A DNA stretch of 64,000 bases, taken from positions 1 to 64,000 of the forward strand of contig UYFQ01000576.1 in NCBI GenBank assembly GCA_900617105.1. The letters run 5' to 3'. Positions 1 to 64,000 of the stretch are shown here, one piece after another. The position numbers were made by a program, and so were the translations under genes. This stretch comes from Hydrurus foetidus. Taxonomy: Eukaryota. Numbering within the stretch: position 1 is the first letter of the stretch; every line of letters starts with the position of its first letter. A model generated the notes under the pieces. It searched no databases. It was not told the origin of the DNA and saw only the letters and a program-made list of their open reading frames with translations.

Positions 1-1
1 C

Positions 2-1455
2 AAAGTAGATTCAAAGTATGTGTCAATCAGTGAGATTTACGGTTTATTATGGTTAAATCAGCTGGACGTCAATAATGCAAAGTCTGAATCGTTCAAACGG
101 AGAAAGAAAGGTGATGAAATCGGTGAGAGGCAGATGGGAAGATAAGCAAAAGAAGTATATGAGTTCGTGTTAAATAGCATTTGCGCTGCTAATGAGTAAC
201 CTACAATATACATCAATGCTGCAATAAAAGAATCTGCATCGCGAAGCGCTGGTGCATTAGAAGCTGTACGGCGAAAGATATTCGACGACGATGACGTTGA
301 TGATACTGTGACAATATCACAAATAATAAACCATTCCGCTGTCCACCAAATGCTGGGAAAGTTTCCTAATAAAAATATAAGGTTCAAATTGCATGAGATA
401 GAGCTGGTTATCTCACTATTTGATGCTATAATAACATCTCGCAGTGAGTTAGAGGGTGAAAAATACAGAGCTAATTATATTGTGACAGCTACTCACACCA
501 AGGAAATTTTAATTAAACATGCAAGATATTCTGAACTTGTTGTGGAAACAATAGTGAGGTGGGTTATCAAAAGGGATGTGGTGAAAAAAACATGTGGGAG
601 AAAGATCTCTGTGGAATTCGAGGCTGATGTCTGGGGTAATTTGATGATATGTGAATTTGAGCAAAAAAATGTAAGTATCATCAAAATTCACCGTGATACA
701 CCATTTTATTACATCAAATAATTTGTTATCATTTTGTGAGTGATCTGCATCTTAATATGCAGTAATGTATGTACACGTATTACTAACTCAAATACTAAGA
801 TATCGAACTTACGTACGTGTGTCTATCTTGATAGGTTGAGGGTGTCCTCACCAACGTTCCACGTATCCTGGTCAGTGTCGTTTACACTTATGCAATAATC
901 GAACAAGCTGCAAAGACTGTTCAAGCGGGTGATAGGTGGATTAATGATGATAAAATACAAGCTCTTGAGTTCAGTTCAAAATGGGTTCGAAATTTTTTGA
1001 CTCGGGCAAACATGCGTAGAAGAAAGATAACGACTGATGATAAAAATGTACCATCAGATGAAGAAATAAAGAGGATAATGGAAATCGGACAAACAATGTA
1101 CAAAGACTTTGGACACACCAGAGATACAACAATAAATATGGATGAAACAGCATTTACCTACGCGATAGGCCCGGAATACATGTACTGTCCACCCGACCAA
1201 CAACGCGCTCAGAATATTGGTATACCTAATACGATGCTTCGCATAACAGCGGTTGTAGCGGTAAGTGGTAATGGTGAGTTTGTGCCTTTATTCATTATCA
1301 TTAAACACTCAGTTAGCTCAGAAGAAAGACCAGACCAATCAGGGATGAGGGTTATACAGGACCTCCATAAAAAGAATAAAGGATTTGGTGTAGATGATGA
1401 ATGGGATCTAATTAAGTGGACAAAAGAGTTGACAATAAAAGGTGTGACAATATGA
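2..1455 (+). pseudogene. Decayed pogo/Tigger-like (Tc1/mariner superfamily, CENP-B HTH + DDE_1) transposase
   Basis: Frame of ORF 308-721 splices (GT 671, AG 834, phase 0) into the frame of ORF 997-1455, giving LEFSSKWVRNFLTRANMRRRKITT (CENP-B-type HTH) then INMDETAF...RITAVVAVSGNGEFVPLFIIIK (first catalytic D and following DDE_1 motif). In-frame stops at 143-145 and 197-199, and truncation at 1455 before the remaining catalytic residues. Confidence 0.8.
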
Positions 1456-1532
1456 TAGTGCCATGTTAGAATACGATCATGAGATAACAGAGGCAATGAA
1501 CTTTATAGAGAGTTTGTAATTTAATATCGCCA

Positions 1533-1738
1533 AATTGCACTCCACTTTTCGCATTTTTTCTTCACTAATATGTTACACATACGTATGGGACATTGATTTT
1601 AAGAAAAAATAATAATATTGCACGTACGGTTTTCACGTACTTACTGCCACTAACACGGTCATCATCTCAGAAGTAGTTATAGCGATAGCCAAACGCACAA
1701 CTTGCACTCTACTTTTCGCATTTTTTCTTCACTAATAT
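1533..1738. repeat. Short direct repeat pair (~36 bp) downstream of the pogo fragment
   Basis: ttgcact(c/ct)acttttcgcattttttcttcactaatat-like sequence occurs at ~1534-1570 and ~1702-1738. Confidence 0.6.
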
Positions 1739-3201
1739 ATCTTATACAAACATGTGTTATAAAAAACAATTATTTATTACATGCGAGTAATTCGGTTCAG
1801 ATTGAATAAAACAGTGCTTATCATTCAAATCACAGAAATGCAGAGTACGAGAATTAATCAGTACTGTGATTGAGAGTCACTGAAGAAGGATGAGAGTTTT
1901 AGATTGAATTCAGTTGTATTGCTACTGACTACAAAAATTCTCAATTCGTAACCGTTTCTGGCGTGCGATGTGTCTCCATGATACAAACAGCAGTCAAAAG
2001 ATACAGAGTACAACGTATCAGTTTCGATTAGCATATCTAATATGGGAGCAAGCAATGCCGCCCATTCCCTCCGCAGATTTCCTATGTGCTCACCACGGTC
2101 ATAAAACCCTTTGTTGTCGCCGTCCATATCATCAGGGGCGAGCACTTGGATACAGTTCGCATCTAATAATCAGCAAAAAAAAACATGGTATCAGTAAGAG
2201 CACAATAATTAACGGGTCGTAAGTCTACAGCACAAATGACTGTGGTAGCAGATAAGTTGTTGTCGAGAAGTGAGGGATTTCTCCGTAGAGTGCTAGGTGT
2301 TCAGCAGTTCTGACTATGCAGGGAATACTGAGGAACTCTTCGTCGAATACTGACGCAGCACTTAAGCTGCTAGAAACTATAAGTAAGAGAAATAGAGAAA
2401 ATTTGGGCAGCGATTCACCTCGCACCTTATCTAGTGTAAATTGTCAGCATCAATTAGCATTCAGAAAATAAGCATGTACTTGGCAGAAAATATTTTTGGT
2501 GAGGACATCAAATAAAGTTCACTTCCTGAGGGCTATATTGATAAGACGCTCACCGTGCAGATTGTTGAAGTTACGCTTCAACCTGCAAGTAGACCATTTC
2601 TTGACCTTGATTCTCTTATCCAACGCGAATAGCCCACTCGCTGTGCAATCGATAGTCACAATCAGCGGCATGACTAAAAAACAAGGTAATTGGAGGACAT
2701 GTCAATTTTGAAATTAAGTAGACCCCGTGGCCTGCCGGACAAAACAGATTCTGTTTCTATACATTTATCTTGAGGTCGATTAGCTGACAGTTCTGCAGAT
2801 TGGGCTATCCCTTAATAAATATTCAGCTGCTTACGGACCGTGTCGAAATTGATGATGGCTCCGTGCAAAAACTCCTGCGATGCGATCTGGTCTTCAACGA
2901 ATAGAACCTGTTGCACGATGAGAGAACAAAACTCAAGTGACAGAATGCACCACTCAGAATTGCAGGAGAAGCAATTTTGAATTTGTAGTTGTGCTTGGAG
3001 TGCAGAAGGTCCAATAAGTATGATCTCCTACTCCTCGGACAAAAAGAAGTCCTATGTCACGGGTATACTCTCAAGTCCCCCGCAAACATAGGGTCGGCGA
3101 CGGTACTACTGTAGCAGGTCGGCGGTCGGCGACAGTCAGTAATTTCCTGAATACGATCAATCGTACAATTAATTGTTGGTCACCTCTGGAAATACGGAAA
3201 T

Positions 3202-3592
3202 TGTTGGATATAGCATAGCTATCCCTATGGGGACAATCCCTTTGGGGAAATCCCTTTGGGGTAATATCATTCAAGCCCAAGCGGAGGAGCGAGGGTAGCG
3301 CTTTTGGACCCGAGACCATCACTCAAACTGTACTGGAAGTTGCAACTGATGATGACTGTGAACAGTCAACTGTAGCTAGTATAGCTAGCCATGAACTGCT
3401 TTGTTTTGACACAATGAGCACTTCTAATTAAAAGAGACTATATGGCTGTGTGCCATTATACCTACACTAGAGTGAGCTGTTGGAGCGACTTTGGTCGACT
3501 AGCTGAAAGCAAAGTGTGTTCTAAACGAATCACTGCTATCAACCAGGTGCTCTGACTGGACCTAGGATCCAAAAGACAGTTTTATTCCAAGA
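3202..3592 (+). repeat. 5' LTR (TGTTGGA...TCCAAGA)
   Basis: Aligns with 8700-9094; about ten substitutions and a few small indels by eye. Confidence 0.95.
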
Positions 3593-3603
3593 TAATTAGA
3601 AGT
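3593..3603 (+). promoter_or_regulatory. Putative self-complementary primer binding site (TAATTAGAAGT)
   Basis: Abuts the 5' LTR, lacks the TGG of a tRNA 3'-end PBS, and is the perfect reverse complement of ACTTCTAATTA at 3420-3430 inside the LTR (same 11-mer in the 3' LTR at 8922-8932). Confidence 0.7.
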
Positions 3604-3618
3604 CGCAAGCTGCTCAGA

Positions 3619-4730
3619 ATGAGCAAGCGAGGCGAGAAGGGCGCTGCCCAACCGAGATCCGAGAAGGGTGGAAAGTCTGAAAAATCCACGATCGGAGATG
3701 GCGTGAAGCCAGAGAATCTTCCTGAGATAGCCCACAATGGCTGGAAAGAATGGGACGACAACATGCAGATTCTGAAAGAGTACATGCGAGTCAACTTTCA
3801 AGACCTTGAGTCAATCTGTCCCGACCCCATGATGCTGTCGATAAAACCTGCATATGAGGTTTACGAATTCGCAGAACCCGACTATGCAAAACTCGAGGCT
3901 CTGGACGACACTACTGACCCAAAGGGATTTCGAGCAAAGCTAATGATGGCAGACTTGAATAGTGAGAGAGCAGTCGTGACAAAGATGAAAAAGAAGCAAA
4001 TGGAGGACCGACGATCAGCATATCGACTGATTCGATCGATGTGTTCACCATCGCTAAATGCGATTTTAATAGTGAATGCCAAATTCATCGCTGTCAAATT
4101 CGATGATCCACTCGAACTGCTTGCAGTAATCAAGTCAGTAGTCACATCCAGATGTGATGGAAATCAGGAATTAGAGCGGTCCCAGGCCCTACGGGACTGG
4201 TATACACTCACCATGAGTACGGGCGAAGAGATCGTAACGTACGGACGGCGCGCAGTCAAGCTTTTCGACCGACTTGCTGCGACAGGAGTACCAACAGCAC
4301 AAATTCCAGATGCAAAACAACAAGCCATGAGGTTAATTGATGGTCTAAGTAGCACCGTGCAGGTCTACCACGACTACAAAAACTACCTCAGCAACTCCCT
4401 CGAGTGCACCGCTATCGACATCTATCCGAAGACTTTGGTGGAGGCCATCAATGGAGCAACCCGATTCCATCGAGGGGCGAAGGGTAGCGCATTGCAATCA
4501 GCGATAGCGACTCCCCACACGGCACTTGCGGCGAAGAACCCTGGCAAACAGGGTGGTCCCCAAAGGGAGAAAAATCACCTGCCAAAGACAAGGCCAAAAA
4601 GATCGATGCTGACAAGATTAAGGAGCCGAAAGTGAAATTTGCTTAGGAAGCAAAGGAAGGCCAGTTCAGTGGAACCTGCTATTACTGCAAGAAAGTCGGT
4701 CACCGTGCTAGTGAGTGCAGAAAGAAGGCG
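3619..4730 (+). pseudogene. gag: Retrotransposon Gag with CCHC zinc knuckle, disrupted
   Basis: ORF 3619-4635. The knuckle GTCYYCKKVGHRASEC (from 4671) lies in another frame, reached by a frameshift near 4560-4575, and that frame has a TAG at 4644-4646. Confidence 0.85.
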
Positions 4731-4980
4731 GCGGATGAGGCCGATTCAGCACCAAAAACCTCATACTCGGCCATTAGACAAACCGACGAAGATGACACCA
4801 ACGCCGAAGACAATGGTATACAGCTTTTGGCCAAATGTGGGACCAAGAGGTTAACGAGAATCAATATGGCGACAGGCACTGTAGTGTGTGCCTCACCACC
4901 ACCTCACCGGTGGAAGTCGCAACCCTCGGTCCTCGGACTGATTTTTCCGCAAACCAAACATCAACCAACAAAGTACCTCG

Positions 4981-7900
4981 GAGGCCATCTTCGACACAGG
5001 AGCTACTGGAACCATCATTACATGTGCAGATGTTCTGACTGACATTGCAACATGCACTCCAACTGTATTCAAAGGCTTGCATGGTTCCCTTACTGTAACT
5101 AAAGCAGGACTTCTTCGAGACATTGGTATTGTTCATTTTGATCCGCGAGCTGGACTTTCCATCATCTCGGCATCGGATTGCCTGTTGCAAGGACACAACT
5201 GGGAGTTTCGCCAGGGTTCTACAATAGATCAAGATGCATTTCTGCTTCACACTGATCAGAATACCTACAAATTTCAACACCGTGGAGGGCTGTATGTCAG
5301 CGATTTGGCAACGCCTCCAGAGCCGCGATACTCTGACGCCGCAGAGCGCAGAAATGGATATGCACATCCCGCAGTGGTGAAAACACCATCTAGCAACTTA
5401 TTTTACTCTACAAAGCTAGAAACAACGGCAGGAAACGAAGCCAATTTCACAAAACGCGAAGTTCAAAGAAGCGTCGATGCACGACGTTTGCAAGCGAGTT
5501 TAGGATTTCCACCAGATCAGAAATTCATTTCTGCTTTGAGGGCTGGGACATTTCTCAACTGCGACATCTTACCTGAAGACATCGCACGTGCCACAGCAAT
5601 TTGGGGAGCAAGCACTGCTTCGCTCAAAGGACGCACTACTAGGCTGAGGCCTATGCCACCACCACAACTACCCACAACGGCCCGCAACATTGACGATCAA
5701 CACATGCATTGTGATGTCATGTTCATAAATCGACACCCATTTCTAGTTTCGATTACTCACCCACTGGGTATTGTTTTGGTGGCCTGCATTGAGAATCTCA
5801 CAAAGCCGGTGCTCCGACAGAGCATCAAGCGTATGTTCGGAACCATCGGGTCCCGACGCATTTCCATCGTGAAATTTACCAGCGATAATGAGAGAGGCAT
5901 TGCGGCACTTGTCAACGACATGAACGCCATGGGCGTCGAGGTCACTACAGTTGGTCCAGGGCAACACGATCACATTATTGAGCGAATGATCAGGCACCTG
6001 AAGGAGACCATCCGTTGTACCATCTTCAGCCTACCGTACCTCCTACCAGATATACTGATGCCTCATCTCGTCATGAGCTCAGCAAGGAAGCTTCTACTGT
6101 TTCCCTCATCAACTAGAACAGATAGGATCTCCCCATTCGAAGCATTCTTTGGAAGGAAGGCCGACACGAAAAAAGATATCGGACCGCCTTTCGGCTCATA
6201 CTGCCAAGTCACCGCAAGGGTGCTCAGCAACAACATGGATCCACGAACCATCGGATGCCTATACCTGGAACCAAAGATGAATGGCACAGGCACTCATTCC
6301 TTCATGCGCATCGATACAAGGAGCATTATATCGGCCAACCACTACGTGGTACTACCGATACCTACACTCGTCACCACCACTATAAATGAATGGGCATCGA
6401 AGAATAAAATCCACATATCGCAAGAATCGATATTCACTTTCCATGACAGAGACATCACTGGAGATATCGACGATGATGTGGTAACAATTCATACCCCTTC
6501 AGAATCGGAACCCACGATCCAATTCCGACACCCACCTCCCACACAACCGGTGTTCCGGGATGACACTGACACGCCTGATACCGTGATAGAACCTCAAATT
6601 ACACAAGAACAATTGGAGATTCGGGGTGAAATGGAATCAGCTGTCGATGAAAATGATAGTATTCCCACTACTGACGAAGTATCTGGGCCAGAAACTAATT
6701 TTGAATCGGTATCGGAGGAGCAACCAGAGGCACTACCTACCTCCGTGCGTACGTACGTGCCCAGTGCACCCATTGAAATGCGTGAGAAATCGACGAGAAT
6801 TCGAAAGCCACCAGACAGACTCAACTTAGTAGCTCAAAAACTACCTATTTCAACGTGGAAAGAAGGAATTAGGGGTGAGTGGTCATTAATGACAGTTACC
6901 CGGGCACTGAAACTTTTCCTGGACAAGGCTACCGCAGTCATCGAGTCAGAGGTCAAATCACTACTTGCCAAGGGGATATTTTCGGGTGTGCACATGGAAC
7001 AGCTATCACCTACTCAGAAGCAGAAGATACTGCGTTCTAACATGAATGTTGTGGAGAAATACCTCCCAACACTGAATCCGAATGGTGATCGCCAGATCGA
7101 CAAGGTCAAGGCACGTTTCTGTGTGGATGGGCGTGCTCAAGTTAGAGAAGACTACGCTGCAGATGAAGTTGAGTCACCTACAGCGACTATAGCTTCCATC
7201 TTTACAGTTGCACAAATTGCTGCTTTGGAAAACCGTTTCATTATGGTCGGGGACGTTGGGTCCGCGTACCTCAACGCCGATATGCCTAAGGAAAAACCGG
7301 ATAAAATCCTCCATATGTTCATTGATAAGAATGTGGCCGACGCAATCATCAAACAAGACAAATCATTTGAGTGCTACCGAAGACACAATGGAGGGTTAGT
7401 GGTGAGACTGGACAAAGCACTTTACGGGTGTATCGAGTCCGCCAAACTATGGTATAACGAAATAGCCGGAACACTTGGCCGTAATGGGTTTACGGCCAAC
7501 CCGCGCGATATTTGCGTCTTTAATAAGGACGTCAAAGGGAACCAATTTACTATCCTAGTCTACGTAGACGACTTAATGATGACGTGTGTGGACAAGAAAG
7601 CGGTTCTTGACATTGAGCAAATTTTGCTGAAAACGTACGGACAATTCCGTACCACTCAAGAGCGCGTCTACCGTACCTAGGTTGCATGTGGGATTACACT
7701 GAGGAAGGATTTGTAAAGGTCACACAGATCGGAATGATTCAAGATCTGATCTCATCAAGGGAAAAAAGCCATGCCGAACGAGGTATGAACCTCATTGGGA
7801 ATCCATCATCACCCGGTGCCCCACACCTATTTGAGCGGACCTTGGACTGCAAATTCCTGAATGAGAAAGACGCTAAAACCTTCCATACGGACGTCGCTAC

Positions 7901-8535
7901 AGCGCTATACCTGGGGAACCGAACGCGTCCGGATATCGTATTAGTGTTAGGTGAACTTTGCAAACGTGTAAAGGCACCAACAACAGAAGACGACAAGAAA
8001 CTTGATAGGCTCATATGCTATCTGAGGGCTACTAGAGACAAGCCCCTACGACTCGGTTGCACATTACCACCGACAGTTACAGTATCAATTGATGCTGCAT
8101 TTGCTAACCGAGATATGATGAAGTCAACTTCAGGAATGTGTGTCACATTGGGGGTGGGATATTTTATTACGAGTTCCAAGGTCCAGAGGCTCAATTCCAA
8201 GTCAAGTACGGAGTCCGAGATCATTGCAGTTTCCGACGGCATGAACATTCCGCTATGGCTTGCTGGGTTTATTGCGTACCAAGGACATGGAAAACACCCA
8301 GTGAGGCTGGAACAAGACAATCAATCATGCATTGCGCTGCTGAACAAAAGGTCGGTCTACCGCAGAGACCACCCGGTTTATTGAGGTACGGAAATTCTGG
8401 ATCTCAGACTACATCCGTATCGGTGCCGTAAACATTGTCTACGTGCCCACCGAGGATATGACATCCGATTACTACACCAAGCCACTACAAGGAACAATTT
8501 TTTCCAAGATGGTGAAGAAAATTATGGGAAATTAA
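4981..8535 (+). pseudogene. pol: Pol: protease, integrase, reverse transcriptase, RNase H; at least two frameshifts
   Basis: Protease AIFDTGATG at 4984; integrase HCDVMF / FTSDNE / ERMIRHLKE; RT KARFCVDG, DVGSAYLNA, ALYGCIES, YVDDL; RNase H DAAFA, SSTESE, QDNQSCI and terminal YVPTEDMTSDYYTKPLQG. Frameshifts near 7670 and 8350; stop TAA 8533-8535. Confidence 0.93.
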
Positions 8536-8689
8536 GTAGTATACACTATTGACTTACAGTTGAGCTATTTTTTAAAATTTTATTAGCAACAATACATGTT
8601 ATGATCACTATAGCTTACAGCAGATACAAATACGATTTATGTTTCATTCACATGAAAAAATACGAATATGCCGCCTGAATGCTTATGAC

Positions 8690-8699
8690 ATTAGGGGTG
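8690..8699 (+). promoter_or_regulatory. Polypurine tract (ATTAGGGGTG)
   Basis: Directly precedes the TG of the 3' LTR; identical 10-mer at 6868-6877. Confidence 0.75.
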
Positions 8700-9094
8700 T
8701 GTTGGATATAGCATAGCTATCCCTATGGGGACAATCCCTTTGGGGACAATCCCTTTGGGGTAATATCATTCAAGCCCAAGCGGAGGAGCGAGGGTAGCAC
8801 TTTTGGACCCGAGAACCATCACTCATGTGATGTACTGGAAGTTGCAACTGATGATGACTGTGAACAGTCAACTGTAGCTAGTTTAGCTAGGCATGAACTG
8901 CTTTGTATTGACACCCTGAGCACTTCTAATTAAAAGAGACTATATGGCTGTGTGCCATTATACCTACACTAGAGTGAGCTGTTGGAGCAACTTTGGTCGA
9001 CTAGCTGAAAGCAAAGTGTGTTCTAAACGAATCACCGCTATCAACCAGGTGCTCTGATTGGACCTAGGATCCACAAGACAGTTTTATTCCAAGA
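8700..9094 (+). repeat. 3' LTR
   Basis: Direct repeat of 3202-3592, followed by the GAAAT target duplication. Confidence 0.95.
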
Positions 9095-9267
9095 GAAATT
9101 GTGATTGAGTTGAACCTTCTCCTTTCTCCTGTACAGGAGGGTGAGTATTGTATAGGGCAGAGGGCAGATCGATCAGAGATCAGTACACAGCAGATCAGAT
9201 CTATAGATCTCAGACTGTCGAGTCCAATAACATATTCTGCGGCAGCGTGTTGACAGCCGACAAGAAA

Positions 9268-12099
9268 ATGATTCGGTGCGTAATCGCACTCTCTTCGCTA
9301 TTCGGAATTGTGGAGAGCTACCGTGGACATCGTTTTTTCAGTAATTGCTTGCATGCAACAACTTCAGCTTCTTCGACGACAACGAATGGAGGAATTACAG
9401 AAAGAGTGCTATCAGAGTCAAATCAGAAGAGTGATACGGCAGACTGGAGCACGCTTTTCGTGAACGCCCTGATAAAGTCTCCATTATACACACCAATAGT
9501 TGCACTCGCCCGAAATACTATGATTAAAACTGCTGCTAGTGTTGGCGTCGATTGGAAGGGGAAAGCATTATCACTACGTGAAATTAACAGAGATTGGCAA
9601 TCCGGAATCGAGAGCATAAAAGCACAGAGGAGACCTGATTACGTAACACCGCCTTATTATATGCAGCCTTTCCATGGTTACAAAGAAGGCAACCTATGTT
9701 TAGACGCTGCGCTTGAGCAAGAGCTAGCAGGTACTTTCTCAGGGAAAGAGAAATCATATCGCTGATCTGATAAGAAGGATCACCATTCATTCTACGAATA
9801 TTTTGCTCTAGGAAAAGCTGTAGGTGTTAGAAACTTTCCTGAGAAGGGGCTCGCTGGCGAAAGTTTTTTGCGAGAATGCTACGAAAAAGAAATATCAGCC
9901 TTGGGCGGATGCTTCTTACCTGATAATGCAGTCTGTGTGGATTTCGGCTGCGGAACAGGTGTGTATAGCTTGACTTGCTTTTCGATTGCTGTCTCTCATT
10001 GATGCCTCGAACAATTCTGTTGGAGTTTAGATTAGAGATTAGTCGTTCTCAGCAAGCACTCGGACACCGGTTCTGGTACCTAGAGGAATAGATAAGAGGG
10101 CTATGCAATGACGGCAAAATCGCTGAAAATGCAGAAGAAGAATTTAGCTTTTTGAGTTTAATGCGATTTCTACTATATTTCAAGTATTTGACTGCACTTT
10201 GATTAACATCCTTCCCATGAAGCATCATCAACAAAGCTGTCACAAATTGCATACGCTGATTCATTCATGCAATCAAAATGCAATTGCAAGTGACCCCGTG
10301 CGATCCTGGCCCATGTGAAGCACTCGATGGATGTCACTTGATCTGAACTGCCCTAATCTGACTTCTTCGAGAACACTTCCTTATCCTTCTCTTCCTTCCC
10401 TCCCCTTCTCTTCAATCTCTTCTCTTCCCTCATAGGAACTTCAACGAGAAGACTCGCGAAGTTGTTTCCCAAGGCATCGCGCATCTTGGGTGTGGACCTG
10501 TCCCCCCACATGTTGGCTATCGGGAAGTTCCTCATAGAGGAGGTGTCCGTCCCTGTCCCTTCTTCCGCCTCACCATCACTGTTATCATCAATGTCAGAGT
10601 TGAGGTCCAGTGCAAGCACATCCAGTAGAGGAGATGGAACCGAAGGAACGTACGGTGCGGAGAAGCAGAAGCAGTACGGTGCCTTCGAGTGGGTGGACCG
10701 CATCGAAGAGGACCCCCGCGTCGAGTTCCTCTACAGCGACATCAGCCACACAGACCTGCCCTCAGGTTACACTGCAACACGACCAACTCCTTCTCATTCC
10801 ATCGTTTGAGCGCTCATCTTCTCTTCTCATCATTGTGATCGATTGCTCTAATTTTTGCGGCAAAATGATTCAACGAAAGCGCTGAGCTGAGTGTTTATGA
10901 GCGGACAGACTTGTGTGCGTCGCATTGAACAGACGCAGAAACTCAGATGGAAACATGTGCCGCTGAAATATTAGAATCATAGACTAAAATAGAATAGTAT
11001 AGAATACAGAGATTTCAATGTGCATGGAGGGAGGGTGGAGTGGAGTGGAGTTACTTATTGTCTGTAAAATGTGTCGATAGGTAACGCGCATGCATGGAAG
11101 GGTGACCTTGCTTTCCTTCTCGCACCGACTACAACACTGCCTTGAAACATTAACTACATCGCATCGTATCGCATCATAGCATGCGATGCAATGCAACTGC
11201 GTTACTTCAGCTCGTCTTCATTTTGACTGCATCTCATCTCATCTCATTTTGCATCGCAACATACTGAATCACATCTTGGGATCCCTCCCTGTTCCACTCC
11301 ACCTCAATCTCCGGCACGCAATATGATGATCTCCTTCTGTTCGGCTACTGCACGCAGGCTCTGTCGGATTCGTGAACATCTGCCTGGTGCTGCACGAGCT
11401 GCCCGAAGCCGCTTCGAAAGAAGTGCTGTCAGAGGCCTTCAGGATCCTGCAACCGGGAGGCACTCTCGCGATGTCAGTACAGTAGAGTACAGAGTAATCA
11501 TGCATTACCTCTTTCCCTCTTTATATCTCCCCTCTCTCTATCTCTCTCTGTGATTGTTTCCCCCTCTCTCTTTGTCTCTCTCTCATTCCATCCCATCCCA
11601 TCCTGCAGAATGGAGATGGACCCCAGTGCCCCAGGGTACATCAAGCTGCAGAAGACTCCCTGGCTGTACGCCATCCTGAAGAGCACCGAGCCATACCTCG
11701 AGGAGTACTTCAACATGGCGCCCAAGATGCAGAACATTCTCACTGACATAGGTGAGCCAATCCCTGCTATCTAGTAGGCCTGACATGATCCGTCACAGGG
11801 AGTGTCATAGATAGAGGGAGATGCATGTCACGTCTACAATCTACAGTGAGAGCACCCCTAATACTCCTCTTCTCTATATTGCTCTGTACTGTATTGCATT
11901 CACTGTATTGCTTTGACCAGGGTTCTCTGTCGTGCGCACTTCAGCAGCCACAGGCAGACACCTCACCGTGGTAGCCATCAAGAGCGGGGTGTCCGATGTG
12001 CGTCCCTCCTCCGAAGTCAGGGAGAAAAGCGACTCCCACCTCAACACCATGGAAAAACAGGCGCCTCCAGGCAAAGGCAGGAAGGGCATCTCCAAGTAG
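9268..12099 (+). CDS. Class I SAM-dependent methyltransferase (Methyltransf_11/25-like), 6 exons, probable plastid targeting
   Basis: Exons 9268-9730, 9812-9958, 10436-10765, 11358-11472, 11609-11751, 11921-12099; all GT-AG with consistent phases. Splicing restores VDFGCGTG-TSTRRLA, then GVDLSPHML and LVLHELP...EAFRILQPGG. N-terminus MIRCVIALSSLFGIVES-Y followed by a Ser/Thr-rich stretch. Confidence 0.9.
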
Positions 12100-13067
12100 C
12101 CAGCACCATCACCGCATTATTGCTCATCTCATCTCATCCCGTCTCATCCATGAGGCACCTTACATTGTAATTTAATTTATTTGGGTCCTTAACCATTGAA
12201 TTATTCCATCTTGGGCTCTGATATGTTCAGGGTGATGGAAGGTGATCCAGAACGGCACCTACTTGGGACTCTCACACTCTCACACCTGCTGCGTGCTGAG
12301 CTAAGCTGCGTTGTGCAGGGGAGGGGAAGGGAAGGAAGAGGAGTGAAGGCACAGAGCTCTGAGCTCCATAGCTGCATGCACCCAACCGTCTGATGCAATC
12401 TGCTGTAGAGTAGATCGGATTCTAAGTGAGGGCTGGGCTGTCTCTGAGGATGGACGAGATGCGAGACGAGACGATGAGGGGTGAGTTGCTCATTGTCACT
12501 GTGTTCCGTTCGGACTGAGGTGCGGACTCGAGAACGGGAACTGAACATTCTTGCGAGAATGCGTCACCCATTCGGAGACTGACGAGACCTGCTGCTGATG
12601 CAGAAGTGTCACCCAATTCCCTCCTCCTCCCTGTTCAGCAACATTGACACTGACAGTGACAGGTCCGCGCATGCTGAGGGCGTTCAGAGCGTGCTAGGTG
12701 CGCTTGAAAGCAACTCGACTGGGCCTGAGACAAGTGGCACCGAGTGGACAGATAGAAGCAGTGAAGGTCCTGAAGGAGGACTCGTCCTATCCTATCATGT
12801 CCACTTCTATCATGTCCTGGACAACAATCATGTTCCTCTTCTTCTTCCTCTTCTGCGAGCGAGAGAATCGCGTTACATTTATTCACTATGCCTACCTATC
12901 TATCTAATCGGCTGGATACTTCTCTGCTGCAGTTAGCTTTGCCGTTTTGAAGCACGTACGAGGACGATCGCATCTCCGCTGAAAATAAAAAATCGCAGAC
13001 TCCATAAATTATTTCTTTGTCTTATTTCATTCCGTGAAGAGGGATAGTTGTGAGGGTGCTGCAAAAG

Positions 13068-16000
13068 CTATCGAAGCTGAATTCTGAAAGTTGAGGATTG
13101 GTCTGCTCCCGACCCCTGCACGAGTCCTGGCGTCAAAGAGGAGGTGCTAGGCAGCACCTTGCGCTGACCGTCTGCAGTCCCTCGAGACAAATTCAATTTG
13201 AGAGTCCCGCTGTTCCTGTAGTGGAGAGACAAACGACATGAGGGGAGACAGTTCAATAGAGGGCTTAGAATATTCGGGGGTGGGTAAAGATCAAGGTCAG
13301 CATCAAGCAAAAAAATACTGAAGTGAAGTGGAGTGAAGTGGAGTACCATTCGTACTGCACTTTCCAATTCTTCGCAATCCTGAACCGTAATATCGTGTAA
13401 TGTACTGTGCTGTACTTACCTTCACCGCACTGTGCAATACTGCTCTGTTGCTGTGATGTACAGCAGTAAAGTGTAGTCTAGTGTGGTGTAGTGTGGTGTA
13501 GTGTATTACCGTAGCAGAATAAAATGTCTGCCTTTCATGCCCAAAATCCAACTCAAACGTGTGTGTGGCATGGTCAAAAACGGGCCACACCATACTAAAA
13601 ATCAAAAAGAGGAAGGTTCCCCAGATTTTTTGCTTTTTTAGTATGGTGTGGGGTGATTTGGATGTGACCCGAGGTGTCTGAGTTTTGGGCACGAAAGGCG
13701 GACATTTTATTCTGCTACGGTAATAGTGCAGTGCAGTGCAGTGTAGTGTAGTGTAGTGTAGTGCAGTGTACCTGTTGCCTTGCATGCTCCTTCCGTCCCT
13801 GTCTCGGTCCCTGTCCCTCTCTCGGCCAGCAGCTTGGGGTGCGGGGGGTCGGAAGTCAGACCCCAAGCGAAGAGCCTGTGGTATAGTGTGGAGCGACAAA
13901 AATAAAGTACGTCAACAACAGGAAGGAGTTGAGGAACTAGTGGGAGTGATTGGGGGGTCACTGATTCGTGACCAGCAGAGTGGTCTCGCCCATTCATCTC
14001 GAGGGTCTAGTGATTCCATAAGATTCAATCCAATGCGATGCGATGGGATATGAGTGGCTTTAAGGGGATGTTACACGATGGAACATAGTCGCAAAGAATG
14101 ATTGGCGATGCTATGCAGCAGGACGATCCGATTACCGTTTCAATCGGCAGGGCACAGTCGAACGCACTGTGCACTTCCAGCCACTGGGGTTTCCGGTCAG
14201 CGGCCCCGTCCCGCCCCCCGTGTCCGTGTGCACGTTCGAAGAAGGGATCCTCCGCATCAGTGAAATTGTTGGACTCATCTAGTGCCGTAGAGAATGTGCG
14301 AGTAGTGAAGGGTGAGGGAAGCCAATGGGTAAATATGTCTACCGTCCGCTAAGCGAAGAGGGGGAACTTCACAACGGAAGGAAAGAAAGAGAAGGGAGAA
14401 CGAGATAGAGAAAGGGAAAGGGAAAAGAGCGGAGAGACAAGAAGAGAACGCAAGGGAAGGAAGAACTTGTCGCACTGGAACTCGGATGGAACACGTGCAA
14501 CAAATTGATGAAGGATTGCGCAGTGTCTGGGTTAATGCCGAAGGAAGAGGAAAAGATCAACCTATGCAGTGATGTGCAAGGCAGAAGATGGAGAGTCGGA
14601 AAATCTGATCTCGGATCCTCGATCAATCGAGATCCAGTCGATCGAGGATCGATCTCTTCGTCATTAATAAAGGATCTTTTTTTTGCAGAGACGAGACGAG
14701 ACGAGGAGAGATGGGAGAGACGAGATAACATGGCGTGAGGAGAATTACTTGCCGCAAAAACTGACGAGTGGAAGTAGAAGGGGATGGAGTGATAGAGAGA
14801 TAGAGAGCTAACCCACAGAAAAAGTATAACTGTATTCTGAAGGGGTAGGATGCTGCCATAAGGGCGAAGTTAAGTTCTCTTGGAGGGATAGAGTGGGCAG
14901 CTCGTCTTCTCCGCTCATCAAGATGAGGCAAAACGACACCAAGCGGTTGATACGAAGAAAAGTAGGCTGCGCTGAGTCAAGTGGCTAGATGAAGTGGAGC
15001 ACAGTCACTCTAACTGACCTGTCTCGCAGCGGTGATGGCGCTGCTGATGCCTCCAGGGTGCTGCAGCAAGAGAGCCTCCGGGTCCGCCCACCCCACACAG
15101 AGCCAAGGCTCCCCTAAGGCGTACGCTGAGAAGGAGGACTGTCCGCAAGGAGCGTTCTGATGTAAGGAAGGAAATGAAAGAGAGGGGAAGGAAGGGAAGA
15201 AAAGAGACGGATTACAAGATGAGGAACATCATCCTTGCGGGTTGCGAAGTCGCAGATACTGATGTCACTCATTGCGATGTGCTTATGTGCAGGTAGGAGC
15301 GAGCATGTGTGTGTGTGCATGTATGATGGCAGCCCCCACTCTCTCAAGTCGGCATCACCTGTATGGCGTGCAGCAGAGTGGTGGCTGCTCTGCGTCTGGT
15401 GCCTCGGTGCGGGTCACCGGTCGCTACCACCATCGCGGCATCTATGGCACTAGCGATGTAGGCGCTTACTCCGGAGTTTTTCATGAACCCTTCGATCATG
15501 CGGTGGAAAGAAATGCAGTCAGACAGCAACTTAACGTAGGCGAAGATATCAGAAGATACAACAGGATAGGATAGGATAAGATGGGATGCGATAAGAGGTG
15601 ACATGGTAAGTCTGCACTAGGATGCGGTATGATAGGCAGTCATGCGTTTAGAGAAGTCAACTCAGGAGACGGAGAAGGAGGGGAATAGTTGGGTATGTAA
15701 CAATTGGTCGGAAGGTGAAGGGTCCTCTCCTCTATCAATCCGACTTTATTTCACTTCACTTCACTTTATTTCAGTACACTTCACTTCACTTGACTTTATT
15801 TCAGTACACTGGACTTTGCTTGACTAACTATCTTTTTGACAATATTGTAAATGAGAGCGAGGAACAGGAGCGAACCTGCACTTGTTCTGTTGTTGGGATC
15901 TGCTGCGAGTCTCTTCTGCTTCTCGGCGAGCAGTAAGTACTGGGCGAGGCAGATTCTTACGTACCCCTCGAGAGCGGCTGCTCTGACGGGGGGGGAGCAG

Positions 16001-17139
16001 AGGGGCACCACTGAAGTACTCACTCCGAGCATCCTGATGAGGCATGAGAGTTAGAGAGAAGGTGAAAGGGAAGGAGAGAGGAAGAGGAAGGAGAAAAGGA
16101 GAAGAAAAGGAGGAGAGAGATGAAAAGTGGAAAGGGAATAGAAGGTAAGGTAAGGTAAGGTAAGGTAAGGTAAGGTAAGGTAAGATAAGGTAAGGTAAGG
16201 GAGGAAGACGAGGGTGAAGTGAAGTGAGGTTAGGTGGGTAGATAGTTCAGCATTCAGCACTGCGCATCATCATGAAGGATTGACCGGGATTCCCTTCCCC
16301 TTCATCGGTCTGCACTACCTGACCTATACCTATTCTAACTTACAGTACTTGGTGTATCTCTGACTCGACCCGTCAGCTCCATGCCTCCCTATCTACTCCT
16401 GTCCAATCCCACCATCTAACAGACACGCCAATTCTTAATCAGCTCTTCCAGCTCACCTGCTCTCTCCCTCCACCTCTCTGTCTCTGTCTCTGTCTCCCTC
16501 GTGAGCACCGCCGACTCTCTGTTGGTTAGGGTTCCGATTAACGCACTGGCAGTAATCCGTATAATGCACACCAGATAATCCGCCAAAACCGTGTTTCATA
16601 GGCCGTGATAACGAGGAAGAGGAGGAAGCAGCTGAAGAGGAAGGAGGAGAGGAGGAGGTTTTCTGCGGCATGGCGTCAGCTGCTATAATCTGCGAAGAAA
16701 AGAGTCGTGTTAGAATTGGCCTGTGATCTCAATCACGGACATGACAGTGCTGTATGCTGTACGGACATACTGCACGTACCTGCAGATCGACTTCAACGAG
16801 GCAGGAGAGCGCAGCAGCTGTCACTATGCCCCCTGCAGAGAGGGTAGCGGCCTGACAGGCGTTGAAGCGGTTCTCGGACCTGCTCATTCTAGACCGACCT
16901 CGCGCATACACTACGTCAGCCTGGGAGATATGGATGAGATGGATTAGATGGATGCCATGGTAATGATAATGAGAAGAGATGTGGGAAGGTGTGAGCCAAT
17001 GAAGTTACAAATTGTTGTACTGTACGACTTCGTGGAAGACTGAATGGCCACTATTTGGCTGCAAGCATGGATAGGGTGGATTGACATACCGATAGGAGAG
17101 GCACATAGATAGATAGACAGATAGATTGATGGCTAACTG

Positions 17140-17202
<63 letters not shown>

Positions 17203-19356
17203 GGGTGACTGAAGAAGGGTAAGATATAGAGATGACTGGTCTGGTCACTTTGAGAAATGAGAGGGCGAGTCGGGATACTCTGGAGAGGATGCCCATGCCG
17301 CTCATGTCTTCGCTCCTGTCCTTGTCCCTCTCTTTGTCCCTCTCCCTCTCTCTGTCCCTCTCCCTGTCTTGGTCGTCTCCTTTCTCTTCGTGAGCCCCTT
17401 TGCCTCCCTCCTCCACCTCGCTGCTACCATCTTTGCTCGAACTGCTGACATGACACGAAATGACATGACATGACATGTTGGCGGTGAGAAGACAGTCAGC
17501 GGATACTCAAAATACGATGATGTGATGCACCGATGGTGCGATAAGGGATAAGATGGGATGAAACGAAGAAGGTGCACTTACCTAGTGGGTGCTTGGGCAT
17601 GTGGATCTACGCGCACCCTGCTCAGAGCGAGCAACAGCGCGCACTTGTAGTGACTGAGAGACGGAGAGGAAAAGAAGAGTAGTGGAGCGGAGGGTCAGTA
17701 ACGACGCGATCAGGGGGTATAACACTGTCACTCTTCACTCTTGGTATTGGAAGATCAAGTCGAGTCCATCTCCAAAGATTCGGTTGCATGGCAGTACGGT
17801 ACACTATCAACAGAGTGTCGGCATCAGTGCATACCTGTCGTCGTATATGAGTCCCTCAGGGGTCCTCTGTGCGAAGGACAAGGAAGAGTCCGCACCGCCA
17901 ACAGTACCCATGCTCGTACCTACGCTCGAGCCAGCACCGCCACCAGCACTTGCAGCTGCAGCAGAGGAAGAAGAGGAGGAAGAAGAGGGAGCGGCGACAG
18001 ACACAGCGAAGGATTCCTGCGCATATGATACGATGGAGATTATATAGTGCGACACGACACGGTATAGCATGACGCGATGCTATCGAAGGTTGAGCAGTCA
18101 GCATGATAATCCAGGGAGAGTGAAGTGAAGTGGAGCGCGTAATGGGTGGTAACGCACAGCACACACGACTGCATTGAATCGAATTGCGTCAGCTCCCACT
18201 GATATGATACGATATGATACAGCACAATACACCAACATGCAGTGCTGCGTGAGACAGCGCAACAACACTGCTTGACCCCTGCGCACATCGCACTGTTCGT
18301 TTAAGTCTAGGCTGCACCGTGCTATGCCCTACGCACTAAACTGAACTGCAATACACCATAGAGAATAGAGTGAATGAGTGGTCAAAAGGCCACACGCCTC
18401 TCTACTCCGCTTACCTCGTTGTCGCCATTGTCGACTTCTCCTTTCCCCTCGTTAATGTTGTGTTCCGAGAAGAGCAAGAGAGCCTTGATCACTTCGGGGG
18501 GGGTCAGTCCGGAGTACTACAATGAGGAGAGGGTAGGGGCATGATTGGATCGTGACATTGCATGATTGGGTGGTGACATTGCATGATCGGATCGTGACAT
18601 TGCATGATTGGGTGGTGACATTGCATGATTGGGTGGTGACATTGCATGATTGGATGGTGTGACATTGCATGATTGGGTGGTGACATTGCATGATTGGATC
18701 GTGACGTTGCATGATTGGGTGGTGACATTGCATGATTGGAGGGGAGGGGTGGGGAGGGGAGAGAGGGGCATCGCAGGAGTGGAGAGAGGTGTGAGTGTGG
18801 TGAGAGAGCGAACGTGAGCGCTAGTTGTGTGGACGCATTCATCTTTGAACCTGTAATTAAGTACGCATGTATGTGTGTATGTATGTGTACATGCATGTAT
18901 GTTTCCTACCGTTCTGATGGAGGACACCGCGAAAAGCAGAGACGTCCTCAGGTGCGTACTAGACTCGTTGCAGAAGTCGTTAGGAAGGGGGAGCCCCGTG
19001 CCGGGATGCACGAACAAGTCTGTGAGAGCTGAGAGAAGGAGACTCAGGGCAGGGTACGGATCTGCATTGATCACATCGAGAGGAGAGCAGAGCACAGCAG
19101 AGATAACACCAATTGAGGAAAAGAACTCGGTTGAGTGATATTCAAGTATGAGTTGTTCAAGTAAGTTGTGTAGTCTGATTCAGAAAGCGAGTGTAGGGGA
19201 CTAATCGATTAGCTTGACCTGACCTGACCTGACCTGACCAACTGACTGGCATTGTGCCATGCACAGATAGTGGATGTGCGAGTTCGAATGACTATTGATG
19301 CGATCGCTACTTGTTGACAGACAGACAGACGGACAGGAAGACAGACAAACAGACAG

Positions 19357-19390
<34 letters not shown>

Positions 19391-22300
19391 AGATACATAC
19401 ATACATACAGGAAGGCAGACATGCATGCATACAGACACAAACATGCAGACAGACATAATACAGAATACAGAATACAGAATAGGAATCTTGTCGATGAAAT
19501 ACCAGATCTCGTGCTCGGTACATATTGTGGCATTCAGTGTAGTACAATTCAATGCAGTGTAACACTCAGTGTGGAGTATTTTATTGTAGTGCAGTATAAC
19601 GGAGAGAAGTAAAATTGAGGTCAGTATAGTATAGTGCGATTCAGTACAGTGCAGGACAGTGGAGCAGTTCAAGATGTGGGGACCTGTGGACCCCAAGGGT
19701 ATGACTCGAGGGGTTCTTTCGTTCTGCCAGGCAGCCAGCTGTGTTGCGGCCTCGGCTCTGACGTAGGAGTTGTGGGGCCCCATGAGCAGTCCGGCCCGCT
19801 CGAAGGACAGAGAGGCGTTGTTGGACACGCCTACCAGTCGTGTGATGCGATGTGATGTAATGTCATATTAAGCCATCTCATATCACATCATATCATATCA
19901 TATCGTCAGGCGCACGAATGCATGTAAGTAACAGGAAGTGAGGAGGGCGACGTAGAATGTTCTAAGAGACCAGAAAGACTAAACAACCGATGCTAGAGAA
20001 GGTAGAGAGAGAATGTTGCACACCAGTTGATAGATCAGGTCAGATGGTTGTACACTCCACGTCTCCAAGCACCAAATTCTATTTGCCTACTTGGCACGTA
20101 GCACACCACAAAACTTGTCTCCTCTCTCTTCTCTCTCCTCCTTCTCTCTTTCTTCCTCCACCACACTTCTCCTTCTGATGCTCCTCTGTACATGCGGTCC
20201 TCCTCTCACTCCCCTCATACTGTAGAATAGAAAATCTTCTACTCTACTCCTCCCTCCTCTGCTCTACTCTACGCATGATGTTCTATCTGCTCTGCCCTAC
20301 ACCTCTCCGCTGTTGTGGCGTCGTGTCGTACCTAGTAGACATTCGTTGAGCGCCTTGAGCTGCAGGGGGATGGACTTGCCCCCGTTCTTCTCGAAGGGGT
20401 CGTGGTGCCTCTTCATCTCTTTCTCCTTTTCTCTGTCCTTGCCTTGCCCGTCCTTGTCGCCATCTCCGTCACCCGCACTGTGCACTACGCAACACACACA
20501 ACACAAACAGGGATGGGGAAGTAATGGGCATCAGGTATCAATCTTTCCAGATGTAGAATCAAACCAAAATACTCTCTTGCAGCTCTTTCATCACATGAAT
20601 CCAAGAAAATAGAAAGAGTTGTGTAGTGCGGTGCGGTACAGTACGTTACAGTACATTTCGTTACCTGCAGCGGGAACAGCGGGCAGAGTTGTGCTCGGAT
20701 GCGCCTGAGTGACTTTAGCCAGACTTCGCAGGGCCTGCACCTGCCGCAGCACGTCCGACCCGTCAATCTCCGTGTACAGCTATCAAGTTGAGATGGAAAT
20801 GGGGAGGGGACACAGAGATCGTGGTTAATGTGGATTGAGGAGAGTCACGGTAGGGAGTTACACAAGAAGGAACAGACGGTCAATTCTGTTTGTCATCGAA
20901 GCATTGCATGAGAGACATGCAGACCAGACAGGACTACGCTACAACGGCATGGATGGGCATAGTAGCAGTGCTTGCCTGTTCCACCAACATGCAGTCGGGG
21001 CTGATGTTATGCACTTCGGAGAGAGAAGTCCCGTAGGGATCCAACACCGCGTATCTGTGAGGAGGAAGAGGCGAAAGGAAGCGAAGAGCAGGTAAGAGAA
21101 GGAGAAGGAGCACGAAAGAAGAAAGCGAAGAGATGAGACAGTGAAAGGGAAGGAGGAGGAAGAAGGAGGAGAGGGAGAATGAAAGGAAGTGGAGGGAGCT
21201 GAGGAAAAAAGAAGAGGAGAAGAAAGAATCAAGAGAAGCTGAGAGAGGAGGATAAGGGAAGAAAGACAGAGGGATTGGTAAATGAAGATTGACAGCTAAC
21301 CACCCACCCACTCACTCTCAATCTCAATCTCACTCCCACTCAATCTTACTCTCACTCACTCCACCACTGACTGGCCACTAAGCGCACCTGACAGGGTAGT
21401 CGATGTCTCGGCATATCTGCAGGGAGTCGCGCAGCGCTTCTTTGCGCTTCTCCAGCATGGTCTGCTGAAGGATTTCCTCGGCAGTCATATCCTCCTGGTT
21501 CTTGCTGAGGGAGGGACAGAGGGGGGACATAGAGGGTTAGTGGCAGCATAAAAGATTGAAGGGTTCTCTAACTGAGGACAGAAGAACATGGTAGGGTGAG
21601 TGCAGTAAAGCAATGTGCAGTGAGATGCACTGAGGGGAAGAGCAATACAAACAAAGTAAGGTGACATGAGATCAACACAGTTACTAAAATGAGTCGTCTT
21701 GAGCTAGTGAAAGTACCGAGCAATGAGATTGGATGAGGTGAGCAATTCTATTGTTGTAGCAGCTGCGCACCTTTCGGCGAAAAAGAGGGAGAGGATCAGG
21801 TGAAGTCACGAAGAACAACATTGCTGTTAGTCATGAGTTTCATAGTTAGACTTGACGGGCTAGACTACCTCTTAAAGACCTGCACTCACAGGACATGTCG
21901 CAGGAAGGATGGGCAGGCTAGTCTAGTCATGCTAGATTCCAGTGAGTTATTCTAGAGAACAGCAGCAGACAAGTCTCAGCGTTATGTTAGGTAAGGGGCG
22001 TCACAGAGCAGGCTAAGTAAGAAGTGGCGGATGGGATAGGCTGACAGGCTAGCTTGGACACACACATGTCCTTCTACTCATGCTCTGCTAGTCTGTGTGC
22101 GCGCACGTATGTCTGCCAGTGAGTCAGTCAGTCTATAAACTTGACTGACTGACTCACTCACTGACTGACTCACTGACTGACTAACTCACTGAATGACTCA
22201 CTGACTCACTCATTCACTCCCTCACTCACCCCTTTTTGACGAGCCTCTTGCCTCGGAGTCTGCCCGGTCGTGTGTGCATTTGCTGGACGTACACCTGCAG

Positions 22301-25300
22301 AGCAATAGTCGTAGTGATAGTGATGGTTTAGGCAGAATAAGGTGATCAGTCAATGCGATACGATGAGTCAATGTCACAACATGATGGTTGAGCAAAGGGG
22401 AGGAGAGTGCAATGGTGAGTGATCGCGGACACATGCGGTGGATAGGCAAGCACATTTCGAGGAACAGAACGGGAGACAACTGGAGACAACAGATTTGAAG
22501 AGCATCAAACGGTAAGTTACAGCAGCTAACATAAAGATATCACGGGTGAGTTCGCAGTGAAAATGAAGGCAGGAAATAGAGAGATAAAGATATGCGGGTA
22601 GGCAAGTACCTCTTTTTTGTCGCTGATGGAGAGAGTGGGCTCCTTCATGACCTCGTCCCTCACTTCCGCTATTCGCAGCTTGATGTCTTCTTTGAAGGCG
22701 TGCTGCTTGGACATCTCTCCTACAGGACAGCACAGCGCATGATGTGGTGTGACAGGATGTGATTTGACAGAGCAGAAGAGGTAAAGCAACGGAAAGGCAT
22801 AGATAAGTGATGTGTAGTATGCACAGTAATCATACAAGAACCAAACACTATTTCCCTCTCTCCATTCCTCTCTTCTCTTCCTTCGCGTATTCAATACCTC
22901 CCTCCCTCCCTCCACTGTGTCTGTATCAACACATCCCTCTCCCTCTCCCTCCCCCCTCTCGCTCCCTCCCTCTCCGTCAGTTTAGAGCTCGCTTACCTCC
23001 CTTGCAACAGATCTGCTCCACCACCACATTGATCAGCCGAGGCTTGTTGTCCGCCTGAGATGACAAAGAGAGGAAAACAGAACAGAAAATAGAAGAGGGG
23101 AGAAGATAATGGAAGTGCGTCAGGGAACAGAACGATAAGTTTTCTGTGCGATAAAAGCAGTGCAACTCTTTCACGCTTCACATTTTAAAATATCATTTCA
23201 CTTCAGGTCGTATCATTTTTTGTATCGAAAGGTCTGGATGGTGGTGATGTTCATTTCGTGCGTCATCAGTGCAGTGCAGTGCATCCTCTCAAGATTCAGA
23301 ATATGGACCCATCCATCCATCCACCCCTCCCTCCCTCCCTTTCTTGAAACTTCTTTATTTCTCCACTCACCTTGAGCGGCTCTACGCTGATGCCCATTCG
23401 CAGGAAGAGTGCACCCGAGTCGAACACATATCTGTCCAGGAAGGATCCCGTGAGGTCAGCAGATGCTCCCGAACTCGCTCGCACCTTGAAGTGAGACGCG
23501 AAGAGGAAATGACAGTCAAGGCTTACGGAGAGAGGGGAGGAAGAGGGGTGAGAATAGGACAGACGTTCACTCGTGAATCTTTATACGAGATAAGGGTAGG
23601 GTAGGGTAGGGTAGGAGAAGAAGCCACAACTGTACAGAAACCCTGATTTTTGATCTGATCTGTTGTGATATGACACGAAGTGATTTGATACGATCGAGTA
23701 GGCGTGCTTACTGGTCGGTATGTTGACTCACTCGCGCAGGTATACACATGAAAGAAGTCACACTGCCTCATTCAGGTATGCACATGAAAGAAGTCACACT
23801 GCCTCATTCAGGTATACACATGAAAGAAGTCACACTGCCTCATTCAGGTATACACATGAAAGAAGTCACACTGCCTCATTCAGGTATACACATGAAAGAA
23901 GTCACACTGCCTCATTCAGGTATACACATGAAAGAAGTCACACTGCCTCATTCAGGTATACACATGAAAGAAGTCACACTGCCTCATGCAGGTATACACA
24001 TGAAAGAAGTCACACTGCCTCATGCAGGTATCCACATGAAAGAAGTCACACTGCCTCATGCAGGTATCCACATGAAAGAAGTCACACTGCCTCATGCAGG
24101 TATCCACATGAAAGAAGTCACACTGCCTCATGCAGGTATCCACATGAAAGAAGTCACACTGCCTCATGCAGGTATACACATGAAAGAAGTCACACTGCCT
24201 CATGCAGGTATCCACATGAAAGAAGTCACACTGCCTCATGCAGGTATCCACATGAAAGAAGTCACACTGCCTCATGCAGGTATACACATGAAAGAAGTCA
24301 CACTGCCTCATGCAGGTATCCACATGAAAGAAGTCACACTGCCTCATGCAGGTATACACATGAAAGAAGTCACACTGCCTCATGCAGGTATCCACATGAA
24401 AGAAGTCACACTGCCTCATGCAGGTATCCACATGAAAGAAGTCACACTGCCTCATGCAGGTATCCACATGAAAGAAGTCACACTGCCTCATGCAGGTATA
24501 CACATGAAAGAAGTCACACTGCCTCATGCAGGTATACACATGAAAGAAGTCACACTGCCTCATGCAGGTATACACATGAAAGAAGTCACACTGCCTCATG
24601 CAGGTATACACATGAAAGAAGTCACACTGCCTCATGCAGGTATCCACATGAAAGAAGTCACACTGCCTCATGCAGGTATCCACATGAAAGAAGTCACACT
24701 GCCTCATGCAGGTATACACATGAAAGAAGTCACACTGCCTCATGCAGGTATACACATGAAAGAAGTCACACTGCCTCATGCAGGTATCCACATGAAAGAA
24801 GTCACACTGCCTCATGCAGGTATACACATGAAAGAAGTCACACTGCCTCATGCAGGTATCCACATGAAAGAAGTCACACTGCCTCATGCAGGTATCCACA
24901 TGAAAGAAGTCACACTGCCTCATGCAGGTATCCACATGAAAGAAGTCACACTGCCTCATGCAGGTATCCACATGAAAGAAGTCACACTGCCTCATGCAGG
25001 TATACACATGAAAGAAGTCACACTGCCTCATGCAGGTATACACATGAAAGAAGTCACACTGCCTCATGCAGGTATCCACATGAAAGAAGTCACACTGCCT
25101 CATGCAGGTATCCACATGAAAGAAGTCACACTGCCTCATGCAGGTATACACATGAAAGAAGTCACACTGCCTCATGCAGGTATCCACATGAAAGAAGTCA
25201 CACTGCCTCATGCAGGTATCCACATGAAAGAAGTCACACTGCCTCATGCAGGTATACACATGAAAGAAGTCACACTGCCTCATGCAGGTATACACATGAA

Positions 25301-28300
25301 AGAAGTCACACTGCCTCATGCAGGTATCCACATGAAAGAAGTCACACTGCCTCATGCAGGTATCCACATGAAAGAAGTCACACTGCCTCATGCAGGTATC
25401 CACATGAAAGAAGTCACACTGCCTCATGCAGGTATCCACATGAAAGAAGTCACACTGCCTCATGCAGGTATCCACATGAAAGAAGTCACACTGCCTCATG
25501 CAGGTATACACATGAAAGAAGTCACACTGCCTCATGCAGGTATCCACATGAAAGAAGTCACACTGCCTCATGCAGGTATCCACATGAAAGAAGTCACACT
25601 GCCTCATGCAGGTATACACATGAAAGAAGTCACACTGCCTCATGCAGGTATCCACATGAAAGAAGTCACACTGCCTCATGCAGGTATACACATGAAAGAA
25701 GTCACACTGCCTCATGCAGGTATCCACATGAAAGAAGTCACACTGCCTCATGCAGGTATCCACATGAAAGAAGTCACACTGCCTCATGCAGGTATCCACA
25801 TGAAAGAAGTCACACTGCCTCATGCAGGTATCCACATGAAAGAAGTCACACTGCCTCATGCAGGTATCCACATGAAAGAAGTCACACTGCCTCATGCAGG
25901 TATACACATGAAAGAAGTCACACTGCCTCATGCAGGTATACACATGAAAGAAGTCACACTGCCTCATGCAGGTATACACATGAAAGAAGTCACACTGCCT
26001 CATGCAGGTATCCACATGAAAGAAGTCACACTGCCTCATGCAGGTATCCACATGAAAGAAGTCACACTGCCTCATGCAGGTATCCACATGAAAGAAGTCA
26101 CACTGCCTCATGCAGGTATACACATGAAAGAAGTCACACTGCCTCATGCAGGTATCCACATGAAAGAAGTCACACTGCCTCATGCAGGTATACACATGAA
26201 AGAAGTCACACTGCCTCATGCAGGTATACACATGAAAGAAGTCACACTGCCTCATGCAGGTATCCACATGAAAGAAGTCACACTGCCTCATGCAGGTATC
26301 CACATGAAAGAAGTCACACTGCCTCATGCAGGTATCCACATGAAAGAAGTCACACTGCCTCATGCAGGTATACACATGAAAGAAGTCACACTGCCTCATG
26401 CAGGTATACACATGAAAGAAGTCACACTGCCTCATGCAGGTATACACATGAAAGAAGTCACACTGCCTCATGCAGGTATACACATGAAAGAAGTCACACT
26501 GCCTCATGCAGGTATACACATGAAAGAAGTCACACTGCCTCATGCAGGTATCCACATGAAAGAAGTCACACTGCCTCATGCAGGTATCCACATGAAAGAA
26601 GTCACACTGCCTCATGCAGGTATCCACATGAAAGAAGTCACACTGCCTCATGCAGGTATCCACATGAAAGAAGTCACACTGCCTCATGCAGGTATCCACA
26701 TGAAAGAAGTCACACTGCCTCATGCAGGTATCCACATGAAAGAAGTCACACTGCCTCATGCAGGTATACACATGAAAGAAGTCACACTGCCTCATGCAGG
26801 TATCCACATGAAAGAAGTCACACTGCCTCATGCAGGTATACACATGAAAGAAGTCACACTGCCTCATGCAGGTATCCACATGAAAGAAGTCACACTGCCT
26901 CATGCAGGTATCCACATGAAAGAAGTCACACTGCCTCATGCAGGTATCCACATGAAAGAAGTCACACTGCCTCATGCAGGTATCCACATGAAAGAAGTCA
27001 CACTGCCTCATGCAGGTATACACATGAAAGAAGTCACACTGCCTCATGCAGGTATCCACATGAAAGAAGTCACACTGCCTCATGCAGGTATACACATGAA
27101 AGAAGTCACACTGCCTCATGCAGGTATCCACATGAAAGAAGTCACACTGCCTCATGCAGGTATCCACATGAAAGAAGTCACACTGCCTCATGCAGGTATC
27201 CACATGAAAGAAGTCACACTGCCTCATGCAGGTATCCACATGAAAGAAGTCACACTGCCTCATGCAGGTATCCACATGAAAGAAGTCACACTGCCTCATG
27301 CAGGTATCCACATGAAAGAAGTCACACTGCCTCATGCAGGTATCCACATGAAAGAAGTCACACTGCCTCATGCAGGTATACACATGAAAGAAGTCACACT
27401 GCCTCATGCAGGTATCCACATGAAAGAAGTCACACTGCCTCATGCAGGTATACACATGAAAGAAGTCACACTGCCTCATGCAGGTATACACATGAAAGAA
27501 GTCACACTGCCTCATGCAGGTATCCACATGAAAGAAGTCACACTGCCTCATGCAGGTATCCACATGAAAGAAGTCACACTGCCTCATGCAGGTATACACA
27601 TGAAAGAAGTCACACTGCCTCATGCAGGTATCCACATGAAAGAAGTCACACTGCCTCATGCAGGTATACACATGAAAGAAGTCACACTGCCTCATGCAGG
27701 TATCCACATGAAAGAAGTCACACTGCCTCATGCAGGTATACACATGAAAGAAGTCACACTGCCTCATGCAGGTATCCACATGAAAGAAGTCACACTGCCT
27801 CATGCAGGTATCCACATGAAAGAAGTCACACTGCCTCATGCAGGTATCCACATGAAAGAAGTCACACTGCCTCATGCAGGTATCCACATGAAAGAAGTCA
27901 CACTGCCTCATGCAGGTATCCACATGAAAGAAGTCACACTGCCTCATGCAGGTATACACATGAAAGAAGTCACACTGCCTCATGCAGGTATCCACATGAA
28001 AGAAGTCACACTGCCTCATGCAGGTATCCACATGAAAGAAGTCACACTGCCTCATGCAGGTATCCACATGAAAGAAGTCACACTGCCTCATGCAGGTATC
28101 CACATGAAAGAAGTCACACTGCCTCATGCAGGTATACACATGAAAGAAGTCACACTGCCTCATGCAGGTATCCACATGAAAGAAGTCACACTGCCTCATG
28201 CAGGTATCCACATGAAAGAAGTCACACTGCCTCATGCAGGTATCCACATGAAAGAAGTCACACTGCCTCATGCAGGTATCCACATGAAAGAAGTCACACT

Positions 28301-31300
28301 GCCTCATGCAGGTATCCACATGAAAGAAGTCACACTGCCTCATGCAGGTATACACATGAAAGAAGTCACACTGCCTCATGCAGGTATCCACATGAAAGAA
28401 GTCACACTGCCTCATGCAGGTATCCACATGAAAGAAGTCACACTGCCTCATGCAGGTATACACATGAAAGAAGTCACACTGCCTCATGCAGGTATACACA
28501 TGAAAGAAGTCACACTGCCTCATGCAGGTATCCACATGAAAGAAGTCACACTGCCTCATGCAGGTATACACATGAAAGAAGTCACACTGCCTCATGCAGG
28601 TATACACATGAAAGAAGTCACACTGCCTCATGCAGGTATCCACATGAAAGAAGTCACACTGCCTCATGCAGGTATCCACATGAAAGAAGTCACACTGCCT
28701 CATGCAGGTATACACATGAAAGAAGTCACACTGCCTCATGCAGGTATACACATGAAAGAAGTCACACTGCCTCATGCAGGTATACACATGAAAGAAGTCA
28801 CACTGCCTCATGCAGGTATCCACATGAAAGAAGTCACACTGCCTCATGCAGGTATCCACATGAAAGAAGTCACACTGCCTCATGCAGGTATCCACATGAA
28901 AGAAGTCACACTGCCTCATGCAGGTATCCACATGAAAGAAGTCACACTGCCTCATGCAGGTATCCACATGAAAGAAGTCACACTGCCTCATGCAGGTATC
29001 CACATGAAAGAAGTCACACTGCCTCATGCAGGTATCCACATGAAAGAAGTCACACTGCCTCATGCAGGTATACACATGAAAGAAGTCACACTGCCTCATG
29101 CAGGTATCCACATGAAAGAAGTCACACTGCCTCATGCAGGTATCCACATGAAAGAAGTCACACTGCCTCATGCAGGTATCCACATGAAAGAAGTCACACT
29201 GCCTCATGCAGGTATACACATGAAAGAAGTCACACTGCCTCATGCAGGTATCCACATGAAAGAAGTCACACTGCCTCATGCAGGTATCCACATGAAAGAA
29301 GTCACACTGCCTCATGCAGGTATCCACATGAAAGAAGTCACACTGCCTCATGCAGGTATACACATGAAAGAAGTCACACTGCCTCATGCAGGTATCCACA
29401 TGAAAGAAGTCACACTGCCTCATGCAGGTATACACATGAAAGAAGTCACACTGCCTCATGCAGGTATCCACATGAAAGAAGTCACACTGCCTCATGCAGG
29501 TATCCACATGAAAGAAGTCACACTGCCTCATGCAGGTATCCACATGAAAGAAGTCACACTGCCTCATGCAGGTATACACATGAAAGAAGTCACACTGCCT
29601 CATGCAGGTATCCACATGAAAGAAGTCACACTGCCTCATGCAGGTATACACATGAAAGAAGTCACACTGCCTCATGCAGGTATCCACATGAAAGAAGTCA
29701 CACTGCCTCATGCAGGTATACACATGAAAGAAGTCACACTGCCTCATGCAGGTATCCACATGAAAGAAGTCACACTGCCTCATGCAGGTATCCACATGAA
29801 AGAAGTCACACTGCCTCATGCAGGTATACACATGAAAGAAGTCACACTGCCTCATGCAGGTATCCACATGAAAGAAGTCACACTGCCTCATGCAGGTATC
29901 CACATGAAAGAAGTCACACTGCCTCATGCAGGTATCCACATGAAAGAAGTCACACTGCCTCATGCAGGTATCCACATGAAAGAAGTCACACTGCCTCATG
30001 CAGGTATCCACATGAAAGAAGTCACACTGCCTCATGCAGGTATCCACATGAAAGAAGTCACACTGCCTCATGCAGGTATCCACATGAAAGAAGTCACACT
30101 GCCTCATGCAGGTATCCACATGAAAGAAGTCACACTGCCTCATGCAGGTATCCACATGAAAGAAGTCACACTGCCTCATGCAGGTATCCACATGAAAGAA
30201 GTCACACTGCCTCATGCAGGTATCCACATGAAAGAAGTCACACTGCCTCATGCAGGTATCCACATGAAAGAAGTCACACTGCCTCATGCAGGTATCCACA
30301 TGAAAGAAGTCACACTGCCTCATGCAGGTATCCACATGAAAGAAGTCACACTGCCTCATGCAGGTATCCACATGAAAGAAGTCACACTGCCTCATGCAGG
30401 TATCCACATGAAAGAAGTCACACTGCCTCATGCAGGTATCCACATGAAAGAAGTCACACTGCCTCATGCAGGTATCCACATGAAAGAAGTCACACTGCCT
30501 CATGCAGGTATCCACATGAAAGAAGTCACACTGCCTCATGCAGGTACCACATGAAAGAAGTCACACTGCCTCATGCAGGTATCCACATGAAAGAAGTCAC
30601 ACTGCCTCATGCAGGTATCCACATGAAAGAAGTCACACTGCCTCATGCAGGTATCCACATGAAAGAAGTCACACTGCCTCATGCAGGTATCCACATGAAA
30701 GAAGTCACACTGCCTCATGCAGGTATACACATGAAAGAAGTCACACTGCCTCATGCAGGTATACACATGAAAGAAGTCACACTGCCTCATGCAGGTATAC
30801 ACATGAAAGAAGTCACACTGCCTCATGCAGGTATACACATGAAAGAAGTCACACTGCCTCATGCAGGTATACACATGAAAGAAGTCACACTGCCTCATGC
30901 AGGTATCCACATGAAAGAAGTCACACTGCCTCATGCAGGTATCCACATGAAAGAAGTCACACTGCCTCATGCAGGTATACACATGAAAGAAGTCACACTG
31001 CCTCATGCAGGTATCCACATGAAAGAAGTCACACTGCCTCATGCAGGTATACCACATGAAAGAAGTCACACTGCCTCATGCAGGTATACACATGAAAGAA
31101 GTCACACTGCCTCATGCAGGTATACACATGAAAGAAGTCACACTGCCTCATGCAGGTATACACATGAAAGAAGTCACACTGCCTCATGCAGGTATACACA
31201 TGAAAGAAGTCACACTGCCTCATGCAGGTATCCACATGAAAGAAGTCACACTGCCTCATGCAGGTATCCACATGAAAGAAGTCACACTGCCTCATGCAGG

Positions 31301-34300
31301 TATACACATGAAAGAAGTCACACTGCCTCATGCAGGTATCCACATGAAAGAAGTCACACTGCCTCATGCAGGTATCCACATGAAAGAAGTCACACTGCCT
31401 CATGCAGGTATCCACATGAAAGAAGTCACACTGCCTCATGCAGGTATCCACATGAAAGAAGTCACACTGCCTCATGCAGGTATACACATGAAAGAAGTCA
31501 CACTGCCTCATGCAGGTATACACATGAAAGAAGTCACACTGCCTCATGCAGGTATCCACATGAAAGAAGTCACACTGCCTCATGCAGGTATCCACATGAA
31601 AGAAGTCACACTGCCTCATGCAGGTATCCACATGAAAGAAGTCACACTGCCTCATGCAGGTATCCACATGAAAGAAGTCACACTGCCTCATGCAGGTATC
31701 CACATGAAAGAAGTCACACTGCCTCATGCAGGTATACACATGAAAGAAGTCACACTGCCTCATGCAGGTATCCACATGAAAGAAGTCACACTGCCTCATG
31801 CAGGTATCCACATGAAAGAAGTCACACTGCCTCATGCAGGTATACACATGAAAGAAGTCACACTGCCTCATGCAGGTATACACATGAAAGAAGTCACACT
31901 GCCTCATGCAGGTATCCACATGAAAGAAGTCACACTGCCTCATGCAGGTATCCACATGAAAGAAGTCACACTGCCTCATGCAGGTATACACATGAAAGAA
32001 GTCACACTGCCTCATGCAGGTATCCACATGAAAGAAGTCACACTGCCTCATGCAGGTATACACATGAAAGAAGTCACACTGCCTCATGCAGGTATCCACA
32101 TGAAAGAAGTCACACTGCCTCATGCAGGTATACACATGAAAGAAGTCACACTGCCTCATGCAGGTATCCACATGAAAGAAGTCACACTGCCTCATGCAGG
32201 TATCCACATGAAAGAAGTCACACTGCCTCATGCAGGTATCCACATGAAAGAAGTCACACTGCCTCATGCAGGTATCCACATGAAAGAAGTCACACTGCCT
32301 CATGCAGGTATCCACATGAAAGAAGTCACACTGCCTCATGCAGGTATCCACATGAAAGAAGTCACACTGCCTCATGCAGGTATACACATGAAAGAAGTCA
32401 CACTGCCTCATGCAGGTATCCACATGAAAGAAGTCACACTGCCTCATGCAGGTATCCACATGAAAGAAGTCACACTGCCTCATGCAGGTATCCACATGAA
32501 AGAAGTCACACTGCCTCATGCAGGTATCCACATGAAAGAAGTCACACTGCCTCATGCAGGTATACACATGAAAGAAGTCACACTGCCTCATGCAGGTATC
32601 CACATGAAAGAAGTCACACTGCCTCATGCAGGTATCCACATGAAAGAAGTCACACTGCCTCATGCAGGTATCCACATGAAAGAAGTCACACTGCCTCATG
32701 CAGGTATCCACATGAAAGAAGTCACACTGCCTCATGCAGGTATACACATGAAAGAAGTCACACTGCCTCATGCAGGTATCCACATGAAAGAAGTCACACT
32801 GCCTCATGCAGGTATCCACATGAAAGAAGTCACACTGCCTCATGCAGGTATCCACATGAAAGAAGTCACACTGCCTCATGCAGGTATACACATGAAAGAA
32901 GTCACACTGCCTCATGCAGGTATCCACATGAAAGAAGTCACACTGCCTCATGCAGGTATCCACATGAAAGAAGTCACACTGCCTCATGCAGGTATCCACA
33001 TGAAAGAAGTCACACTGCCTCATGCAGGTATCCACATGAAAGAAGTCACACTGCCTCATGCAGGTATCCACATGAAAGAAGTCACACTGCCTCATGCAGG
33101 TATACACATGAAAGAAGTCACACTGCCTCATGCAGGTATACACATGAAAGAAGTCACACTGCCTCATGCAGGTATACCACATGAAAGAAGTCACACTGCC
33201 TCATGCAGGTATCCACATGAAAGAAGTCACACTGCCTCATGCAGGTATACACATGAAAGAAGTCACACTGCCTCATGCAGGTATACACATGAAAGAAGTC
33301 ACACTGCCTCATGCAGGTATACACATGAAAGAAGTCACACTGCCTCATGCAGGTATACACATGAAAGAAGTCACACTGCCTCATGCAGGTATCCACATGA
33401 AAGAAGTCACACTGCCTCATGCAGGTATCCACATGAAAGAAGTCACACTGCCTCATGCAGGTATCCACATGAAAGAAGTCACACTGCCTCATGCAGGTAT
33501 ACACATGAAAGAAGTCACACTGCCTCATGCAGGTATCCACATGAAAGAAGTCACACTGCCTCATGCAGGTATCCACATGAAAGAAGTCACACTGCCTCAT
33601 GCAGGTATCCACATGAAAGATGAGAGAAGTCACACTGCCTCATGCAGGTATACACATGAAAGAAGTCACACTGCCTCATGCAGGTATACACATGAAAGAA
33701 GTCACACTGCCTCATGCAGGTATCCACATGAAAGAAGTCACACTGCCTCATGCAGGTATCCACATGAAAGAAGTCACACTGCCTCATGCAGGTATCCACA
33801 TGAAAGAAGTCACACTGCCTCATGCAGGTATACACATGAAAGAAGTCACACTGCCTCATGCAGGTATCCACATGAAAGAAGTCACACTGCCTCATGCAGG
33901 TATCCACATGAAAGAAGTCACACTGCCTCATGCAGGTATACACATGAAAGAAGTCACACTGCCTCATGCAGGTATCCACATGAAAGAAGTCACACTGCCT
34001 CATGCAGGTATACACATGAAAGAAGTCACACTGCCTCATGCAGGTATCCACATGAAAGAAGTCACACTGCCTCATGCAGGTATACACATGAAAGAAGTCA
34101 CACTGCCTCATGCAGGTATCCACATGAAAGAAGTCACACTGCCTCATGCAGGTATACACATGAAAGAAGTCACACTGCCTCATGCAGGTATACACATGAA
34201 AGAAGTCACACTGCCTCATGCAGGTATCCACATGAAAGAAGTCACACTGCCTCATGCAGGTATACACATGAAAGAAGTCACACTGCCTCATGCAGGTATA

Positions 34301-37300
34301 CACATGAAAGAAGTCACACTGCCTCATGCAGGTATACACATGAAAGAAGTCACACTGCCTCATGCAGGTATACACATGAAAGAAGTCACACTGCCTCATG
34401 CAGGTATCCACATGAAAGAAGTCACACTGCCTCATGCAGGTATCCACATGAAAGAAGTCACACTGCCTCATGCAGGTATCCACATGAAAGAAGTCACACT
34501 GCCTCATGCAGGTATACACATGAAAGAAGTCACACTGCCTCATGCAGGTATCCACATGAAAGAAGTCACACTGCCTCATGCAGGTATCCACATGAAAGAA
34601 GTCACACTGCCTCATGCAGGTATCCACATGAAAGAAGTCACACTGCCTCATGCAGGTATACACATGAAAGAAGTCACACTGCCTCATGCAGGTATACACA
34701 TGAAAGAAGTCACACTGCCTCATGCAGGTATACACATGAAAGAAGTCACACTGCCTCATGCAGGTATACACATGAAAGAAGTCACACTGCCTCATGCAGG
34801 TATCCACATGAAAGAAGTCACACTGCCTCATGCAGGTATACACATGAAAGAAGTCACACTGCCTCATGCAGGTATCCACATGAAAGAAGTCACACTGCCT
34901 CATGCAGGTATCCACATGAAAGAAGTCACACTGCCTCATGCAGGTATACACATGAAAGAAGTCACACTGCCTCATGCAGGTATCCACATGAAAGAAGTCA
35001 CACTGCCTCATGCAGGTATACCACATGAAAGAAGTCACACTGCCTCATGCAGGTATACACATGAAAGAAGTCACACTGCCTCATGCAGGTATACACATGA
35101 AAGAAGTCACACTGCCTCATGCAGGTATCCACATGAAAGAAGTCACACTGCCTCATGCAGGTATCCACATGAAAGAAGTCACACTGCCTCATGCAGGTAT
35201 ACACATGAAAGAAGTCACACTGCCTCATGCAGGTATCCACATGAAAGAAGTCACACTGCCTCATGCAGGTATACACATGAAAGAAGTCACACTGCCTCAT
35301 GCAGGTATACACATGAAAGAAGTCACACTGCCTCATGCAGGTATCCACATGAAAGAAGTCACACTGCCTCATGCAGGTATACACATGAAAGAAGTCACAC
35401 TGCCTCATGCAGGTATCCACATGAAAGAAGTCACACTGCCTCATGCAGGTATACACATGAAAGAAGTCACACTGCCTCATGCAGGTATCCACATGAAAGA
35501 AGTCACACTGCCTCATGCAGGTATACACATGAAAGAAGTCACACTGCCTCATGCAGGTATACACATGAAAGAAGTCACACTGCCTCATGCAGGTATACAC
35601 ATGAAAGAAGTCACACTGCCTCATGCAGGTATCCACATGAAAGAAGTCACACTGCCTCATGCAGGTATACACATGAAAGAAGTCACACTGCCTCATGCAG
35701 GTATCCACATGAAAGAAGTCACACTGCCTCATGCAGGTATACACATGAAAGAAGTCACACTGCCTCATGCAGGTATCCACATGAAAGAAGTCACACTGCC
35801 TCATGCAGGTATCCACATGAAAGAAGTCACACTGCCTCATGCAGGTATCCACATGAAAGAAGTCACACTGCCTCATGCAGGTATACACATGAAAGAAGTC
35901 ACACTGCCTCATGCAGGTATACACATGAAAGAAGTCACACTGCCTCATGCAGGTATACACATGAAAGAAGTCACACTGCCTCATGCAGGTATACACATGA
36001 AAGAAGTCACACTGCCTCATGCAGGTATCCACATGAAAGAAGTCACACTGCCTCATGCAGGTATCCACATGAAAGAAGTCACACTGCCTCATGCAGGTAT
36101 ACACATGAAAGAAGTCACACTGCCTCATGCAGGTATCCACATGAAAGAAGTCACACTGCCTCATGCAGGTATCCACATGAAAGAAGTCACACTGCCTCAT
36201 GCAGGTATCCACATGAAAGAAGTCACACTGCCTCATGCAGGTATACACATGAAAGAAGTCACACTGCCTCATGCAGGTATACACATGAAAGAAGTCACAC
36301 TGCCTCATGCAGGTATACACATGAAAGAAGTCACACTGCCTCATGCAGGTATACACATGAAAGAAGTCACACTGCCTCATGCAGGTATCCACATGAAAGA
36401 AGTCACACTGCCTCATGCAGGTATACACATGAAAGAAGTCACACTGCCTCATGCAGGTATCCACATGAAAGAAGTCACACTGCCTCATGCAGGTATACAC
36501 ATGAAAGAAGTCACACTGCCTCATGCAGGTATCCACATGAAAGAAGTCACACTGCCTCATGCAGGTATACACATGAAAGAAGTCACACTGCCTCATGCAG
36601 GTATCCACATGAAAGAAGTCACACTGCCTCATGCAGGTATACACATGAAAGAAGTCACACTGCCTCATGCAGGTATACACATGAAAGAAGTCACACTGCC
36701 TCATGCAGGTATCCACATGAAAGAAGTCACACTGCCTCATGCAGGTATCCACATGAAAGAAGTCACACTGCCTCATGCAGGTATCCACATGAAAGAAGTC
36801 ACACTGCCTCATGCAGGTATCCACATGAAAGAAGTCACACTGCCTCATGCAGGTATACACATGAAAGAAGTCACACTGCCTCATGCAGGTATACACATGA
36901 AAGAAGTCACACTGCCTCATGCAGGTATCCACATGAAAGAAGTCACACTGCCTCATGCAGGTATCCACATGAAAGAAGTCACACTGCCTCATGCAGGTAT
37001 CCACATGAAAGAAGTCACACTGCCTCATGCAGGTATACACATGAAAGAAGTCACACTGCCTCATGCAGGTATCCACATGAAAGAAGTCACACTGCCTCAT
37101 GCAGGTATCCACATGAAAGAAGTCACACTGCCTCATGCAGGTATCCACATGAAAGAAGTCACACTGCCTCATGCAGGTATCCACATGAAAGAAGTCACAC
37201 TGCCTCATGCAGGTATCCACATGAAAGAAGTCACACTGCCTCATGCAGGTATACACATGAAAGAAGTCACACTGCCTCATGCAGGTATACACATGAAAGA

Positions 37301-39461
37301 AGTCACACTGCCTCATGCAGGTATACACATGAAAGAAGTCACACTGCCTCATGCAGGTATCCACATGAAAGAAGTCACACTGCCTCATGCAGGTATCCAC
37401 ATGAAAGAAGTCACACTGCCTCATGCAGGTATACACATGAAAGAAGTCACACTGCCTCATGCAGGTATACCACATGAAAGAAGTCACACTGCCTCATGCA
37501 GGTATACACATGAAAGAAGTCACACTGCCTCATGCAGGTATCCACATGAAAGAAGTCACACTGCCTCATGCAGGTATACACATGAAAGAAGTCACACTGC
37601 CTCATGCAGGTATCCACATGAAAGAAGTCACACTGCCTCATGCAGGTATACACATGAAAGAAGTCACACTGCCTCATGCAGGTATACACATGAAAGAAGT
37701 CACACTGCCTCATGCAGGTATACACATGAAAGAAGTCACACTGCCTCATGCAGGTATCCACATGAAAGAAGTCACACTGCCTCATGCAGGTATCCACATG
37801 AAAGAAGTCACACTGCCTCATGCAGGTATCCACATGAAAGAAGTCACACTGCCTCATGCAGGTATCCACATGAAAGAAGTCACACTGCCTCATGCAGGTA
37901 TCCACATGAAAGAAGTCACACTGCCTCATGCAGGTATACACATGAAAGAAGTCACACTGCCTCATGCAGGTATACACATGAAAGAAGTCACACTGCCTCA
38001 TGCAGGTATACACATGAAAGAAGTCACACTGCCTCATGCAGGTATCCACATGAAAGAAGTCACACTGCCTCATGCAGGTATCCACATGAAAGAAGTCACA
38101 CTGCCTCATGCAGGTATACACATGAAAGAAGTCACACTGCCTCATGCAGGTATACACATGAAAGAAGTCACACTGCCTCATGCAGGTATCCACATGAAAG
38201 AAGTCACACTGCCTCATGCAGGTATACACATGAAAGAAGTCACACTGCCTCATGCAGGTATCCACATGAAAGAAGTCACACTGCCTCATGCAGGTATACA
38301 CATGAAAGAAGTCACACTGCCTCATGCAGGTATACACATGAAAGAAGTCACACTGCCTCATGCAGGTATACACATGAAAGAAGTCACACTGCCTCATGCA
38401 GGTATCCACATGAAAGAAGTCACACTGCCTCATGCAGGTATCCACATGAAAGAAGTCACACTGCCTCATGCAGGTATCCACATGAAAGAAGTCACACTGC
38501 CTCATGCAGGTATACACATGAAAGAAGTCACACTGCCTCATGCAGGTATCCACATGAAAGAAGTCACACTGCCTCATGCAGGTATACACATGAAAGAAGT
38601 CACACTGCCTCATGCAGGTATACACATGAAAGAAGTCACACTGCCTCATGCAGGTATACACATGAAAGAAGTCACACTGCCTCATGCAGGTATACACATG
38701 AAAGAAGTCACACTGCCTCATGCAGGTATACACATGAAAGAAGTCACACTGCCTCATGCAGGTATACACATGAAAGAAGTCACACTGCCTCATGCAGGTA
38801 TACACATGAAAGAAGTCACACTGCCTCATGCAGGTATCCACATGAAAGAAGTCACACTGCCTCAGTCAAACAGTCACATCCGGACGGACGAACGGACAGA
38901 CAAACACATTGATAAATGGACACATTATACTGACGAACGCACAGAAAGACTCACCACGGCAATGAAGGAGTCCGGGTCGATGCAATCGCAGCACATCACG
39001 CTCAGGTCCCTCTCCCAGCCCTGCGTCAGTGCGTTTGACAGGGAGGGGGTGGGCTCGCAGGGAGTGGAGGTGCTCACTCGAAGTTGCCCGGGGGTCTGTC
39101 ATGCAGATCCACGTAAATTTTAATGAGAGTGTGGGTTAATATGAGGATGTTGCGTGGATGAAGTGGGAAACAGGAATGCGGGGAAGTCGAGAAGGCATCC
39201 GTTATATAGAGTGAACGTGCATGTAGATAAAAAAGAGAGATAGAGAGGAAGAGAGGGAGAGTAAAATAAGAAATGACGTAATGGAACATCCATCGAAGCC
39301 CATAGCGACCAGCCATTCCTACCGCAGCTCACTCTCACTCTCCCATGCACTGATTCCTCCACTGACTAATTCTCTCTCTCTCGCTGAGTGACTCAATCAC
39401 ATGTGCCACACCCATTCACTGTACATTCATCCATTTATTTCTTCATCTGCTCACTCTTTCT

Positions 39462-39526
<65 letters not shown>

Positions 39527-42500
39527 CACCTGCGCTTCGAGCGGAGTACCCATGGCCGTGAGGGTCAGGGTGGACTGACTCGCAGTGACGTATGCAGCGG
39601 CAGAGGAGCGACCCCCACTCCCACCCGCTGCAAAGAACTCGTCAGAGCCAAGACCTGAGAGACAAAGAAAGAAAGACAGAAAGACAGACAGACATAAAGA
39701 GAGAGAAACATTAGAGAGTTGTGAAGAAAAAATGGTCCAAGTGGTATTGAGCGAAAGTACAGATATGGAAAGTCAAAATGTGCTGAGAAGGACTCTACAG
39801 GATGGTGAGATGTGACAGACAAGAGGATTAGGTCGGGGAGCGGTGAAGTTATGTAATGTTGCACTGAAGGAAATCTCAATCGTTGAGATGGATGGCATCA
39901 CAACGATTGAGATTCATCCAATCATCACAATTCTCCGACAAGATGTGTAGCAATTTCACTTCTCGTTAGCCGTCACCTAGATCGCTGTTCCTCCTGGGAG
40001 TGGGCGTGCTCGAAATGTACGGGGACTGAGGTACGTACGGCGATTGCGGTACGTACGGTGATTGGGGTACGTACGGTGACTGGCTGATGTACGGTGAGTG
40101 CACAACCACAGGGGAGGGGGGCAGTCGGGGGGAGGAGGAATATCCCGAGTAGGAGGGGTGGCTTTGTCCCTCGTGCGGTGTGGGGGGGTGGGACCCGTTG
40201 GGGGTGGGGGGCGGGAAGGATCCAAAGGGGGTCTCCCCACCCCCACCCGCACCCGCTGTTAGACCTTCGCTGTTCCCTCCCACCGTGGGTTTCTGCCAGT
40301 GTATGGTGGGCGCAGTGTAGAGCAGCGGGGACTTGAAGAGCTGCTTGAGGGCGAGGCGCATGGGATCCTTGCCGCCTATCAGATTCTCCATGATGTGGTA
40401 CAGCACGGTCGACTTGGATGTCATGTACTGTTTGAAGTAGGGCGAGAATGTCTCGTAGCGCTCCGGGAAGTAGGAGGCGAGGGGCAGACCCTTACCCGCC
40501 TTTTCCAGCTCCAACACCGAGTCGAGCAACTTCTGATACCTGGCGGACGTATAATCAAGACAACAAAATGAAATAGAGCAAAGTCATGTGATCAATGCGC
40601 AATAGTCAATGTAGCGTCGGTGGATAGATGACTTGTGGCAGATTTAAGAAAGCTACGTGATAGAGCACACCGCAACGCAATTGCTCCTGACTGCGTATAT
40701 AAATTCTACAAATGCATCATTTAAATGAATAATTTTTACGATTGCCTTCAGTCGAATCGAATTGAGTCGTGTTACATCGCATCGCATCGCATTGCTCACT
40801 GAAGTGAGGTACAACGTACAGTAGCGTACGCACATCGACTAATTCAATTGAATTGAATGGAACGTATTCAAGGGCATTAAGGAAGATGGAAGGAGCTGAC
40901 CTGAACTTGGCATCTTCCTCGCCGTAAATGTGCTCCACGTAGAAGTGAGTGAGGTAGCCCACAGCACCGTGCAGAATAAACTCCCCGTCATACTGGAGAA
41001 CAAGAGAAGGAGGTGAGGCGATAGATGGATGATGAGGAGTAGTATGGGCGGGTCAGGTTTGATGGTGAGTGATGAGAAAGAGTAGGAGGGAGATCGATGC
41101 CGAGGTCCACAAGAGTGGGAGGAGGCGATTCCTTTCAGTTCTGTCTAGAGCAAAGGACGTACAATAAAATGAAGTCATGATATATGGGAGACAAGTCAAT
41201 ACGCACTGAAGTAGGATCAAGTGAAGTGGGGCGAGGTGAGGCAAGGTAGCAGAAATGCAGGTGAGCGACACTGTTAGATGTGACAGTGACGAGCAGCCCG
41301 ATCTCTAACAAGTCAGTTGGGCAGATGGATTAGATCAGATTACCGAATCGATCGGCAGAGCTGACTTGAGCCACGAGTAGAGATACGCGGTAAGGTGGGC
41401 GATGTGCGAGGGGGTCTCCATGTACACCTGGCAAAGGGAGAGGGAAAGAGGAGGAGAAAGGAGGAGAAAATAAGATGTATGCAGATAAAAGGTACAGCAG
41501 TGGATGGCTGCAGCAGATGTGAGATGAGATGAGAAGAGAGAGTGGGAAGAAGAGAGAGTGGAGAAAGTGGGGAGAAGAGAAAAGCTGCCGATGGCTTGGA
41601 GTGTGGATGCACACGGATCCAAGGTCCTTCTTAATCTTCCTTTGTACAAGTTACTCTCCCTTCCTTCCTTCCTTCCTTCCTTCCTTCCTTCCTTCCTTCC
41701 TTCCAACCGGTTCTGCATCTCATCTCTTATCCCCACTCTCACTCTGACTTTGACTCTCAGTTTCAGCCACTCACATGGTCGGCAGTGTGCAGTAGGGAGG
41801 AATCCAGCAAGCTAAATCCGTCAAATGGTAGATACCGTTCCTCCAAATCGTGGATGTAGACCTTAGGGGTGATAAGGGGAAATACGGAAAGATAAAATAA
41901 GATAGAGGCTGAACGGTGGGGGGTGATTTGCAAGGTAGACATCGAAGCAATGTCTAAAAGAAGAATGAGTGACTGGCGTTTCACTCCCTCCCGTCCTCTC
42001 TCCATCTACCCCTCCTTCCCTCAGTCCATCTTTATCACGGTGCGATCCGATTACTATCCGTCCCACTCCTTCGAGCTTTCGATCTGACCGCCATTCAACT
42101 CAATCCGCCGTAGTGTAGTGTAGTGCAGTGCAGTGTATCAAGTGAAATGTCATGTCGGACCTGGGTGTACATGTCGTGGTCGTAGCGGTGACCGACAAAC
42201 TTGTGTATGTGGCTGAGAGACATGTCGAGAGCAAGGGTGGTGTGCCTCACGCTCTCTTCGTAGAGCAGCCGCCGCTCACCGCTCCTCCCTCCCTCTCTCT
42301 CTTCAGTCCTCATGGCGTCTCTCTCCCTCGCAGATAGAGAGTTGTCCTTTTTGCCTACTACTTTTTTGCTGCTGCTCACTCCGAGACCTGTCGGCATCGC
42401 GAACCCCACGAATGATCCCACTCCTGCTACTGATCCTGGAGTCCATTTCGTCTTGTCCTTGTCCTCTCCTTCTTGCTGCTGGTGCTGGTCATGTGCCGAT

Positions 42501-45500
42501 GCATGACTGTCCAGCTCCAGGGAAGAGATGCGAGACAGCGGTCTCCATTCTTCCTCTACCCTTCTCCTCTTGGAAGACACACCCACAGGGACGGAAAAAT
42601 CTCCCTCCTCTTTACCCCACAGGGCACCACCTATCCCCGTCCCCATTCCCATCCCTGCTCCGCCTCTGTGAGGGCTGGGACTTAAACCTGATGTGAGGGT
42701 GGGATCGGATGGAGCAGAAGGAAGCGTGATCGAGAGTGAAGAGGAGGCAGCGGTCAAGGAGTCCCTCCTCTCTGCGCCCTCTCTGTTCGTGATACCTACC
42801 ACACCCCAGGGTGACTTTCCCTCCACCTCCCTGGTCCCTCTCACGTCCAAATCAACAGCACTCCTCTTCAACCCCTCATTCCCATTCCCACTCCCACCAT
42901 CCCTGGACTTCGCCTGTGCCTTCGCCCCTGTATCGAGGAAGTCAGCGAGGTGCAGCGCGACCCAGTGCCGACCGATTACCTTGAAAAGAGGCATCTTGTA
43001 CTTCTCCACCTGCACTTAGAATGGCGTAGTGTAAGATAGAGCGATGATGGCATGTGCGAGGATTCGAAGTGGCATTTAAGCACAAGGAGGCAGGAAGAGG
43101 AAAGAGATGCGATACAGTACTGGGTGACGCTTGGCTTGCAGTGAAGCAAGAAAAGCGGATCAGAAAACACGAAAGAGTTTTGGTGTCATGGCACTTCTCG
43201 ATCCTGCTCTTGTGACGCAGTCAGAAAGCGCCTTGATGTATCTCTCTCTTTCTTTCTCTGTCATCGAGTGCGTGTGTTAGTCCCTCACTCTCTTCTTCCT
43301 TTATCTCGGTCTACGTATACAAGTATCCCACTCACTAAAATATTCTTCTATCTATTCCACTCTCTCCACCTCTTTCCTCTCCTCTCATTTCCTCTCCTCT
43401 CCACTCCTCTCCTCTCATTTCCTTCCAAGTGCTACTAATTCAAATCATGTCCGACTTCTCCGCACCGCATTCAAGAAAGGACAACTAGCTCACAGGAATA
43501 CATTGCGATCTTTTTCTTCTGGACGCGAATATCAGTGTCCAACTTCCGCAAGTACGTATTTTCTGCCACATAGCCCAGTGCTCTTTACCCTCAGTAACTC
43601 AGTGTCGTACCGGACCTATTTCATTACGGCCGTCGCATCAAATCACATTGCTCACATCACATCACATCACAACACACTACATCACACTGCATAACAACAC
43701 ACTACATCCTTCTTCCATACCGTCATGAGTGGAGCGCGGCACATTACATCATCAATCCTCCTGTCTCACCTGTCCGATAAAGAACCCGACCGACATGGCG
43801 GGCAGTCTCGTGACGGTGAAGAACCGTGTCGTGCTGATCTCCCTCCCCCTCTCTGTGCATTTTCCTGACCGCTCTGATCTGTCATCTGCGTCTATTGGCA
43901 TCCGGTCAGACGAGAAGCTGTACTCCAAGGGAACCATCGCACACAGCGCTTGGAACGATACTGGGGGGGCAGCCAGGTCCGACCCGTCCGCTGACCCTGA
44001 CCCCCTACTTCTCCGCCCCCTCTCCCTGTCTCTGTCTTTTTTCTCAGATGGAGGTGTTGAGGATACTTTCGATAGAATTTTTTTCCCGCATGTGAGTGCA
44101 GTGAGATGTGAGGGGTAGTGCATGGTGATGTCGAACACAGCCCTCTGGTCCGGACTGTCGAGACAAGGCAGCCAGCACCGCACCCCGTCCAGATCTCTCA
44201 GCGTCCCCTCTCCCCCTCCCAGAGAATACGCACAGCACGCCCGTGAGGCTGGAGCAGTGTGCGTCTGTCGTGTGCTGTCAGCGCTGCTGCTGCTGCTGCT
44301 CTCCCTCTTCCCTTGATGGCCCTCAAAGATCCCCACCCCTGCTCTATCTCTCTCTCTTTCTCCAGCTGAGTGGGAGGAGTCATCTGGATCCCTATAGGGA
44401 TGGCGGAACACATATCCTGCTAATGACCCAGACACGCAAGCCTTCAGAACGTAGGATATCTTGAGGACCAGTATTCTGCCGAAGTCCCTTTCCTCTCCTC
44501 CCCCCTCCTCCAACAGGAGCTGCACGTCATCGAGGTCTCCTTCTCCCCTGGATACCCGAGGGCCAAGATTCTCGTGGATCTAACGACACATCCAGATCGA
44601 TATGATGTTAGGTCAGTGGTATGATACGGCGATTACAGTACAGGTGTTCTTCGACAGAAGTGCAACAAAGCAGGTCATTGATCACCGCTGACTCCCTGTT
44701 CAAGCTATTCTACGCACCAGACTGACAGTCTCAATAAATTGTCAATCTCAAGACAAAGAATCAGTCGCTTGAATTGATTGCATGCTATCGTTGCTGCCAG
44801 GTGCTGCAGCTTCTCACTAAAAACAACGCTGTCTACAAATCTGTGATATGCTGCATAACTTGTTGTAGTGGGGACTGCAAAGCAACAGCTGATCAGATGA
44901 ATTACCTTCATCAGCTTTTCGTACTGCACAGTGACATCCTTGGGAACTCCCCTCGGAAGCGCTTCAGGTTTGTCAATCACCGAGGGTAAGTTCTCCGGAA
45001 TCTGCACACTCAGTTCTCCTGTTCTCGAAACTTCCAAAGCAGCTCGGTAGTTCACATCTGCCTCCTCCCCGAGAAACTTCGTTCGCGTCGACACATCATA
45101 GCTCAGCTGCTTCAGCGGATCGTTGTGCATAAATTCACAATCTATACCGTTCATTTGTATCTAAAATAATCAAGTAATGGCAGTAAATTAAAAATCACCA
45201 GAGCTGCGAAGAAAGTTTGTCTCATGTACAGCTGATTGTTATCTTCTCGTCTCAATCTCATACTGCTCAACGTTGCCTATCAGATTATGGCAATAAACAG
45301 CTCTGCTGATAAGCATGGATTGTTGACACTCACCTGCGTGATCTGACATTGCCTGCAGTGAAGATAGAACACACTTCCTGTACATATGTCGTCCTTGAAT
45401 CCGAGCCATAATGACGTCACGCCACTAATGCTCTCATTTTCAAAGTTAAAGCCAAGCTCTACAGACTGCTTGCGTATGATAGAAGTCACCGTCAGTGCAA

Positions 45501-45589
45501 GAAAGTGTTAAAATTGATGCTTTCCATGACTAAAACGTTTGTCTGATAACCTGATAGAGGACAAACGGGTAGACTGTCGCTTTCTCCAT
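13068..45589 (-). CDS. TAF2: Transcription initiation factor TFIID subunit 2 (M1 aminopeptidase-like fold), about 30 exons
   Basis: Manually spliced exons include 45589-45551, 45465-45334, 45160-44906, 44579-43770, 43009-42161, 41861-41775, 41427-41344, 40992-40901, 40539-39977, ~39095-38955, 23484-23371, 23054-22997, 22719-22610, 22294-22230, 21504-21388, 21054-20976, 20779-20665, 20484-20332, 19830-19684, 19061-18910, 18516-18415, 18016-17835, 17653-17582 and further exons to a TAG at 13068-13070. TAF2-like motifs appear in the expected order: [112 protein letters not shown]. Junctions around 39100-39650 and 14300-14950 are uncertain. Confidence 0.85.
13509..13720. mobile_element. MITE, Tc1/mariner-pogo type (212 bp), in a TAF2 intron
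   Basis: TIR ccgtagcagaataaaatgtc(t/c)gcctttc(a/g)tgcccaaaa (about 38 bp, 2 mismatches) at both ends; TA on each side (13507-13508, 13721-13722). Confidence 0.85.
16141..16200. repeat. (AAGGT)n intronic microsatellite
   Basis: Direct reading of the sequence. Confidence 0.9.
17105..17202. repeat. (GATA)n intronic microsatellite
   Basis: Direct reading; interrupted in its first third. Confidence 0.9.
18539..18739. repeat. 21-bp intronic minisatellite (GCATGATTGG[GTG/ATC]GTGACATT), about 9 copies
   Basis: Tandem units with two alternating internal variants. Confidence 0.9.
19315..19480. repeat. Compound (GACA)n/(CATA)n/(CAGAATA)n intronic microsatellite
   Basis: Direct reading of the sequence. 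Confidence 0.85.
23736..38864. repeat. 36-bp tandem satellite, about 420 copies, inside a 15,470-bp TAF2 intron (23485-38954)
   Basis: Unit GCAGGTAT[A/C]CACATGAAAGAAGTCACACTGCCTCAT; 15,129 bp / 36 is about 420. Nearly invariant except one A/C site, six left-edge units with TTCAGG, and a few indels (about 30547, 31050, 33176, 33620, 35020, 37469). Confidence 0.98.
39465..39523. repeat. (TC)n intronic microsatellite next to a splice donor
   Basis: Direct reading of the sequence. Confidence 0.9.
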
Positions 45590-46083
45590 GACGCCACAAT
45601 AGCAGCTGTCACTGCTGAGTCCTAAGAAGGAATGACGCAACAGATCTTCCTCATGCTTGACATTGCTTCCTTAAAATCTACAGCAGGGCGTGCACTGTGT
45701 ACTCAGCACTCAGCACTCTGCTGGGCTGCTGTAGACTGTAGAGTGGTTTACGGTTCACCTACCGTCGAGTCCCCTACCTTCGTCATAACACCGAACCTAT
45801 ACGAAAAATTTCGCGGTGAAAGCGGTCTCAGGGCCATTCTACACGGCGACAAATTTTGGTAAATTTTAGTAAATTTTGGTAAAATCAGTCTTGCGTTGAT
45901 TCTAGACGGGAAACGCTGTTTTTAATTGAATTTAGCAAAATTGATGTGAATTCAGTTCATTTCACTCTACACGGCGCGACTCAATACATCTTATCAACTC
46001 AATGATGATACAGTACTTGCGTACTGCATGTCTTTTAAAGAGGTGACTTCGTCTGCAATCACAATTTGAGGAGGCATTCCCAA

Positions 46084-47208
46084 ATGATCATCAACTACGA
46101 CGATGACGACGCCGAAGATGAGAAGTATCTACAAAAGTTGGCAGATGATGAGGAGTCTGATGATGAGTTGGACGCGCTTCTTTTCCCATGTCTAATTCGA
46201 CTTAATAGTCAGCGCAACAGTCCTCTATTCAGAAAGCGATGGGACAGCTCGTATTTGGTAAATCTTGCTGTAAATGAAGGGTCTTTCCTTTCCGAATATC
46301 GTGTAGATCCTGGTGGTTTCGATGTCCTGTTGAGAATTCTTGGCGACAGTATTCAGCGTGATGAAAAGTTTTCGAAGTTGTCCATGTCTGGGAGTGGTTC
46401 TGCTTGCATTACTTCTGCATCACGTCTAGGAGCAGCGTTGATAATGCTAGGCGGAGGTCGTAATATAGAGGCTATGAGGACCCATGGCATGTCTATGCCG
46501 ACTGCGTATGACAACTTTCACAGGGTTATTGAAGCTATCAATGAACACCCTGCCCTCGAAATTGTTTGTGATAATAGCATCACCGCATTACGGACGAGGA
46601 GCGCGCAGTTTATGGAGCGGAGCACCCATGATATTTTTCAATACTGTACTGGAGCGATTGACGGTTTGGCTATTCACATTCGTGCTCCATCTAGTGCAGA
46701 GGTGATGAATCAGTCGAGATTCTACTCAGGGAGCAAAAAGAAATATTGCCTTAATATGCAAGGAGTTTGCGATGCTAAACGCCGATTTATAGCAGTTACG
46801 TGCAAGCACGTGGGTTCAACCAACGATGCCGTCGCTTACGTCCAGGGATCACTAAAGGATCTTTGTGAGGTCCAGAAATTTTCTTTCCACTGGAATGGAG
46901 ATAATGCGTACACGCTTTCGGAGTCCATGATGATTCCGTTTCCCGGTGCTAATTTGAGTGTAACCCATCCATCTAAAGAGTGGTTTAATTTCTGGCATAG
47001 TCAAGTGCGGATTACTATCGAGCGTACGTTTGGGATATTCATTCAGAGATGGGGAATATTCCCTCCTATGTATGACCTCCTTGGCATTATTTACTGCGAA
47101 TTGCTCTGTTGGCATTTGACCCACGATCTCACTCTGATCAACATCGCTTTCAACTCCATAGTCTTCAGCTCCACTCCCTGTTATTTCTGTGTTGGAATGA
47201 CCGGTTAA
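46084..47208 (+). pseudogene. Harbinger (DDE_Tnp_4/HARBI1-like) transposase of H1, C-terminally truncated
   Basis: GAIDGLAIHI, LNMQGVCDA, GSTND, NGDNAY, FNFWHSQVRITIERTFGIFIQRWGIF. Homology stops at ~47060; the usual C..LHN motif is missing and the frame runs into the antisense of the accessory gene. Confidence 0.88.
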
Positions 47209-49115
47209 TGAAGTTAAATCTCCACCGCTGTCGCTAATCTGGTCATTATCCATGGAATACGTGTCATCTCCTAGACATTCATCTTCATCGCGTTTTGAAC
47301 TGCTAGGCCCACTTTCTGCCCCCCCACCATACTCCACTACTTCAGTGTACCTCAGTCCATCATTATTACTGCCACTGTCAGCAATCATTACAGCCATTCG
47401 ACTGCTGCGGCTGAGGCCTTCGTCATAAACACTCTCCACTTGATATCTTTGAACGTCGGGGAACCTGATCAAAATGATATTGTATGAAGTTTATTAGGTT
47501 TCAGTGTGAATAATTTAAAATAATAATAAAGTGACACTATTTTTCTTATACCTAACATGCGGGGTAAGGAAATTCTCAGATTCGCTTCTTTCCTCTTTGT
47601 CCAATTCATCAAATTCTTTCATGAGCTTCGCAACGGATTTTGTAGCGAAAAGCCATCTCACGGGTGGATCATCCACATTGAAGTTAGGACGACTTTCTAC
47701 AGCATCAATTTGGTTGTTGAAAATGTCCATTTTCTGAATCATGGCCAATTTGGACTGCTCTTTATTTTTCATTATCATCGTCCTTTGGACTGCAAATGAC
47801 ATCGCTTTCGACTCCTGTGCGGCGTCATACTTCTTTTTAAAAATGTCTGTCATCTCCCTTAATGATCGATCATTAGTGCTAATGCATCGGGATTTCTTCA
47901 AGGGTAACTCTGTTGAGGCAGATAGATTTGTATCAAGACCGCCTATTCAAAGCGTAAATGAGTGAAACATTAATTAAATTTCAAGTTATGTTGACATTTA
48001 ATTTTATTATTGTGAAATGTATGGAGATGGCGTGAGGTACAAAGTAAACAATGCGCAATACAGAATACAGAATACAGAATACAGAATACAGAATACAGAG
48101 TACAAAATACAAAACACAGTTGTGCAGTCAAATGAATGATATTACTGTTAGAGTTAATCAAGACGTCTATAGTTCAATCAATATGTGATAACGAAGTTAG
48201 AGGTGAAGTGTGGAGGTGACATTAGAAACACAATAAACAGTGCGGAATACAGAATACAGAATACAAAATACGGAAGTTCGGCTAAATTTAAGTAGTTACG
48301 GTTCAGTCGTTTAAACACAATACTATAAAGTGGTACTTGTCTATACCATCTACTGTGGTCCCCTCTGCACAAAAGGAATTCAACTCAGGATTGCCTAGGC
48401 TTTTCAGCTTCAAGTGCAAATACAGCGCGTTCACGTTGCCAAGACAGTAAGAAAAAAACTCATGATGATTGTGCTGTCCAGATGCTGTATATTTAATTGA
48501 GATTACTGAATATTGACGAATGACGGCATTGAACGTCTTGAAAATGTGCTTTGCTGTAATCATCCCTGAGGTGTTGTTCTTCTCTGTATCAATTTTGGCC
48601 CTCACTAATTCTGGATGATCCGAAATAATTCCGCCGCTGTTGTACGTGCTATAGTTGAATTTATCCCTGGTTTCCTTAAATATTGGCTGTTTTTGGTTAG
48701 TTTCCTTGTTCTGAAGAGCATATTTGCTCGCGAGAAGAGCCGATCGAACGAGGGCATCTGGGTGGTCCAGAATGATGTTGCAAATTCTTGGGAAGGTGTT
48801 CACATTACTGATGAATTTCGACGCAATTTCGTCATCATCACTCTCTTCATCCAGAGCTTCAGAAGTGTGGAGAGCTGCTAATTCTGCAACACGCTTCCGT
48901 TTCTTGATTATGTTATCTATTAGAGTGCTTTTGTTGAAGCATCTGTTTAAACTCAGATGCTCTGAGATCTGCTTCACTCTGGAAAGAGATATTCCAGACA
49001 GTTTTGAGCTGCCTTTTACGCGTTTCAGATCCTCATCGGAAAAGTTACAGAGCTTGTCAATTTCTACTTCGTAATCCACCGGCATTTCCGATGCAAGATC
49101 GGCGCTGTCCGCCAT
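47061..49115 (-). CDS. H1 accessory (ORF1-type) protein, spliced, 3' end lost at the deletion junction
   Basis: ORFs 48303-49115, 47515-47901 and 46852-47472 join through GT-AG introns (…VDG/GLDT…, …HVR/FPD…); sits convergent to the transposase within the TIRs. Confidence 0.7.
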
Positions 49116-49564
49116 ATTAGTGGCTGATGATTAATATGTAGTATGTCCACGCAGCCAGCCAGATTGAATTCACCTGAATTCAATTTCTTCGCTGAATTCA
49201 ATCGACTGTTTTTCGGTCGATAAAATTCAGGTGAATTCACCAAAAAAAACAGTCTGATTTCAGTTGAATTCACCTGAATTCACCAAAAATCGTCGAAAAG
49301 ATGCTCGTGTAGAATGACCCTCAGGCTACAATTCACCGCAACGTCTAAACGGAGTCGGTGTAGTATAACGTAGATTCTGACCGTGTGCTACAATTTGACT
49401 TAATTCACCGTTCTCCGGAATATATCTTACGTTATAATTCAAAATTCGAAAATTTGAATAATTTCTCGACTTTTACCGACCGTTACATCATTTCTAAGCA
49501 ACATATGCTATAGCTTCTAGTGACTTCTGATGCACAAATTTTTGAAGTCGGTTCGCTCCTCAGG

Positions 49565-51013
49565 ATGATTTATTCTCTCAGTCAGTTTTCTGCCATGATG
49601 ATGATCATGCTAAGGGTCATCAAGAGGCGCAAAGTTGCAAAGTCAAGTGCAAAGCCACGGCGTAGTCCTACGTCTGTTCCCCGATTGAAGGCAATCGATT
49701 ATTGGTACTCTCCATGGGGTCAGCTTCTGAGGCGTTTTGCTGCAATTGATGGTGGACCATCAATTGCATCAAGAGACGGCAAATTGTTCAGGCGCCGATT
49801 TCGAGTCCCATACAGCGTATATCGCAATTTGGTGCAGAAATGCCACGAGAAGAACCTCTTCGGTGAGAATTCTTCTAAGGAAAAGGATATTACTGGGAGA
49901 AGTATTTGTCCTGTTGAAATCAAATTATTGTCGGTACTTCGAGTACTGGGCCGGAATTGGAATTTTGATGACATCGCTGAGGCAACATTCATGGGGGAGT
50001 CGACTGCAAGGAGAATGTTCCACACATTTTGTTCTAATTTTGTGGAACACTTTTATTCGGTGTTTGTTTACAGACCAACTGGTGACAAACTATCAAGAGT
50101 CATGAAAGTTTTTGAGCAAATGGGATTACCGGGCTGTATTGGCTCCACAGACTGTGTTCATTTAAAATGGGATCGGTGTCCTGTTGGACTTGCTCAACTA
50201 TGCTCTGGTAAGGAGGGATTTCCTACTCTTGCATATTCTTGCACAGTAGATCATCACCATAGGATTTTAGCATCTACTACTAGTTATTGGGGTGCAAAAA
50301 ATGATAAAACGATAGTGCGTGGAGATACTTATATTACAGATGTGAGAGAAAAAAAAGTACACGATGATGTAGAGTTTAATGTTTATGTAAATGGTGTATT
50401 GAAACCAATGAAAGGTGTGTATTATATTTGTGACGGTGGATATCATAAGTGGACATGTATGATAAATCCTATGAAACATACATCTGTTAGAAGTGATAGA
50501 TTGTGGTCGGAATGGCTTGAATCTACAAGAAAAGATGTAGAATGTACGTTTGGTAGTCTTAAAAGTAGATGGAGGTTTTTGAGAAATGGTATTGTGTTAC
50601 AAGATCAAAATTCTATAGATAATGTATTTTTTACTTGTTGTATATTGCATAATATGATATTGGAGTGTGATGGATTAGATTGTAGATGGGAGAAGGAAGT
50701 TGATTGGGAAACATTAAACCCCCAACCAACAAATTCTGATGAAGGATTTGATGAAGACACAGAGACTGTAATTAGTAATCAACAAATTTTAATTACTCGA
50801 CGTGTTACAGAATGGGTATCACCAAGAGAAAACACTGTAGAGGAGGACTTCGAGTTGGGAAATGAATTTGTTGAAGAGTGGGATAATGACTTTAATGCTA
50901 AACGTAGAATACTGGTAGATCATTTTCAATATGCTTATAATTTAGGTTTAGTCAAGTGGCCTAGACAATTTACTGAGCAAAAAAAGGCCATATACAATAA
51001 AGGGAAAGTGTAA
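49565..51013 (+). CDS. Harbinger transposase of H2 (Plant_tran-like)
   Basis: FRRRFRV, GLPGCIGSTDCVHLKWDRCP, GKEGFPTLAY, GAKNDKTI, ICDGGY, RKDVECTFGSLKSRWRFL, CCILHNM; uninterrupted ORF; start codon uncertain. Confidence 0.93.
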   Translation: MIYSLSQFSAMMMIMLRVIKRRKVAKSSAKPRRSPTSVPRLKAIDYWYSPWGQLLRRFAAIDGGPSIASRDGKLFRRRFRVPYSVYRNLVQKCHEKNLFGENSSKEKDITGRSICPVEIKLLSVLRVLGRNWNFDDIAEATFMGESTARRMFHTFCSNFVEHFYSVFVYRPTGDKLSRVMKVFEQMGLPGCIGSTDCVHLKWDRCPVGLAQLCSGKEGFPTLAYSCTVDHHHRILASTTSYWGAKNDKTIVRGDTYITDVREKKVHDDVEFNVYVNGVLKPMKGVYYICDGGYHKWTCMINPMKHTSVRSDRLWSEWLESTRKDVECTFGSLKSRWRFLRNGIVLQDQNSIDNVFFTCCILHNMILECDGLDCRWEKEVDWETLNPQPTNSDEGFDEDTETVISNQQILITRRVTEWVSPRENTVEEDFELGNEFVEEWDNDFNAKRRILVDHFQYAYNLGLVKWPRQFTEQKKAIYNKGKV

Positions 51014-51131
51014 AAACATAATCACAGTATTGCTTGCTAATAATATTGTTAACTCATACCATGCTGTAGGATATCATTAACTTTCAATTAATAATATAAT
51101 TTCAATTTTGCGAAAACTAAAAGTTTTTTTT

Positions 51132-51316
51132 CAGTGGAGTGTCTTGTGCTGAGGAGTGCAGCAAGCAGTGCAGTGCAGTTAGCAGTGCAGTGGAGTGTCT
51201 TGTGCTGAGGAGTGCGGCAAGCAGTTCAGTGCAGCTAGCAGTGCAGTGGAGTGTCTTGTGCTGAGGAGTGCGGCAAGCAGTGCAGTGCAGTTGAGCTGAG
51301 TAGTGTCTTGTGCTGT
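51132..51316. repeat. ~56-bp tandem repeat, about 3 copies, between the convergent H2 genes
   Basis: cagtggagtgtcttgtgctgaggagtgc(a/g)gcaagcag… repeated; a further partial copy at ~51885-51935. Confidence 0.8.
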
Positions 51317-51543
51317 TTGAAAATTAAAATATATTTTTGGAGCTAAAGCTGATTTGTTAATTATAATATGAGATGGATTCGTTAAAGAGAATATATATAT
51401 CTAAAAAAAATAGAAAAAAAAAATAGAAAAAAATTAAAATATCGAAAAAAAAGGTCGTTGACGTTGACAAAAAAAAACCGCAGGGGAATACTCAATCGAG
51501 TACCGAGAGGAAGTTACAAAACAGTGCAATAGAAATGTAACAT

Positions 51544-51885
51544 CGAGTGGAGTGGAGGAGTGTCTTAGAAGGGAGAGAGCACCGAGTGGAGTGGAGGAGT
51601 GTCTTAGAAGGGAGAGAGCACCGAGTGGAGTGGAGGGGTGTCTTAGAAGGGAGAGAGACCGAGTGGAGTGGAGTCTTGGAAGGGAGAGAGAGTGGAGAAG
51701 GAAGTGGAGTGGAGGGGCACCGAGTGGAGTGGAGGGTGTCTTAGAAGGGAGAGGCACCGGAGTGGAGTGGAGAAGGGAGAGAGCACCGAGTGGAGTGGAG
51801 GAGTGTCTTAGAAGGGAGAGAGCACCGAGTGGAGTGGAGGAGAAGGGAGAGAGAAGTGGAGGAGTGTCTTAGAAGAGAGAGCAGT
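51544..51885. repeat. Purine-rich ~39-bp minisatellite within H2
   Basis: ccgagtggagtggaggagtgtcttagaagggagagagca and degenerate copies in tandem. Confidence 0.85.
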
Positions 51886-51956
51886 GTGCTGAGGAGTGCA
51901 GCTAGCAGTGCAGTGGAGTGTCTTGTGCTGAGGAGGATGGCGCAGCCTGCAGGCTC

Positions 51957-53174
51957 CTAAATTGCGACAAAATATTCATCTTCGTATACATCTTCGTCAT
52001 ATTCCCACCTTGTCTCCGACTCTTTACGGTTCGAGTCAATGTTGCAAGGGAGAAGAAAGTCGCATTCCGGCTCCGCCTGTGTAATTATGCTAGAAGACGA
52101 GGTCGCTAATGATGAAGCAGGTGTTGAGTAAGATAGTGCAACAACATCATTGGTTAGTTTGTCATCAAAGAGTTTGATTCGCTTTGGATCACCGGTGGGT
52201 TTGTCTGGTTTGACCTCTTCTATTGGCCGCTTTAAAAAGTTGTACAATTCCCTCATGTTCGCTGACTTCTCGGTATCAGGAATGTCGGACATCTGTCTGC
52301 CCATCTCAACTAGGGCCGTTAGTCGCTCTCTCTCTGAGGTCCACTGTAAGTTTGCGCGTATTTTGGTCTGCTCCACAATGCTCTGTGACAAAATAGACAA
52401 TTCGGTTTCGCCCTCAACAACCGCGCAAGTAGATTCTGTTTTCAAGTTTGCCAACCGACGTTGGTTGCGACCGCCTGTTGCCGCCATAGTCTCTCTCATT
52501 TCATCGGCAGGAATAGCTTTTTCGGCTTCCTTTGATCTCAATGGTCCGCTACCTGGGGCAGGAGTTTTGAGAATTTGGATGCATCGGGCCCTTCGTGAGA
52601 GACATGAGATTCTGTCAGTAACGGGTGAGAAATGATTGGTCAATTAGATTTACCTTCCAGAGGGTAAGCCCACGTAGCGGAAGGCAAGCCATTCCTTGAG
52701 CTGCCAATTAGGATCAAATTTGCGAATGATGTACTCGACATTCCGCTTCGCGGCCTGTTTCTTCTTGTCTTCCTCGTTGCGCTTCCACGCAGCTTCCTTG
52801 CAGACGGCAAGAGCGTCACCTAGTTGAGTTCCTGAGGCAAACGCAACTGGATCCTTCCAAGCAGGATTCAGGACGTTAATGATGAGAGTCACCGCCTCCT
52901 TGGCCTTTCGCAACATTTGCACGCCAGTATCCTTGTCAACCAATGTTGAAAGGACTTCGGGCGTCGCGTCCTTTATTGGTATGTATCTATAATTGTCGTA
53001 GATCTCCTTTACCCAGTCCGCGGCTCTCACTTTCAGAGACTGTTCAATTTGAGGAACACTCTGCTTCCCTCCGTTGGTGACAACGTCATTCCATGCGAGG
53101 AGGAGAAGAAGTGTGTATGCTTCAACCAATCCTCTTGTCGATCTAACCATACGAGCAGTAACTTCCTCCGACAT
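51957..53174 (-). CDS. H2 accessory (ORF1-type) protein, two exons
   Basis: ORFs 52650-53189 and 51957-52643 join via a donor at 52653 and a short intron (acceptor 52612 or about 20 nt further on). Similar by eye to the H4 accessory protein (TG.Q...KAKE, SG....D.L, W....W..F...G.P). Confidence 0.72.
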
Positions 53175-53616
53175 TCTGTGGCTGTGCAATGTGGCTACGT
53201 CGCCCCATTTGATGATAGCGTTTTATAAAAATAGAGAACGCTATATATCTATTTTTGACGTTGAAGATTTGAAAATCCGATCCAAGATAACGTCGAAAAA
53301 AATGCCGGGAGTCCGGCGAACCAGCTGTTTACGTTAAAAAACAACACGTTATACTACACCGACTCCGTTTAGACGTTGCGGTGAATTGTAGCCTCAAAAC
53401 CAAGAAAAACCGACGAAAAAACGAAAGCACCGCTTTCAAAATGGCTGCTTTTGGTTTCCGCGCACAACTCCCACTGTGCAGTCAAACTAGACCAGTCGTT
53501 TTGGAAGCGATCATATTCGCATCCGTATATCGCAGCAAACGCAATTCATATCACAACCAACACAACGGAGTCATGGAGTAAACATCATTTGCCTCAATTT
53601 CTCTCACAAATTTTCA

Positions 53617-54422
53617 ATGGAAGATCCACCCGACGAATTGATGATCGCGCAGGAAGTCATCCACGCAGCTCTTTCAGATGGCCCCATTGAAACTGATGAG
53701 GAGCAAATTCTGAGACTAAAAAAACTAGTCGATAATTGCAGCACTGGGCAAGATCTATTCAATTGTGTAACTACGCAGTTACCTGTCAGTGGACAAAAGT
53801 TTGGGACTTCGCTTTCAATGAATAGGACAATCGTATACCTGAAGACTCAAAAATTGTGCGATGAGAAATGCCCAACATGGGCAAATAGTAAGAAAAAGTG
53901 TCGAGAAGTTATCGAGAAAGTGTATGTCGCATCAACATCTGAGATTCTAGCGTCATTGAAAGCTTGCATCCATGAGGGATTGGTAGTCAAGAAAGTTGCA
54001 GCACCGAAACTAAAGCGCGTCCACCAAGTCCTGATCCTGGACGACCAGCACGAGCAACTTTCTGAGAGCGGGAGACCCATAGATAGGATCGCGCTACTCG
54101 CTTGCGCGTTAGTCGATCCTGATTTGTTGCCAATGTTTACCGAAATTTCTGCTCCCATCGACGTGGCTCTACGTCCAGCGTTCTTGGATCTAGGTGCTAT
54201 TCACGTCACGCTAGCCAAATGGACCAGGATTGCAGAAGCAATCATGGAACGCAGGGATGGTTACACAAATCCTTTTAAAGACATGAACATCGAGGGGCAT
54301 GGTTCTGTGCTCTCTGAAATAAACCCAGCGAAAGGCGTATTCTTCTCCACGGCTAGCACTCCCATGGGACGTCAACTGAAAGACCTATTCACTACTGCAC
54401 GTGAGTACTTATGTTCACACAC

Positions 54423-54465
<43 letters not shown>

Positions 54466-54466
54466 T

Positions 54467-54500
<34 letters not shown>

Positions 54501-55183
54501 TTGCACTTCAAGCATTATTTAATTGAGCATTTACTTACGCAGGTACTCAAAACATGTTGCTGAATGAACGTGTCTACAAAAGCGGTTACAACTCCGATTC
54601 CTCAGATCTTCTTCTTGCGGCGTACCTTCGCACAGGTTTGTTTCAAGCATGTTAAATAAATATAATCAAACAGACTTTAGCGGCACTTACATCGACGATT
54701 TCTACTGATATCAAAGGTGCCGAGAGTCGTCCTAAAGATTTGGGAAGGTTTTTCTTCTGGATGTCCGTACGTGGCAAAGATTTGCAATTTCTTGTCGCGG
54801 TACTCTCCGACGCTGAGAGCGCATGCGAAGTGGATATTACAGAAGTCGCAGACACACCTGTGGACACAGAGACTAGTTATGGGAAAAGAAAGAGACAGCT
54901 GAAAGAAGCAACCGACCAAACTAAAAAAGAGCAAATGCTGCTACTTCAAGAAATCATGTGCACACCAGAAAGTAATGTAGGATCAGCATCTAGCAGCTCA
55001 TTGATTGATAACTCAGTCGTTCAAAGAAATCTTGCCTCTGCCAATGAGAAGGAAGCAAAATCAAACACAGAAAAAGTGAATAATCTGATGAAGGTGATGA
55101 GTAATGACGTCATTTTCGGAATGTATACCGATGAAGAGAAAGAATCTATGAGGAACGAACTGAAACGATTGATATGCAAGTAA
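53617..55183 (+). CDS. H3 accessory (ORF1-type) protein, three exons
   Basis: Exons 53617-54400, 54543-54635, 54717-55183, GT-AG and phase-consistent; the first intron holds an (ACACAT)n tract that explains the TYTYTY tail in the ORF track. Confidence 0.78.
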
Positions 55184-55214
55184 GATTAAATTTAATTTCA
55201 GAAGTTTTGTTCTT

Positions 55215-56579
55215 TTAATTAATGTCATGATATTCAGTATTGCAAAATGTGGCTATTCCTGCATCAAAAATGTCTTGAGTTAATCGAGTACGCAGTGAGT
55301 TATCATGAGAAGATGTGCGGGCAACAGCATAGTTGTTGTGCAATCTGCCGATCACTGCTTCATCTCTCGGCATGGGATCGTCTACGGCATATTGATCAGG
55401 CACATCAGGCCAAACACGTGTATTGTTAACGAACAGTCTAGGATTTTTGAGTAACCATCTGTCAACGCATATGTTATGCAACATAGCACATACTCTAGCT
55501 ATCTTTACAACTCTGCACAAACTGTAAGAAATGGGTTTCCATAAAATACCCCAACGTCGGACTAAAATGCCGAAAGCTCTTTCAATTGTTATTCTTTGTG
55601 ATGATAGGACATTGTTGAATGCTAGCATCTTCAGATACTGAGATTCGTTGACAGCTTTTGCGCGTATCAATTGATAACGAGAGTACGGTGTCAAGTGCAT
55701 CCCGCCGCAAGAAGAGTATGCTTCATCTAGTACAAAAGTAGCCCATATAGGAAATACATCGTTCTTGGCTTTCTGATAGATCTCGGTCATCTGGTACGCA
55801 ATGATATCATTCGTCCCCCCAGGCCACTTCACATCGAAGACGCCAAATCTTGTGTACGCATCACAAAATCCCTGAGCTATAAGGGCCCAGAAGCCCTTTC
55901 GATTACGGAATACTGACAACGGTCTGTTTCTTAAGTCTGCTTCAGATGGTTGAGATATCTCAATGGCAAGGCCATCGCCTGCGTAGATAGTTCCCGCCGT
56001 AAGATGTTGCCCCCACCTTTGAAGCTGAATTGCAGCCCATTCCCTAGCTAACTTCATACATGCAACTTCGCTGCTTGCTAATGTAATATTGTCAATCCTA
56101 GCATGAATTGCTTGAACAGTGTTCCAAACTATGGTCGATACTGAATCGACGTGCACTCGATAATGAATCATGTCTAGGTACGATGCCCCCGCTAAAATCC
56201 TCAAGGTGATCATTAGCATCAGTTGTGGACTGATTTCTGATCCAGAGCTATTGATGGCTTGTCGTGAATTTTTCTTGAGGTCAGGCGTCACTTTCATTAG
56301 AACATAAAAGAAATCCTCACGACATAATCGAAACTGGCGACAAAACATTTTTTCGTCGAGCTCGGCCGCCCATTTGATTATCTGGTAACGATCACGATGC
56401 ATATTTCCAAGACGTAAAGAATAAGTGGGAAGTTGCCTCGCTCCTTCTAGAGCCATCACTGATTGCAATGTTGCAAATATTCCGAATCTGATGCGTCGAG
56501 AATCCGCAGGAATTTTGACTGAAATGATGCTATCATCATCACTGTCACTAGTTGCAGCGCTGTCCGAATCACTGCTCAT
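55215..56579 (-). CDS. Harbinger (DDE_Tnp_4/HARBI1-like) transposase of H3
   Basis: FRLCREDF, TLRILAGASYLD, AGDGLAIEI, NRKGFWALIAQGFCDA, WPGGTND, LDEAY, FNNVLSSQRITIERAFGILVRRWGIL, CAMLHN; uninterrupted ORF. Confidence 0.93.
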   Translation of the reverse strand: MSSDSDSAATSDSDDDSIISVKIPADSRRIRFGIFATLQSVMALEGARQLPTYSLRLGNMHRDRYQIIKWAAELDEKMFCRQFRLCREDFFYVLMKVTPDLKKNSRQAINSSGSEISPQLMLMITLRILAGASYLDMIHYRVHVDSVSTIVWNTVQAIHARIDNITLASSEVACMKLAREWAAIQLQRWGQHLTAGTIYAGDGLAIEISQPSEADLRNRPLSVFRNRKGFWALIAQGFCDAYTRFGVFDVKWPGGTNDIIAYQMTEIYQKAKNDVFPIWATFVLDEAYSSCGGMHLTPYSRYQLIRAKAVNESQYLKMLAFNNVLSSQRITIERAFGILVRRWGILWKPISYSLCRVVKIARVCAMLHNICVDRWLLKNPRLFVNNTRVWPDVPDQYAVDDPMPRDEAVIGRLHNNYAVARTSSHDNSLRTRLTQDIFDAGIATFCNTEYHDIN

Positions 56580-57155
56580 AATTGCTTCTGTGCATGGGAA
56601 GCGAGGAGGTTTCCATGCCTTGGCAACAGAAAGCACCACACTGCGACAACATTCGTGTCTGTGCGAAAAGTAAAAGCGGTAAAAAAAAGTCCTGGTTTTG
56701 AAGGTCGGTTTTTCCCGGTTTGGTTTTTCGCACAATTTCGTATAGGTTCGGTGTAAGGCCGGTCCTTATGGGAGTCGGATTTCACGAAAGTCGGAATCGG
56801 ATTTCAAGAAAATTTCCGATCGACCCAAGGTTTTTCGATTTTTTCGATTTTCGACCGAGTTGGAATCGGAAATTTCCCCTTAGGCCGGTCCTTATGCGCG
56901 TCGGATTTCCTCGAAGTCGGAATCGGTTTCTTGTTTTTTTTCTGACTTCACAAAAAATCCCACCTTGTGGGATGATTTTTGTGCATGAAACTGACTTCAG
57001 AAATCTGATTCTCAACTTTTTTCATTTCTGATCTTCCTCGAATCGGAAATTCATCCAAAAATCCGACGCGGCAATTGTCAGAAATCAAGAGTCAGATTTC
57101 AATGCTATAGCACTACCCACCAGCACTCACAACATAACTCCACCTCGTTTGTCAA

Positions 57156-58684
57156 ATGAGGTTCTTCAGACACCGGAATCTCAAGCGCAAGGCCAATTCA
57201 TCGAGCGTCCTTCCTGTAAAAAAGTCCTTCGATGTCAAAGAATTTTTGAAACGAAGGAAATTCAGGCGTCAAATCAGCTGGGAGAATGAACTGATACAGA
57301 TGCAACGTAGTCGAAAGAAATTTGTACCGAGACTTATTTTTCCAAGGAGAGACCCACGATGCTTCATGTGGTGGGAGTATGTTTTGGGCGGGACTTGGGC
57401 AGATCCAAGCAGTCGAGATGGGAAATCCTTCAGGACCAGATTCCGGACGACGCATGAGTTCTTCATTAATTTGGTGGTGCAAGCGAAAGAGTTATTCCCA
57501 AATCATGAGAAAAGAGATGCTCTTGGAAGGAGACCAGGACCGATTGAGCTTAAAGTCTTGGGTGTTCTTCGAGTGTTAGGCCGTGGTGTATGCTTTGACG
57601 ATTGCCAAGAGGGGACCTTCATCAACAAGGAGACGCACAGATTGTTTTTTCATGCTTTCGTCAATAAGTTTTCGCGCAAGTATTATTCTGTGTACTGCCG
57701 TGGCCCAGGTAATGAAGCTGATTTAGAGAGTAGCATGTCAGAGTATACATCTGCAGGCTTTCCAGGTTGTTTGGGATCAACAGACGGTGTTCATGTATCA
57801 TGGGATAGGTGTCATGCCCAACAGAAAATGCTTCATACAGGAAAAGAAAAATATCCTACAGTAGCTTACAATGTAACAGTAAATCACCGACGCTGGATAA
57901 TGGCTGTAAGCCGAGGATTTTTCGGATCATACAATGATAAGACTATTGTTAAATATGACTCATTTATCAATGATATTCGAAACCGCAAAAAGTATCAAGA
58001 TTATCGATTTGATTTGAGAAGGAGAGACGGTACAATATCAGCAATAAGTGGTGCTTGGATACTCTGCGATGGTGGATATCACCGATGGAGATGTCTACAA
58101 TGTCCAAGCCGAGACGGCACTTCCGGTGCAGAGAGAAAGTGGTCAAAATGGGCAGAATCACTGAGGAAGGTCTGCATTCTTGTGTATGTTTGATCTCTCT
58201 TCCAAACTCTCATTCTCTTTCTCTATTCAATTATTCTGATCAGGATGTTGAGTGCACCTTCGGAATTATGAAGGGACGATGGAGAATTTTGAAGACAGGA
58301 ATTAGATTGCAGTCAAGAGCGGTAATTGACAATGTATTCTATACTTGTTCTATTTTACATAACATGCTAATGGAGTATGATGGTCTTCATAAAGAGTGGT
58401 GTGCTGGAGTGCAATACGATGGATTAGATGGTTACCACGATACTGAGGACATGCGTCGCATTTTTGGGAGACTACACGTCAACAAAAAAACAGATTTATC
58501 CAGAGTGGGCCATATCAGAAATAGCTCAGCTAATGCTGCATGTAACAATGCTGTTGAAGACGCTGAACCTGATGATACTGAATACGGCGCATCATTTGAA
58601 TTTCTTAACTCAGCATTAATAGAACATTTTGATGTGGTCAGTTCAGAAAATGGAATAAAATGGCCTAGAAGAAATCATAAATAG
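57156..58684 (+). CDS. Harbinger transposase of H4 (Plant_tran-like), two exons
   Basis: Exons 57156-58169 and 58244-58684; removing the 74-bp GT-AG intron restores ESLRK/DVECTFGIMKGRWRIL. Also GFPGCLGSTDGVHVSWDRC, GSYNDKTI, LCDGGY, CSILHNM. Confidence 0.93.
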
Positions 58685-58773
58685 ATTATGTTGCACCGTT
58701 TTAAATGTTGCACCGTTTTAAATGTTGTTAAAAATATTCAGCAACTCCATCTAATATGAAATCTTAACAAACA

Positions 58774-59913
58774 TCAAGTCATTAATGATTCTATCATTTG
58801 ATTTCTGTACGCTTTTATTTGTGTACGTGCCAATAATCTCTCAGGACTATCCTCCGCGTCAGCTAATTTTTCCTTCAGCAATGTCAGTACACGGTCGGAT
58901 TCATCTTGCTTCTGCACTCGTTCAGCAAGGTCTAGTTCTCTATCGGCAGATGTGGCCTTGCTTGTGTGCCAGCTGGCAGTCGTGCTTCCTGAGTTTATAC
59001 TCTCGTTCTCCGCCGCCGCTTCAGCATTTGCCTTGCGTTTCTGAGAAGTTCTGCTCAATGACCCTGCCCCCTCCTTTTTTACAGTAATGTTTGGAACATC
59101 GTTGTCGTCCTCAGCATCAGGACCGTTTCCTGTTCCAAGGCTGAGCTGGGGATGAGAAGTTCTGCCGCTGTAGACGAACTCACATGGATTACCAAACCAC
59201 AGAAAGACGGACCAATAGGAGGGCTGCCAGTTAGAAGGAATGACTAAGGTCAGCAGTTCAGAGGGGAATGTCGAAGGCAACGTTCCTTCAGTAACGCTGT
59301 TCTCTAAGCTACTGCATGATTCAGGAGAAGCGTTCTCAATTTCCTTCCTCCCCACTTCCTCCTCCTCGTCAGGTTCATCCGTAAGATTCAATTGGGTGCC
59401 TCTCGAATCAGCGTACATTTTGCGACGCGTTGCCTCCAGCATATCTTCGATTTCCCATCCTGACGGGAAGATCGCCCCAGGATACTTTAAGAAACTATTA
59501 TACACTGGAGTAATCTGATTCACGACGAATCTCCTGATTTCCTTGGCTTTGGTCCACAGCTGTTTTCCAGTCAAGTTGGGACCGTTGGTTTTTCCCTTCA
59601 GAAGTTGTGCCGATGTCAGATTAGCGCAACGATCTTTCGACTGCAAGAATTCCATTCCCTCATCTGAACGTGCATCGACATCATCGTTCACAAAGTTCGC
59701 AACGTTTTGTTCATAGTATTTTAGGGCCTTTATATGTATGTCCTTTTCACTCTTGGTTTGAGTTCCATGTAATTCAAAGAAGACCAGGAGGATCAGAAGG
59801 CATTGAGCTTCTTTCACTGGTTTTTGCGGCGCGGGATTGCGAGGTCCTGAAACGACCTTCAATTTCGGTTGGCGCTGCATTGTCCGATTCGATTGTGCAA
59901 CTTGCTCAGACAT
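58774..59913 (-). CDS. H4 accessory (ORF1-type) protein, 379 aa
   Basis: Single ORF convergent to the transposase inside the TIRs; LTGKQLWTKAKEI…PSGWEIEDMLEATRRKMY recalls the trihelix/SG..D motif of Harbinger ORF1 proteins. Confidence 0.8.
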   Translation of the reverse strand: MSEQVAQSNRTMQRQPKLKVVSGPRNPAPQKPVKEAQCLLILLVFFELHGTQTKSEKDIHIKALKYYEQNVANFVNDDVDARSDEGMEFLQSKDRCANLTSAQLLKGKTNGPNLTGKQLWTKAKEIRRFVVNQITPVYNSFLKYPGAIFPSGWEIEDMLEATRRKMYADSRGTQLNLTDEPDEEEEVGRKEIENASPESCSSLENSVTEGTLPSTFPSELLTLVIPSNWQPSYWSVFLWFGNPCEFVYSGRTSHPQLSLGTGNGPDAEDDNDVPNITVKKEGAGSLSRTSQKRKANAEAAAENESINSGSTTASWHTSKATSADRELDLAERVQKQDESDRVLTLLKEKLADAEDSPERLLARTQIKAYRNQMIESLMT

Positions 59914-60162
59914 GACGTGCTGTATTCGATGAGTTGTGTATTCTAATGATATATGTCGACATTATGTTGTCGACGATGATAATAAGAACTTCGCATGAAT
60001 CTGATCTGTACGCTGTAGACTTTTTCCTTTTCCTACAGCTTCATTCACATTCTCGAGAAGGTGCGCTTGCTTTTCTCGAATCAGAAAATGGCAAATCAGA
60101 AATAAATCTAAAAAGCGATTCTGATTTAGGAGGAAATCTCGCTCCGATAAGGACCGGCCTTA

Positions 60163-61137
60163 GGCCGGTCCTTACGCGCATCGGATCCCACCAAAATCGG
60201 AATCGGTTTCCAAGTTCTTTTCCGATTCATCCATTTTCCGACTGAACAAAACTTACCGGACCTTACCGGAATTGAATTCTGGAAAGCAGAAGAGGAAAAA
60301 GTCCTCAAAGTATTTCAGATCATCGTCGACATGGATATCTGATCACAGTGAACATATCAACCAATCTCTACATTCTACCATTCGAATTCTTCACAGAATC
60401 ATCTAGCAAATATCGCAGCGCCACCCGAAGTTGAAAGTCGTTGCAGCGCCTCGCTCTTCAGCTCCACAGAAATTAATTAAAGATGCGCAATCATTGATAA
60501 TTCTCCTTGTCTTCTTCGAGTTGCATACAACTCAGGTGAAGAATGAAAAGGACATTCATGTTCGGGCGCTCAAATATTATGAACAGAATGTTCTTGCAGA
60601 CAGGATTCGCTGCTATCTCGACAGGAAGCATGCGTTTAATTTTCCTTCGATTCAAAAATTCCTTGACACTGAACGATTTCTTCCCTGGTGCCAATTTCGA
60701 CGACGTCACTTTACACCTCAGATGTCTAACCTTAAACCCCTTCATTTGAGTCGAAATGTTCTACGCCAGATTTCCTTTACGACGCCAATCCAGTAAATGT
60801 GGCGATGATGCTTGAAATCCGACAGCTATTTTCTGATCGCTCCTCGATCGGAAATCGCTCATGAATTCCGATCGAGGGGCGATCAGAAAACAGAAATGTC
60901 GAGAGTCGGATTTGAAGAATTCGGCCTTACGGTGTCGGATTTCAGGGAAAGTTAGAATCGGATTTCGGTTTTTGAAATCCAATTCTGACTTTTTCGATTT
61001 CCGACGCGGAGATTGTCGGAAATTCGGCCTATTTTTCGACAATCTCCGCGTCGGAAATCGAAAAAGTCAGAATTGGATTTCAAAAACCGAAATCCGATTC
61101 TAACTTTCCCTGAAATCCGACACCGTACGGACCGGCC
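60163..61137. mobile_element. H5: non-autonomous deletion derivative related to H4, inverted, ending in a 200-bp palindrome
   Basis: Ends ggccggtccttacg / cgtacggaccggcc, TTA at 60160-60162 and 61138-61140. Keeps only N-terminal fragments of the accessory gene (+, LKVVAAPR…ALKYYEQNV) and transposase (-, KKSFSVKEFLNRRK). Palindrome at 60928-61127. Confidence 0.85.
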
Positions 61138-61262
61138 TTATTTCCGATTCCAACTCGGTCGAAAATCGAAAAAATCGAAAAACCTTGGGTCGGTCGGAAA
61201 TTTTCTTGAAATCCGATTCCGACTTTCGTGAAATCCGACGCGCATAAGGACCGGCCTTACGG

Positions 61263-62550
61263 CAAGGGGGTATTAAAAGGAGAGGGGGCACTTTGACGCC
61301 ACCGGCTGCGGTAAATTTTTCTCACACGTCGCACACTCAAAATTCATTTTTTTGAAATACCACGATCCGGAAATTGCATCTAATTTTCGGTTTCAGTTTT
61401 GGGTTTCGGTGCTAGTGGCATCTATTTTCTATGTCTAGAATTGCAATATGACCATTTAAAGCTTTAAGAAATATTTTGAAATTTTGCGTTGATGCCAAGA
61501 AAGTTAGCTTACAAATTATCGCATTTTAGTTGGATTTGTTTGGTGTCATTAAAAGTGTCATTTCTGCGTCATAAAAGGAGTTAGTAGTTAGCAGTATCAA
61601 CTATTATACAGGCTAAATCGACCACGCTGCTCCGACGACCACCCACGCAGCGGCAGAAACAGCTAATATCTGCCATGATATCGCTGCCAAAGTCTTGGAT
61701 GCTGATTCCCAATTGTTCCTACCGTCGGCGTCTGATTCATTGCAAAATTCATGAGTTTCGATGAGCCGACAATTCTACATGCCAAATCGACCGCACAGCA
61801 TTATGAGAGTCCACACAGCGGCAAAAGCTACCAATACCTACCATAATGATGCTGCCAAAGTTTTGGCCACTAAATCGCGATCGTTCATGTCGCCGACACC
61901 TGATTCATTTCAAAAATTATGAGTTTTGATGAGTCAACAATTCTATTAGCGAGCCAAGTTGACCGCACTGCTCCTCAGACTACCAGCAAGTGACAAAAGC
62001 AACAAATACCTGCTATGATATCGCTGCCAGAATCCTGGACGCTGATTCCCATTGGCTCCTATCGCCGCCACCTGTTTCAAGCGATGTAGTTTTGTGAGTC
62101 AGCGGAAAAAATGCAATTTATTATAGACCGTGCACTAAGGTGGTCAATTATCATTTTTATAACTAACAAAATAGATTAGTGATGGTTTGTGCACGGTTTA
62201 TATGAATCAAGGGACTCATCAGACTATGCTACAGTGAATTTAAAGGGATCAGTGGCGATAAGAAATTGACTCAACTGGCGTCTGTACTGAAGTTTACTTA
62301 CATCGGATGAAAGAGCTTTGAGACTACAAGACGGTCAAGTTTCCTAGATCTCAGGGCGTACAGTGCAGTGTTCACAATCTGAGCTACTCTAACACGCATG
62401 TAACTCCCTTATCAGTCAAGCAAGAGTCAAGTTTCAAATTAGATGCAATTTCCAGAACAGGGTATTTTGGAGTTGAGTGTGCGACGTGTGAGAAAAATTT
62501 ACCGCAGCCGGTGGCGTCAAAGTGCCCCCTCTCCTTTTAATACCCCCTTG
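61263..62550. mobile_element. Non-autonomous TIR element, possibly P superfamily (1288 bp)
   Basis: 78-bp perfect TIR beginning CAAGGGGG; 7-bp duplication CTTACGG at 61256-61262 and 62551-62557; three diverged ~170-bp internal repeats (~61615-62070); no long ORF. The element is clear, the superfamily is inferred from its termini only. Confidence 0.8.
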
Positions 62551-62856
62551 CTTACGGTGTCGGATTTCAGGGAAAGTTAGAATCGGATTTCGGTTTTTGA
62601 AATAAGCCGCTCACACAGGAATTCCTTGTACCGGTACCATTTTTTTCTCAAAGTCGAACATACTCGAGCAACCAGATCACAATTCACCACAACTCCAGAA
62701 ACGCTTACAATCACAACTATCAACCAATCAAGACGCCGTAAGGATTTTCTAGTAGCTGGTATCGTAGTCAGTCAACCACTGTAGCGGCGAAATCAAAATC
62801 GCAATCCTAATCGCGCAGTAGTTCAGGACATTCTGTATCGTTTCTCATTTTTTTCG

Positions 62857-64000
62857 ATGGGTCGTAAGTGCTGTTGCACTTATACAGACGAGTGTGCCGA
62901 GCTTCAGAAACGGCTGACTGCTCTGAAACAGTTTCATCTGTGAGTCGTTGTCTTTTCAAGATCATCATCAACTATCCTCACTGATTATTTGCAGCGAAAA
63001 ATCTCATGAATTATTTCTTGAATTTCAGGGTGGGATTAACTCGAATTCCTAGTCTGACTAAGCTAAGATTTACTGCACCAGCAATTCTATCCGATCACTA
63101 CCGGTGCTCTGTAATTAAACACCTTCGGTTGAGCGATTTGGATGAGCGATTGGAACATTTCGTTGCTTTCAGTCACTGGCATCCGAAGGTGCTAGAGTTA
63201 TTCGACGAAAGTAAGGATGTTGGAGCCAAAAAGATGTTTCCTAGAGTACTGAGCCTCGTTCTCGGTAGAGAAATAGGTCTCGAAAGCTATGACAGATTAC
63301 CGGCGGCAACCTCCTCTCCTACAAGTTACTATGTTAATGTCCCGTCAGCTACGCTACAGTTCTATGACAATTATCTCAATACGGAGTTCATTGACCGTCA
63401 AATTGGTTTTATTGCGTCTGGCGACGGCTTCGTTAGTCCTGATCTTCGGAAATCCTTATCAGCATCTGGAAGCGAGGAAACAGCCGGAAGCTCTTCCCTT
63501 GCTCGGCTATCAACGGTACAGCAGAGATCTTCATTTGTGGCTGCAGAAATACAGTCTGAAGAGAGAAATATGAAAAAACAGAAAGTTGAAGATAGGGATA
63601 GAGCTAGGAGAGAAAAGAGATTATCAACAATAGAACTCATGAGTGAGGATGGTCAGAAGCTGCTGAAAAAATCTGTTGCTGAGGTGAATACGCTCAAAAG
63701 GCAACTTGAAGAGATGGAAAAAAAGAACAAAGCTCTGCGTGAGAAAAAGAAAGAAATGCACTGTGAACTCGACGTTATGAAACAAATAATGTCAAAGAGC
63801 ATAGTCCGCTCTAATATAGTCTGTCCAACATGGCACAAAAACAATCCTAGATTCGTACCCTACTGGCTGGGATTCATAAGTTATGCTGAGTTTACAATTT
63901 ATCACAATTGTTTTTGGCCAGATGTGAGTACTATAGTCCGAATCAATGACGGTAATATAAGTGAATTTGAGAAAAGCATGATCACGAAAATGTTCTTCAG
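62857..64000 (+). CDS. THAP-like domain + coiled coil + HTH_Tnp_4-like N-terminus of an ISL2EU/Harbinger-related transposase (partial, runs off window)
   Basis: Exon 62857-62939 (MGRKCCCTYTDEC…), phase-2 intron 62940-63028, then an open frame to the window end with FVAFSHWHP, VNVPS, a coiled coil, YWLGFISYAEF and ISEFEKSMITKMFF. Confidence 0.65.

What the first reader, a model, noticed from the sequence alone, without database searches (positions are those of the whole stretch)
3420..3617. Candidate tRNA-independent, self-priming Ty1/copia retrotransposon
Seen: the 11 nt directly after the 5' LTR (TAATTAGAAGT, 3593-3603) do not start with TGG and do not resemble the half-tRNA-iMet PBS (GGTTATGGGCCC) used by copia/Ty5. 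They are the exact reverse complement of ACTTCTAATTA at 3420-3430, which is conserved in both LTRs. Paired this way, the 3' end of the 11-mer sits on the first PBS base, ready to extend into U5. TGAGC (3415-3419) could also pair with GCTCA (3612-3616) across an 8-nt bulge. Established: S. pombe Tf1, a Ty3/gypsy element, primes minus-strand synthesis with the first 11 nt of its own transcript annealed to a PBS abutting the LTR, after RNase H-dependent cleavage. Inference: this copia lineage reached the same mechanism independently, with transcription starting near 3420. I do not recall self-priming being established for copia elements, but could not check the literature.
Basis: partly seen in the sequence, partly recalled or inferred. 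Interest (0 to 1): 0.88.

Follow-up and report, generated by a model that had tools for sequence, protein, structure and literature searches.

The report
Self-priming copia retrotransposon lineage
This jumping gene has a primer site that pairs perfectly with a piece of its own terminal repeat, distant relatives keep that pairing with different letters, and so the group likely starts copying itself with the front end of its own RNA instead of a borrowed tRNA, a trick proven in a yeast element and already predicted for one plant lineage.

Summary
Confirmed. A full-length, frameshifted copia element (3202-9094) has 11 bases after its 5' LTR that exactly complement LTR bases 3420-3430 (0 of 2000 shuffles).

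Of 13 locatable junctions in distant relatives, 12 show the same geometry (9 of 10 families; 9-16 bp). Each matches its own LTR and not other families' (at most 8). One sibling pair differs by 3 of 3 compensatory changes. The LTR arm starts at an initiator-like CA in 8 of 10 families. Tf1-like self-priming is likely (0.78). Start site, cleavage and primer are untested.

(1) Copia self-priming is already predicted in print, for plant TAR elements.
(2) This PBS also fits 10 bases of a tRNA-Arg(UCU) half, a live rival for this family only.
(3) The TGAGC/GCTCA extension is not supported by folding.

I found no paper describing self-priming in this aquatic, probably algal lineage. Its independence from TAR was not tested directly. 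The scan has noted the same signature before in diatom-type copia elements of other genomes.

The parts
3197..3201 (+). Target-site duplication GAAAT, left copy (right copy 9095-9099)
3202..3592 (+). 5' LTR, 391 bp, begins TGTTGG and ends CCAAGA (non-canonical GA end)
   Evidence: 378 matches, 13 mismatches, 4 gap columns against the 3' LTR
3420..3430 (+). Predicted self-primer: LTR arm complementary to the PBS; A3420 follows a C (initiator-like), inferred first base of the RNA
   Evidence: the start site itself is not shown
3593..3603 (+). Primer-binding site abutting the LTR; 3595-3604 also complements a tRNA-Arg(UCU) anticodon arm
3611..3625 (+). Predicted 6-bp hairpin covering the gag start codon (ATG at 3619)
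   Evidence: P 0.86; prediction only
3619..8532 (+). gag-protease-integrase-RT-RNase H coding region in copia order, broken into six tblastn segments by frame changes near the gag end, near 7668 and near 8347
   Evidence: tblastn of intact 1639-aa family members at 92-99% identity; RVT_2 and zinc knuckle hits; domain order read from motifs
8690..8699 (+). Polypurine-tract region ending GGGGTG, as in most relatives
8700..9094 (+). 3' LTR, 395 bp, with the second copy of the arm at 8922-8932

Best explanation
The 11 bases after the 5' LTR pair exactly with an 11-base stretch inside the LTR, and this likely lets the element prime its own reverse transcription as yeast Tf1 does. Inferred steps: transcription starts at or next to A3420; the first 11 bases fold onto the PBS and close a 162-base loop; a cut after base 11, by analogy made by the element's RNase H, frees a 3'-OH opposite the first PBS base; RT then copies U5 and R. 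The trait belongs to a broad lineage of copia elements from aquatic, probably algal hosts, with duplexes of 9-16 bp. This copy is frameshifted; intact family members exist.
For: Shown: exact 11-bp duplex abutting an independently fixed LTR end. 12 of 13 junctions in relatives at 24-35% protein identity have a 9-16 bp duplex starting at the first base after the LTR; 0 shuffles reach it in 10 of the 12, 2 of 2000 for L003 and 25 of 2000 for L012. Each PBS matches its own LTR; matches across families reach at most 8. Two sibling junctions in L004 differ at 3 arm positions and 3 PBS positions, all compensatory. CA with its A at or one before the arm start in 8 of 10 families, nominal P 9e-7 (motif noticed after the fact). 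No PBS fits a tRNA 3' end; 11 of 12 relatives' junctions fit tRNA halves no better than shuffles. No variant at 3% share or more was listed in either arm among family contigs, while 3412-3414 and 3605-3607 vary (only P about 0.07). Established: Tf1 mechanism (PMC7175516, passages); the same signature was used to predict self-priming of Tj1 and TAR.
Against: No start site, cleavage or primer was observed; only contigs were available. This family's PBS also fits a tRNA-Arg(UCU) half over 10 bases, and host tRNAs were not available. L002 shows no duplex (best 5), though its 5' LTR may be incomplete. Relatives' LTR ends were set by hand after the inverted repeats had been seen; an automatic search found only L003's and then failed. 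With 40 downstream bases the predicted duplex holds in only 8 of 13 elements; 4 of 4 retested recover it with 20 bases. The L004 compensation rests on two sequences (54 of 500 shuffles as high) and may be one event. No DNA of close relatives (60-75% identity) could be fetched.
Confidence: 0.78

Rival explanations
1. This family primes with a 5' half of host tRNA-Arg(UCU) annealed at 3595-3604, two bases from the LTR; the LTR arm is a relic, a helper or a second option.
For: All 119 viral-contig hits to an anticodon-arm pattern give at least 10 matches for a half ending at base 39, and 111 are called tRNA-Arg(tct) by ARAGORN. The match is built into the pattern; what the call shows is that the motif is a real tRNA arm. 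Candida albicans elements have PBSs matching an internal part of tRNA-Arg(UCU) (PMC4139406, passages). Half-tRNA priming is a copia trait (PMC1181622, PMC10886601, passages). C3604, needed only by the tRNA, shows no listed variant.
Against: Hemivirus halves prime from base 40; no half ending at 40 matched in 119. Longer matches (11-13) run into 3605-3607, which vary within the family. Shuffled PBSs reach 9-12 against the same panel now and then (maxima of 60 shuffles). Relatives do not fit tRNA halves, except L012 at 9. The self-match is longer, has no gap, and has the same geometry as in all relatives. The panel was viral (312 tRNAs, 34 anticodons, 98 of them TCT), not the host's.
Confidence: 0.1
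2. The duplex is selected but serves another purpose, such as closing the 5' RNA domain for packaging, dimerisation or translation control, and the primer is something else.
For: Covariation shows pairing, not priming. Fungal GalEa copia elements lack a PBS and carry a conserved hairpin of unknown role at this place (PMC5445492, section 10). The arm overlaps an ATTAAA at 3427-3432 that could be a polyadenylation signal (sequence; inference).
Against: The 3' end of the arm faces the first base after the LTR in all 13 positive junctions, which is where a primer must end (offset control), and no other primer site is evident.
Confidence: 0.1
3. Chance inverted repeat in A+T-rich sequence.
For: Three other inverted repeats of 10 bp with arms within 400 bases lie in the 5.9-kb element.
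Against: Position-specific tests.
Confidence: 0.02

Closest known systems
Tf1/Tf2 of Schizosaccharomyces pombe and the Tf1/sushi group, Tj1, Tcn1 (Ty3/gypsy)
   Same: PBS complementary to an LTR-internal stretch; 11 bases in Tf1 and here; no tRNA 3'-end match.
   Different: Other superfamily (integrase before RT here). Tf1 priming is shown by experiment, this is not. Duplex length here varies from 9 to 16 bp across the lineage.
TAR lineage of plant Ty1/copia (Houba, Osr-1, Fourf)
   Same: Copia elements predicted to self-prime: 89% of 203 (PMC6317226); 5-bp target duplication.
   Different: Described from plants. This lineage comes from aquatic metagenomes and scores only 58-98 bits on RVT_2, with no rve, SH3 or gag-pre-integrase hit in 12 of 12 polyproteins. 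That suggests a distant branch, but no TAR sequence was compared.
CoDi lineages of diatom copia (Maumus 2009)
   Same: Probable kin, by recalled motif likeness and by the scan's earlier notes; aquatic habitat.
   Different: The paper's main text has no occurrence of 'tRNA' and none of PBS in this sense. Membership was not tested with reference sequences.
Hemiviruses (copia, Ty5, Osser) and Candida elements with tRNA-Arg(UCU) internal PBS
   Same: PBS not starting with TGG; this family has a 10-base match to the tRNA-Arg(UCU) anticodon arm.
   Different: Relatives lack tRNA-half matches and match their own LTR instead.
Fungal GalEa elements with a Conserved Hairpin Site
   Same: Copia elements without a tRNA PBS; their first 9-mer variant shares TAATTAG with this PBS.
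   Different: Their partner lies 12-41 bases downstream and the authors found no LTR complement; here it lies 88-199 bases upstream of the LTR end, inside the LTR.

Membership tests
Ty1/copia LTR retrotransposon | Two LTRs, 5-bp target duplication, PPT | tested here: met
Ty1/copia LTR retrotransposon | RVT_2-type RT, with integrase upstream of RT | tested here: met
   RVT_2 67-70 bits. Integrase placed by D, D, E-type motifs at residues 698-790, before RT at 1165-1320; there is no Pfam rve hit, so that assignment is by motif.
Ty1/copia LTR retrotransposon | TG...CA termini | tested here: not met
   TG...GA in both LTRs; no C variant listed at 3591 in family contigs. Non-TGCA elements are known in print (listing only), so this does not exclude it.
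Self-priming elements (Tf1 type) | PBS next to the LTR complementary to an LTR-internal stretch | tested here: met
Self-priming elements (Tf1 type) | Complementarity kept with changed letters in relatives | tested here: met
   12 of 13 junctions
Self-priming elements (Tf1 type) | No host tRNA or fragment fits the PBS | tested here: inconclusive
   No 3'-end match; 10-base match to a tRNA-Arg(UCU) half in a viral panel; no host tRNAs
Self-priming elements (Tf1 type) | The stretch is the RNA's 5' end | tested here: inconclusive
   Initiator-like CA in 8 of 10 families; no raw RNA reads
Self-priming elements (Tf1 type) | RNase H cuts after the duplex and the fragment primes | not testable with these tools
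   needs biochemistry
Tf1/sushi group (membership) | Ty3/gypsy RT and gene order | tested here: not met
   copia RT and order: works like Tf1, is not a member
TAR lineage | RT/RH/INT clustering with TAR references | not testable with these tools
   Reference FASTA of PMC6317226 too large to read; only indirect Pfam evidence against
CoDi lineages | RT clustering with CoDi references | not tested
   No labelled references were obtained; the tree has none, and the Atlas did not answer

The most novel reading that the evidence does not exclude
A third lineage that self-primes independently of Tf1/sushi and TAR, in which this family is caught mid-switch: its PBS accepts both its own 5' end and a tRNA-Arg(UCU) half, and the fold-back junction at exactly the duplex is a genomic footprint of PBS-directed priming or insertion.
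Probability: 0.12. Interest if true: 0.8.

Novelty: new variant of a known kind. Interest (0 to 1): 0.55.

Why it matters
Self-priming has been shown by experiment in the gypsy element Tf1; for copia I found only predictions. A broad, old copia lineage with an element-specific duplex gives natural compensatory variants for a test. It also bears on whether tRNA priming or self-priming came first in LTR elements (PMC3601003 proposes hairpin priming was earlier; passages). Such elements would not depend on host tRNA sequence, and annotation tools that demand a tRNA PBS or TG...CA ends would miss them (inference).

Tried and rejected
No host genome is held, so host tRNAs and sibling copies could not be listed.

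Viral contigs gave no relatives. Genome contigs gave one fragment without the junction.

Of the 24 metagenome loci, 12 were left out because they lack a 5' junction. L005, L013, L017 and L020-L023 were inspected. L015, L016, L018, L019 and L024 are short fragments matching only from residue 754 onward.

RNA runs were uninformative. X19 had 4 contigs laid; one crosses 3420 and runs past the LTR end into other sequence. X20 had none. Contigs cannot show a start.

The automatic LTR-boundary script failed. The RT tree was the quick version with long branches and no labelled references; it shows only that self-pairing elements are spread widely.

PDB sequence search gave nothing significant. The ESM Atlas did not answer. 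The primary Tf1 papers are not held.

Full report
ELEMENT. The finding lies in a complete LTR retrotransposon at 3202-9094. The LTRs (391 and 395 bp) differ at 13 of 391 aligned positions, are flanked by GAAAT and end in GA, not CA. Gag starts at 3619. Intact 1639-aa family members align at 92-99% in six segments, so this copy is frameshifted. RT is of the RVT_2 type and lies after the integrase motifs: copia. The DNA occurs in a coded organism and in freshwater, sediment and biofilm metagenomes. An algal host is my inference, not a result.

OBSERVATION. Bases 3593-3603 are the exact reverse complement of 3420-3430; 0 of 2000 shuffles match as well. The duplex has predicted probability 0.89-0.96 in fragments of several lengths. 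The proposed TGAGC/GCTCA extension has at most 0.002, because GCTCA is predicted to pair with the gag start region. It would also need a start upstream of 3420.

RELATIVES. One metagenome scan returned 24 loci. In 12 of them I could locate an LTR and the bases after it, giving 13 junctions; the other 12 loci lack that junction. Twelve of the 13 have a perfect duplex of 9-16 bp beginning at the first base after the LTR, with the arm starting 88-199 bases before the LTR end. L008, L009 and L011 are one family and L004 holds two siblings, so this is 9 of 10 families. L002 has none. Controls: shuffles (0 in ten cases, 2 and 25 of 2000 in two), cross-matching between families (at most 8), and offsets, which peak at the LTR edge. 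The L004 siblings differ at three arm and three PBS positions, all compensatory (two sequences only). The boundaries in relatives were set by hand after I had seen the repeats. They are backed by terminal inverted repeats of 4-8 of 8 bases and, in most, a PPT before the start. With 40 downstream bases the folding model keeps the duplex in 8 of 13 elements; four retested with 20 bases all regain it.

START SITE. No raw RNA reads were available. Indirectly, a CA with its A at or one base before the arm's first paired base occurs in 8 of 10 families including the window (nominal P 9e-7), often as TCA. This resembles a polymerase II initiator (consensus recalled) and was noticed after the fact.

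WITHIN THE FAMILY. Contigs of three runs list 32 variable places in 3360-3640 and none in either arm, while the bases beside both arms vary. Alone this is weak (P about 0.07). Two runs of one study carry a contig that folds back exactly at the duplex. It was the only opposite-strand joint among 15 shown of 43. I treat it as suggestive only.

THE tRNA RIVAL. Bases 3595-3604 complement the anticodon arm of tRNA-Arg(UCU), a tRNA whose internal part matches PBSs of Candida elements (PMC4139406, passages). This needs a half ending at base 39 and a two-base gap. Hemiviruses prime from base 40 (PMC1181622, passages), and no half ending at 40 matched among 119. Against 312 viral tRNAs, 11 of 12 relatives' junctions score 4-6, as shuffles do; L012 scores 9. 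The panel was chosen on the window's motif and is not the host's. The rival therefore stands for this family only, at about 0.1.

MECHANISM. Shown: the duplex, its position and its covariation. Inferred from Tf1 (PMC7175516, passages): start at the arm, annealing to the PBS, RNase H cut after the duplex, extension into U5.

LITERATURE. Self-priming is predicted for plant TAR copia elements (PMC6317226: passages and supplementary table 5; its large table and FASTA could not be read and may bear on lineage placement). Searches for self-priming with copia, diatom, Houba or algae found no paper on this lineage; 'self-prim + copia + diatom' gave two papers, and the passages I read propose nothing of the kind. 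The library lacks most subscription papers. Other papers seen as passages only: PMC2806351, PMC4600332, PMC5341516, PMC5776459, PMC10886601. The scan holds 31 notes with these words in at least 6 genomes, mostly diatom copia among the 8 shown; they are unchecked and were not used as support.

VERDICT. Real and lineage-wide. It likely works like Tf1 but is not a member of that group. It is probably distinct from TAR, on indirect evidence only. A new variant of a known kind; interest 0.55.

Noticed in passing
runs X1, X2 laid on window 3419/3603: A contig joins 3419 (+) to 3603 (-) with the 11 duplex bases fitting both sides, at depth 143 and 140, like other low-depth contigs. It was absent in X3, X10, X7, X19, X20; X1 and X2 are one study. 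It fits a cDNA end annealing by its PBS copy to an LTR arm (as Tf1 does; PMC11042837, abstract and passages), an over-long self-primer, a plain inversion or a library fold-back.
   Followed up: partly
window 3591-3592 and 9093-9094; L006 130-534: Non-canonical LTR ends: TG...GA in this family, with no C variant listed; CG...CG in L006, whose end is confirmed by the 3' LTR of L005.
   Followed up: partly
window 23736-38864: Array of 420 copies of a 36-bp unit, 98% matches, with very long open frames on both strands.
   Followed up: no
window 46039-58684: Cluster of at least four DDE_Tnp_4/Plant_tran (Harbinger-type, name recalled) transposase genes with neighbouring ORFs.
   Followed up: no
L014 5776-6621: Extra 258-aa ORF between pol and the 3' LTR with no Pfam hit.
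   Followed up: partly
L008 2810/2814, L009 658/662, L011 5480/5484, L013 708/712: gag and pol separated by a single in-frame stop in all four related contigs, suggesting read-through.
   Followed up: no
run X1 laid on window 3593/3202: A contig joins an LTR end to an LTR start through a 23-base spacer, depth 93.
   Followed up: no
window 9145-10809: Exons of a host methyltransferase-like gene start just after the 3' LTR (weak Methyltransf_25 hit).
   Followed up: no
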